From positions 1 to 47,464 of the forward strand of contig JAFQHD010000074.1 in NCBI GenBank assembly GCA_017398145.1: a DNA stretch of 47,464 bases. Reading direction: 5' to 3'. Positions 1 through 47,464 of this stretch are shown here, piece after piece; position 1 is the stretch's first letter; the number at the start of each line of letters is the position of its first letter. The notes under the pieces are model-generated. The model was given only the letters and a program-made list of their open reading frames with translations. It ran no database searches and had not been told where the DNA came from. The stretch comes from Clostridia bacterium (lineage in GTDB: Bacteria; Bacillota; Clostridia; Oscillospirales; CAG-272). The position numbers were made by a program, and so were the translations under genes.

Positions 1-671
1 GTGCAGGCGGGACAAGCATCACGGCAAGCGTTACAACGGATACAGCGGGAAAGCTCGTTCTGCCAGAAAGCAAAGCGTTCATCGGGGGTCATAGCCTCGA
101 GTGCCGCTACCTCGTCAAAACGTGCGGAGTCTATAACCTCACCGTCCTCGCCCATAAGCTCGTCGTATGCAACGCACTTTTTGCTCTTACAGTTGATACA
201 TCTCTCTGCTAAAACATCAGCATAATCTACCTTAACTACTCCGTCGTAGAGAGTGTCAACGTACATTGCATCATCCTTATAATCTATAGACAGGATGCCG
301 TCTACCTTGTTCTTAAGCTTAACTACGTCAGCCATACCCTCACAGCCGATTGCTACCGCATAGACCTTTTCACGGTCAAAGCGATGCTCGGTGAGAAGCT
401 GGTTGAAGCTGTATGTATCGCAGGGCTTGAGGAATACAAGGATCTTGCCCTCGATCTTTTTGGTATTTGCTACAAGATACTTGGAGAAGTTAGCTCCGCA
501 GAAATCATTGTAGACAAAATTATTTTTTATTTCTTCTTCGGTTGTAAAAACGGCGGGAGTGATATCGTAATCGAACTCACCCTTCTGCCAACCGAGAACT
601 GCGGAAACCGTTCCGTCATTAAGAAGGCTTACTGCCTTTGTGATCAGCTGATCGCGAGTTATCTTTTGCAT
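1..671 (-). CDS. 4Fe-4S dicluster protein of the Hdr-Flx cluster (FlxC/FdhB-like), 3' part outside window
   Basis: Not in the ORF track because it runs off the edge. ATG at 671 overlaps the mvhD stop region. Reads MQKITRDQLITKAVSLLNDGTVSAVLGWQKG...LKPCD...FWQNELSRCIRCNACRDACPAC (CxxCxxCxxxCP). Confidence 0.85.
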   Translation of the reverse strand, partial: MQKITRDQLITKAVSLLNDGTVSAVLGWQKGEFDYDITPAVFTTEEEIKNNFVYNDFCGANFSKYLVANTKKIEGKILVFLKPCDTYSFNQLLTEHRFDREKVYAVAIGCEGMADVVKLKNKVDGILSIDYKDDAMYVDTLYDGVVKVDYADVLAERCINCKSKKCVAYDELMGEDGEVIDSARFDEVAALEAMTPDERFAFWQNELSRCIRCNACRDACPAC

Positions 672-1093
672 CTCAGATCCTCCAATCTCTTATTTTCGCC
701 AAGGGCTGTTACCTGTGCTACAAAGTCATTCATAGTAGCGGCAAACTTTGCGCCCTCTGCCGCAGATACCCATTCTACACGGGTACGCTCTCTCTCGACA
801 CCGAGATAATCAAGCATAGAGAAGAGCATTGCCATACGACGGCGGGTATAGTAGTTACCGGAGGTGTAGTGGCAGTCACCGGGATGGCAGCCGCAGAGGA
901 TTACACCGTCGGCACCGCGCTGGAAAGCACGGAGAATAAACATGGGATTAACACGGCAGGAGCAGGGTACACGGATGATCTTAACATCTGCGGGATAGTT
1001 AAGACGGTTGTTACCTGCAAGGTCTGCGCCTGCATATGAACACCAGTTGCAGCAGAATGCAACGATTAAAGGCTTATATTCTTTCATTTGCAT
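659..1093 (-). CDS. mvhD: MvhD/FlxD [2Fe-2S] hydrogenase iron-sulfur subunit
   Basis: IVAFCCNWCSYAGAD, RVPCSCR, GCHPGDCHY and WVSAAEG motifs. Start moved to ATG 1093 (GGAGGT RBS upstream); ATG 1087 is also possible. Confidence 0.92.
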   Translation of the reverse strand: MQMKEYKPLIVAFCCNWCSYAGADLAGNNRLNYPADVKIIRVPCSCRVNPMFILRAFQRGADGVILCGCHPGDCHYTSGNYYTRRRMAMLFSMLDYLGVERERTRVEWVSAAEGAKFAATMNDFVAQVTALGENKRLEDLRCKR

Positions 1094-3078
1094 ATCGCGT
1101 CTACCTCCGCCATGATCTGACTGTTTGTGAATCCCTTGAGATCCATTGCGCCCGAGGGGCAAGCCACGGTGCAGGCACCGCAACCCTGACATACCGCAGG
1201 ATTTACAGAAGCAACACGTCTTATCTGTGTGGTTCTGTCAGGCATACGGAATTCCTTATCGCTATAGGTGATAGCACCGTAGGGACATACTCTCTCACAG
1301 GAGGAGCAGCCGTTACACATCATTTCGTTTGCGCTTGCAATACAGGGGTTACCTGTTAATTTATCCTTACAAAGAAGTCCGATGACCTTGGAAGCTGCCG
1401 CACCTGCCTGGGATACGGTCTCGGGAATATCCTTGGGACCCTGGCAAGCACCGGAGAGGAACACACCTGCCGTGGGGCTCTCTACGGGACGGAGCTTGGG
1501 ATGAGCCTCTGTAAAGAAATCGTTGGTATCCATACTTGCTGTAAGCATGGTTGCAAGGGGTCTTGCAGACTTGTCGGGCTCGATAGCCGCTGCAAGAACT
1601 ACAAGGTCAGCATCGATATGAAGCTGCTTATTAGAGATAAGATCGGAAGCCTGTACCTTAAGCACGTCACCCTCGGGAACTATCTTACCCACCATACCCT
1701 TGATATAATTTACACCGTATTCCTCAACTGCACGGCGGTAGAACTCGTCAAAGTTCTTACCGGGGGTACGAACGTCAATATAGAATACGTAAACCTCGGT
1801 ATCGGGATACTTGTCACGGGTAAGCATTGCGTGCTTTGCGGTGTACATACAGCATATCTTGGAGCAATATTCCTTGCCCTTCTCTGCACAAGCCGCACAA
1901 CGGGAGCCTACGCACTGTACGAACACTATCTTATGGGGATGCTTACCGTCGGAGGGACGAAGGAGCTTGCCCTGTGTGGGGCCTGCCGCGTTGGTCAGTC
2001 TCTCAAACTCAAGAGAGGTGATAACATCCTTAGACTGGCTGTAAGCATATTCGTCAAATTTATCCATGCTGATGGGGTTGAAGCCTGTAGCAACAACTAT
2101 CGCACCGTACTTCTCTTCTATAAACTCATCCTTCTGAGTATAGTCTATAGCACCTGCGCCGCAGACCTTAGAGCAAAGTCCGCATTTACCCTTTTTGAGC
2201 ATCGTACAAGCGCCTGCGTCAATGGTCGCAACCTTGGGCACTGCCTGTGCAAAGGGAATGTAGATAGCGGAGCGGTTGTCCATACCCATATTGAACTCGT
2301 TGGGGTTCTTCTTCATAGGACACTTGTCAACGCAGTCTCCGCAGCCGGTACACTTGGTCTCGTCAACAAATCTTGCCTTCTTCTTGATAGTAACGTCAAA
2401 GTTACCTACGAAGCCCTTAACCTCGGTTACCTCGCTGTAGGAGAAGATACGGATCTTGTCGTGCTGGGCAACGTCAACCATCTTAGGTGTGAGGATACAA
2501 GCCGCACAGTCAAGTGTGGGGAATGTCTTATCGAGCTGAGCCATCTTACCGCCGATGGTGGGCTTGGTCTCAACGATGTCTACGGGGAAGCCTGCATCTG
2601 CGATGTCAAGTGCAGTCTGGATACCTGCGATACCGCCGCCGATAACAAGAGCACGCTTGGTAACGGGGGACTCGCCGGGGGTGAGGGATGTATTGAGATT
2701 TACCTTTGCAACTGCAGCCTTACCGAGAATTATCGCCTTCTCGGTACCCACGGGCATCTCCTTATGTACCCAGGAGCACTGCTCACGGATGTTTGCGATC
2801 TCTACCATGTAGGGGTTAAGACCTGCGGCAGCCGCAGTCTTACGGAAGGTAGCCTCGTGCATACGGGGTGAGCAGGAGCAGATAACAAGTCCTGTAAGGT
2901 TATGCTCTTTTACGGCATCTATAATAAGATTCTGACCTGCCTGGGAGCACATATACTGATAATCGGTGGAATAGACGACACCGGGTTCAGCCTTCAATGC
3001 CTCGGCAACAGCCTTAACGTCAACGGTACCCGCGATGTTAGAGCCGCACCAGCATACAAAAACGCCAATTCTTTGCAT
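1084..3078 (-). CDS. hdrA: Heterodisulfide reductase subunit A (FAD, Fe-S; electron-bifurcating)
   Basis: N-terminal VFVCWCGSNI, CSCSPRMHE, FAD-binding VIGGGIAG, LDKTFPTLDCAAC, QCVGSR, CSKICCMY and ferredoxin repeats; 664 aa. Confidence 0.96.
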   Translation of the reverse strand: MQRIGVFVCWCGSNIAGTVDVKAVAEALKAEPGVVYSTDYQYMCSQAGQNLIIDAVKEHNLTGLVICSCSPRMHEATFRKTAAAAGLNPYMVEIANIREQCSWVHKEMPVGTEKAIILGKAAVAKVNLNTSLTPGESPVTKRALVIGGGIAGIQTALDIADAGFPVDIVETKPTIGGKMAQLDKTFPTLDCAACILTPKMVDVAQHDKIRIFSYSEVTEVKGFVGNFDVTIKKKARFVDETKCTGCGDCVDKCPMKKNPNEFNMGMDNRSAIYIPFAQAVPKVATIDAGACTMLKKGKCGLCSKVCGAGAIDYTQKDEFIEEKYGAIVVATGFNPISMDKFDEYAYSQSKDVITSLEFERLTNAAGPTQGKLLRPSDGKHPHKIVFVQCVGSRCAACAEKGKEYCSKICCMYTAKHAMLTRDKYPDTEVYVFYIDVRTPGKNFDEFYRRAVEEYGVNYIKGMVGKIVPEGDVLKVQASDLISNKQLHIDADLVVLAAAIEPDKSARPLATMLTASMDTNDFFTEAHPKLRPVESPTAGVFLSGACQGPKDIPETVSQAGAAASKVIGLLCKDKLTGNPCIASANEMMCNGCSSCERVCPYGAITYSDKEFRMPDRTTQIRRVASVNPAVCQGCGACTVACPSGAMDLKGFTNSQIMAEVDAICK

Positions 3079-3093
3079 ATTCGTCCTTCCTCC

Positions 3094-3480
3094 TTACTTG
3101 GTATATTTTCTGAATGCGCTGACGAGTAACTGCTGAGGGGTGTCCTCGTCAAGAAGCGCAGGAATATCGTTGGGGGTGAGGTGATTTTCACCCTGCTTTC
3201 TGATAACGGACAGGCGGACAGCCTCTACAAGCTTTGCAGGCTCAACACCTCTGGGACAGCGGTCCACACAGGCAAAGCAGGTAAGGCATTTATACAGGGA
3301 ATCGGAATTGAGCAGAGGCTCAATATCGCCCGTGTCCACCATATTTACAAACTGATGAGGATGATATTCCATCTCATCGTATGCGGGGCAGGTAGCTGAG
3401 CACTTGCCGCACTTCATACATTTCTTGGGGTTTACTCCGGAACGGAGTATTATTTCTTCACGGAGGTTTTTCTTATTCAT
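3094..3480 (-). CDS. hdrC: Heterodisulfide reductase subunit C (2x[4Fe-4S])
   Basis: CMKCGKCSATCP and CLTCFACVDRCP; lies between hdrB and hdrA. Confidence 0.9.
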   Translation of the reverse strand: MNKKNLREEIILRSGVNPKKCMKCGKCSATCPAYDEMEYHPHQFVNMVDTGDIEPLLNSDSLYKCLTCFACVDRCPRGVEPAKLVEAVRLSVIRKQGENHLTPNDIPALLDEDTPQQLLVSAFRKYTK

Positions 3481-4264
3481 TTGCGTCCTCCTTTATTCCA
3501 AGTGCCTCTGCCAGAAGTTCTGTAAAGTAAACTACGGGGATATCGGCACCGTTCTTTATAAGGTTATATTTACACAGAGGGCAAGCGGTGATAATCATCT
3601 CTGCTCCCTGTGCCTTTGCGTTTTCTACTACTGCATTGCTTCTCTTCTTTGCAAGCTCGGGACTTTCTACCGCGATATAACCGCCGCAGCACTCGTTACG
3701 GTTGGCGTATACGACAGGAGTTGCGCCTAAAGCCTTGATGAGATCCTCCATAATGGTAGGATTTTCGGGATCGTCCATACCCATAACGGTATTGGGACGA
3801 AGAAGCAGACATCCGTAATATGCGCCTATCTTCTTGCCCTTTAAGGGATTTACTACCTTTTCCTTTAAGGTGTCAAATCCAACCTTGTCACGGAGCATTT
3901 CGAGGTAATGCAGAACCTCGGTCTCACCGTTGTAGTCGTTTTCCTCTGCCATATAGCGGTTTACCTTGTCGGCAAATGCCTTATCGGTCTGCATTGCGTG
4001 ATTGGTCTGCTTTATTACGTTGTGGCAGGCGGAGCATACACTGACGAGAGCCTGACCCTTTGCCTGTGCGTCCTTTAAGGCACGTACAGAGGAGAGCTTT
4101 GTGGCAACCTCGTCACGGGATGTGGTAAACACACCGCCACAGCACTGCCAATTTTCTATTTCTTCCAGTTCTACACCGAGAAGTTCGGCAGACCTTCTTG
4201 CATAGAAGTCAAGATCCTTTGCCTTGTTCTTTAAGGTGCAACCGGGGAAATAACTGAGTTTCAT
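3473..4264 (-). CDS. hdrB: Heterodisulfide reductase subunit B (CCG domains)
   Basis: YFPGC, WQCCGG, CSAC, YYGC, ECCGG and TACPLC: two CCG motifs. Confidence 0.93.
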   Translation of the reverse strand: MKLSYFPGCTLKNKAKDLDFYARRSAELLGVELEEIENWQCCGGVFTTSRDEVATKLSSVRALKDAQAKGQALVSVCSACHNVIKQTNHAMQTDKAFADKVNRYMAEENDYNGETEVLHYLEMLRDKVGFDTLKEKVVNPLKGKKIGAYYGCLLLRPNTVMGMDDPENPTIMEDLIKALGATPVVYANRNECCGGYIAVESPELAKKRSNAVVENAKAQGAEMIITACPLCKYNLIKNGADIPVVYFTELLAEALGIKEDANE

Positions 4265-4281
4265 TTATATACTACCTCCGA

Positions 4282-5658
4282 TTAAACCATCTCTTCGGGA
4301 TGGAATACTTCGTCAAATTTCTCTGCAGTAAGGAATCCAAGCTCTACGCAGGCTTCCTTAAGGGAGATGTTGTCCTTATACGCCTTCTTAGCTGTCTTTG
4401 CCGCATTTTCGTAACCGATATAGGGGTTAAGTGCGGTGACAAGCATAAGGGAGTTGTGGAGATTGTGGTGCATCTTTTCCTTGTTTGCCTTGATACCGAC
4501 GGCACAGTTATTGTTGAAGGAAACGATAGCCTCTGCAAGCAGTCTTGCGGACTGAAGGAAGTTGTAGATGCATACGGGCATAAATACGTTAAGCTCAAAG
4601 TTGCCCTGGGATGCCGCCATAGAAACAGCCACGTCGTTACCCATGACCTGAACAGCAACCATCGTTACCGCCTCGCACTGGGTGGGGTTTACCTTGCCGG
4701 GCATAATAGAGGAGCCGGGCTCGTTTTCGGGAATGAAGATCTCACCCAGACCGTCACGGGGACCGGAGGCAAGCCATCTTACGTCGTTTGCAATCTTCAT
4801 CATATCTGCCGCCAAAGCCTTGATAGCACCGTGAGCAAATACCAGCTCGTCCTTGGATGTAAGAGCGTGGAACTTGTTGCCTGCGGTAACAAAGGGCTTA
4901 CCTGTGATCTCTGCAACCTTAGCTGCAACCGTTGTGTCAAAGCCCTTAGGTGTGTTAAGACCCGTACCAACTGCCGTACCGCCTAAAGCAAGCTCGTAGA
5001 GAGGCTTAACTGCGAGCTTAATAAGCTCAACGTCTCTTTCAAGAGAGCTTCTCCAACCGCTGATCTCCTGGCTGAAGGTAATGGGAGTTGCATCCTGAAG
5101 GTGGGTACGACCGCTCTTGACGATTCCCTCGTTCTCCTTTTCAAGGCGTTTGAAGGTCTCGATAAGCATTTCAGCCGCGGGAATGAGCTTATCCTCAAGA
5201 GCGATAACAACCGCAATATGCATAGCCGTGGGGAAGGTGTCGTTGGAGGACTGGCTCATATTTACGTCATCATTGGGATGAAGCAGTTTCTTGCCGAGGA
5301 TCTCGTTACCGCGGTTGGCGATGACCTCGTTTGAGTTCATATTGGACTGTGTGCCGCTTCCCGTCTGCCATACGACAAGGGGAAAGTTATCCATAAGCGC
5401 ACCTGAGGAGACCTCGTCACAAGCCTGTGCGATAGCACCGAGCTTTTCGTCCGTCATCTTCTCGGGCTTGAGAAGATTGTTTGCCATAGCGGCAGCCTTT
5501 TTAAGGATGCCGAAGGCGTGTATTATCTCGCGGGGCATTGTTTCAATACCCACACCGATGGGAAAGTTCTCTGAGCTTCTCTGGGTCTGAGCCGCCCACA
5601 GCTTATCTGCGGGAACCTTAACCTCGCCCATAGAATCGTGTTCAATACGGTATTCCAT
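4282..5658 (-). CDS. fumC: Class II fumarate hydratase
   Basis: [36 protein letters not shown] and the [15 protein letters not shown] signature. Confidence 0.97.
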
Positions 5659-5679
5659 AGTTTATATTCCTTTCTGTTA

Positions 5680-6630
5680 TCAGAAGTTAACGCTGTTGAT
5701 GATATTCTTAAGGCAGTCAGCCGAATGATGAAGAGCCTTGATCTCGTCGTCGCTCATAGGAAGGATGACCTTACTGTGTGCTCCCTTAGAGCCTACCACG
5801 TTGAGCAGAGAGAGACATACATCCTCGATACCGTACTCACCGTGAAGCATGGTGGATACCGTCATAGTGGTATCGATACCGCTGAGAAGGCACTTGCATA
5901 CGTGGCATACAGAGATGGATACTGCATAGAAGGTAGCACCCTTACGCTGTATAACGCTTGCACCCGAGTTACGGACGTAATCTTCGATATCCTCCTCCTT
6001 GAAGGCAGGGTAGATCGTACGGCTGCCGAGATTCTTAACGGCAGAGCCGAAGTCCTTTGCGGGAACATTGGAAACATTGGCAAGAGACCAAGGAATAAAG
6101 CAGGAGTCGCCATGCTCACCGAGGACATAGGCATGGACGTTCTTCTGGCTTATGGAGTAGTACTCTGCTATTCTTGCACGGAGTCTTGCGGTGTCAAGGA
6201 TAGTACCCGAACCGATGATACGCTCCTCAGGGATGTTGGTATACTTGTGGAACGCATAAGTAAGGATGTCAACGGGATTGCTGACGATAACGTATGTAGC
6301 GTCGGGAGCATATTTTGTTATCTCCTGCGCAACATTCTTTATCATATCAACATTGATCTGCGCAAGGTCAAGTCTTGACTGACCCGCTTTACGGGGAATA
6401 CCCGAGGTGATAACTACGATGTCGGAGCCCTTAGCATCGCTGTAGCTGCCTGCATGTACCTGCGCGGGGTTACAGAAGGGGATACCCTGTCTGATATCAA
6501 GCGCCTCACCTACGGCCTTTTCTCCGTTGATGTCGATCATGACCACCTCGGAGGCAATGCCCTGAGTGATCATGGTATAAGCAATGGTAGAGCCAACGCT
6601 ACCCGAGCCGATAACTGTGATTTTGTTCAT
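5680..6630 (-). CDS. mdh: LDH/MDH-family NAD-dependent dehydrogenase, probably LDH-like malate dehydrogenase
   Basis: GSGSVG Rossmann motif, SNPVD, LDTAR, GEHGD. The mobile loop GIPRKAGQSRLDL has Arg at the specificity position (Gln in true LDH). Co-oriented with fumC. Confidence 0.75.
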   Translation of the reverse strand: MNKITVIGSGSVGSTIAYTMITQGIASEVVMIDINGEKAVGEALDIRQGIPFCNPAQVHAGSYSDAKGSDIVVITSGIPRKAGQSRLDLAQINVDMIKNVAQEITKYAPDATYVIVSNPVDILTYAFHKYTNIPEERIIGSGTILDTARLRARIAEYYSISQKNVHAYVLGEHGDSCFIPWSLANVSNVPAKDFGSAVKNLGSRTIYPAFKEEDIEDYVRNSGASVIQRKGATFYAVSISVCHVCKCLLSGIDTTMTVSTMLHGEYGIEDVCLSLLNVVGSKGAHSKVILPMSDDEIKALHHSADCLKNIINSVNF

Positions 6631-6674
6631 TTAGTCGTCCTCGTTTCATATATTTTGATATTGTATTTTCACAC

Positions 6675-6692
6675 TTGTTAAATAAATAACTA
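6675..6692. promoter_or_regulatory. Rex-like operator at the mdh-fumC-hdr transcription start
   Basis: TTGTTAAATAAATAACTA has 2 mismatches to TTGTTAA-N4-TTAACAA. A second similar box, ATGTGAATTTTTTAACTA, lies at 6769-6786. Confidence 0.55.
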
Positions 6693-6700
6693 ACCATCCT

Positions 6701-6729
6701 ATTATAACATATATAGAAACAATAATCAA
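6701..6729 (-). promoter_or_regulatory. sigmaA promoter of the mdh-fumC-hdr-flx operon
   Basis: TTGATT-17 nt-TATAAT on the minus strand. Confidence 0.6.
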
Positions 6730-6820
6730 CAATTTATGCTCTTTTTGAGTTAATAAATTCTATCAAAAATGTGAATTTTTTAACTATTTCCTTGTTATAT
6801 AACGATGTTCATACATAATC

Positions 6821-6849
6821 TTGACAACGCTTAACTTGTGTAGTATAAT
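6821..6849 (+). promoter_or_regulatory. sigmaA promoter of folT-folC
   Basis: Perfect TTGACA-17 nt-TATAAT immediately before the riboswitch. Confidence 0.85.
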
Positions 6850-6857
6850 TCTTCTTG

Positions 6858-6955
6858 TGAAGAGTAAGAGACCCTGCGTGAAGTGATATCGGAACGGGGA
6901 GTTGTCCGATGTACGAAGGGTTATCCCGCGGTACGGTCTCTGCATCCCGCTTCAA
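6858..6955 (+). ncRNA. THF (tetrahydrofolate) riboswitch
   Basis: AGAGTA...GCGTGAAGTG...GGGAGTTG...ACGAA...CGCGG...TGCATCCCGCT follows the THF aptamer consensus and lies upstream of folT/folC. Anti-SD ATACCTCTTTC (~6975-6984) can pair with GAAGGAGGTAT over the RBS. Confidence 0.9.
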
Positions 6956-7012
6956 TACGGCTATATTGTATTTATACCTCTTTCGCCGCACAAGTGGGAA
7001 GGAGGTATTTTT

Positions 7013-7555
7013 ATGCAAAAAAAAGAAAACATTCGCATTTTCGGCAACATCAAGACCCTTTGTATTGCCGCCACACTTACCGCCGCTGCCGTGGTCATAG
7101 CGTATCTGTGCAAATTCTTGACCACCCCTGACGGCAATCTCCGCATAACATTTGAAAATCTGCCGATTATTTTTGCAGGATTTGTTTTCGGGCCCTGGGT
7201 AGGAGTATCGGTAGGGTTATGCTCAGATCTGTTAAGTGCCTTGATATTCTACGGTGCGGGAGGTATTAATCCGCTGATCACGTTAGGTGCAGGCTGCGTC
7301 GGTCTGTTTGCAGGAATAATATCAAGAGTATTACCTCGAAATAAGGATATACTGCGTCTGGGTGCTTCGGTGGCTTGCGCCCACATCATAGGAAATATGA
7401 CAGTAAAATCTGCCGCCCTTATGATATGGTACGGTACCCCTGTGTTAGGTGTATTGCCTCGTATTCCATTATATGCGGTGATAGCAACGGTGGAATTCTG
7501 TTTGCTTTTACCCATAGTAAAAAGCTCTGCTATTAAAAGGATGATAACAAGATGA
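7013..7555 (+). CDS. folT: Folate ECF transporter S component
   Basis: About 180-aa hydrophobic protein with LRITFENLPII..G..FGPW.G...G..SDL. Start set at ATG 7013 after GGAGGT; preceded by a THF riboswitch. Confidence 0.88.
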   Translation: MQKKENIRIFGNIKTLCIAATLTAAAVVIAYLCKFLTTPDGNLRITFENLPIIFAGFVFGPWVGVSVGLCSDLLSALIFYGAGGINPLITLGAGCVGLFAGIISRVLPRNKDILRLGASVACAHIIGNMTVKSAALMIWYGTPVLGVLPRIPLYAVIATVEFCLLLPIVKSSAIKRMITR

Positions 7556-8808
7556 CATATACCGAAGCTATAGAATATATCCACTCAATATGCTGGCTTG
7601 GCAGCCGTCCGGGGCTGGAGCGAATAACCGAGCTGTGCAACAAAATGGATAACATTCAGGATAGGCTGAAGTTTATCCATATCGCAGGCACCAACGGTAA
7701 GGGCTCCGTGTCCTCTATGCTGACCCGTATTCTTGTAAATGCAGGGTATAAGGTCGGCACCTTTACCTCACCTTACGTATACCGCTTCAACGAGCGTATG
7801 GCGGTAAACGGAGAGCCTATAAGCGATGACGAGCTTGCCCATATTATTGAAATTATTAAACCTCTTGCGGATTCTATGGATGATCCGCCGACAGAGTTCG
7901 AGCTTATTACCGCTGCGGGATTTCTGTATTTCTACGAGCAGAAATGCGATATCGTGGTCCTTGAATGCGGTATGGGCGGCAGACTTGATTCTACCAATAT
8001 TATAAAAAAACCCTTACTTTCCGTTATAACCGGAATAGACTTTGATCACACTGCTTTTTTGGGAGATACTCTTGAAAAGATCGCCACAGAAAAGGCAGGA
8101 ATAATAAAGGACGGCTGCCCCGTTATCTACGGTATGATGCCTGATTCCTGTGCGAAAATAATTGAGGACTCCTCTTCCCTTGCCCGCCCCTGCGATTACA
8201 GCAGATTAAGGGATATCAACCTCAGCCTTGACGGTGCGTCCTTCTACGTAACAGGCTACAGAAAGCCCTTTAAATTAAAGCTTATCGGCGGCTATCAGCC
8301 CCGTAACGCTATGCTTGCCGTAAGCTGTGCCGAGATACTGGGAATTGAACGAGAAATAATACACAAAGGCATATGCGAAACCGTATGGCCTGCAAGATTT
8401 GAGGTCTTGTCCGCCGAGCCTATCGTCATTTATGACGGCGGACACAATCCTCAAGGGGTAGAGGCGGCGGTCAACACCGTAAAGGAGCTTTTTGAGGAAA
8501 AAATAAATATCATAAGCGGAGTTATGGCGGATAAGGACTATGATTATATCTGTTCGCTCATAAAGCCGATAGCTCATACCGTCTATTGTGTAACTCCCGA
8601 TAACAGCCGTTCTCTTCCTTCAAAAGACTACGCCGAGGCATTTAAAAAGCAAGGTGTCACGGCATACGCCTTTGACAGTATGGATTCTGCTATGGAAAAG
8701 GCATATTCCGACTCAAAAAAAGAAAACAGACCCCTACTGGGCCTGGGAAGTCTATATATGTATAAGGATTTTAAGGATACCTTGGAAAAGGTGCTTTTGT
8801 CAAAATGA
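7552..8808 (+). CDS. folC: Folylpolyglutamate synthase / dihydrofolate synthase
   Basis: IHIAGTNGKGS, FTSP, NER, TEFE, LECGMGGRLDSTN, DHT..LG, EKAGIIK, WPARFE and DGGHNP. Confidence 0.96.
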   Translation: MTYTEAIEYIHSICWLGSRPGLERITELCNKMDNIQDRLKFIHIAGTNGKGSVSSMLTRILVNAGYKVGTFTSPYVYRFNERMAVNGEPISDDELAHIIEIIKPLADSMDDPPTEFELITAAGFLYFYEQKCDIVVLECGMGGRLDSTNIIKKPLLSVITGIDFDHTAFLGDTLEKIATEKAGIIKDGCPVIYGMMPDSCAKIIEDSSSLARPCDYSRLRDINLSLDGASFYVTGYRKPFKLKLIGGYQPRNAMLAVSCAEILGIEREIIHKGICETVWPARFEVLSAEPIVIYDGGHNPQGVEAAVNTVKELFEEKINIISGVMADKDYDYICSLIKPIAHTVYCVTPDNSRSLPSKDYAEAFKKQGVTAYAFDSMDSAMEKAYSDSKKENRPLLGLGSLYMYKDFKDTLEKVLLSK

Positions 8809-8811
8809 ATT

Positions 8812-8842
8812 ACAACCGCCGATTAGCCGGCGGTTGTTTTTT
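8812..8842. terminator. Intrinsic terminator between convergent folC and the pilus operon
   Basis: ACAACCGCCG-loop-CGGCGGTTGT followed by a T run. Confidence 0.8.
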
Positions 8843-9428
8843 ATTCAAATATCTTTCTTATACAACGGACAATGATATAGTCGGCGGAGCCATCGTCACG
8901 GACAAAGAGTGTAAGGTCGGATGCGGGATCGGATAATACTTCATAGGAGGCGGATTTTTTTCGCTGAATGTCGGATACGGTATATGAGAACTTAGCGCCT
9001 GTCATATCGGTGACGAAAATCTCGTTTCCGATATCAAGCTTCTTTAAGCAGTCGAACTGACCCTTTTGGTCATAGCCCCCTATTATAAGGGAGCTGTCGT
9101 AGGTGCTGCCCGAAAAACGCTGAGGGAGAGCGATAAGAGTCCGCTTGTTCCAATCAGCCGCAACAGGCAACTCTGTATCCGTCTGCGGTATGGAAAGCAA
9201 ACCTATAATATCTCTGCCGTCAAGCTCAAGAACCGGCATCTCCATAGAAAAAAACTCCTCGGGATTGCCAATGCTCTCGGGTGGCAAAAGCTCCTTTAGC
9301 TTTATCAGAGTGTCTGATACGTCAAGCTCTGCTCTAACCGAGGATATATGCCAATACAACATAAAGCCGAAGCTGACAAGTATAAGAAGAATACCGATAA
9401 TAATTATCAGTTTACCTGCCCTTCGCAT
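8841..9428 (-). CDS. Sortase-fold membrane protein lacking the catalytic His/Cys/Arg
   Basis: N-terminal TM helix, IGLLSIP..ELPV, LIIGGY (for IAGH), IGNEIFVTD..G..FSYTV, LTLFVR (for TLxTC), YIIVRC. Confidence 0.75.
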   Translation of the reverse strand: MRRAGKLIIIIGILLILVSFGFMLYWHISSVRAELDVSDTLIKLKELLPPESIGNPEEFFSMEMPVLELDGRDIIGLLSIPQTDTELPVAADWNKRTLIALPQRFSGSTYDSSLIIGGYDQKGQFDCLKKLDIGNEIFVTDMTGAKFSYTVSDIQRKKSASYEVLSDPASDLTLFVRDDGSADYIIVRCIRKIFE

Positions 9429-10365
9429 CGTCTTTTCTCCTCATACCAAAGCCTAAAACAACAAGCATCATTCCGGAAACACAGAGCATTATCATATAAC
9501 GCTTCATAGGAAATGTATCTCCGGTCTGAGGTGCGTTGGTACCGGGGGTAACAGGTTTACTCCCACCCGGTGTTCCGGTATCAGTTCCCGTATTCTTTCC
9601 CGGTGTTCCGTCATCGGGATTAGTGTTATAAAGGGTATTTGTAATAATAAAAGAGGTCTCCTTCTCTGTTATAACAACAAAATACCCTTCGGGAACATCC
9701 CTCTCCACGACCGTCCACTTTCCCGCAGAATCGGTATTGAAGGTATAGCTCCAATCGTTTTCAGAATCAAGAGTGACGGTTTCGTAAAGCTCTGCGTCCT
9801 TTAGTATATCTACGCTTATATAGGGAGGGCGTTGCTTGGAACTGTCATCCTTCCAGAGCTTAAGTATGGTATAAACTTTTTCACCGTCAAAGGGCTCGTG
9901 GATTTCCGATTTGGGTTTAGCGCTGATATCCTCGGCAACAAGGATCATAAAATCATAGAAATTAAAAGTTCTTCCCTCTTTCTCGGCCACCATACCCGAT
10001 ATCAGATAAAGCCCCTCGTCTATATCCTTGAACAGTACGTTTCCTTGTTCATCGGTCTTCGCGGTCATATAAGGCTCGATACGGTCAGCTTGAATATAAC
10101 TGTTCAAGGTCTGCGCAGTCTTAAGCCATTCGGTCTGTGAGGTGATCCCCTTAAGCTGCACGGGATAACTTTCGTAGGGAGGGAGTATGTCATAATTACG
10201 GTCTGCGATACGATAAATTGCTATATCAAGGTCAGAAAACTTAATATTTTCCTTGCTATAGTCAAGGCAAAGAGTATATTGCTCCTCTGCATAGACAGAA
10301 AAGGGTGCGGTCAATATAACCATACAGAAAACAACAGTTAAAAACCGTATGATACCGTTTTTCAT
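9412..10365 (-). CDS. Ancillary/basal pilin with prealbumin-like and CnaB domains
   Basis: Signal peptide, TDEQG..LF..I.EGLYLI, KLWKDD...RP, N.WSYTF, ITNT, G/T/P linker, APQTG sorting signal, TM helix and basic tail. Confidence 0.85.
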   Translation of the reverse strand: MKNGIIRFLTVVFCMVILTAPFSVYAEEQYTLCLDYSKENIKFSDLDIAIYRIADRNYDILPPYESYPVQLKGITSQTEWLKTAQTLNSYIQADRIEPYMTAKTDEQGNVLFKDIDEGLYLISGMVAEKEGRTFNFYDFMILVAEDISAKPKSEIHEPFDGEKVYTILKLWKDDSSKQRPPYISVDILKDAELYETVTLDSENDWSYTFNTDSAGKWTVVERDVPEGYFVVITEKETSFIITNTLYNTNPDDGTPGKNTGTDTGTPGGSKPVTPGTNAPQTGDTFPMKRYMIMLCVSGMMLVVLGFGMRRKDDAKGR

Positions 10366-10374
10366 ATTTTCCTC

Positions 10375-11223
10375 CTATTCGTCAAGACTTTCTTTCTTAA
10401 TGGGCTTAAACATAACGTATATCAGCGCTGCAAATATGATCGGCAGAGCCACAAAGGGTGTAACGATAAGGGCATCTATACGGTATGCCTCGTTTGCTAC
10501 GTAAAGTGTTCGCTTCTGCGAAGCATCTATCTGATGTCCGCGGACAAGCAGACGCTGTGTGTTGATACCGTAGGGAGTACAGGTAAGAAGGGTACAATAG
10601 TCCTTTCCCTCTTCTGCCTGCAAAAGGCTCGTATCGTCAGGCTCTACGATACGTATCTGATCCACCTCGTAGGTAAAGGTACGGTCAAGGATAGTAAAAT
10701 AAAAGGTATCTCCTATCTCCATACGGTCAAGATGTGTAAAGAGCGTAGCTGTGGGCAGACCTCGGTGTGCAGAGACAACAGAGTGTGTACCCTCACCACC
10801 TATGGGAAGTGCACTTCCCTGCATATGTCCCGCCGCAATGCTTAATACCGAATCTCCGGTACCGTGGTAGACGGGCATCTCCTGATTTATCTTTGGTACG
10901 GTGATATAACCCATCATACCTGTTCCGCTGACGTCAAGGGTCGCCCAGTATTCGCTCTCTATTGCCATGTATTCGTGAAGCGGAAAATCAAGCTCGTAAA
11001 GTGATCTATTATATCCGTTTGCCTTTTCAAATATAGCCGTAAAATCCTCGGGCTTATATGAGGAAAGCATCTTTTCGTAGTCGAGTATCGCTTCGCTCTG
11101 GGTCTTGGAGTTCCAGTAGCTGCTTAAAGTAGGATACAACAGCACGGATAAGCCTATGAAGAACACTACCAAAAGAATAATAGTGACCGCTTTTCCTTTT
11201 TTAGATTTTTTCTCTTTTTTCAT
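10375..11223 (-). CDS. srtC: Class C (pilin-polymerising) sortase
   Basis: SAHRG, TLLTCTPYGINTQRLLVRG, and N- and C-terminal TM helices. Confidence 0.95.
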   Translation of the reverse strand: MKKEKKSKKGKAVTIILLVVFFIGLSVLLYPTLSSYWNSKTQSEAILDYEKMLSSYKPEDFTAIFEKANGYNRSLYELDFPLHEYMAIESEYWATLDVSGTGMMGYITVPKINQEMPVYHGTGDSVLSIAAGHMQGSALPIGGEGTHSVVSAHRGLPTATLFTHLDRMEIGDTFYFTILDRTFTYEVDQIRIVEPDDTSLLQAEEGKDYCTLLTCTPYGINTQRLLVRGHQIDASQKRTLYVANEAYRIDALIVTPFVALPIIFAALIYVMFKPIKKESLDE

Positions 11224-11340
11224 ACGCTTGTCCCTGCTGTTCTATCGCAGGGACAGTATTTATACTGCCCCTGCCTCGAACAATATTAAATCGGTTACGG
11301 GAGGGGTAACCCCTCCCCTACGTTAACGGGTCGTACCCGC

Positions 11341-12846
11341 TTAGTCCTGAACCATGGACATTCTCTTCTTTGTTACAAGAACGACACCTGTACCGAGAAC
11401 TACTACAGCACCGATAGTGATGAAGAGAACTGTACCCATACCGCCTGTTTCGGGAAGCATGGAACCGGTCTTGTTAACTACGTGTACACCGGAACCGGTG
11501 GAGTAGATACCGTCGTTGAATATGGAATCAAGGTTCTTATCAGCAACGGTGAACTCCTTGCGTGCGGTGAGCTTGTTGTAACCTGCGGGAGCAACGGTCT
11601 CCTCGAGGTAGTAAACACCGTTGTCAAAGCCGACAACAGTAACCTTACCGTCCTTAACTACGATAGAAACACCGTCCTCGTCATCTCTTGCGCGGCGGTA
11701 CATGGGGTTGCCGTTATCGTCAAGCATGGGGGTTTCGTCATCAGACTCCATAAGAGGAACGACCTTGATCTCGTTGCCGCCTACAGCAGCATCGTAGATA
11801 CGGAACTCTGCACCGTCGAGAAGAAGGTTGGAGGAATCGGTCTTAACGATATCGATAGAGAAGGTATAGGTCGTGGTCTTGTCGTGAGTTGTAAAGTGAT
11901 CTTCACCGTACTCAAGGTAGGATTCGTTGGGGTTGCCTTCGGTAGTACCAACCTCAGCGTGACGGTTGAGCATTGCGTTGTAGTATACGAGGAGACGGTC
12001 GTTTGCCTTGAGAGTTGCAACGAACTCGTCAGCAAAGATAACCTCGAAGTCACAGTCATCACCGAACTCGGTTGTCTTAACTGTGTAATCCGTACCTGCA
12101 TTAAGTACGGTCTCAACACCTGCACTGTTTACGTGCTTGATCTCGGTAACACCTCTGCCCTCGTCAAGGTCATGAGTGAAGGTAAGACCCTCGGACATTG
12201 CGTCGTGGAGAACATAGTTCTCAGCACCTGCAGCAACGTGAATGATGGTCATAAAGTTTACTATCTGACCGATATCGGCGGTGTTAACGTCGCCCCACAT
12301 GCCTGTAAGGTCTTCCTGAACCTGCTTGTCAACGGTGGGAGTACCGTTCTTAGCGTTGATGGAAGCATCGGGGTCGGTGGTAGTAAGACCGCAAAGAGCG
12401 CCTGCAGTAGAGTCAACGAGGTACCAGCCGAGATTGAGGTTTGTGAACTTACCTACGTCTCCGGTAACTGCCATATCGCCGTCGTCAGAGGTCTTAACGG
12501 GGTCAATACCGTTAGCCTTGGCATAAGCGAGAGCCTTCTGTGCAAATGCAGCAACAGTAGCGTCATCCTCGCCTGCTACCCAGGTAACGTAGCCTGCTTC
12601 GTCGATGGTGATGTAAGCCTTGGCTTCATCGGTAGCAAAGTATGCTGTCCAAGCGCTGTTTACCTTGTAGGAATATGCACCGGACTGCTGGTTGTAGCTC
12701 TCGAGGTCGAGAAGCTGGTAGATGGCGTAGGAGGTATCCTCTGAAACGCCGTTGATGGTGATGCTGCCTTCGCCTGCTGCAAAAGTTGTCAGCGCCAGCG
12801 AGAAAACAAGCATAAGAGTGAGTGCGATAGAAACAAACTTTTTCAT
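11341..12846 (-). CDS. Backbone (major) pilin, SpaA/D2 isopeptide domains
   Basis: Signal peptide, pilin motif INAKN, E-box YYLEETVAPAGY, VVNKTGSMLPETGG, TM helix and KKR tail. Confidence 0.92.
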   Translation of the reverse strand: MKKFVSIALTLMLVFSLALTTFAAGEGSITINGVSEDTSYAIYQLLDLESYNQQSGAYSYKVNSAWTAYFATDEAKAYITIDEAGYVTWVAGEDDATVAAFAQKALAYAKANGIDPVKTSDDGDMAVTGDVGKFTNLNLGWYLVDSTAGALCGLTTTDPDASINAKNGTPTVDKQVQEDLTGMWGDVNTADIGQIVNFMTIIHVAAGAENYVLHDAMSEGLTFTHDLDEGRGVTEIKHVNSAGVETVLNAGTDYTVKTTEFGDDCDFEVIFADEFVATLKANDRLLVYYNAMLNRHAEVGTTEGNPNESYLEYGEDHFTTHDKTTTYTFSIDIVKTDSSNLLLDGAEFRIYDAAVGGNEIKVVPLMESDDETPMLDDNGNPMYRRARDDEDGVSIVVKDGKVTVVGFDNGVYYLEETVAPAGYNKLTARKEFTVADKNLDSIFNDGIYSTGSGVHVVNKTGSMLPETGGMGTVLFITIGAVVVLGTGVVLVTKKRMSMVQD

Positions 12847-12944
12847 GATTTTTACCTCTTTTCTTTGAAATTTTGTTTGTTGTTTCTTTGCTTTTTTGTT
12901 TTGGCGGGGAAGCTCCCCTGTCTAAGCGAATCTGAAATGAAGGT

Positions 12945-15900
12945 CTAAACAGTCCTCCTTTCCCGTCTGCGCTTAAACGTAATTATATATATCAGCGAAA
13001 CGAGCATTATGCCCGCACCGCACAACATATACGTCATGCGCGCCGAAGAGCCTGTTGAAGGAAGTATAGGCCCTGCGGTCCGATAAGTATTGGTGACTGT
13101 AACGGAATAGTTTGGAGGCGATGAGCCTGTCGAAGAAAGATCACCGTAGCTGACCATCCATTGATCTCTCATCTGTACTTCCTTTACAGAATAAATGATC
13201 ACGTTGCCGTCAGCATCCTCATACGGCAGACCTCTGAATGCTCCCTGCCAACCGTTTTTAAGGTTGAGGGTGAGGCTTCTGCCTGTATCAACACCGTTTG
13301 CAAGCAAACGGACCGTTACCTGTTGTTGCTCGTAAACACTCTCGTCCATATCGGGCGGGATAGACCAGTTCTTGTAAACTGTCACCGAGGTCTCCTTGTC
13401 AAGGGGTGTGTTTGTGACAACGAAGCCCTGACCCTCTATGGGAATGTTAGTGCTTACCGTTTCCTCGGTCAGAAGTGTCAGCGCCATAGCTCTGTTAGCC
13501 TGCGTGCCGTTCTCAAACTTCTGAGAGCTGTTGAGAGAGGAATACAAATAATAGTTGTTATATCTTAAGGTTACACCGCCGTTGCGGTTTTCAAATATGA
13601 AATACTGCTTACGGTTGTTATCCTCGATATGTTGATTTAATGCAAAGAAGTCGGTGGGAGAGCCGTTACCGTAATAGAAGGTAATGGTCTGTCCCGCAAG
13701 GTTGGTCAAACGCACGTTGTTACCGTTGACCGATGCCCTCCATTGGGCAAGGGATGAGGTCTTTGCCGTTTCCTCACTTACCCACATATAGCCTGTATCC
13801 TCGGCATACAGTTGAGTAGACAGAGCCTGTCCGCTTGAGTTACGAAGGATATAGACCTTGCCGTTCTCAAAGCGGTCTACGGTCCGCCACTGGGTTCTCG
13901 TTATTGCAAACTGTCCCTCGGCACTCTCTACGCTTGAGTAATATCCGCTTACGTAGGATTCCTCAACACCGTAGTTTATGAGGGTCTCACCGTCCTCTGC
14001 GTATTTGGGGAGATTTTCCCACTTGGCGTGCCATTCGGTATCGGCACTTAGCTTTGCCTCCTGCAGTCGCCGTACCGTACCGTCGGCATCTGTGACGGTC
14101 AGGTATACCGTTATCTCCTCATCCGAATGGTTGAGGGTATCATCCCAATATTTCATAACCTCAACAGAGGTGGTCTCCTTGACCCACTTTGGAGCGTTGG
14201 TAGCTATGATATAAGCGTTCTGTGTCTCGGCATCTATACGGAAGCCGTGAACGATAAATCCACCTGAAACTCCCGAGCCGTCGTCTAATATCTCTACGTT
14301 ATAGCTTGCCGTACCTACCTTGTCAAGGCTGGCACAGATGATACCGTTGGGAAGTCCGTAGTTCGGGTCATCCGGAGGCCTCGTCTCCTTGATATAGTAC
14401 ACGTTACCCGCGCCCATGCCCCACATATGTGCCACACCGTTTGTTACGGTGAAAACATTGGTAGCAGGGTCTTTACGGTCGTGGGATTCCTTGCTTACCC
14501 AAAGCTCGGCGGGTATTGTACATTCTCTGTCGGTATATACCGAGAACTGAGCACCGTTGAGCACGTTCTTGGTAAGAACATCCTCTTTTTCTATACTGAA
14601 GGAGAAGCGGGGTGCAAGATTGAAGTATATAGCACAGTTTGACATAGAGCTTCCTCGCTCCATATAGTAGAGGGTAAGCTTATGCTCGCCTGCGCTTATA
14701 GTCTGGAGCGCTCGGCTGAGAGCATCGTTTCTGACACCGTTTATGGTAACCGTACCTGTGGAGAAGTTGATATCACCCGTCTCACATCCGTGCAGACCGC
14801 CAAGGTCAAGGACAAGAGTATCGTCTACAAATATCCATACGTCATCGTCGCCTGTAAAGCGGAAGTGCATATCCGCACCGTAGATGTCCTTGTTACCGTA
14901 CTCACCGTTCGGGGTACGCGCTCCGGGAGCAAGAGGAATATAGAAGTCAACCTCAACGCTCATACCAAACCAGAAGTTAGCCCCTATATTATTGGTGCTG
15001 TTGTTGTTGTCGTTATAACGGCTGTCGTACATATAGTGGGTAGTGCCCACGTATTCGCCCTCGATACCTTCGTAGTTATAGTTTACGGGATTCTTGCCGT
15101 TAGAGTTTGCATAGGGTGAGTTAAAGGGTAAGAAATCGGAGTATTTACCCTCGTCACCGTTGTTTATCGAGTCACGGGTCGCCTCAAGATATTCATATAC
15201 GTAGAAACGCCCGTCACTCTGATTATATGAAGCGGCATTACGCTCCGAGTTGTAGTAATAATATCCGAAATGCTCGTGACTTTGGTCAAGACAGAGCTGG
15301 AAAAGGTGGTCCGCCTCTCCGATATAGGTCTTACCCGGCAGGATAAGGTCAGGGTCGAAGAAGGTGTCTCTTATCGCATCCGTATAAAGTCCCGGATAGA
15401 CATTTCCCGCTTCGGTGGGATTGTTGATATCGTTATGGTTGTTAGGATAGGAGATGTCCTCATTTCCTCTGTCCCAGTCACGCAGTATAAAGTTAAAGGT
15501 CTCATTTCCGTTATAGGGGTTACGTCCCGAGGTGATAAGATTCCAGGTCTCGGAGTGGCTGTTATTGTTGACGGTAACATTGACGTTCTCTGACAGCAGA
15601 TTAAGGAGCACTCCGTAGTCAACGAGCTTTGTGGTTACAAAACTGTTGGTGCTGACCGTTTCAGCAACCTGAGAATTGAACACGCCTACGTCATAGCTTG
15701 CCGCCTGCCAGTCGGCGTAGAACACCGTGTTGCCCGTTATGACTACCTCGTCGCCGGGAGCGTAGTATTTGTTATTTACAATGTCGTACCAGCCCTTGAG
15801 TACATATGCGTACTTATCCGGAGACTTCCAGCTTGTGGGAAGGGTCATTACCGAGTCGGTATATACCGTGTAGCTTCGGTCGTCTGAACCGCCCAGGCTC

Positions 15901-17522
15901 ATAATTCCGCCGTTCGTACCGTCAAGCCATACGGTACAGGGAGTAGACTGACCTATCTTAAAGGTCACGTTCTGATTTGAAGTTCGGGTCATGAAGAATC
16001 TTTGGTTTGCAGCATCAAATCCGATATAAGCCGAATGACTGAATCTGACGGCACCGTTAGTACCCGTGACCGTTGTTCCCCATCTGCCGGGGGTGGTGAT
16101 GCCGTTGTCGCTTCCCGAGTTATAGAAGGGATGCAGATAACGTCCTGTAGCTACGTTCTGAATTGCGCTCGAGCTGTTGTTATACCGTGAGAAGGTCCAG
16201 AGCAGGGTCTCGGGGTTCTCGATATCTGTATATACCTTACCTCCGTCTATGTACACGGGAACCGCGTTACCCGTGCCGTCTATGGCATAGGCAGCTCCGT
16301 TATACTCGGTATAAAGGACGAAACGGTTGGAGCTTGTCAGCATAGAGCTGTTATAGCTTGTCACCGCACCGATAGTTGTTGTAGCCCTCGGAGCCGCGAA
16401 CACCGCCGCAAACTCAGAGGTCTCGGGGATGATACCGTAGCCTAATATCTCGCTTGAATCTATGGGATACATAACCTCGGCAACGGTTCTGTCAATATCT
16501 CCCTCAATAACTATTATCTCTGTGTCACTTACAGATTCTATTATCGCCACCGCGTTGGCTGTAACCCCGTCCCCTTCCTTAGAAAGGAATAGGATATCAC
16601 CCGCCATAGGTGAAAATTCATCCCGGGGTATATAAAGTCCCTCTGCCTCCCAAGCCAAACGAAGCGACTCGGGACCCGCGTTTGTGGGAAGGTCATCTGC
16701 ACCCCCGTAGTTCATACAGAACATCACGAACATCGATGACCAATCTCCGTAGGGGTTACCGTACCATTGTCCGTATCTGGTTATACCTCTGCGTTCTCCG
16801 TCCAAGCCTACCTCGAAGTTGACGGTGCTTTCGGTATAGCCTAACTGGCTTCTTGCTATCAACAGAATGTTTTCGGCGGTGGAACTGCCTGTATCTACAT
16901 CGGCAATGATCTTTTTCCAATCCTCTTCTGTCTCAAGATCAGCTTTGATATTACTGTAGCAGCTCTCGGTATGTATATGCTCGCCCCTCTGACACATCAC
17001 GATAGAACCGTAACAGTTCTCAGTGTGAACGTGGGGCTCGTTTTCTTCAAGAGTACAGGCAAGAGCGAAACTTTGACATTCCTCTGTGTGGGTATGTCCG
17101 CCGCTTTCCTCGAGCCCACAGACAAGTCCGGTGCTTTGGCACGCCTCGGTATGGATGTGATCTTGATCTTCCTCAAATCCGCAAACGAAACAGCTACCGT
17201 AACACTCCTCAGTATGAGTATGACCTTCGATCTCTTCAAGACCGCAGGTATACTCAGCAGTGTAACACCCCTCACCGTGAACGTGACCCGTATTCTCCTT
17301 TTGTGTACAGATAAGCAGGCTGACGTTGCATTCCTCGCCGTGAACGTGCTCGTCGATACCGCAGAACGCCTCACCCGCAAGGGTTATACCGGTAAGCTTA
17401 AGGTACCAGAAAACACCCAGCACAACAATGAAGGAAAGACAGACGGCTGCACTTGCCAAGCTGAATTTTATCTGCTTGTTTTGTTTTATTCTCCGCAAAT
17501 ATTGTGTAGTATTCTCTCGCAT
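12945..17522 (-). CDS. Large pilus tip adhesin: His/Cys repeats, CHAP-like domain, InlB-B-type repeat, fibro-slime/PA14-like domain, CnaB domains, LPSTG anchor
   Basis: 7x HxHxxxC repeats; ARSQLGY..RYGQWYG..GDWSSMFV; LKGWY..FYADW; FTGDDDVWIFVDDTLVLDLGGLH; KYWDD and KNW CnaB starts; LPSTG followed by TM helix and basic tail. Confidence 0.85.
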   Translation of the reverse strand: MRENTTQYLRRIKQNKQIKFSLASAAVCLSFIVVLGVFWYLKLTGITLAGEAFCGIDEHVHGEECNVSLLICTQKENTGHVHGEGCYTAEYTCGLEEIEGHTHTEECYGSCFVCGFEEDQDHIHTEACQSTGLVCGLEESGGHTHTEECQSFALACTLEENEPHVHTENCYGSIVMCQRGEHIHTESCYSNIKADLETEEDWKKIIADVDTGSSTAENILLIARSQLGYTESTVNFEVGLDGERRGITRYGQWYGNPYGDWSSMFVMFCMNYGGADDLPTNAGPESLRLAWEAEGLYIPRDEFSPMAGDILFLSKEGDGVTANAVAIIESVSDTEIIVIEGDIDRTVAEVMYPIDSSEILGYGIIPETSEFAAVFAAPRATTTIGAVTSYNSSMLTSSNRFVLYTEYNGAAYAIDGTGNAVPVYIDGGKVYTDIENPETLLWTFSRYNNSSSAIQNVATGRYLHPFYNSGSDNGITTPGRWGTTVTGTNGAVRFSHSAYIGFDAANQRFFMTRTSNQNVTFKIGQSTPCTVWLDGTNGGIMSLGGSDDRSYTVYTDSVMTLPTSWKSPDKYAYVLKGWYDIVNNKYYAPGDEVVITGNTVFYADWQAASYDVGVFNSQVAETVSTNSFVTTKLVDYGVLLNLLSENVNVTVNNNSHSETWNLITSGRNPYNGNETFNFILRDWDRGNEDISYPNNHNDINNPTEAGNVYPGLYTDAIRDTFFDPDLILPGKTYIGEADHLFQLCLDQSHEHFGYYYYNSERNAASYNQSDGRFYVYEYLEATRDSINNGDEGKYSDFLPFNSPYANSNGKNPVNYNYEGIEGEYVGTTHYMYDSRYNDNNNSTNNIGANFWFGMSVEVDFYIPLAPGARTPNGEYGNKDIYGADMHFRFTGDDDVWIFVDDTLVLDLGGLHGCETGDINFSTGTVTINGVRNDALSRALQTISAGEHKLTLYYMERGSSMSNCAIYFNLAPRFSFSIEKEDVLTKNVLNGAQFSVYTDRECTIPAELWVSKESHDRKDPATNVFTVTNGVAHMWGMGAGNVYYIKETRPPDDPNYGLPNGIICASLDKVGTASYNVEILDDGSGVSGGFIVHGFRIDAETQNAYIIATNAPKWVKETTSVEVMKYWDDTLNHSDEEITVYLTVTDADGTVRRLQEAKLSADTEWHAKWENLPKYAEDGETLINYGVEESYVSGYYSSVESAEGQFAITRTQWRTVDRFENGKVYILRNSSGQALSTQLYAEDTGYMWVSEETAKTSSLAQWRASVNGNNVRLTNLAGQTITFYYGNGSPTDFFALNQHIEDNNRKQYFIFENRNGGVTLRYNNYYLYSSLNSSQKFENGTQANRAMALTLLTEETVSTNIPIEGQGFVVTNTPLDKETSVTVYKNWSIPPDMDESVYEQQQVTVRLLANGVDTGRSLTLNLKNGWQGAFRGLPYEDADGNVIIYSVKEVQMRDQWMVSYGDLSSTGSSPPNYSVTVTNTYRTAGPILPSTGSSARMTYMLCGAGIMLVSLIYIITFKRRRERRTV
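16956..17363 (-). repeat. Seven ~21-aa Cys/His repeats (C..EE...HxH...C) in the adhesin N-terminus
   Basis: HVH, HVH, HTH, HIH, HTH, HVH and HIH, each flanked by Cys residues. Confidence 0.9.
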
Positions 17523-17558
17523 CCGTCTCCTCCTTCCTTTGATTTTTGTTCTATCCGA

Positions 17559-18155
17559 CTATGCCATCCACTCAATGCCTGACAAAGGCCATATCTTGCA
17601 CCATATCTTACCTACGATTTGATCATCCGCTATACATCCTATGGTACTGCTTCGGCTGTCAATAGAGGTCTCTCTGTGGTCTCCCATCATAAAATATGAA
17701 TTCTCGGGAACCTGATACGGAAATTCCACGTCGCACTCACCGAGCGCTTTTTCACTGATATAAGGCTCATCAAGAGGCTCACCGTTCAAATATACGGTAC
17801 CGTCCTCCTCTATCCAAAGGTAATCACCCGGTGCTCCTATGATACGTTTGATAAGAATTTTGTTCGAATAATAAAAAGCACACAGATCACCGGTTTCAAG
17901 CCTGTTAGTCTTAACCAGCAGAACCAGATCACCTTCGTTCAGGCTTGGTTCCATACTGTTGCCTGCTATTTGCAAAACAGGAAAGACCAGTGTAGCTATC
18001 AACGCCGCAATGGCAGCTACCACTATCAATGCGTTCACCGTGCTTCTCAACAGCCTTCTGAATCGTCGCTTATACCGTTCGTGCTTCAGCTCGGTCTGTA
18101 ATGCTTCCAGTTGAGGAAAATCCTGCTCCGTGTTTTTTTCTTTCTGTTTTTTCAT
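17559..18155 (-). CDS. lepB: Signal peptidase I (S26), pilus-locus copy
   Basis: TM helix, GNSMEP (Ser), IKRIIG (Lys), GDHRETSIDSR. Confidence 0.92.
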   Translation of the reverse strand: MKKQKEKNTEQDFPQLEALQTELKHERYKRRFRRLLRSTVNALIVVAAIAALIATLVFPVLQIAGNSMEPSLNEGDLVLLVKTNRLETGDLCAFYYSNKILIKRIIGAPGDYLWIEEDGTVYLNGEPLDEPYISEKALGECDVEFPYQVPENSYFMMGDHRETSIDSRSSTIGCIADDQIVGKIWCKIWPLSGIEWMA

Positions 18156-18173
18156 TTCTCTATGATTTCTTTC

Positions 18174-18506
18174 TTATTTTCTGTTGCCCTCTGCCTTCGC
18201 TTTTTCCTTCGCATCACGAATGATTGCATCAGCTTTTTCATTTGCTCTTTTGATAATATTCTTGGCACGTTTTTTGGCGGAACTTAAATATATATCCGCC
18301 GTCATCTGCGCTGCATTCAAAACACCGCTTATCTGAAGTGCCGCCTCTGCTACCGAACCTAAATCCGCAATGCGGTATGTTTCAATGGCACGGTTCGCCT
18401 TCTTTTCTGCCAAAGAGCTTCTCAATTTTTCATTCTCCTCGGTTTCGATAATCAACAGCTCAAAAAGCTGAAGACGGCTAAGTTTTTTCAATTCTTTTTC
18501 AGTCAA
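18174..18506 (-). CDS. Small coiled-coil hypothetical protein heading the pilus operon (DivIVA/GpsB-like character)
   Basis: TTG start at 18506 after a GAGGTGG RBS; TEKELKKLSRLQLFELL, GSVAEAALQISGV..AAQ.TADIYL and an Ala/Lys heptad tail. Confidence 0.65.
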   Translation of the reverse strand: MTEKELKKLSRLQLFELLIIETEENEKLRSSLAEKKANRAIETYRIADLGSVAEAALQISGVLNAAQMTADIYLSSAKKRAKNIIKRANEKADAIIRDAKEKAKAEGNRK

Positions 18507-18600
18507 AAAAATTCCACCTCGAAAATATGTTGAGTTCAGATATGCCAAATCCTATCTTGAAATAACAATTATCCCATTATAGGTACAATTATGTCTTATA

Positions 18601-18629
18601 ATGATAACACGAAAACCCTTAAAAATCAA
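18601..18629 (-). promoter_or_regulatory. Putative sigmaA promoter of the pilus operon
   Basis: TTGATT-17 nt-TATCAT on the minus strand. Confidence 0.45.
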
Positions 18630-18706
18630 TAGTGTGCTTTATATTTTCAGCACTGTTTTACGTTAAATTTGACCACAAAATACGCAACAAACAAATAAAT
18701 AAGTAA

Positions 18707-18866
18707 AGTAGTATGTGCTATACTGTTTGTGTTAGATGCTTTCATCTTTCAATCCTCCTGTTTTTGGGGTGCGGTCGCCAAACCACCTCCATTTTACTAC
18801 AGGGGGATTTCTTTTTCAACTTGAAGCTAAAGCTACTTGACTCCACCTGCATAGCAGGTGGTTTAT
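18707..18866 (-). mobile_element. IS200-family left-end relic with the first ~12 codons of tnpA
   Basis: Hairpin CCACCTGCTATGCAGGTGG (18843-18861), leader, AGGAGG RBS, then ATG 18745 giving MKASNTNSIAHT (like the NSL.HT start of Y1 TnpA). Similarity stops there. Confidence 0.65.
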
Positions 18867-18883
18867 TGGCGTTACCAAACAGT

Positions 18884-18912
18884 AAAATACCGCCGAGACT
18901 CGGCGGTATTTT
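18884..18912. terminator. Bidirectional intrinsic terminator
   Basis: Perfect palindrome AAAATACCGCCGAG-A-CTCGGCGGTATTTT directly after the XRE gene stop. Confidence 0.85.
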
Positions 18913-20052
18913 CTATTTAAGGGCTTTTATTCTTTGATAAACCGATAAAAGGATCTCGTTATCCGGGTTCTCCTTTACCGAATCGTCGAGAAGCTCCCAA
19001 AATAGTTTTGGTGTAAACCAAAGTCCTCTTTCGAGGTAAAAATACGAGTCGTGCACTGCCGTCACAAATTTCTTGTTATTGTATTCGCGGTACTCGACCT
19101 TTGCCTCAATTCCATCTACAAAATGCGAACGGTAGGTAAGCGTAGCACCTTCGGGCAAATTCCACATTTTCTCGATAAATTCAATCAACTCAAGCAAAAT
19201 TTTGTCTGCCTTGTCGCTTTCACCAATACGGTAATAGATCTTTGCCAATCTTAAACCAAGCCTTGCTCTGTGTACTGACCACAGATCTATCTCGCCGTCT
19301 CCGATAATTTCATATCCACAGGAGCTTATGTCACATATAAGATCGCACAGCTTGATCTGAATACGTATTCTCTTGATCTCGGTCATAGTATCGGTATCTC
19401 CGTTTGAGTCCAATACCACAAGATCAGAACCGAAGGAATATTCCACTAAATGTTCAAGGTGATCCTTTCGTAATATCTCGAGCATTTCATAATCACGGCG
19501 AGAGTTATATCTTACATTGAGTATTCCGTATACAGCATAACTCATACCGTAAAAATATTCATTGATATAGTCGTCCAGCTCCTCTTCGGGACATAATCGA
19601 AGAAGTGCTGCAGAGGCTTCGCTTCTGTACCGTATATTCTTTGACTCCTTCAAAAGCCGCTTGGCTGAGGCAACACCCGTATCCACGGCAGTTTGGTCAT
19701 CCAACAAATCGGTTGTAACCCAGCATAACTGCCAATCTATATCGTGATCATCAGGATAACTTTTCTTATGCTCTATGAGAAAATCATACTTTTTCCTCGG
19801 TTCCTCCATACGGTCGTATTCGCCCCAGTCTATATTCGGGCTGTCGTTATTTCCCAAAAGTGTGTCCACACTTACTCCGAAATGACGGGCTATGGAGCAC
19901 AATAGTTCAATATCCGGATATGATGCTTTTTGAGAGCTTTCCCAACGGCTGACAGATTGCAGAGATACGCCGAATATATCCGCTAACTGCTCCTGTGTCA
20001 ACCCTGCGTCAAGTCGGTATTTTCGTAAATTCTCTCCAAATTTCAAGTTCAT
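18913..20052 (-). CDS. XRE-family HTH regulator with long helical C-terminal domain
   Basis: LTQEQLADIFGVSLQSVSRWE...YPDIELL..IA..FGVSVD.LLG plus ~310 aa C-terminal region. Confidence 0.88.
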   Translation of the reverse strand: MNLKFGENLRKYRLDAGLTQEQLADIFGVSLQSVSRWESSQKASYPDIELLCSIARHFGVSVDTLLGNNDSPNIDWGEYDRMEEPRKKYDFLIEHKKSYPDDHDIDWQLCWVTTDLLDDQTAVDTGVASAKRLLKESKNIRYRSEASAALLRLCPEEELDDYINEYFYGMSYAVYGILNVRYNSRRDYEMLEILRKDHLEHLVEYSFGSDLVVLDSNGDTDTMTEIKRIRIQIKLCDLICDISSCGYEIIGDGEIDLWSVHRARLGLRLAKIYYRIGESDKADKILLELIEFIEKMWNLPEGATLTYRSHFVDGIEAKVEYREYNNKKFVTAVHDSYFYLERGLWFTPKLFWELLDDSVKENPDNEILLSVYQRIKALK

Positions 20053-20174
20053 AACTACCTCCGAAATTTCATTTCAAACCGGTTTGTATTCTTATTGTAA
20101 CACGGCGGTATTGGTTTGTGAATAGCATATAACGGGATTTTATTTCTTGTAATACAGGAAACCAAGTAAAACAA

Positions 20175-20206
20175 CATAGCACCTTGTCGTAAGACAAAGT
20201 GCTATT
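20175..20206. terminator. Probable terminator of the 20225-20782 gene
   Basis: ATAGCAC-CTTGTC-GTAA-GACAAA-GTGCTAT imperfect hairpin. Confidence 0.55.
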
Positions 20207-20224
20207 ATCATATATACTGCATTA

Positions 20225-20782
20225 TTAGTTCGTTTTAACAAACACCTTGATCTCATCAAGATTCGACAGGATAAAGCGCTGGGCGTTTTCGTTATACTCC
20301 ACGGCACTGTACGCCTGTCCTTCTCTGTTCTGCTTAAGGGTCAGGGTGATACCGAGAGCCTCTCCGCTTTGGGTGGGAAGTCTTCTGTTCTTGCCTGTAT
20401 TTTGTTCAAGCACCTTGACGAGATAGCCTTGTGCTTCAAGCCAGTTATTTATCTGTATAGGTGAAATTGCTTTCATCGCAGGATTGTCTGCCAAAGCGGC
20501 AAGCTGCTTTGATATTTCGCTTACGCCAACGGGATAAGGCGGGAAATTATATCTTGCAAGCTGCTCTGCCGTGATAGAAAAAGGTATCTTGCCATCTCTG
20601 TTCACGCCGCCGTTCTCTATGACCTGACGCAATATATCCGACACGTAGAAAAAGCATCGGGTCAGCCGTGAGTTGTTTACGATATCCCCCTCGGGGATAG
20701 GTGTACCATCAAGAGGATTTATACCCTCTGCCAGTTTGTCGATAAAAGATTTCGCATACGCTATCTTTTCCATTTCTGTCAT
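20225..20782 (-). CDS. Hypothetical protein, possible C-terminal winged-helix DNA-binding domain
   Basis: Start at ATG 20782 after GGAGGG; LAEGINPLDG..., GVSEISKQL...INNWLEAQGYL...RLPTQSGEALGI. Confidence 0.75.
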   Translation of the reverse strand: MTEMEKIAYAKSFIDKLAEGINPLDGTPIPEGDIVNNSRLTRCFFYVSDILRQVIENGGVNRDGKIPFSITAEQLARYNFPPYPVGVSEISKQLAALADNPAMKAISPIQINNWLEAQGYLVKVLEQNTGKNRRLPTQSGEALGITLTLKQNREGQAYSAVEYNENAQRFILSNLDEIKVFVKTN

Positions 20783-20799
20783 CTTTACACCCTCCATGT

Positions 20800-20849
20800 G
20801 AACATCTGTTCGTTTTGGCTATTGTAGCATATTTTCAAATAATTGTCAA
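20800..20849 (-). promoter_or_regulatory. sigmaA promoter with downstream LexA (Cheo) box
   Basis: TTGACA(20849-20844)-17 nt-TACAAT(20826-20821) with extended TG; GAACATCTGTTC (GAAC-N4-GTTC) at 20800-20811. Confidence 0.7.
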
Positions 20850-20859
20850 GAGTAATATA

Positions 20860-20885
20860 TTCTCATTATCTGAGAAAATTTCTCA
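20860..20885. promoter_or_regulatory. Overlapping palindromes, probable XRE operator
   Basis: TGAGAAA-A-TTTCTCA (20871-20885) and TTCTCA-N5-TGAGAA (20860-20876) in the divergent intergenic region. Confidence 0.45.
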
Positions 20886-20979
20886 CAAACTGTGCGCTTG
20901 ATTGGAATATAAAAATATGATATAGTGTTCTTGCCGGTAAATATTTTCTCTGTGCAGAGCAAACGGAATGGAGTATAAT

Positions 20980-22173
20980 ATGAAATTAAATTTAGGAAAT
21001 CAAATACGTCTGAACCGCCGCCGTTTGGACCTAACTCAGGAACAATTAGCTGAGGAATTCGGAACATCCCCTCAGGCTATTTCCCGTTGGGAAAACGGAA
21101 CAACTTACCCGGATATAGAAATGCTGCCTATGATAGCATCATTTTTCGGAACCTCTGTGGATGCGTTGCTAGAACGAACCGAGGAAGAAAAACAAAAGAT
21201 CTGTGACGAGCTTCAAAAAAGCTTTGAAAATGCAGTACGTTCGGGGGATACAGAAAAAACTGTCGAGCTGATGCGTGAAATGCGCCTCAACCTGCACGAG
21301 TATCATAAAATTTGGTTTTGGGGTGTGTATAGTGAGATCTGGCATGCACGTCTGTTCCATAACAAAAAGGTACTTCAAGAAATGCGTCTTTTAGCAGAAA
21401 AGATCATATCCTCCGGACCAAAGGATCAACAGGTTGGAATAATAGAATGGATGGCGGATATGGAGGACGATGAGCATATCGAAGAATTTTTAGATACCTA
21501 TGCAAACAGAAATCACATGGACCGTTGGTATCTGTTGTTCAACAGATATAAGATGCGCGAGGAGCTTGATAAAATAGAGCCTGTAAGACAGTATATACTG
21601 TGGAAGCAGTTGTCCGATATCGTAAGCACCCCCAACGACTGGCAGGTATATCTTTGCAAGGATCCCATTCACTTCATCTGGTACTGCGAAACCCAGTTAA
21701 ATTATCTTAACGCCGCTAACTGCTTAAAACCCGCTGACACTCATATCATCAGCGGAGGTATCACTGAGCCGGATCTGTGGTGTACCGAAAGGATTCTTTT
21801 AGGCTTAAGATATACGGCATCCTTTGCCAAGCTCGGAAAAACGGATGAGGCTTATATCGCCTTTGAAGATACGATACGCGTTGTAGAACAGGTTATGGCA
21901 ATAAAAGATGACGAATTTGAGCTTGGGTGCTCCTGTCCTGCCCTTAAAGACCTTACTCTCAAATCCGAGTTCTATTGGTCGGAAAAAGACGAAAAGGAAT
22001 ATAAAAATCTTTACATGTCAAAAAATGATTGGTGCAACTGTATCGTCCCCTTGGATTACCAAAAAGCCTTAGAAGAATCTTGGTTTGATTCTATAAGAGC
22101 AGACCGACGGTTTGACATCCTTTTTGAAAGATTAAATAACTGCGTTATTTGCAGAGATAGGTTTACAGAATGA
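20980..22173 (+). CDS. XRE-family HTH regulator with long C-terminal domain (paralog of 18913-20052)
   Basis: LTQEQLAEEFGTSPQAISRWENGTTYPDIEML; shares D-L-W...R..LGLR with the paralog. Start 20980 after GGAG. Confidence 0.88.
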   Translation: MKLNLGNQIRLNRRRLDLTQEQLAEEFGTSPQAISRWENGTTYPDIEMLPMIASFFGTSVDALLERTEEEKQKICDELQKSFENAVRSGDTEKTVELMREMRLNLHEYHKIWFWGVYSEIWHARLFHNKKVLQEMRLLAEKIISSGPKDQQVGIIEWMADMEDDEHIEEFLDTYANRNHMDRWYLLFNRYKMREELDKIEPVRQYILWKQLSDIVSTPNDWQVYLCKDPIHFIWYCETQLNYLNAANCLKPADTHIISGGITEPDLWCTERILLGLRYTASFAKLGKTDEAYIAFEDTIRVVEQVMAIKDDEFELGCSCPALKDLTLKSEFYWSEKDEKEYKNLYMSKNDWCNCIVPLDYQKALEESWFDSIRADRRFDILFERLNNCVICRDRFTE

Positions 22174-22183
22174 TTCTTTAATA

Positions 22184-22222
22184 AACATAGCCTCGGAGAT
22201 TGCCGCTGTCCGAGGCTATGTT
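22184..22222. terminator. Bidirectional terminator between convergent XRE genes
   Basis: AACATAGCCTCGGA...TCCGAGGCTATGTT. Confidence 0.8.
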
Positions 22223-22233
22223 ATTCTATATAT

Positions 22234-23079
22234 TTATTTCAAATACGGTTTACCCCTGCCCTCGTTATAATAACAGAATACACCGGGCTTATCTATCATT
22301 TCTCTTGCGAATATCAGAAAGGCTACAAAGGACGGTGTAGGTTGGAATTGATATACCGTTTGTATCTCATCATCCATTTCTATCTGCGACGGATATACTA
22401 AATAATATTTTTTAAGTAATTCTAACACCTCGGTTGCTTTTTCAAAGGTGATACCCATATTATTAACAAGCAGGTTGGGGGTAAAGAGCTTTTTGTGATG
22501 CCGTTTATGCAGCATAACACAGGTATTAAAGACATCGGGATCCGAAAAATCCTTAAAGAATGCAGGATAATCAATCCCATTAAAAAGCGCAACCTCGGTA
22601 TCTTTAGTTTCAGGTACGATCAAAAAATACTGCAAGCGGTTAGCAAGACCCATACGGGTGAAACCGTAATCTGTCATAACCGACGAATAATGCTGGGCAT
22701 CCTCCGTAATATTCTTCTCGTACTCCTCTACACTGCCGTCCTCGATCAGATTCAAATCGCTCATCATTGCTCTTTCAATATCCCAGCAATAATTGAATAC
22801 TTCCTTGAATACTTTTTCATTTGTTGACTCGTTTATCTTTTTCATCAAAGCCGACCGCATATCGCTGTAATCGGTAATATTCCGCCCAAAAAGTGAGTCC
22901 ACCGAAACCGAAAAGAAATCGGCTATTTTAGGCAAAAGCTCGGTATCCGGAACACCGCCGTTCTCCCATTTCGATACTGCCTGATTGCTGACCCCTACGT
23001 ACTTTGCAAGCTCTTCCTGTTTTATCCCTTTTTCCTTTCGCATAGATGCTATTTGTTTGCCGATCATTTCAATACTCAT
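22234..23079 (-). CDS. XRE-family HTH regulator with C-terminal domain
   Basis: IKQEELAKYVGVSNQAVSKWENGGVPDTELLPKIADFF. Confidence 0.88.
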   Translation of the reverse strand: MSIEMIGKQIASMRKEKGIKQEELAKYVGVSNQAVSKWENGGVPDTELLPKIADFFSVSVDSLFGRNITDYSDMRSALMKKINESTNEKVFKEVFNYCWDIERAMMSDLNLIEDGSVEEYEKNITEDAQHYSSVMTDYGFTRMGLANRLQYFLIVPETKDTEVALFNGIDYPAFFKDFSDPDVFNTCVMLHKRHHKKLFTPNLLVNNMGITFEKATEVLELLKKYYLVYPSQIEMDDEIQTVYQFQPTPSFVAFLIFAREMIDKPGVFCYYNEGRGKPYLK

Positions 23080-23124
23080 AGTAGTTCTCCTTTGAAATAT
23101 TTGAAAGCCGCTTTCTTTATGTAT

Positions 23125-23192
23125 ATGATATCACAAACACAGGTTGATTTCAATGGAGGCAGTATTGATAAAATCAAACGGCGGTTGATTTC
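23125..23192 (-). promoter_or_regulatory. Promoter and probable autoregulatory operator of the 22234-23079 XRE gene
   Basis: TTGAAA-17 nt-TATCAT; palindrome AAATCAA-N7-TTGATTT (23171-23191); GGTTGATTTC repeated at 23142 over the -35. Confidence 0.5.
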
Positions 23193-23298
23193 GTTTCTAC
23201 TTGACTGCTAAATTCCAATCGTATATAATTATATAAAAATATACAAGCTCAAAGCATGATTTTATAGTTGAAACTCTAAGAAAGACAAGGTGTAAATA

Positions 23299-23721
23299 AT
23301 GTATAGATCAAAAATGATGATAGTTATGAGACGCGATCTCAAGATGAGGAAAGGTAAGATCGCCGCACAGGCAGGCCACGCCTGCACCGAGGCTCTGCTT
23401 ATGGCATTGAAAAAAGAAGATCGCTTAAACGACCTTGTTATGACCGATGAGGGAATGTTGTTGAATACAGATAGTAAGCTCGCCACTCCTCTTTCCGATT
23501 GGTTTAATTATGGTTGTGCTAAGATATGCGTATATGTTGACTCAGAGGAAGAATTGTTGAATATAGCAGCCGCGGCAAAAGAAAAAAGCATCATAGCTGC
23601 CGTCATTACTGATGCGGGAATGACAGAATTTCACGGCGAGCCTACAAAGACCTGCCTTGCCCTTGAGCCCCTACCCTCGGATATTGCCGATGAGTTGACG
23701 GGTAGCTTACCTTTGTACTAA
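23299..23721 (+). CDS. pth2: Peptidyl-tRNA hydrolase type 2
   Basis: KMMIVMRRDLKMRKGKIAAQAGHA, AKIC, ITDAGMTE, TKTCLAL; promoter TTGACT-17-TATAAT at 23201-23229. Confidence 0.92.
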   Translation: MYRSKMMIVMRRDLKMRKGKIAAQAGHACTEALLMALKKEDRLNDLVMTDEGMLLNTDSKLATPLSDWFNYGCAKICVYVDSEEELLNIAAAAKEKSIIAAVITDAGMTEFHGEPTKTCLALEPLPSDIADELTGSLPLY

Positions 23722-23728
23722 TACAAAA

Positions 23729-23756
23729 ATCCCATTGACCGTAAGATCAATGGGAT
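23729..23756. terminator. Terminator between convergent pth2 and glycerate kinase
   Basis: ATCCCATTGA...TCAATGGGAT hairpin. Confidence 0.75.
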
Positions 23757-23760
23757 AATT

Positions 23761-24870
23761 TTATATAGTGAGAAGTTTCATCACATTATATGCAGTCCTG
23801 TAAAGTGAGGGCTCGTTTATAAGCCTTGCTTCCTTAAAGGACAGAGCTTTTCGCTGAATAGAAAATACAGCGGTGACACCCATATCATAGCAGGCATCCG
23901 ATTCTTCTGCTGCACCGCAGAGAACGATAAGAGGAATGTTCTTTGCCTTCGTACGGGAGGCTATACCGGATATCGCCTTTCCGTCCATACTTTGGGAATC
24001 GAACTTTCCCTCTCCGGTAAACACAAGATCGGCATCTTCAAGCTCTCGGTCAAAATTCTTTGTATCGAGAACAACATCTATACCCAAGCGCAGCTTTGAT
24101 CCAAAAAAGGCTACCATTCCGCCGCCGCATCCGCCTGCAGCACCCGCTCCGGGAAGAAGCGCAACGTCAGCTCCGAGATCACGCTTGACTATCTCGGCAC
24201 AATGCTTCATAGCATTATCAAGCACAGGTACAACATCCGGTTTTGCTCCCTTCTGGGGAGCAAATACATATGAAGCTCCTTTGGGACCGCAAAGGGGATT
24301 GTCTATATCGCACATTGTTACAAATTCGCATTCCGAAATTCGAGAGTCAAGTCCCGATGCGTCAATGCGGTCTATATGAGCAAGCGAAACGCCCGAAGGC
24401 ACAAAGCTTCTGCCACCTCTGTTATGGAATTTTACACCCAAAGCCGCCGCCATTCCGCAGCCCATATCGTTGGTAGAGCTGCCGCCGAGAGCGACGATAA
24501 ATTTTCTAAAGCCTGCATCAAGAGCCGCCAAAATAAGCTGACCAACTCCAAAAGTAGTAGCAGTCTCAGGCTCAAGGCGAACCGCCATAGGCAGTCCCGC
24601 ACAGGCGGCAAGCTCGATCACCGCCGTGTCACCCAAAACTCCGTAAAAGCTGTCAACGTTTTCAAACTGAGAACCCTTAACCTGTACGGGTACCTTCTCG
24701 GCACCCAGAGCATCTATAGTTCCCTCTCCGCCGTCAGCGATAGGCATAAGAACGGTCTCACATTCGGGACACACATCCTTCACCGCACGGTCTATAGTCT
24801 CTGCCACTCTGCGGGCAGACAGAGTTCCTTTATATGAATCGGGAGCGATAATAATTTTATTAATACTCAT
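23761..24870 (-). CDS. glxK: Glycerate kinase (class I)
   Basis: IIIAPDSYKGT, ADGGEGT, LGGSSTND, GAAGGCG and TGEGKFDSQS. Start trimmed to ATG 24870. Confidence 0.93.
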   Translation of the reverse strand: MSINKIIIAPDSYKGTLSARRVAETIDRAVKDVCPECETVLMPIADGGEGTIDALGAEKVPVQVKGSQFENVDSFYGVLGDTAVIELAACAGLPMAVRLEPETATTFGVGQLILAALDAGFRKFIVALGGSSTNDMGCGMAAALGVKFHNRGGRSFVPSGVSLAHIDRIDASGLDSRISECEFVTMCDIDNPLCGPKGASYVFAPQKGAKPDVVPVLDNAMKHCAEIVKRDLGADVALLPGAGAAGGCGGGMVAFFGSKLRLGIDVVLDTKNFDRELEDADLVFTGEGKFDSQSMDGKAISGIASRTKAKNIPLIVLCGAAEESDACYDMGVTAVFSIQRKALSFKEARLINEPSLYRTAYNVMKLLTI

Positions 24871-24956
24871 TATGTATAACTTCTCCAAAAGGGTAATATA
24901 ATATAGTGTAATTGTACCACAGAAATATACAATAATCAAGAAAAAATAAAAAATAC

Positions 24957-24985
24957 TTGACAAAGGATTTTAAGTGTGCTATAAT
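24957..24985 (+). promoter_or_regulatory. sigmaA promoter of the tRNA pair
   Basis: TTGACA-17 nt-TATAAT with extended TG and an A-rich UP element. Confidence 0.85.
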
Positions 24986-25005
24986 ATTCAAGCACTGAAA
25001 AAGAC

Positions 25006-25094
25006 GCCGGAGTGGCGGAACTGGCAGACGCCCGGGACTTAAAATCCCGTGGGATTAATTTCCCGTACCGGTTCGATCCCGGTTTCCGGCACCA
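25006..25094 (+). tRNA. tRNA-Leu (anticodon TAA)
   Basis: GCCGGAG/TTCCGGC acceptor stem, CGGGA-CTTAAAA-TCCCG anticodon arm, long variable arm, GGTTCGA, encoded CCA. Confidence 0.96.
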
Positions 25095-25124
25095 AGCCGG
25101 TCAAACAAAGATCGGCTTAAATAT

Positions 25125-25199
25125 CGCGGAGTAGAGCAGAGGCAGCTCGTCGGGCTCATAACCCGGAGGTCGCAGGTTCGATCCCTGTCTCCGCAACCA
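25125..25199 (+). tRNA. Initiator tRNA-fMet (anticodon CAT)
   Basis: C1:A72 mismatch, three G:C pairs in the anticodon stem (GGG-CTCATAA-CCC), GGTTCGA, encoded CCA. Confidence 0.96.
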
Positions 25200-25203
25200 A
25201 AAT

Positions 25204-25240
25204 GAAAAGGACACCAAACGGTGTCCTTTTCGTTTTGGTT
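25204..25240 (+). terminator. tRNA operon terminator
   Basis: GAAAAGGACACC-AAAC-GGTGTCCTTTTC; the stem can extend back into the tRNA 3' end (AACCAAAAT/GTTTTGGTT). Confidence 0.85.
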
Positions 25241-25244
25241 ACAG

Positions 25245-25494
25245 ATATTGTATTATACTGCGACCGACGGGTTCCCGGAGGGGAACGAGCCGAGCGCGTC
25301 CGGGGGACGATGCAGCGAGGCGAGTGAGTGGCAGCGGTCTGTATTTTCAAGGCACCGCCATGTGTCGCCGAAAATACAGGGAACCGCAACAGGACGCGGT
25401 TCGATTCCCATCAGACTATGCGACGGCGACTGGGCTTTGTTCGCACCTACTTCATCGAGGGCAGCCTTCCCTGCCTGTGCAACCAAAACGAAAA
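25245..25494. other. GC-rich structured non-coding element ending in a copy of the tRNA-fMet 3' end
   Basis: Long hairpin 25334-25387, T-arm-like GGTTCGATTCCC at 25398-25409, and GCAACCAAAACGAAAA (25479-25494) repeating 25193-25208. Confidence 0.5.
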
Positions 25495-25727
25495 TGCGCT
25501 TTGTTTCACAGCGACAACACTGTTGCTTCATTTTTCATTGAAAAAGCTAAAACAATATGTTATACTGAATTCAGACAGTAGGTCAAAAACCGTAACGATT
25601 TGTGATAATTAATGACGGGGGTTTTTATTTATTATCTGAAATTCATCAAAAAGTGTAACCAAACGAAATAAAAAGGTAGTTATATAAGTGAGGAGAGTAT
25701 CACGAGACTATCAAAGGAGGACCCGAC

Positions 25728-27008
25728 GTGAAAAAGAAAATAACCATAACAGTTATAATTCTGCTTATTGCCATTTTGATAATTCCTATACCTATGCGGC
25801 TCAAGGACGGTGGGACGGTAAAGTACCAAGCTGTTTTATACAGTATTTCCAATGTTCACCGTCTTGCACCTACCGAGGGCAACGTCAGCTACGAGGACGG
25901 GGTCATAATTGAAATGCTCGGAATTGAGGTATTCAACAACGTCAAGAAAGCTCCCTCTGCAGAGGATCCCGAGGACGGTTCACCGCCTGCGTCAGAGCAG
26001 GAAGAAGAGCCTGTGCTTACGGTTTATGGCTTTGAGGTCTCTTATGCAAACACACCGAAAACAAACAAGATCTACCGCGACACCCTGAACCCTAAAAAAC
26101 TTGCCGATTCAAGCGTTCGTCATCTGCCGATATATAAGCTTGATAACCTTGAGGCGCTTGAAAGGTTCAAGTCTGATTTTGCAGAGGAGTTCGTTATGAC
26201 CAGCGGCTATGACGAGATTCCTTCCTTCAACGAAGTCACCAAAAAATATACCGAGAATTTTTTCGAGGGAAGCTGTCTCTTTCTGGTTTACGTTGATTCG
26301 CCCAACTCGACTCACCGTTTTGCTCTGGAGGGAATAAACATAGACGAAGAATATTTCTGTATTCATATAGAGGAGACCACGGGGGCTGAGACTGTGGACG
26401 ATGCGTTGTCGGGATGGTTTATCACCGTTGCAGTATCAAGTGAGTCTGCTAAAGACTGTACCGAATTTGATGCAGTTCTGAACCACGGCTTGGAGCTTGT
26501 TATCCCCACCGTACCGGTGTTAAGAGAGCCTCCTGAGTTGTATGTTGTCTCAAACGATACGGATATTGAAGCAATGAAGGGTACGTTATCCTGGACTTAC
26601 AGCGACGAAAACGGGAAGGCGGTTACCTTAAATGCAGACAGCAGTCATCCCTTGGTACTCAAGGAACATATGCCTATGTTAGCTCTTGTACCCACAACCT
26701 ATTCAAGCATATATCCTTTAGGTGCGCGGCTTCAGTTCGGGGCTTCACCAAATGAGTTTATACCCGATACCGTGTCAGTCCGCTGCTGGCCTGCAAAAAG
26801 CTGGGGCAATTCACAAGCCGAAAGCGAAAATATCCCGGTGAATTTTGAAAACGGAAACATCTTTATCGAGCTTAAGGACGGGGATTATATTTACGAAGTG
26901 ACAGCCAACTGGAACGACTCAAAATCTACCTACGGCTCGGTCTGCTACAGCTTTTATACCTTGAAAGCAAGCGCGGATGCGGTGTTGGATTTTGAAACTA
27001 TTGAATGA
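25728..27008 (+). CDS. Membrane-anchored/secreted multi-domain hypothetical protein
   Basis: GTG start after AAGGAGG; N-terminal hydrophobic helix, LKDGGTVKYQAVLY module, P/E linker, two further acidic beta-rich domains. Confidence 0.75.
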   Translation: MKKKITITVIILLIAILIIPIPMRLKDGGTVKYQAVLYSISNVHRLAPTEGNVSYEDGVIIEMLGIEVFNNVKKAPSAEDPEDGSPPASEQEEEPVLTVYGFEVSYANTPKTNKIYRDTLNPKKLADSSVRHLPIYKLDNLEALERFKSDFAEEFVMTSGYDEIPSFNEVTKKYTENFFEGSCLFLVYVDSPNSTHRFALEGINIDEEYFCIHIEETTGAETVDDALSGWFITVAVSSESAKDCTEFDAVLNHGLELVIPTVPVLREPPELYVVSNDTDIEAMKGTLSWTYSDENGKAVTLNADSSHPLVLKEHMPMLALVPTTYSSIYPLGARLQFGASPNEFIPDTVSVRCWPAKSWGNSQAESENIPVNFENGNIFIELKDGDYIYEVTANWNDSKSTYGSVCYSFYTLKASADAVLDFETIE

Positions 27009-27061
27009 ATAATATAACGATAGAAAGACTGCCGAATGGCAGCCTTTTCGGTTTATTACAG

Positions 27062-27460
27062 TCAGTCCGAAAACCTCTGCATTCCCCACCAATCGGGAAC
27101 AAGGTCTTTAAGCTTTACTGTTTTTTCGGTTTCAAGGTCAAGGAGAATTTCGATATCTCCGCTGTCCTTATCAAGTTGCATCATAAACTCACGGCAAGCT
27201 CCGCAGGGTGATCCTACCCTGCCGTCAGGCATTACCGCAACGACCTTGTCGATTTGGCTTTCACCGTTTGTAATCATATTGGCTATAGCGTTTCTCTCGG
27301 CACACATTCCAAGCCCCGAGGCTGTGTCTATGCAGACACCGACATAAATGTTTCCCTGCTTTGTAAGAATTGCCGCCGCAACTCCGCCGGCATCTATAAA
27401 CGGTGATATCGTCCGATCATTCTGAACTTTAATTGCTTCGTTGTATAATTTATTCCACAT
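27062..27460 (-). CDS. Cytidine deaminase family protein (three-Cys Zn type, Cdd/BSD-like)
   Basis: CAERNAIA and SPCGACRE. Confidence 0.88.
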   Translation of the reverse strand: MWNKLYNEAIKVQNDRTISPFIDAGGVAAAILTKQGNIYVGVCIDTASGLGMCAERNAIANMITNGESQIDKVVAVMPDGRVGSPCGACREFMMQLDKDSGDIEILLDLETEKTVKLKDLVPDWWGMQRFSD

Positions 27461-27605
27461 AGTATTTGCCTCGTAGAGCTCTTTTTTACATCAAGTATAT
27501 TTTATCGCATAAGCATAAAAAAGTCAACTTTGATTACAATACCATCTTTAATATTTCTGATATTACTGATGTCATTAATTTTTAAACGAATTACTGTATA
27601 AACAG

Positions 27606-27641
27606 AACACCCGACGGAGTGAAATCATCCTGTCGGGTGTT
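27606..27641. terminator. Terminator, copy 1 of the AACACCCGA...TCGGGTGTT family
   Basis: Hairpin directly after the small XRE stop codon. Confidence 0.8.
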
Positions 27642-27648
27642 TGTTATG

Positions 27649-27849
27649 TCATTCATCAAACAATCGGTCGATTGAGACCGAAAAGAGCTTTGCTATATCG
27701 GGCAAAAGAGTGATATCCGGCAAGGAGCGTTCCTGCTCCCATTTTGATACCGCTTGTACGCTGACCCGCAGTTTGTATGCCAAAGCACGTTGAGTCAGCC
27801 CCGATGAAATTCGCAGCTCTTTAATATTTTTGCCTATCGGCAGATTCAT
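27649..27849 (-). CDS. Small stand-alone XRE HTH protein (66 aa)
   Basis: LTQRALAYKLRVSVQAVSKWEQERSLPDITLLPDIAKLF; GAGAGGT RBS. Confidence 0.88.
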   Translation of the reverse strand: MNLPIGKNIKELRISSGLTQRALAYKLRVSVQAVSKWEQERSLPDITLLPDIAKLFSVSIDRLFDE

Positions 27850-27957
27850 AGATGTGCTTACCTCTCTTTGAATAATATAGAGTGCCGCACAAAATATGAC
27901 AAGGCAAAGCTATGCCGTGGCACAGCTCCGCCCTGCTATTACTCACCTTACTCGGTC

Positions 27958-28020
27958 TTAGTGTTGACCGACAGGGGCGAGCAATACGACACCAACTGTG
28001 TGCTGTGTGCCTGAAATCAT
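27958..28020 (-). CDS. Candidate 20-aa upstream peptide MISGTQHTVGVVLLAPVGQH
   Basis: Strong RBS GAAAGGAGGGG before ATG 28020; lies between a promoter and the small XRE gene. Confidence 0.45.
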   Translation of the reverse strand: MISGTQHTVGVVLLAPVGQH

Positions 28021-28083
28021 ATACTGCCCCTCCTTTCGTAATTTAATAAAATTTATAACCTTAACGCCTGCAGTCATCTCGGC

Positions 28084-28122
28084 TACGGTTATATTTTAAC
28101 ACATACCGTAACCATATGTCAA
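28084..28122 (-). promoter_or_regulatory. Promoter and operator repeats for the peptide-XRE unit
   Basis: TTGACA-18 nt-TAAAAT with extended TG; inverted TACGGT/ACCGTA (28084-28110); ATACCGT repeated at 28103 and 28134. Confidence 0.55.
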
Positions 28123-28220
28123 TGTAAAAAAGTATACCGTTAGTAGTAGTATTTACTGCTTTTCCAAAAGAAATATTTGACACTCGGGGATTATAAAGCT
28201 ATAATATATACAGCAAAATA

Positions 28221-29051
28221 ATGGAGAATAACATGAATAATATTATAGAAATAACAGATTTTCAAGCGCCCGAGCTGGACGTGTATGCACGGCTGAGCGA
28301 GGTTCAGCTCTTGAACAGAGAGTTTCCCGAAAAAGGTATGTTTATTGCCGAAAGCCCGAAGGTTATTGAACGGGCTCTTGATGCCGGATATGAAGCGATC
28401 TCGTGTCTTATGGAGAAAAAGCATATCGAGGGTGAGGGCAAGCATATTCTTGACAGGATAGGGGATGTGCCCGTTTACTGTGCGGAGTTTGATATTCTGA
28501 CACAGCTCACGGGCTTTAAGCTCACGCGCGGTATGCTGTGTGCCATGAGACGCAAGCCTCTGGCAACAGTTGAGGAGATCTGCAAAGATAAAAACAGAAT
28601 AGTTATACTTGATAAAGTGATGAATCCCACAAACGTGGGTGCTATAATCCGTTCGGCTGCGGCTCTCGGAATGGATGCAGTGCTCCTCACTCCCGGTTGC
28701 TCGGATCCTCTGTACAGACGTGCGGCAAGGGTCAGTATGGGCACCGTATTTCAGATCGAATGGACGTTTTTGCCTGATGACAGCCTTGGTGAAATAAAGG
28801 AGCTCGGCTTTAAAACCGTAGCTATGGCACTGAAGGACAATTCCCTTTCCATTAATGACCCCGGGCTGAACGCTGAAAAGAAGCTTGCGATAATTATGGG
28901 TACCGAGGGTGACGGGCTCTCTGACCAAACCATATCCGACTGCGATTATACCGTAAAAATACCAATGTATCACGGAGTGGACTCGCTGAACGTTGCTGCC
29001 GCTTCCGCCGTGGCATTCTATGCTCTCGGCCGTAAGCAGAAACTAAGTTGA
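28221..29051 (+). CDS. TrmH/SpoU-family RNA 2'-O-methyltransferase
   Basis: FIAES, NPTNVGAIIRSAAALG, RVSMG, GTEGDGL, IPM..GVDSLNVAAA. Start may be ATG 28233; promoter TTGACA-17-TATAAT at 28177-28205. Confidence 0.92.
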   Translation: MENNMNNIIEITDFQAPELDVYARLSEVQLLNREFPEKGMFIAESPKVIERALDAGYEAISCLMEKKHIEGEGKHILDRIGDVPVYCAEFDILTQLTGFKLTRGMLCAMRRKPLATVEEICKDKNRIVILDKVMNPTNVGAIIRSAAALGMDAVLLTPGCSDPLYRRAARVSMGTVFQIEWTFLPDDSLGEIKELGFKTVAMALKDNSLSINDPGLNAEKKLAIIMGTEGDGLSDQTISDCDYTVKIPMYHGVDSLNVAAASAVAFYALGRKQKLS

Positions 29052-29070
29052 GATAACAGGAGAATTACCT

Positions 29071-30177
29071 ATGGAATACAGAAAACTACCTCACGGAAGT
29101 GAAAATGAAAAATTCAGCGTACTGGGTCTCGGACTTGGCGGTATCGGACAGACTCCCGCCGATGAAATAGAGGCCATAATCCGCAAAGCCATAGATCACG
29201 GAATAAACTTCTTTGATATGTGTACCGCCGGTGCCACCTACGCACCCTTTGGACGTGCCATTGCGGGCAGGCGTGAACAGGTATTTTTGCAGATTCATTT
29301 CGGTGCGGTCTATGATGAAAAGGGTGAATACGGCTGGTGCCGTGATTTTGAGACTATCAAAAAGACCTTTCTCTGGGAGCTTGACACTCTCGGTACCGAC
29401 TACGTGGACTTTGGATTTCTACACTGTGTTGACGAGGACGAGGATTTTGACAAGCTGGTGGAGATTGGCGTTTGGGACTATTTGAAGGAGCTTAAGTCAC
29501 AGGGTGTTGTCCGTCATATCGGATTTTCTTCCCATACCCCCTCTGTCGCCAACCGTATCATTGACACGGGGCTGGTTGATATGATGATGTTCTCCATCAA
29601 CCCTGCCTATGATTTTGAAAAGGGTGACGAGTACGGTATCGGCTCTGTCAAGGAACGCTTTGAACTGCTCAGCCGTTGCTCAAGAGAAGGTATTGGAATC
29701 TCTGTAATGAAGCCCTTTTTTGCGGGTCAGCTGCTTAGTGCAGAGCATTCTCCCTTTGGTGAAGCTCTGACTCACGCTCAATGTCTGCAATACGCTATCG
29801 ACCGTCCCGGAGTTCTTGTGGCTGTCCCCGGAGTACAGACTATGAAGCATCTGGATCAGGTGCTTAAATTCCTTGAAGCTACAGATGAAGAAAAGGACTA
29901 CTCGGTTATCGGCGGCTTTACCGCTGACAAAATTTCCGGTACCTGTGTTTACTGTAACCACTGTCAGCCCTGCCCTGCCGGTATAGATATCGGTCTGGTG
30001 AATAAGTATTATGATCTGGCGCTGGCAGGGGACGAGATCGCCGCAAACCATTATACCAAGCTGTCGGTCAAGGCAGATGCTTGTCTTAAGTGCGGTCACT
30101 GTGAGGATCGCTGCCCCTTTGACGTAAAGCAGATGTCTAAAATGACCGAGATAGACTGTTATTTTGATGCGAAATAA
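29071..30177 (+). CDS. Aldo/keto reductase with C-terminal 4Fe-4S dicluster
   Basis: GINFFD, LGTDYVDFGFLH, IGFSSH, VMKPF; CVYCNHCQPCP and CLKCGHCEDRCP. Confidence 0.92.
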   Translation: MEYRKLPHGSENEKFSVLGLGLGGIGQTPADEIEAIIRKAIDHGINFFDMCTAGATYAPFGRAIAGRREQVFLQIHFGAVYDEKGEYGWCRDFETIKKTFLWELDTLGTDYVDFGFLHCVDEDEDFDKLVEIGVWDYLKELKSQGVVRHIGFSSHTPSVANRIIDTGLVDMMMFSINPAYDFEKGDEYGIGSVKERFELLSRCSREGIGISVMKPFFAGQLLSAEHSPFGEALTHAQCLQYAIDRPGVLVAVPGVQTMKHLDQVLKFLEATDEEKDYSVIGGFTADKISGTCVYCNHCQPCPAGIDIGLVNKYYDLALAGDEIAANHYTKLSVKADACLKCGHCEDRCPFDVKQMSKMTEIDCYFDAK

Positions 30178-30190
30178 TATACATATAAGC

Positions 30191-30225
30191 AACACCCGAT
30201 AGGCTTGCTTAACCTATCGGGTGTT
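30191..30225. terminator. Terminator, copy 2 of the AACACCCGA...TCGGGTGTT family
   Basis: AACACCCGATAGG-loop-CCTATCGGGTGTT. Confidence 0.85.
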
Positions 30226-30227
30226 TG

Positions 30228-30404
30228 TTATGTTACGTCGTTAAACAGTTGGTCGATTGTGACCGAAAAAAGCTTGGTTATCCTGGGCAACAGGGTAACG
30301 TCGGGATAGGACAGCTCCTGTTCCCATTTTGATACCGCCTGTACGCTGACCTGCAGCTTATACGCCAATGCTCTTTGGGTCATTCCTCTTGAAATACGTA
30401 ACTG
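30228..30404 (-). pseudogene. 5'-truncated paralog of the small XRE gene
   Basis: Reads QLRISRGMTQRALAYKLQVSVQAVSKWEQELSYPDVTLLPRITKLFSVTIDQLFNDVT*. The first ~9 codons, RBS and leader are missing, with the ccdA 3' end in their place. Confidence 0.8.
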
Positions 30405-30418
30405 CCGGTAGCAGCAAG

Positions 30419-31114
30419 TTAAATCAGAGCGTCGGTCAGATTATATATTCCTGCAAGCAGTATTACTGTTCCCATCACGATTTTTATAATTGCAGTAACT
30501 TTATTATATCGCTTATTTTGACTGATTTTCTGCATTAATCCAACCGATGTTCCCGCCAGAAGTATAAGCACGCTGTGACCTATAGAGTATAGCAGCATTA
30601 AAAGCACGCCCCACATCATATTGCCTTTATCCGCAAGCATTGCAAGCAAGGCAACGAGCACAGGTGTTGAACAATGCGAGGAAAACACCCCTGCAAGCAG
30701 ACCCGAAACAAACGCACCTGCAAAACCGCGTTTTTGATTCTTTGATACAAGATCTGCCGAAGGTATAACCCTGATAATTCCCCATAGCTGCAATGCCATA
30801 ACTATCAGAAGCAACCCAAGTATGATATGCCATATATGTGACGAGGTGTTTATCAAGTGTCCTGCCAGTGTTGCAATAATACCGAGTGCAACGAATGTAA
30901 CGGTACTTCCTGTCGAAAAAAACACAGAATAAGCAAATGCCCTTTTTGGCTCTTTTACGCCTGTACCACCCACATATCCAAGTATCAAGGGGAGAGTCGA
31001 AAGCGAACAAGGTGTAAGAGTGGTTAGTACTCCTGCCGCAAGAGCGAGCAGAGGTGCAAGCCACATATTGTGTCCGATAAGCTCAGCAATCCGTGATAAT
31101 AAAGACTCTATCAT
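30419..31114 (-). CDS. ccdA: CcdA/DsbD transmembrane disulfide reductase
   Basis: Six TM helices with LTPCSL..LP and SSHCSTP Cys pair; YSIGH. Confidence 0.88.
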   Translation of the reverse strand: MIESLLSRIAELIGHNMWLAPLLALAAGVLTTLTPCSLSTLPLILGYVGGTGVKEPKRAFAYSVFFSTGSTVTFVALGIIATLAGHLINTSSHIWHIILGLLLIVMALQLWGIIRVIPSADLVSKNQKRGFAGAFVSGLLAGVFSSHCSTPVLVALLAMLADKGNMMWGVLLMLLYSIGHSVLILLAGTSVGLMQKISQNKRYNKVTAIIKIVMGTVILLAGIYNLTDALI

Positions 31115-31289
31115 TAGTTCCGCCCCATTTCTGATTATATTTATATAATAACTAAGATTTGCGCATCTTAAACAGTATAAATCTCAAAGCCGTTTATTCT
31201 TTCTTGTCAGTTCTCTGAACATTAATAGTTTTCCCTCTCATATTTAATGAAACCGTTTTTTTATTTTCGCTGTTCCGTATGATACTGCA

Positions 31290-31715
31290 TTATATCAATA
31301 CTCCGTTACAATGATCGATCTCGTGCTGTATTATCTGGGCGGTCCAGCCTGTGTAGGTCTTAATGCGGGTCTGCATTTCGACAGTCTGGTATCTGACCTT
31401 GATGCTTTTGTATCTCTTACATTTTCTCGGTCCTCCGAGAAGTGACAGACAGCTCTCCTCGGTATCGTATGCTCCCTCTGCCTTGATGATCTCGGGATTG
31501 AGCATAACCGTATATGTAGGTGTCCTTCCGCTTTCGTCAAGAAAGGCAATTATACGTTTACGCACACCTATCATATTTGCTGCCATACCGACACAGCCCT
31601 CACGGTGTTCGATCAATGTATCAAGCAGATCTTGTGCTGTCTGTATATCATCTTTAGTTGCTATCTCCGATTTTCCTGCAAGGAAGATCTGATCGTGCAT
31701 CAGTTCTTTGATCAT
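31290..31715 (-). CDS. def: Peptide deformylase (short form)
   Basis: CVGMAANMIG, EESCLS, QHEIDH. Confidence 0.88.
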   Translation of the reverse strand: MIKELMHDQIFLAGKSEIATKDDIQTAQDLLDTLIEHREGCVGMAANMIGVRKRIIAFLDESGRTPTYTVMLNPEIIKAEGAYDTEESCLSLLGGPRKCKRYKSIKVRYQTVEMQTRIKTYTGWTAQIIQHEIDHCNGVLI

Positions 31716-32269
31716 TTCATCTTCTTTCCATCAGAAAATGCCTGACCTACTTTTTCACCGAAACTCCAATAAACGTGGGTAGCGCTGTCGTAGATAATGG
31801 GATCAAGCTTCTTGGCATCTATCTTTCCGTCCTCGGAAAGAATAGATGTGTCAGCAGAGACGTTCACTATCTCGCCTATGCAGATTCCGTCCTCGTTGAA
31901 CTTATGGAGCTTGCACTCAACTGTCATGGGCAATTCTTCGATAATGGGAGCGTTGACAAACTCGCTCTTTACGGCATGGAAGCCTGCTTTTTCAAACTTA
32001 TCGGGCTCGTCGTTTCCCGAAACTATACCCACATAGTCACAGGGGACTACCGTCTTTGCGGTAGCAAAGCTGACGGTAAATGCTCCTGTTTTAAGAATAT
32101 TGGCGGTCGTCTTATGCTCGTCTGCAAGACAGACCATAACTAAATTCGTATCGTAGATCCCTCCCCAAGCCGCGTTCATCGCGTTGGGTTTTCCGTTTTC
32201 GTCATATGTTCCGACGATAAGCACCGGCATAGGATAAAGCCAGTTTTTAACTCCAAAATTCTTACGCAT
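31712..32269 (-). CDS. Flavin reductase / flavoredoxin family protein
   Basis: LYPMPVLIVGTYDENGKPNAMNAAWGG, DYVGIVSG, APIIEE...ECK. Confidence 0.88.
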   Translation of the reverse strand: MRKNFGVKNWLYPMPVLIVGTYDENGKPNAMNAAWGGIYDTNLVMVCLADEHKTTANILKTGAFTVSFATAKTVVPCDYVGIVSGNDEPDKFEKAGFHAVKSEFVNAPIIEELPMTVECKLHKFNEDGICIGEIVNVSADTSILSEDGKIDAKKLDPIIYDSATHVYWSFGEKVGQAFSDGKKMK

Positions 32270-32281
32270 AATATTCTCCTT

Positions 32282-32830
32282 TTAGTTTTTAATGATACTT
32301 TCCCAGGTTTCTTTTGTCATTAAATTACAGTGACCGGTACGTATCTCACCGAGCAAGCTTACTTCAAGACCCTCGGTTTTATGCTGATATACAAAGCCCA
32401 GCTTTTCCTGTACTCTTTTTGATTTTTCGTTACCGTCATAGTAGCCACACCACACGGCACGCATACCCAGCTCTTCGAAAGCATAACGCAAAAGTTCACG
32501 GGCGCTTTCGGGTATAAGTCCCTGACCCCAAAAGGGTTTACCTATCCAGTAACCAAGCTCACATTCATCGTCTCTGTCTGTCATATCGGTACTACCGTTC
32601 AGTTTAAGACCTATGCTTCCGACAGCACAGCCATCCTCTTTAAGACAAACGGCATAGGTTTCGGGAACCGAAAGAACGTTTCGGATGATCTCTCGGCTGT
32701 TCTCGACACTTGTATGTACAGGCCAACCTGCAATCGGACCCACATCGGGATCGCTTGCATATTTGTATAAGTCCTCGGCATCATCCTCCCGCCAAGGACG
32801 TAAAATAAGACGTTCAGTTTCTAATATCAT
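32282..32830 (-). CDS. GNAT N-acetyltransferase (RimJ/RimL-like)
   Basis: LETERLILRPW, ELGYWIGKPFWGQG, N.KS.RVQEKLGF. Confidence 0.92.
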   Translation of the reverse strand: MILETERLILRPWREDDAEDLYKYASDPDVGPIAGWPVHTSVENSREIIRNVLSVPETYAVCLKEDGCAVGSIGLKLNGSTDMTDRDDECELGYWIGKPFWGQGLIPESARELLRYAFEELGMRAVWCGYYDGNEKSKRVQEKLGFVYQHKTEGLEVSLLGEIRTGHCNLMTKETWESIIKN

Positions 32831-33207
32831 TTTCTGTCCTCACAGTATATCTCAATAGCTTCTGCCGCAAATTCGGCAGTTCCATCTCCGTTTTTGTTGA
32901 TATTATTCTTAAATCGTTCGTCACAGACGTACATCTTTCCAAGACCGCAAAGGATCTCGTCGGTACATGTATAATAGTTCTCGGTTATATGTGCCTTAAG
33001 CTTATGTACGAGGTCCTGCGCTTCGACTGTATCGGTTGTAAAACCATTTGACTTGCAATCGGCAAACGCGGCAAATACAGCCATTAAGCCGTTATTGGCA
33101 TCTGCCCATTTTTCCTTTGAATAGTTCTTTGTTTTTTCCGAATGCTCACGGTAAACCTCTGTACCGCCCCAACGCTCACGGGCTTCGAATTTGTAATTGT
33201 TATTCAT
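32827..33207 (-). CDS. Stand-alone TipAS antibiotic-recognition domain protein
   Basis: EARERWG.T..Y, AQDLV......I...YY.CT.EIL.GLGKMYV.DERF..NI...G.G.AEF...AI. Start at ATG 33207 after GAAGGGG. Confidence 0.85.
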   Translation of the reverse strand: MNNNYKFEARERWGGTEVYREHSEKTKNYSKEKWADANNGLMAVFAAFADCKSNGFTTDTVEAQDLVHKLKAHITENYYTCTDEILCGLGKMYVCDERFKNNINKNGDGTAEFAAEAIEIYCEDRK

Positions 33208-33217
33208 ATTAACCCCT

Positions 33218-34072
33218 TCACTTTTTAAAAGGCAGCAGCACTCTCGTCTGCTTTTTATACTCGGCGAAGCCTTCTTTTTTGGACTGTCTGCGGTCTGCCA
33301 TAGGGATGCTGACACAGATGAAGAGCAAGGTGTTGGCAAAGGCTCCTGATAAGAGATACCAGACCGAAGGGCTTGCATAAGCTACAGAAAGACCCACACC
33401 CCACCACATAAGGATCTCGCCGAGATAGTTTGGATGGCGGGAATATGCCCACAGGCCGTGACGGTTAAACGCTGTGTCACGGTGACGTCTGAATCTATGC
33501 ATCTGAATATCTGCTACACCCTGCATTATTGCGGCACAAAAGGAAACGGTGAGAAAAAGTGTGCTCAATGCATTGCCCGACATTCCCTCACGGATAGCAT
33601 ACACCCCGGGCAGGATGCAGCCGTATACCACAAGGGTGGGGACCATATGTATTCCCACAAAATTGATGACGGGATAGAACGCACCCGTCTTTTCCTTAAG
33701 CATAGTATAACGCCAATCCTGATGGGTAAGGTCCCCAAAGGTATACGCCCAGTTTGCGGTCAGTCGTATCGCCCAGAAGGACACAACGAAGAGAAGAAGA
33801 ATACCGAATCCCGTCAGCTCCTTGCCTACGGCAAATGCACAAAGGATCACGGGAGGCTGAACGCTCCAATAGGGATCATAGACCGATGCGTTATTGAAAA
33901 TAAGACTGAATATAAAGGTGACGACCGTTGCCGCCGTATCTGCGATAAGTAAAGACAGCCACCAATCAAGGCTAAGTTCTCGGTAAACAAGTATACCGAT
34001 AACTGCGGCTAATATGTAAACCAGAGTAACGATAACAAAGCTCACCGTACGGTTTTGTTTGAGATTATTCAT
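33218..34072 (-). CDS. DUF1295 / steroid 5-alpha-reductase-like membrane protein
   Basis: NASVYDPYWS, QDWRY, ADIQM, GLWAYSRHPNYLGEIL.WWG. Confidence 0.88.
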   Translation of the reverse strand: MNNLKQNRTVSFVIVTLVYILAAVIGILVYRELSLDWWLSLLIADTAATVVTFIFSLIFNNASVYDPYWSVQPPVILCAFAVGKELTGFGILLLFVVSFWAIRLTANWAYTFGDLTHQDWRYTMLKEKTGAFYPVINFVGIHMVPTLVVYGCILPGVYAIREGMSGNALSTLFLTVSFCAAIMQGVADIQMHRFRRHRDTAFNRHGLWAYSRHPNYLGEILMWWGVGLSVAYASPSVWYLLSGAFANTLLFICVSIPMADRRQSKKEGFAEYKKQTRVLLPFKK

Positions 34073-34140
34073 AGAGTATTATTATACCTTTCAATGATTT
34101 TCTTGAGTATTTCTTCATCTGCCGGGCAGAAATACTTAAA
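34069..34140 (-). pseudogene. 3' stub of a MutT/NUDIX-like gene
   Basis: Reads FKYFCPADEEILKKIIERYNNTL*, with TGA overlapping the DUF1295 ATG (ATGA). FCPAD..IL is a typical MutT C-terminus. No upstream coding part is present. Confidence 0.5.
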
Positions 34141-34143
34141 AGT

Positions 34144-34216
34144 ATTGTATCAAAATTTATACCCTATGTCAATCTCTGTTTACTGTGTTGAAAATAGTCG
34201 GTATGTGTGTTATAAT
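34144..34216. promoter_or_regulatory. Divergent sigmaA promoters
   Basis: Minus: TTGACA(34172-34167)-17-TACAAT(34149-34144). Plus: TTGAAA(34188)-17-TATAAT(34211). Confidence 0.7.
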
Positions 34217-34262
34217 GTACTCGTGATAAATTCGAGCTTTGGCATCGGGAAAGGAGGAGTCT

Positions 34263-35228
34263 ATGTCTTTCAAAAAGGATGAGTTTGTGTCCTACCTTAA
34301 GGCCAAGGGGCTTAAAAGTATACGTACGTATTGCACTTATCTTCGTAAGATAGAACGGGAGCTTAAGGCTGACGTTGACACGGAATTTTGCCGTGACGGC
34401 TGTGCGGCTCTCTGTGAAATTCTTGAATCTAAGCTTCAAGAAAATAAGGTTTCGACCAAAAAGCTATCGGGCGGTAAAGGTTTATATTTAAAGAAAAAGA
34501 AATATAATGCTCTCAGGCAGATGCGTAATTCCCTTAGAAAATACATAGATTTCCGCTCTGTACCCGAGGAAAATCCATCCTTGGTTGACCGTTGGAAAAA
34601 GGACACGATGGTGGGAACGGTACGTGACGGACGTCAGCTTGAATTCATCTTAAAATACAGCGGTTATTATGTTCCCGCTCATTTCATAACCGAGGACAAG
34701 CTGCCGATACGGTATATTGCCCTGCACGAGCAGGGTATCGGAAGCGAGCCCGGGATCCGCCGCTACGGCGAGGTCATGACCGCACAGAAAATCAAGCGCA
34801 GCCGAATCCCCGTGCCTATGAGCCGCGGTAACGGTAACGAGCTGTACTATTATTTCAAGGTGCACCGTTGGGAGGAGCTGCCCCGTGCTATCGATATCCG
34901 TGACACCCACCGCGGTGCTCCTCTTTTTACAAGTAAGTTTCTGCTTGATAACTGTACTCAGTCCTATCAGCTCTTCTCGATATCCTCTGCAGAGGATTTT
35001 CGCCTAATGGCAGCAATAAACAAGGCTTTTGATGATCTGAAAAATGCTAAAGATAAGAACTATTGCGCAGTTTATCCAATAAATAATACCTATACTCTCA
35101 GCGTTTCACAGGGTTACTTCAGCCTTGTTAACGACAAGGGCGAGATAATTGAAAGGATCTCTGTAGGCAGCTTCTCTTACAGACCGAGAGATGGGTTTAA
35201 TAGGTTTAAGAAGGTTATCGGTAAGTAA
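34263..35228 (+). CDS. Hypothetical protein: N-terminal helical (integrase-SAM-like) domain plus a domain resembling the C-terminus of DUF2357/McrC-like proteins
   Basis: ATG 34263 after AAGGAGGAG; EFVSYL...TY..YLRKIE...RNSLRKYIDF; MVGTVR...QL......YYVPA......PIRYIAL...GIRRYGEV...YYYFKV..W..L. Confidence 0.6.
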   Translation: MSFKKDEFVSYLKAKGLKSIRTYCTYLRKIERELKADVDTEFCRDGCAALCEILESKLQENKVSTKKLSGGKGLYLKKKKYNALRQMRNSLRKYIDFRSVPEENPSLVDRWKKDTMVGTVRDGRQLEFILKYSGYYVPAHFITEDKLPIRYIALHEQGIGSEPGIRRYGEVMTAQKIKRSRIPVPMSRGNGNELYYYFKVHRWEELPRAIDIRDTHRGAPLFTSKFLLDNCTQSYQLFSISSAEDFRLMAAINKAFDDLKNAKDKNYCAVYPINNTYTLSVSQGYFSLVNDKGEIIERISVGSFSYRPRDGFNRFKKVIGK

Positions 35229-35247
35229 TATTTTTTGAGCATAATTC

Positions 35248-35302
35248 AACACCCGACAGGTATATGCCTTTCGGGTGTTTGTAATATTGTTTCATCAAAC
35301 AG
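35248..35302. terminator. Terminator, copy 3 of the AACACCCGA...TCGGGTGTT family, with residual XRE tail
   Basis: Hairpin 35248-35279, followed by TTCATCAAACAG (minus strand L-F-D-E, the end of the small XRE). Confidence 0.7.
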
Positions 35303-35338
35303 TCAAGGAAAATAGGTCTGCTGTTGGCAGTAGTGAGA

Positions 35339-36370
35339 TCACATTATTAGCTCATACCTACTCATAACAAGCTCTACGATCTCGGCTGTTCTGACACGCA
35401 TACCAATTTTAGATATAACACCTCGTACCGTATCCTCGGTGATCACGGGAATATACTCACGGTATTCGGGATAGGTGTCTATAAGCTCGCGGAACAGTGT
35501 TATGAGCATATCGCTTGATTTGGGCTTTGATGGATATCCGCGGGAAATGAGTGCCATATTGTTATCATAGTTAGGCGCAAGACCTATAAGCTCACCTGTT
35601 GCCGTGTCTCTCAAAAGTCCGAAATTGTTGGTATGACGGTCGGGGTTAGCTACCACGGTATCCATAAACACGAGCTTTATATAGTCGGGTATCGCTTCGG
35701 GACAAAGCTTTTTCAACGCCTCTATCACATCGGTATAGTCCTCGTTGTCCCCCATAAATGCGGATGCAGGCTCAAAATTCACCGTCGCCGCATCTGTAAA
35801 ATCAAGCGTCCTGATACACTTGTCGCCACGTTCGTACGTCGCCATATTCATATCGAGAGCTTTTCCCAGCTCATAAACAAACAGCTCAGAAAACGCCTCA
35901 TCGTGATTAGCTTTTTTATACATCCACCACTTGCCCTTTTTCAGCTTCCAGCACTTCTCAAAGCTTCCCACATTGGTAAGCTCGGGAGTTCTGGAACGCT
36001 TGCTGTTTGCCGCACGGTTGAAGCTGTCGTAGGTTCCCTTAAGCGCAAGGTTTGAAAAATAATCGTCTGTAAACCTGACATCCTCATATTTAAGCTCAGA
36101 GCCTTCTTCTCTTATCCAATAATTATCGGTTACGGTAGCTCCGTTCACATGGATAACTGTGGATATATCATCCTTTTCGGTAAGACGCAACGCCTTCTTT
36201 AACAGTCTGGAATTGGCTCTGTGGCTGTCGATAGCTCTGGATTCGAGCCACATATCTGCATTGCTTATTCTTCTGAGGAAAAGCGGAAGCAATGCTTCGT
36301 TTTTCACGGTAAGAGTATTATCATTCCATACGGCAACAAGGCTATTGCCGCTTAAAACTTCATAATTCAT
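35339..36370 (-). CDS. HipA/CtkA-like Ser/Thr kinase
   Basis: GSFEKCW...WWMYKK, SELFVYELG, DTVVANPDRHTNNFG, APNYDN. Confidence 0.82.
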   Translation of the reverse strand: MNYEVLSGNSLVAVWNDNTLTVKNEALLPLFLRRISNADMWLESRAIDSHRANSRLLKKALRLTEKDDISTVIHVNGATVTDNYWIREEGSELKYEDVRFTDDYFSNLALKGTYDSFNRAANSKRSRTPELTNVGSFEKCWKLKKGKWWMYKKANHDEAFSELFVYELGKALDMNMATYERGDKCIRTLDFTDAATVNFEPASAFMGDNEDYTDVIEALKKLCPEAIPDYIKLVFMDTVVANPDRHTNNFGLLRDTATGELIGLAPNYDNNMALISRGYPSKPKSSDMLITLFRELIDTYPEYREYIPVITEDTVRGVISKIGMRVRTAEIVELVMSRYELIM

Positions 36371-36460
36371 TTCATTGCCTCCTTTTCTTGGTTATGTAAA
36401 CAGTATATCACAAGTATATTTTACAGTCAATGAAATTTTGTACTTTATTCTATTTAACAC

Positions 36461-36492
36461 AAATCCCCTGCCGAATATTCGGCAGGGGATTT
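36461..36492. terminator. Terminator of the protease-esterase gene
   Basis: AAATCCCCTGCCGAAT-ATTCGGCAGGGGATTT perfect palindrome. Confidence 0.85.
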
Positions 36493-36503
36493 CGTTTGAT
36501 TGA

Positions 36504-39500
36504 TTATTTGAGATCGGTAAAGGATATGGCGGGCATACCGTACGCGTTACAGAGAGTGACCTCTGCGCCGTAGAAGTAGCCGACGTTAGCATTATATCTG
36601 ACACCCAGCAGCTCAAAGGAGCCTGCATCAATGGTGATGGTGTCGCTACCTGTGATTATCATACCCTGATGCTGGATCCATGTGGGAGTACCGTTGTAAT
36701 TTATAAGGATATCAATACCCTTAACATTACCTGAACGGTCGTGGGTGGTAAGTCCGTCACCTACATAGTCCATCTTGATATATGCCTTGCTTGTGCCTTC
36801 GTAGATAACCTCGCGAAGCAGCGGTCCCTGAACGTTATTAAGATCACCTATGCCGAACTTACGGGCTGCAACTATCTCGGAGAGACGGATCGCCTGATGA
36901 TGCTTGATATAAGGATGAACGTTGTTGAACCAGGTCATATCTCTGAAGAGGTCGGAAGTGGAAACTACGTAGCAGTCATCCAGCATTGTAGGAACTATAC
37001 CAAGCTCGCCCTTAACAGCACTTACGTCAAGGAATGCAGGACCGGCAGACTGGTACTGTGTGGGAAGCTCCATCATATAAACGCTGAAGTCGTCGTTACC
37101 GAAGTTAGCACGGAAGTACTCCATAAGCTCGGTAAACATATCGCTGAAGCTGTAGTAATCCTTGCCGTAGGTCAGCTTTGAGTTATACCAGTCAGACTCG
37201 CCCTGATACCAGAGGATACCTGCACAGGAGAAGTTCTTTAAGGGATTGATCATCTGGTTATAGACAAATCTGGTCTTCATTGCGGGGTTGATAAGACCGT
37301 TATAACCAAAGTAATAAGTACCGGTTGCCTCATCGTAGATCTCGTGTCCCCACTTTTCCGCCAGCTCGTTTGGAGCAAAGCAAGCTATGGGAAGTCCTGT
37401 TGCGTCTATCTCGATAACACCAACGGGAACCTCACTCTTGTTGGTCATATTGTATGCAAAAAGGTAACCCAGAGCTGAGAATACCTCCTTACCCATCTCC
37501 TCACGGAAGAGATAGTATATATCGGAAGGCTGCTGATATTTACTGAGTGCCGCGCCTACGTCAGAGGGCTTCTGCCATACTCTGCCGTTGTATACGTCAT
37601 CATAGAGTGTAGGTGTGCCCTGTGCCATAGTGCCTGTAGCACTCTGATAATCGTAGCTGGATATACGGAAGAAACGCATATCGCGGTTATCGTCAAAGTC
37701 GTAAGCAAGCTCGTTGCCCCTGCCGTTAAGGGTGAGGTCAAAGATCTGCTCGCCTAAGCTGTAAAGAACGTTTGACTGACCGATGATATAGTATACGTCA
37801 CCGATAAGAACATCCTTGATAACCGTCTCACCGTCAGCAGAGGTTATTGTCAGATCCTGAGGCTCGGTATTGTAATCGAATGTGTCAGGGAAGGTAACCT
37901 TCCAGTTACCCTCGGCATCAACGGGAGCGGACGCTCTCTTACCGTCAAGCTCAACCACAACGTCACCGCTGTTTGCATCTGCAAAGCCCCATACAGACAG
38001 GGCCTCGTCGCGCTGAAGTATCATATTATCGGTAAAGGCACTTGAAAGCTTTACGTTTGTTGCGGTAGACTCTGCTACCTCTATCTTGGGGATAGCTCTT
38101 GTCTCTGTCTCACCGCAAAGTGTACAGGTCCTTGTTTCAACGCCTTCTGCTTCCTCGGTTGCGGGAGTTGTAACTACCCATTCGCCCCACTCGTGAGCGC
38201 ACTTAGGAAGATCGTCCTCGGTAAGTTCTATAAGATAGAAGTTATAGGACTCGTCGTTATACTGTACCATGAAGCTCCAGCGTCCTGCACGGTCAAGCTC
38301 TACCGTAAGCAGTCCGTCAACGATATCAGCGCTCTTAAGATACTTGGATCCTTCTGCAGCCTTGATAGCGTTAGCAGTTGTATACTTACCGGGAGCATAT
38401 CTTACGATATAGAGATCGTCAAGCTCGCCTATCGTGATCTTGTTGCCGTCCTGAACGAATGCAGGAACCTTCTTTGCTACGTTGTAATAGTAGAAGTGTT
38501 TGTAGCCGTTGTTAAATTCAACTACTACAGTTACCTCACCCTCTTCTCTGTACTGGATCATATAAGACTCTGCGTTCTTAATATCACTCTTGTTGGAGAA
38601 GTTACGAACGTCTGCGGCCTTCTTGATATCGCCTACAGAGGTATAATGACCATATGCGGTACGGATGATCTTGATATCGGGAATATTAGATACTGTCAGC
38701 TGAAGTCCGTTTTCACTGAACTCGGGGTAGTCAACTGTAATATCGTGATGAATTAAATCAAAACTACCGTCATTGTATCTGATAAGAATGGTATAAGGAC
38801 CGGGGTTAGTAAGAGTATAGCTGAAATCGTGGGTGGTCTTTGCATACAGGTCAAGCTTGTTTTTGGATGCCTGATACTTGAAGCCTGTGAAGGGCTTGAT
38901 CTCATTATAACTGCCAAATATACCCTCTGCGATCCATATATCCTTATAATTATCCGCATAGTCCTTAATGGTGAGCTTAACACCGTAGGATTCTACATAA
39001 GGTGTGATATCATTAACATCTGCATAGAGGAAGTAGCCTGTACCGTCGTTTGTTCTTACCCAGAAGGTGTAACTTCCCATCCAGGGCAGATCGTAGGTAA
39101 ATATACCGTCAGCGGTATACTTAGCAACCGTTGCGGCATCAAGAGTAACGTTACGCTCTGCTGCCTTTATCTCGGAACCTGTTGTATAGGTTCCTATTGC
39201 AAATCTTATTTCCTTGATGTCTGTAATGTTATCAAGAGTAATTGTATAGTTATTTACATCAACTATAGCCGGATCGGTGGAGAGTTTGGGGATCTCTCTT
39301 GTTTCGGTAGCTCCGCAGCCGCGACGGCATTCTCTTGTTTCAACGCCTGCTTCTGTCTCGGTTGCTTCCTTGGTTACGACCCAATCCTTCCATACGTGAC
39401 CGAGAGCTGCAATAGCTTCGGTATATGTATCTCCACAGTTTGCACAGGTAAAGGTCTTGACTCCGTCCTCGGTACATGTAGGAACAGTTGTGGTACTGCC

Positions 39501-42302
39501 TTCGTCATAGCTGTGACCGATTGCGGGAATTACTTCTGTGTAGCTGTCACCGCACTTACAGGTATAGGTTATAACACCATCCTCTGTACAGGTAGCAGGA
39601 CTCTCGGTAGCTGTATACTTGTGTACGTGCTCTGCCTCACCCCACATTGCGTAAAGGGTAAGAGGTTCGGTTACGTCATATTCTTCGCCAATAGCATAGA
39701 ACATACCGCTGCCGTCAGACTCGGTGTTCCAGCCTGCAAGAGTTTGCTCTGCACCTGTGGGAATAGATGCCAAGCCTGTGTAACACTCCTTGTTTTTGCG
39801 GAGATTTCCGTTGGCATCGGCATATTCGGTATAGTCGCCGGGGCCAAGCACAGTATAGCCGTCACCGTCGGTAATATAGTTGAAGTCCTGAACCATTATA
39901 CCGGTATTGTTATTAAGATCATAGGTGACGATCGGATCCCAAGCGGCATATACAAAGATGTTCTCGCCGTAAGGAACACGGTCGGTATCTACCATAAACA
40001 CACTGTCCTTATAGGCATTGGGATAGATAACGTATTCGTAGCCGTTGTTGGCATCGTGATCACCGTAAGTGGTCGCACCCTTGCCGTTACCGGTCCAGAA
40101 TTCGGGTACCGTCATATCGTCACGGTCTGTCTGGAGACGGTATCCCTCACGGGAAATACTTCTGATATCCTGAGGGAATTCAAATACTGAAGCGAACCTC
40201 ATAAGACCGTGGGTAGTGGGACTCTTAATACTCTGTACAGTCTTCCACTTTTCCCACTTACCGCCGTTGGCATTGTAATATACCGCGTAGTTACCGCCTG
40301 TGGGATATAAGCCGTCCTCATCCGAACGGATCCATACAGCCTTGAGAGTTATCTCTCCCGGAACTATATATTTCTTACCCTGAGTAAATATATGTGTTCC
40401 TGCATTTCCCGATTCACTCCAACCGATAAATGCCCAACCGTCATATTCGGGAGTTACGTCGGGGATTTCTATAACGTTGCCCGTTGCGCTGACGATGGGA
40501 TCGGGTGCCTCTGCATCCAGTACGGGATCAAAGGATACCTTGACACCGTAATAATTGTTCTGATGACCGAGACGGTTGTATGCGTTCTGAATATCCTGCT
40601 TACAAGCATCGGGATCTTCAAGAACAGCCTTTGCGTTCGTAAGATAAATATTATCCTCGGGATAACCGTAAGCAACAGCTGTATTGTACTGAGCCTGAAG
40701 CGCGGATTTGTCTTGAGGATCAAGGTCCTTGGTAAATGCCTTGATAAAGAAATTGCCCTCATTTTCATACCAGACATAACTGGTATCCGATACTCTGAGC
40801 AGATAGTAGCTCTGACCGGAGCGTGCCTTTGAAAACTGTACGTCCTCACTTGCAGCAAGCGGTCTGTCGCTTGTTAAGGAGGTGTTTTCCAGCACTACCG
40901 TAAATCTCTGCCCGGGAGTAAGAACCACGTGATCCTTGAGACGTATCGTTCTGTAGCCTTCACCAGAAACTTCCTCGGTAACGGCAGAAACCAAACGTCC
41001 CTTGAAGGGGTCGTTTACGGGATTGTCAACGTATATCTTGACCGTCAGGCGTGATCTTGCATCCAAGGTATATACGCCAACCTGAGTAAGAAGCTCGTTG
41101 CCCTTTGCGTAGAAGGTATTTGCGGTAGTTACCGTATTACCGAAAGCTATAGCTCCGTTCAAGCCTAAGAACATAGCACCTTCTGCCCAGGATGGATCGT
41201 AGGTATAGTTGTTATCTACAACATCCGTAGGTTCAAAATCCATAACCCACGCGTGGTTAAGAGAAACATCATAGTAGGAAAGCCAGAAGTAGCCCTCGTC
41301 GCCCCAATCTGTGCCCCAGGAGTTTTTAACAAGCCAAGCGCCCGGGCCGGGAGGGCTTTTAACAAATGCGGACTGAGGGATAGTATCATCCCAACCGACT
41401 ACAAGTACCTCGTGGTTGAGCTGAGGGAACTGATCCTGATAATGTGTTGTATATTCTCCGAAACGGTATGCTGTCTTTACCGAATAATAGGTAATTGCCA
41501 GACATCCGTATATCTGAAGATATGCCTTCATCGTAGCGATGTTGTGACCGTCGAGATGAACGTTCGTTATCATATGCTGCTCGGATACGAAACGGTTTGT
41601 TTCGTTATAAGCATAGCCGTGATAGGGTCCGTCCCAATCGGGGTCGGGAGCGTATTCCTCAAGCTCGGGACCCGACCATCTTCCGAATGCCGCACCTGAA
41701 ACGTAGTTGTTACCGCCGTAATTATATGGATCCGCTGCATTATATCCGTCCATATAACCCGGGTCGGTGGGATCGGGATTTTTGGTACGGTTACCAAAGT
41801 ATGCAAGGTGACCGTCGGCAAAATCTATGTCTGTAACTGCGTTGTTACGCATATACGCCGTTTCTGCCGCAGCTGTTGCAGCCTGCGCCCAGCAGCTGCC
41901 TGCAGCACCCTGGTCCTTGACGGGAGTGATGATCGAAGCGCCTGCGGCATTCTTCACCTCACGGCTGTCATACCGTGAAGGAGCTGCCGTAGCGTTGGCA
42001 GCCGCAAGCTCTCTTGCATTGAGGCTGTGGGCAGCCATTTCTCTTTCGATCTTATTGCCGTTCTCGTCATAGGTCTCCATTTCCATATAGCCGTATTCGG
42101 ATATTGCGCCCGGCTTTATGTAATACTTGTCGATATAATCGTCAACATTGATATTCGCAAGATCCAATGCTGATTCTGCAGGCTCAACGGGAGCCGTCGA
42201 ATAGTAGCTGTCAGCTTCATTTGCTAACAAAACAGTGGGGATAGATGATAACAGCATTAACGTACAGATCATAATGCTTATTATCCGTTGAGAAAGCTTC
42301 AT
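36504..42302 (-). CDS. Secreted 1932-aa protein: C1A papain-like cysteine protease + lectin-like + InlB-B-type and Cys/His repeats + C-terminal sialate O-acetylesterase (SGNH)
   Basis: Signal peptide; VKDQG..GSCWA, NHEVLVVGWDD, KNSWG..WGDEGYFWLSY; F.GW/YNANGG repeats; ATCTEDG repeats; FTDNMILQR, IGDVY.IIGQSN, ILWYQGES, NVHP. Confidence 0.88.
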   Translation of the reverse strand: MKLSQRIISIMICTLMLLSSIPTVLLANEADSYYSTAPVEPAESALDLANINVDDYIDKYYIKPGAISEYGYMEMETYDENGNKIEREMAAHSLNARELAAANATAAPSRYDSREVKNAAGASIITPVKDQGAAGSCWAQAATAAAETAYMRNNAVTDIDFADGHLAYFGNRTKNPDPTDPGYMDGYNAADPYNYGGNNYVSGAAFGRWSGPELEEYAPDPDWDGPYHGYAYNETNRFVSEQHMITNVHLDGHNIATMKAYLQIYGCLAITYYSVKTAYRFGEYTTHYQDQFPQLNHEVLVVGWDDTIPQSAFVKSPPGPGAWLVKNSWGTDWGDEGYFWLSYYDVSLNHAWVMDFEPTDVVDNNYTYDPSWAEGAMFLGLNGAIAFGNTVTTANTFYAKGNELLTQVGVYTLDARSRLTVKIYVDNPVNDPFKGRLVSAVTEEVSGEGYRTIRLKDHVVLTPGQRFTVVLENTSLTSDRPLAASEDVQFSKARSGQSYYLLRVSDTSYVWYENEGNFFIKAFTKDLDPQDKSALQAQYNTAVAYGYPEDNIYLTNAKAVLEDPDACKQDIQNAYNRLGHQNNYYGVKVSFDPVLDAEAPDPIVSATGNVIEIPDVTPEYDGWAFIGWSESGNAGTHIFTQGKKYIVPGEITLKAVWIRSDEDGLYPTGGNYAVYYNANGGKWEKWKTVQSIKSPTTHGLMRFASVFEFPQDIRSISREGYRLQTDRDDMTVPEFWTGNGKGATTYGDHDANNGYEYVIYPNAYKDSVFMVDTDRVPYGENIFVYAAWDPIVTYDLNNNTGIMVQDFNYITDGDGYTVLGPGDYTEYADANGNLRKNKECYTGLASIPTGAEQTLAGWNTESDGSGMFYAIGEEYDVTEPLTLYAMWGEAEHVHKYTATESPATCTEDGVITYTCKCGDSYTEVIPAIGHSYDEGSTTTVPTCTEDGVKTFTCANCGDTYTEAIAALGHVWKDWVVTKEATETEAGVETRECRRGCGATETREIPKLSTDPAIVDVNNYTITLDNITDIKEIRFAIGTYTTGSEIKAAERNVTLDAATVAKYTADGIFTYDLPWMGSYTFWVRTNDGTGYFLYADVNDITPYVESYGVKLTIKDYADNYKDIWIAEGIFGSYNEIKPFTGFKYQASKNKLDLYAKTTHDFSYTLTNPGPYTILIRYNDGSFDLIHHDITVDYPEFSENGLQLTVSNIPDIKIIRTAYGHYTSVGDIKKAADVRNFSNKSDIKNAESYMIQYREEGEVTVVVEFNNGYKHFYYYNVAKKVPAFVQDGNKITIGELDDLYIVRYAPGKYTTANAIKAAEGSKYLKSADIVDGLLTVELDRAGRWSFMVQYNDESYNFYLIELTEDDLPKCAHEWGEWVVTTPATEEAEGVETRTCTLCGETETRAIPKIEVAESTATNVKLSSAFTDNMILQRDEALSVWGFADANSGDVVVELDGKRASAPVDAEGNWKVTFPDTFDYNTEPQDLTITSADGETVIKDVLIGDVYYIIGQSNVLYSLGEQIFDLTLNGRGNELAYDFDDNRDMRFFRISSYDYQSATGTMAQGTPTLYDDVYNGRVWQKPSDVGAALSKYQQPSDIYYLFREEMGKEVFSALGYLFAYNMTNKSEVPVGVIEIDATGLPIACFAPNELAEKWGHEIYDEATGTYYFGYNGLINPAMKTRFVYNQMINPLKNFSCAGILWYQGESDWYNSKLTYGKDYYSFSDMFTELMEYFRANFGNDDFSVYMMELPTQYQSAGPAFLDVSAVKGELGIVPTMLDDCYVVSTSDLFRDMTWFNNVHPYIKHHQAIRLSEIVAARKFGIGDLNNVQGPLLREVIYEGTSKAYIKMDYVGDGLTTHDRSGNVKGIDILINYNGTPTWIQHQGMIITGSDTITIDAGSFELLGVRYNANVGYFYGAEVTLCNAYGMPAISFTDLK

Positions 42303-42497
42303 AGTTTGACCTCCATAAATAAATTCTTGTTATAATGATACTATATTATGTACAATTTGTCAACATTGTTTGAACTTTTAATGAGGTTTTTGTTTGTTTT
42401 TTACAACTATATTTTCCTATTTTGAAAATTTAAAGTATTACCAACTACCTATTGAGAAGAAAGAGGATATGTGATATAATATATAAAACGAGGTGAT

Positions 42498-43697
42498 GTG
42501 ATGCTCAAATACGAAAGATTATCCGACGAGATATCCGGAAAAATAAGCTCGGACAGAGAAAACGGCTCTCTGCCGAGGGTGGCGTTTGACGAAAATAAAG
42601 TTATCCGACGTAACTGTGACAAGGACAATGCAAGCGTTATCCGTACCGCCTTTATACGTGATATAGACAAGATAATCCATTGTCCCTACTACAACCGCTA
42701 TACCGACAAGACACAGGTGTTTTCCTTCTTCAGAAACGACGATATAACAAGGCGGGCTCTGCACGTTCAGCTCGTATCGCGCATAGCGCGTACCATCGGC
42801 AAGGCTCTGGGACTTAACCTTGACCTGATAGAGGCAATAGCTCTGGGTCACGATATCGGACATACCCCCTTCGGTCACGCAGGCGAGGAATATTTAGACG
42901 GGCTGTTCTTTGCTCATACGGGCAGACGTTTCAGCCACAATATACATTCGGTCAGAGTGCTTGACAAGATATTCCCCTATAATATTTCCTTACAGACCTT
43001 AAGCGGCATTGCCTCCCACGACGGCGAGATGGAGCTATGCGAATATTACCCTTCCCCACTTGTAAGCTTTGATACTTTTGACAGACAGATAGAGGGGTGT
43101 TACCTTGACAAAAAGAATGTTCGCAAGCTCGTCCCCTCTACCCTTGAGGGGTGTGTTATGCGTATATCCGATATAATCGCATATCTCGGCAAGGACCGAC
43201 AGGATGCCGAAAAGGCGGGGCTTCTTAAGACCGATTCATACGATGACTGCGCCATCGGTACATATAACGCCGAAATAATAAACAACCTTATGGTCAACAT
43301 CATAGAAAACAGCTACGGCAAGCCTTATATCAAAATGGATAATGAGCATTTTGAGGCTCTTAAAAAGGCAAAAGCAGATAATTATCAGCTGATATATAAA
43401 AAGGATTCGGTAAGAAGTGAGCTTGAAAACACCGTACAGCCCATGATGGAGCGTATGTACGAAAGGCTTTTAGCCGACCTTGTATCGTGTGATAAGGCTT
43501 CACCCGTATTTACCCATCATATAGACTATGTAAACACGGCTCATTATAACCGTGATATTCCCTACGAACAGACCGAGCCGAATCAGATAGTCGTTGATTA
43601 TATCGCCAGCATGACCGATGATTATTTTACAGATCTGTATTCATTTCTTTTCCCCGAAAGTGATCTGAAGATAACCTATAAGGGATATTTTGATTGA
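42498..43697 (+). CDS. dgt: Deoxyguanosinetriphosphate triphosphohydrolase (HD domain)
   Basis: RTAFIRDIDKIIH...KTQV, RALH, LGHDIGHTPFGHAGE, TLEG....SDIIAY, DYIASMTD. Confidence 0.9.
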   Translation: MMLKYERLSDEISGKISSDRENGSLPRVAFDENKVIRRNCDKDNASVIRTAFIRDIDKIIHCPYYNRYTDKTQVFSFFRNDDITRRALHVQLVSRIARTIGKALGLNLDLIEAIALGHDIGHTPFGHAGEEYLDGLFFAHTGRRFSHNIHSVRVLDKIFPYNISLQTLSGIASHDGEMELCEYYPSPLVSFDTFDRQIEGCYLDKKNVRKLVPSTLEGCVMRISDIIAYLGKDRQDAEKAGLLKTDSYDDCAIGTYNAEIINNLMVNIIENSYGKPYIKMDNEHFEALKKAKADNYQLIYKKDSVRSELENTVQPMMERMYERLLADLVSCDKASPVFTHHIDYVNTAHYNRDIPYEQTEPNQIVVDYIASMTDDYFTDLYSFLFPESDLKITYKGYFD

Positions 43698-43730
43698 TCT
43701 TCAAGAATGAACTATCTCTTAATCCCGGTA

Positions 43731-43759
43731 TTGATATTTTACATTTTTTGTAGTATAAT
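43731..43759 (+). promoter_or_regulatory. sigmaA promoter of the lipid operon
   Basis: TTGATA-17 nt-TATAAT, then AAGGAG RBS before TTG 43793. Confidence 0.65.
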
Positions 43760-43792
43760 GTTATATTATATTTTATTAAAAGGAGAAAGGCT

Positions 43793-44494
43793 TTGAGCCA
43801 AAATCAAAAAAAGAAGAAAAACCCGCCTTTTTATAATTTCTGCTATGACTTCGTCAAGATAACGGGCATTCTACCCGCCCTTATCTGGATGAGACCGAAG
43901 CTTCACTACCCCTTCGGCAAGCCGAAAACCAAGGGCGGACTTATGGTCATATCCAACCATCCCACCTTTATAGACCCCATAACGGTACAGCTGACCTTTC
44001 CCTTCCGACGCCTGCACAGCCTTGCTACCAAGGATATTTTCAGCAATCCGATAAAAAAAGGTCTGTTTACCTTGATGCACTGTATCATAGTAGACAAGGA
44101 TAATTTCAGCATGTCGTCCTTCCGTCAGGTGGTAGGCTGCCTTGAAGAAGGTAAGGCCGTAGTTATCTTCCCCGAGGGAAGGGTCAACAGAGAGTCCTCC
44201 ACAGAGCCTCTGCTTGCATTTAAATCCGGAGCCGTTATTATGGCTCACAAGGCAGGCGTACCAATTCTGCCCATGTATATCGTCAAAAACGAAAAATGGT
44301 ATCACCGTCAGCATATCGTGATCGGAGAAGCACTCAGCCCCATTGAAATGTTGGGGAAAATGCCAAACGTACAGGAGCTGAATATGGTAACCGAGCTTCT
44401 GAGAGAAAAGGAAGAAAAATTAAGAGACTACTACGAATCCCTTCTAATACATAAGCAGAAACGAAAGGATGAAGCAGATGAACGAGAAGTTTAA
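43793..44494 (+). CDS. plsC: PlsC-family lysophospholipid acyltransferase
   Basis: SNHPTFID (HX4D), IFPEGRVN, FKSGA, PILP. Confidence 0.9.
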   Translation: MSQNQKKKKNPPFYNFCYDFVKITGILPALIWMRPKLHYPFGKPKTKGGLMVISNHPTFIDPITVQLTFPFRRLHSLATKDIFSNPIKKGLFTLMHCIIVDKDNFSMSSFRQVVGCLEEGKAVVIFPEGRVNRESSTEPLLAFKSGAVIMAHKAGVPILPMYIVKNEKWYHRQHIVIGEALSPIEMLGKMPNVQELNMVTELLREKEEKLRDYYESLLIHKQKRKDEADEREV

Positions 44495-45980
44495 AAAATA
44501 TACCGACGAAGATACCTTTTCAAAAATAGTTGATTTTCCCAACATCACCTCTATGTGGGCGCACTGCGTGTCAGCCTACGGTGATAATATTGCCATAGTT
44601 GACTCTGAGAGCTATACGTATAATAAGCTTGACAAAGACGTTTGCGGCTTCAGAACCGTTCTTAAGGAGAACGCAGCTCTTCCCGGCTCGCTTATCGGCA
44701 TCCTCTGTCCCAACTCCTACGGATTTGTCAAGGCGTATCTTGCGGCGGCTACCTTCGGCACTCCCGCCGTGCTTATGCCTACACACCTTGATGAGATGAC
44801 TGTATTCGGCATTGCGTCAAAATTCGGTATGAAGGCTGTCGTATACGATGAGTCCCTTGAGGAAAAAGTCAAGGTGCTCCGTGAAAAGAATCCCGCGGTG
44901 GCTCTTATACCCTCCTCGGCTTTAAGCGAGGAAAAGACCCCCGCCGTTCCCGTTCCCTCCGAAGCCCCTGCCGCCATACTCTTCACAGGCGGTACTACAG
45001 GCAAGAGTAAGGGAGCAAAGCTCAGCCAGAGGGCTGTCATAGCAGGCACCCGTAACGGCTGCTACGGCATCAAGGAGATATTTGAACAGAGATATCTGCT
45101 GGTGCTTCCCCTGACCCACGTCTTCGGTCTTATCCGTAATCTGATGACAAGCCTCTATACGGGAAGCGCGCTTTACATATGCCGCAACAACAAGGATATG
45201 TTCCGAGATGTGGCGGTATTCAAGCCCACCATCATGGTGTTGGTTCCCGCCCTTGCAGAGATGGCGCTGAATCTCAGCGCCCAGTTCGGCAGAAACATGT
45301 GGGGGCCCGACCTAAAGACTATTATCTGCGGTGCGGCTCCCGTTGCTCCCTATCTGGTAACAGAGTATGACAAGTTAGGCGTTACACTCCTGCCCGGCTA
45401 CGGACTTACCGAGTCGGCAAACCTCGTCAGCGGTAACCCCGAGGCGCTGAACAAGCCCGAGTCGGTAGGACTTATATACGACGGTATGGAGTATAAGATA
45501 GTTGACGGTGAGCTGTGGCTAAAGGGCATCAATATGATGGACGGATACGTTATACCCGAGGACAACGATATCGCCTACGAGGACGGATATTTTAAAACAG
45601 GCGACCTTGTCCGTATCGATGATGAGGGATTCCTATATATCACGGGCAGAACAAAGGAAATAATCGTTCTCCCCACAGGAGAAAATGTTTCTCCCGCAGA
45701 GCTTGAGGTAAAGTTCTGCGCTATAGATACAGTTCAGGACTGCCTTGTTTTTGACGATGACAACGGCAGGTTAGTGTTAGAGGTCCTTCCCAGAATGACA
45801 AAAATAAAGGCTTCGGGTATCGAGGATATCTACGGTCACATAAAGGCAGAGGTTGACAGAATAAATAATACCCTGCCCTCCTTTGAAAGAATAAATAAGC
45901 TTATCATCCGTGATACCGACTTTGTGCGTACACCTGCGATGAAGATTGCGAGGAACTTAAATGGCAATGTCAAGAAATGA
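44478..45980 (+). CDS. Long-chain acyl-AMP ligase (acyl-CoA / acyl-ACP synthetase family)
   Basis: FTGGTTGKSKG, LPLTHVFG, GYGLTES, FKTGDL, TGRTKEII..TGENVSP.ELE, RT..MKI. Start 44478 (44469 possible), overlapping plsC. Confidence 0.9.
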   Translation: MNEKFKKYTDEDTFSKIVDFPNITSMWAHCVSAYGDNIAIVDSESYTYNKLDKDVCGFRTVLKENAALPGSLIGILCPNSYGFVKAYLAAATFGTPAVLMPTHLDEMTVFGIASKFGMKAVVYDESLEEKVKVLREKNPAVALIPSSALSEEKTPAVPVPSEAPAAILFTGGTTGKSKGAKLSQRAVIAGTRNGCYGIKEIFEQRYLLVLPLTHVFGLIRNLMTSLYTGSALYICRNNKDMFRDVAVFKPTIMVLVPALAEMALNLSAQFGRNMWGPDLKTIICGAAPVAPYLVTEYDKLGVTLLPGYGLTESANLVSGNPEALNKPESVGLIYDGMEYKIVDGELWLKGINMMDGYVIPEDNDIAYEDGYFKTGDLVRIDDEGFLYITGRTKEIIVLPTGENVSPAELEVKFCAIDTVQDCLVFDDDNGRLVLEVLPRMTKIKASGIEDIYGHIKAEVDRINNTLPSFERINKLIIRDTDFVRTPAMKIARNLNGNVKK

Positions 45981-46218
45981 TATAATCGAAAAGCTCACCG
46001 ACGTAATGAAGATGGCTATGCCCTCGGAAATAAACGAGAAAGCATTAAACGAAAACGCTTCTCTTGTGAACGACCTGGGGCTTTCCTCGGTGGGAGTTCT
46101 GTACGTGGTCATAGCCATAGAGGAATTCTTTAACATCCGCTTTGACGACGTGGGATTTGCAGATTTCAAGACTGTAGGAGACGTAGTCGATTATATCGAA
46201 AAAAAGCTTGAAGCATGA
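45961..46218 (+). CDS. Acyl carrier protein
   Basis: Small acidic protein with L.NDLGLSSV.....V.AIEE.FNI, TVGDVVDYI. Start 45961 or 45967. Confidence 0.88.
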   Translation: MAMSRNDIIEKLTDVMKMAMPSEINEKALNENASLVNDLGLSSVGVLYVVIAIEEFFNIRFDDVGFADFKTVGDVVDYIEKKLEA

Positions 46219-47216
46219 AATGGATAAAAAGAGAGCCCGAATACGGGGATATGATCCGTGTTGCTTCGGGAAGCATATACCATTTCGGAATATACGTATC
46301 CCGTGACGAGGTCATAGCCTTCGGGCTTGCTCCGTCACAGCGGCCGCTGCTTCACAACAGCGAGGTAGAGGTGCTTTCCACCGATATCGACACCTTTCTT
46401 TCGGGAGGAGAGCTTGAGGTTGCCGAATTTGACCCCGAGGAAAAAAAAGACCACCGCACACCAGACGAGGCGGTAGAATTCGCAAGATCTAAACTCGGTA
46501 TGCGGGGCTATAACATCATCTATAATAACTGCGAGCATTTTGCCAATGAAGCTATCTCGGGTAAGCCCTCCTGTGAGCAGGCTGACAGAGTACGGGCTAT
46601 GTTTCGGAATATGCCCGTAGTGGATATATATTTAGCAAAACTGCCCGACAGAGATATAGGTGAGCCTCTTGCCTGTTCCGTCCGTCAGAGGGATATAGAC
46701 GGCGTTTCAAACGACCGTGTAAAGCGGGAAAAATATTACGTCTGGAAGCTTCTTGAATACGGTCTTATGCGAAGCTTCGGAATAAAAGCAGAAGAGCTTG
46801 AGTTTGAAAAGGACAAAGGCGGCAGATATATGACCGAGGGCGTGGAGTTTTCACTGTCACACTCTAAGGGTGCGCTTGCAGTGGCAGTATCCCGTGCCCC
46901 CGTGGGTATAGATATCGAGGACATGGGTGCCCTCTGCCGTGAAAGTATGCCAAAACGTATAATGACCGACAGAGAATACGAAAGATACCTGTCTTTAACG
47001 GATGAAGAAAAGCAGAAATTCTTCGTAAACACATGGACAGCCAAGGAAGCACTTTTTAAGGCTTCTCACTCCCGACGGTTTATCCCCCGTGATGCTGACA
47101 CAGCCGACGGCGGATACCGAAGCTATGAGAAAAATATCGGCGGTAAGCTTTATTCCCTGTCTGTCGCCACCCCTACCCCGGAAAGAATAAGGGTATATGA
47201 AAATATCTGTTTCTAA
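46215..47216 (+). CDS. Fusion: LRAT/PLAAT-type (permuted NlpC/P60) domain + Sfp-type 4'-phosphopantetheinyl transferase
   Basis: N-half P..GD.I......YHFGIYV ... YNIIYNNCEHF; C-half FSLSHS, VGIDIE, WTAKEALFKA; single uninterrupted frame. Confidence 0.88.
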   Translation: MKWIKREPEYGDMIRVASGSIYHFGIYVSRDEVIAFGLAPSQRPLLHNSEVEVLSTDIDTFLSGGELEVAEFDPEEKKDHRTPDEAVEFARSKLGMRGYNIIYNNCEHFANEAISGKPSCEQADRVRAMFRNMPVVDIYLAKLPDRDIGEPLACSVRQRDIDGVSNDRVKREKYYVWKLLEYGLMRSFGIKAEELEFEKDKGGRYMTEGVEFSLSHSKGALAVAVSRAPVGIDIEDMGALCRESMPKRIMTDREYERYLSLTDEEKQKFFVNTWTAKEALFKASHSRRFIPRDADTADGGYRSYEKNIGGKLYSLSVATPTPERIRVYENICF

Positions 47217-47218
47217 CA

Positions 47219-47250
47219 AATGATCCCGAAGTCTATGCTTCGGGATCATT
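47219..47250 (+). terminator. Hairpin ending the lipid operon
   Basis: AATGATCCCGAAG-loop-CTTCGGGATCATT immediately after the stop. Confidence 0.7.
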
Positions 47251-47452
47251 ACAGTGTGTCGATAAACCTATCGACACGCTGTCAGACTTCGAAAAGGGAA
47301 GGTAGGTGTGAACCCCCAAAACTCGGCAAGCTCGTTTCGGGGAACCCCACCGTTTTCGTGAAAAGGGTCCGTAGGTGTACTAAGTACAGTAGTGACCCTT
47401 TTCGCGGAAAAGTGTGAAAAGGTGGCATAAACTCGATGTTTATGCCACCTTT
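47251..47452. repeat. Multi-hairpin REP/MITE-like non-coding element
   Basis: Four consecutive inverted repeats: 47251-47282, 47314-47342, 47353-47410, 47418-47452. Confidence 0.55.
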
Positions 47453-47464
47453 GAATGCTTATCA

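Follow-up and report, generated by a model that had tools for sequence, protein, structure and literature searches.

The window, the whole 47,464-nucleotide stretch of DNA analysed here, carries a four-gene operon whose last gene encodes a single soluble two-domain protein, an LRAT/PLAAT-type domain joined in frame to an Sfp-type phosphopantetheinyl transferase (PPTase). The operon runs in the order PlsC acyltransferase, AMP-forming acyl ligase, dedicated acyl carrier protein (ACP) and LRAT-PPTase (Table 1). It is the short version of a cassette that is conserved among Bacillota of the gut and rumen and that seems to let bacteria without fatty-acid synthesis reuse lipids from their surroundings. 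We propose, tentatively, that the LRAT half may well be a soluble acyl-thioester enzyme that acts on cassette acyl-ACP, as thioesterase or transacylase, in the salvage of exogenous lipids. A literature search found no publication that joins LRAT with a phosphopantetheinyl transferase.

Table 1. Features of the operon and its flanks, with positions in the window.
Feature	Positions	Strand	Details	Basis
Promoter-like site	43731..43759	+	TTGATA, 17 nt, TATAAT (11/12); ahead of the four-gene operon	Consensus match only
PlsC-family acyltransferase	43793..44494	+	233 aa; "second PlsC" type of the cassette	PF01553, E 1e-23
AMP-forming acyl ligase	44469..45980	+	503 aa; candidate acyl-ACP synthetase	AMP-binding, E 1e-54; AMP-binding_C_3
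Dedicated acyl carrier protein	45961..46218	+	85 aa; Ser43 in LGLSSVG	Pfam PP-binding, E 2e-7
LRAT-PPTase fusion ORF	46215..47216	+	333 aa	Open reading frame, ORF list
LRAT/PLAAT-type permuted papain-like domain	46215..46610	+	Residues 1-132; His23, Ala35, Tyr99, Cys106	Pfam, alignment, Foldseek
Codon of predicted nucleophile Cys106	46530..46532	+	NCEHF	Read from sequence
Sfp-type 4'-phosphopantetheinyl transferase half	46611..47216	+	Residues 133-333, two lobes; stop included	Pfam ACPS, Sfp matches
Inverted repeat	47221..47250	+	Perfect 12-bp repeat, ATGATCCCGAAG ... CTTCGGGATCAT, 4 nt past the stop codon	Sequence reading, blastn self-match

The fusion is genuine and an assembly artefact is ruled out, because the LRAT and PPTase Pfam domains occur together in all of the best 120 database matches, a contig from a second sample covers positions 44855-47277 without a gap, and none of four runs shows an indel within the ORF. 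Both halves are also present in 111 of the best 150 representatives of 50%-identity clusters. The first-pass annotation had allowed for homologs that are normally two separate genes, or for a fusion created by assembly, and the counts speak against either. In the protein, Pfam profiles place LRAT (PF04970) at residues 7-117 (59.2 bits; cut-off 24.3) and ACPS (PF01648) at residues 229-288 (45.2 bits; cut-off 25); mean pLDDT of the AF2 model is 93.4 and its pTM is 0.69. The LRAT half is the better conserved, with a mean identity to the query of 56% vs 43% for the PPTase half across 211 homologs. Selection acts on both halves: His23 and Tyr99 are each kept in 211 of 212 aligned homologs, Lys277 in 210, and Cys106 and Asp233 in 209.

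The N-terminal half is a predicted Cys-His enzyme of the LRAT/PLAAT type, a type that works through an acyl-cysteine thioester, here on Cys106. Reading the sequence bears out the earlier statement that the His of YHFGIY (His23, codon 46281-46283) and the Cys of NCEHF are intact. The further concern that this Cys might vary across the family is not borne out; the rare replacement at its position is Ser (2/212). As in human LRAT/PLAAT proteins (HRASLS; PF04970; PLAAT3, PLAAT4, HRASLS2, AdPLA), a His precedes the Cys, the Cys stands in an NCEHF motif, a Tyr lies seven residues ahead of it, and the permuted papain-like fold is common to both; an acyl-Cys mechanism is expected. The closest folds found by Foldseek are PLAAT3, HRASLS2 and AdPLA, with TM(target) values of 0.78-0.81 to 7zom, 4dpz and 4fa0; the match to PLAAT3 7zom reaches E 3e-6 and TM(target) 0.80 over 113 columns, and the sequence match to PLAAT4 2lkt is marginal (E 6e-3). 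The role of the conserved Tyr is described for LRAT-type enzymes in the available parts of two studies (PMC13559823, PMC3142127).

The His that forms the third residue of the Cys-His-His triad is missing from the fusion protein, which has Ala35 within EVIAF (codon 46317-46319). The first-pass annotation read this alanine correctly and called His the usual residue, which holds for Pfam LRAT in general (PMC10318531, in the part available), whereas Gln is normal in the bacterial family: position 35 is Gln in 192 of 212 homologs, Ala in 13 (the fusion protein among them) and Glu in 4. According to the sections available of PMC13559823 and PMC3142127, the third residue is non-essential in LRAT and LnsA. 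A Cys seven residues beyond the nucleophile, which is characteristic of LRAT and found in 208 of 212 homologs, is Ala113 in the fusion protein. Activity of the LRAT half could thus be weakened here, as Ala replaces two residues that the family keeps, Gln35 and the +7 Cys.

LRAT and PLAAT are membrane-anchored enzymes. The fusion protein is a cytosolic protein of a bacterium, and its gene follows that of an ACP; it has no signal peptide and no membrane segment (top 19-residue Kyte-Doolittle mean 0.89), and in place of the C-terminal membrane helix the bacterial family has an Sfp-type PPTase or nothing. Stand-alone forms in related loci are bare domains of about 135 aa. The anchoring helix of the LRAT/PLAAT type is documented in part in the available text of PMC13559823. 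A soluble substrate such as acyl-ACP fits a protein that lacks a membrane segment.

The C-terminal half is predicted to convert apo- to holo-carrier proteins as a broad-use Sfp-type enzyme. Pfam, Foldseek and intact motifs agree with the earlier claim that the reading frame continues into a complete Sfp-type PPTase. By fold, this half matches Sfp 4mrt (E 1e-13, TM(target) 0.68, 221 columns) and further 1qr0, AASDHPPT and PptT; Sfp 1qr0 is also matched by sequence, at E 1e-5. Like group II PPTases (B. subtilis Sfp, HetI, PptT), which have a pseudo-dimeric fold of some 200-230 residues, this half forms two lobes over about 200 aa and carries both Mg/CoA motifs, GxDxE as GIDIE (Asp233, Glu235) and WxxKEAxxK as WTAKEALFK (Lys277, Glu278, Lys282). 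Among the 212 homologs Lys282 is kept in 210, Glu278 in 208 and Glu235 in 200. Unlike those enzymes, the fusion protein adds an N-terminal LRAT domain and reaches no NCBIfam equivalog cut-off (HetI, AusB, AcpT, EntD, AcpS), the best being HetI at 49.9 bits vs 370.

The fusion protein is the sole PPTase detected in the source genome, and its PPTase is probably the only such enzyme in that cell. The same holds for 26 of 37 genomes with the fused form, to which the source genome is additional. A broad client range is likely because the apparent sole PPTase serves a genome with four carrier proteins, namely the operon ACP and those encoded on contigs C75, C222 and C187. The PPTase half thus appears to be a general, often single, PPTase of the cell and not one dedicated to the operon ACP. 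In this organism, which lacks type II fatty-acid synthesis, it apparently takes the place of AcpS.

The PlsC protein has the motifs NHPTFID (HX4D) and FPEGR, read from its translation; its NCBIfam matches (TIGR00530, Aas, acyl-[ACP]--phospholipid O-acyltransferase) are all under cut-off, and it matches the second PlsC of relatives best, for example positions 7521-8207 of locus L033, with 64% identity. NCBIfam matches of the ligase to fatty-acid-CoA ligases, MenE and the ligase part of Aas also fall under cut-off; among solved structures, FadD13 3r44 (E 4e-28) and the oxalate- and succinylbenzoate-CoA ligases come nearest to it. NCBIfam ACP models match the operon ACP below cut-off, and its Ser43 is invariant across 45 aligned cassette ACPs.

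In its full form the cassette comprises AMP-ligase-PCP, MFS, PlsC, PlsC, AMP-ligase, ACP and LRAT(+PPTase), often with FakA/FakB and lipase-like hydrolases beside it. In the flanks fetched for 76 cassette loci, homologs of the window PlsC occur in 69, and no other gene accompanies the LRAT gene as constantly as PlsC; DegV/FakB follows with 45, FakA with 38, MFS_2 with 36 and a lipase-like hydrolase with 33. Four relatives, L105, L106, L108 and L109, have no cassette around them; their surroundings (RelA/Dtd, NAGPA, unknown proteins) are unrelated and hint at no function.

LRAT is fused to the PPTase in 43 of 77 related loci and unfused in 34, where the PPTase is often the next gene (L075, L085, L086, L088, L090, L100, L110). 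The state changed between fused and unfused at least 6-8 times on the tree, so the LRAT-PPTase association has been made or kept repeatedly. A small ACP gene lies immediately before the LRAT gene in 69 of the 77 loci, in fused and unfused forms alike, and for this reason the stronger link of the LRAT gene is to the carrier protein rather than to the PPTase. Stop and start codons overlap by 4 nt in 32 of these 69 loci and by 1 nt in 10; in the window, the ATG of the fusion ORF overlaps the stop of the ACP gene upstream (ATGA). The first-pass annotation had tied the Cys domain to ACP through its PPTase partner. Gene order supports that tie independently, but the step from PPTase fusion to an acyl-ACP substrate is weaker than it appears, given the unfused loci, the repeated changes of state and a PPTase that is general and not ACP-dedicated. 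Adjacency and fusion establish a functional link, not a shared substrate.

The lipid physiology of the host gives this cassette its setting. No ketoacyl synthase was found in the source genome, which is 91% complete and has both PlsX and PlsY; the control of this search was positive in all 14 reference genomes. Among 50 cassette genomes, the search detected a ketoacyl synthase in 8 and none in 42. Loss of fatty-acid synthesis specific to cassette carriers was considered and rejected, since the baseline for the whole family is also low (31/101 vs 8/50), and the missing pathway is therefore background physiology and not an association with the cassette. With no ketoacyl synthase in many of the sampled gut and rumen Clostridia, their membranes must come from scavenged acyl chains. 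Such chains are known to enter either through fatty acid kinase and PlsX/PlsY or through acyl-ACP synthetases. Another contig of the source genome (C124) carries an orthologous FakB-FakA-MFS-PlsC-hydrolase set.

On the reading that we put forward, the ligase would load scavenged fatty acids onto the ACP, PlsC would hand acyl chains to a lysolipid or glycerol-phosphate acceptor, and the LRAT domain would work on the thioester of the same ACP. It might free chains that PlsC cannot use and release holo-ACP, as a thioesterase or editor, or it might move chains to a further acceptor, as a transacylase; the fusion would then unite two ACP-servicing activities. PlsC and the AMP-ligase in the same operon place the LRAT gene in a salvage context, and in BtrH there is already a papain-like enzyme that accepts acyl groups from an ACP (PMC10318531, available in part). 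Counting against an acyl-ACP substrate are the replacements Ala35 and Ala113, three LRAT-PPTase cassette loci that lack a stand-alone ACP gene (L054, L061, L081), and the donors of the relatives: for characterised LRAT, PLAAT1-5 and S. aureus LnsA these are phospholipid esters, not thioesters, in the available parts of PMC4624172 and PMC13559823. A predicted complex between LRAT residues 1-135 and the operon ACP scored 0.17 at best against a mark of 0.32, in a prediction made without controls, and carries no weight either way on binding.

Those donors lend themselves to a Lands-cycle reading, somewhat unlikely in our judgement, in which the LRAT domain is a PLAAT-like phospholipase A1/A2 that cuts an acyl chain off the cell's own or imported phospholipid. 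Ligase, ACP and PlsC would re-acylate the lysolipid with scavenged fatty acid; the LRAT domain would have no direct contact with ACP, and the PPTase fusion would only secure co-expression. The nearest folds, the constancy of PlsC as neighbour, and the likeness of the MFS transporter, PlsC domain and AMP ligase to the LplT/Aas re-acylation system all suit it, as does the LnsA donor, the sn-1 position of phosphatidylglycerol in the available part of PMC13559823. The protein, however, lacks a membrane anchor or amphipathic segment, the stand-alone forms are bare domains, and this account leaves unexplained both the translationally coupled ACP-LRAT order and the recurrent fusion with an ACP-modifying enzyme. 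The carrier protein takes a direct part in a different and improbable scheme, an ATP-independent lipid:ACP transacylase. Acyl chains of dietary or host ester lipids (phospholipid, lysolipid, glyceride) would pass through Cys106 to the phosphopantetheine thiol installed on the ACP by the protein's own PPTase, yielding acyl-ACP without a ligase. In favour are the LRAT-PPTase start codon that overlaps the ACP stop codon, the fusion of the LRAT domain to the very enzyme that creates the acceptor thiol, and a host that apparently makes no fatty acids of its own. Transfer from ester donor to acyl-Cys thioester to acceptor is LRAT-family chemistry in the sections available of PMC13559823 and PMC3142127. 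In 25 of 73 cassette loci a stand-alone ACP and LRAT are kept with no ligase adjoining that ACP, but the AMP-ligase-PCP protein usually remains there and could load the ACP in trans, and the window operon has a ligase of its own. Moreover, transfer from ester to thioester is energetically uphill, and we know of no LRAT-type enzyme that uses a carrier-protein thiol as acceptor.

It is quite unlikely that the genes are neighbours without shared chemistry, a housekeeping PPTase gene having drifted beside a lipid cassette while the LRAT domain acylates or deacylates another target, such as the N-terminus of a lipoprotein, on which S. aureus LnsA acts together with a CPBP partner. Such drift would be in keeping with a PPTase that is often the only one of its genome and, in the source genome, has four carrier proteins to serve, and with the frequency of unfused forms. 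A CPBP/Rce1-like gene does follow the fusion in locus L038, but among the loci with downstream genes scanned it is the only one, and the protein has neither the signal peptide nor the membrane segment that an LnsA-like extracytoplasmic role calls for. The LRAT-ACP-PlsC order, moreover, is kept across many genera and the fusion recurs.

Comparison with known systems further delimits the cassette. The Gram-negative LplT-Aas system, in which Aas joins PlsC and acyl-ACP synthetase domains, resembles it in a PlsC-family protein, an AMP ligase, an ACP carrier and, for long-form relatives of the operon, an MFS transporter. The cassette parts are instead separate and duplicated genes (two ligases, two carriers, two PlsC), with an own ACP and PPTase and an added LRAT domain; the transporter is MFS_2/GPH-like, whereas LplT belongs to MFS_1. 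NCBIfam Aas models match both the PlsC and the ligase proteins of the operon, far under the equivalog cut-offs (NF005959, ligase 87.3 and PlsC 40.9 bits vs 886; NF006386, 62.9 vs 1221). Membership in the Aas or acyl-[ACP]--phospholipid O-acyltransferase family is rejected on these scores, and the parts are Aas-like only.

LnsA of the S. aureus LnsA/LnsB pair, compared by description, is another LRAT-like acyltransferase from a bacterium; it relies on a Cys/His dyad and an essential Tyr, and its third polar residue is not required (PMC13559823, in the part available). It differs in being secreted, in using phosphatidylglycerol as donor, in needing a CPBP membrane partner and in genomic context. 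BtrH, an ACP:aminoglycoside acyltransferase, is a functional analogy as a papain-like Cys enzyme that receives its acyl group from a carrier protein (PMC10318531, as far as available), and its BtrH_N domain belongs to another papain-like family, PF14399, related to C39/C70. On PF04970 itself, the available part of the same source gives general classification only. The LRAT domain was also compared with type II thioesterases and rejected as a member of that class, being papain-like and not an alpha/beta-hydrolase with a Ser-His-Asp triad. Type II thioesterases are editors encoded in NRPS/PKS clusters that free mis-acylated carriers, and the likeness is one of role only. To our knowledge, PPTase fusions occur in neither BtrH nor type II thioesterases.

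The cassette is widespread and brings two ligases, two carriers, two PlsC-type transferases and a Cys-His LRAT-type enzyme to lipid salvage, in versions unstudied so far; it is absent from the titles and abstract openings of the literature on acyl-ACP synthetases, lysophospholipid and Firmicutes and on fatty-acid auxotrophy in Clostridia. Action on acyl-ACP would make the LRAT half the first member of the LRAT/PLAAT family with a tie to a carrier protein, and an ACP editor or transacylase of a new type. Were the lipid:ACP transacylase to prove true, fatty-acid-auxotrophic gut Clostridia would have an ATP-free path from foreign lipids through acyl-ACP to the membrane, which would add to FakAB/PlsX and the acyl-ACP synthetases a new entry into the phospholipid synthesis of bacteria. 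Because its PPTase half seems to be the only PPTase of its hosts, the fusion protein is probably essential to them and so offers a lever on their lipid metabolism. The gene order and conserved residues that define the cassette are sufficient for direct testing.

Around the operon, an Rfam scan of positions 43000-47464 gave no match at E up to 0.1. GC content lies between 0.42 and 0.53 all through positions 36000-47464, and nothing in the base composition of this stretch points to a recent transfer of the operon. The promoter-like site in Table 1 is one of 13 such sites seen in the region, where 8.8 are expected. A terminator scan made no call at the inverted repeat behind the last gene, which lacks a T run and is possibly the hairpin at the end of the transcript.

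The open frame at the end of the window encodes an LRAT domain that runs into a complete Sfp-type phosphopantetheinyl transferase (PPTase), as the first-pass annotation had claimed. Pfam, structure searches and Foldseek agree on this reading, and the domain, fold and hydrophobicity results together establish it. LRAT (PF04970) matches residues 7-117 with 59.2 bits (cut-off 24.3) and ACPS (PF01648) residues 229-288 with 45.2 bits (cut-off 25); the NCBIfam models HetI, AusB, AcpT, EntD and AcpS match below threshold only. The closest solved structures by sequence are Sfp for the PPTase half (1qr0; E 1e-5, residues 209-294) and human PLAAT4/RARRES3 for the LRAT half (2lkt; E 6e-3, residues 6-117). 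The AlphaFold2 model of the fusion (42 aligned homologs) has a mean pLDDT of 93.4 and a pTM of 0.69. When compared with the PDB by Foldseek, its C-terminal two-thirds resemble Sfp (4mrt; E 1e-13, 221 columns, TM to target 0.68), followed by AASDHPPT, mycobacterial PptT and PptAb, and its first ~113 residues resemble PLAAT3 (7zom; TM to target 0.80), HRASLS2 (4dpz) and AdPLA (4fa0). A search for a hydrophobic segment in the protein returned none, the 19-residue Kyte-Doolittle mean peaking at 0.89. The fusion is a soluble two-domain protein in which both catalytic residue sets are conserved. Its LRAT half belongs to the LRAT/PLAAT family but lacks the third His, the Cys at +7 from the nucleophile and the membrane anchor; its PPTase half belongs to the Sfp type but reaches no named NCBIfam equivalog.

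Coordinates of features in the window and in related loci
Feature	Sequence	Position	Strand	Remark
HipA-like kinase gene	window	35339-36370	-	adjoins the gene of the 1932-aa protein
1932-aa protein	window	36504-42302	-	papain-family protease, lectin-like domain, Listeria-Bacteroides repeats, sialate-O-acetylesterase-like domain
Promoter-like site	window	43731-43759	+	ahead of the four-gene row
PlsC-family acyltransferase	window	43793-44494	+	
AMP-forming acyl ligase	window	44469-45980	+	
ACP	window	45961-46218	+	85 aa
Fusion ORF	window	46215-47216	+	open frame, 333 aa
His23 in YHFGIY	window	46281-46283	+	sequence reading
Ala35 in EVIAF	window	46317-46319	+	sequence reading
Cys106 in NCEHF	window	46530-46532	+	sequence reading
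Modular dispersed repeat	window	47250-47464 (to contig end)		215 nt
Ligase-ACP pair	C222 (L121), own genome	7282-9241		AMP-ligase (568 aa), then 75-aa ACP
Dlt-like row	C187 (L122), own genome	229-5678	-	AMP-ligase (493 aa), GNAT (265 aa), 75-aa carrier, MBOAT (528 aa), 448-aa protein
Large serine recombinase	L084, Candidatus Scatosoma MAG	443-2125		560 aa; Resolvase, Recombinase, zinc-ribbon
Short ligase gene	L027 (G039)	7607-8428		272 aa, C-terminal part
LRAT protein, ~420 aa	L106, Neobacillus cucumis	9941-11206		
LRAT protein, ~420 aa	L108, Anaerovibrio MAG	2494-3744		

Direct reading placed the nucleophile Cys106 at the codon first assigned to it and confirmed the histidine of YHFGIY. Among 212 homologs of 300-400 aa, the window protein counted in, His23, Tyr99 and Asn105 are each kept in 211 and His108 in 210. 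The earlier proposal of a cysteine-dependent activity had been tied to conservation of the nucleophile across the family, and Cys106 is indeed kept in 209 of the 212, with Ser in 2. The PPTase motif residues are retained as well (Asp233 in 209, Glu235 in 200, Lys277 in 210, Glu278 in 208 and Lys282 in 210). Mean identity to the query is higher in the LRAT half (56%) than in the PPTase half (43%). Two residues set the window protein apart from its own family. The third triad residue, at position 35, is Gln in 192 homologs, Ala in 13 and Glu in 4; the Cys at +7, present in 208, is Ala113 in the window protein. Ala at position 35 occurs in several lineages, that of the window protein among them. 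The first-pass statement that the usual third His is Ala here therefore stands as regards the alanine and the LRAT family at large, where, according to PMC10318531, this residue is normally His, but the protein's own family carries Gln. The LRAT domain is nevertheless expected to be active despite Ala35 and Ala113, because PMC3142127 and PMC13559823 describe the third residue as non-essential in LRAT and in S. aureus LnsA, respectively, and the former regards the +7 Cys of LRAT as probably structural.

The fusion is neither strain-specific nor an assembly artefact, the two outcomes that had been raised against it. A search of 5.8 billion proteins returned 620 matches at E <= 1e-3, and all 120 listed matches (the best of the 620; 51-100% identity) have both Pfam domains. 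Among 50%-identity representatives, searched exhaustively, 186 matched at E <= 1e-30; domain-wise phmmer classed the 150 listed into 111 with both halves, 34 with the PPTase only and 5 with LRAT only. For the 120 matches listed by the first search, the source databases go no further than the names 'lecithin retinol acyltransferase family protein' and '4'-phosphopantetheinyl transferase superfamily protein'. No indel interrupts the gene in contigs from other public gut samples: a contig of sequencing run X3 aligns to 44855-47277 with 19 substitutions and no gaps, and all indels listed across four runs fall at 47309 or beyond. Runs X2-X4 and the probable source sample stem from a single study; X5 and X6 belong to other studies and cover the gene in part only. 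Among 101 sampled genomes of the window's own family, no more than three (the window's own, G000, with G039 and G031) yielded the full fusion, and the remainder have stand-alone PPTases. In one genome, G009, a stand-alone LRAT gene adjoins ligase-carrier and PlsC genes. Of two further species in the window's genus, one has a stand-alone PPTase only and the other gave no match.

In the window, PlsC, ligase, ACP and fusion genes are closely packed, preceded by a gene for a dGTPase-like HD protein, and the start ATG of the fusion shares bases with the ACP stop codon (ATGA). A perfect 12-bp inverted repeat starts 4 nt past the fusion stop codon. The contig stops 250 nt past the fusion gene, probably because of the dispersed repeat. 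This tail of 215 nt has no Rfam match. Pieces of it occur in ~34 other contigs of the same genome, often at their ends, with 57 further blastn matches at E <= 1e-3; the copies on C111 and C137 share 98% identity across ~212 nt. In other gut samples, the summed depth of contigs jumps from 2-7 to 111-2116 at the tail, where joints and loose ends are numerous near 47252, 47301 and 47352.

The motif NNCEHF[AV]xxC, scanned against a single genome of each species, yielded 582 confirmed relatives, of which the best 80 are mostly gut and rumen Clostridia MAGs. ORFs of these 80 loci were labelled by phmmer with the window proteins and those of one long-form relative, and 76 share a single cassette. Its order is an AMP-ligase with a C-terminal carrier domain (~645 aa), an optional MFS_2 transporter, two PlsC genes, an AMP-ligase (~505 aa), ACP and LRAT, the last either PPTase-fused or alone. 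The window is a short form, as are L038, L043 and L069. Of 77 LRAT ORFs, 43 are fused and 34 alone, and the lone gene often has a PPTase as the next gene (L075, L085, L086, L088, L090, L100, L110). Immediately upstream of LRAT, 69 of the 77 have the ACP gene (63 by automatic count and 6 masked by ORF-calling artefacts); among the other eight, three truly lack it (L054, L061, L081), one lies at a contig start and four are non-cassette. A 4-nt overlap between the ACP stop and the LRAT start is seen in 32 loci and a 1-nt overlap in 10. In 25 of 73 cassette loci, ACP and LRAT genes are kept with no ligase gene beside the ACP. On a maximum-likelihood tree of the 77 LRAT domains, the fused/alone label requires 8 changes, and starred branches force at least 6; the forks are rough because the alignment has few columns.

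Fatty-acid-kinase and lipase-like genes often accompany the cassette. The genes that follow it in several relatives encode Hydrolase_4-type alpha/beta hydrolases, DegV (FakB), an MFS_2 transporter and FakA. When the flanks fetched for the 76 cassette loci were compared with the window's genome, 45 held a homolog of its DegV, 38 of its FakA, 36 of its ~450-aa MFS and 33 of its hydrolase. In the window's genome (2.6 Mb, 233 contigs, 91% complete), a small separate contig, C124, has the order DegV-FakA-MFS_2-PlsC-hydrolase. Its PlsC is of the cassette's first type and the window copy of the second; given these types and gene sets, the system lies in two pieces there. No ketoacyl synthase (KS, PF00109) was detected in this 91%-complete assembly, the control having rung in 14 of 14 reference genomes; PlsX, PlsY, FakA and DegV are present. 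The search detected KS in 8 of the 50 cassette genomes, which are MAGs of unstated completeness (4 of the 37 with the fusion and 4 of the 13 without), and in 31 of 101 sampled genomes of the window's own family, the other 70 giving none. Since this family baseline is also low, lack of fatty-acid synthesis is a shared background and not cassette-specific; as a rule, this family of gut Clostridia seems to be auxotrophic for fatty acids.

The fusion holds the only PF01648 match in this genome, which encodes four carrier proteins: a lone ACP on C75, those of C222 and C187, and the window ACP. On C187, the GNAT is unusual within a Dlt-like operon, and the 448-aa protein matches no Pfam family. In 26 of 37 fused genomes, the only PF01648 match lies in a 331-410-aa frame, taken as the fusion by length and confirmed by coordinates for G101. 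Ten have an additional PPTase, and G124 has one match, which falls in a different ORF (251 aa). Among the unfused genomes, 12 of 13 have a single match and G148 has two, all in Sfp-sized frames of 188-257 aa. The search can see AcpS, since AcpS-sized matches appeared in G128, G129 and G132.

The constant placement of LRAT behind ACP within a ligase/PlsC cassette, co-located with fatty-acid-kinase and lipase-like genes in a host with no detectable fatty-acid synthesis and no other detectable PPTase, frames the possible roles of the domain. The ligase would put scavenged fatty acids onto ACP, PlsC would consume the acyl-ACP, and the LRAT domain, expected to use an acyl-Cys106 thioester, would work on the thioester of the same ACP. 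In the favoured reading, it would be a thioesterase or transacylase, freeing ACP from chains that PlsC cannot use or handing them to a further acceptor. This reading is preferred on account of the enzyme's solubility, the translational coupling of its gene to that of the ACP, and the repeated joining of LRAT to another enzyme with ACP as substrate; BtrH, which PMC10318531 presents as a papain-like enzyme removing acyl groups from an ACP, provides a precedent.

In the main rival, the domain would be a phospholipase A acting within a Lands-type cycle of deacylation and re-acylation. In its support, and against an acyl-ACP role, all characterised LRAT-family enzymes draw their acyl group from a phospholipid ester, according to PMC4624172 and PMC13559823. 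The boldest reading would run the transfer in reverse, from ester lipid to ACP. The cassette resembles LplT/Aas in the kinds of parts it uses, but NCBIfam scores do not make it a member. A search of the open-access literature, supplements apart, found no publication on the fusion or the cassette. We rate both domains as belonging to known families and the surrounding lipid-salvage cassette as uncharacterised and widespread.

Several loci show further variation. The L084 recombinase gene lies ~400 nt upstream of a long-form cassette, a hint that a mobile island can carry the cassette. At L027, whose fusion is 53% identical, the shortened ligase gene before ACP abuts a divergent ORF with an HTH domain and DNA polymerase III alpha fragments; it is a rearranged or decaying cassette copy. 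The L106 and L108 proteins carry the same LRAT domain N-terminally in a different architecture, with a ~280-aa C-terminal part outside any Pfam family, each preceded by a ~700-aa family-less protein. Frames of about 770-826 aa, each with two KS-like halves, occur in G113:C3, G118:C43, G130:C196, G009:C34, G029:C91, G074:C11, G083:C40 and G100:C104, and are the only KS-like matches in several otherwise FabF-less genomes.
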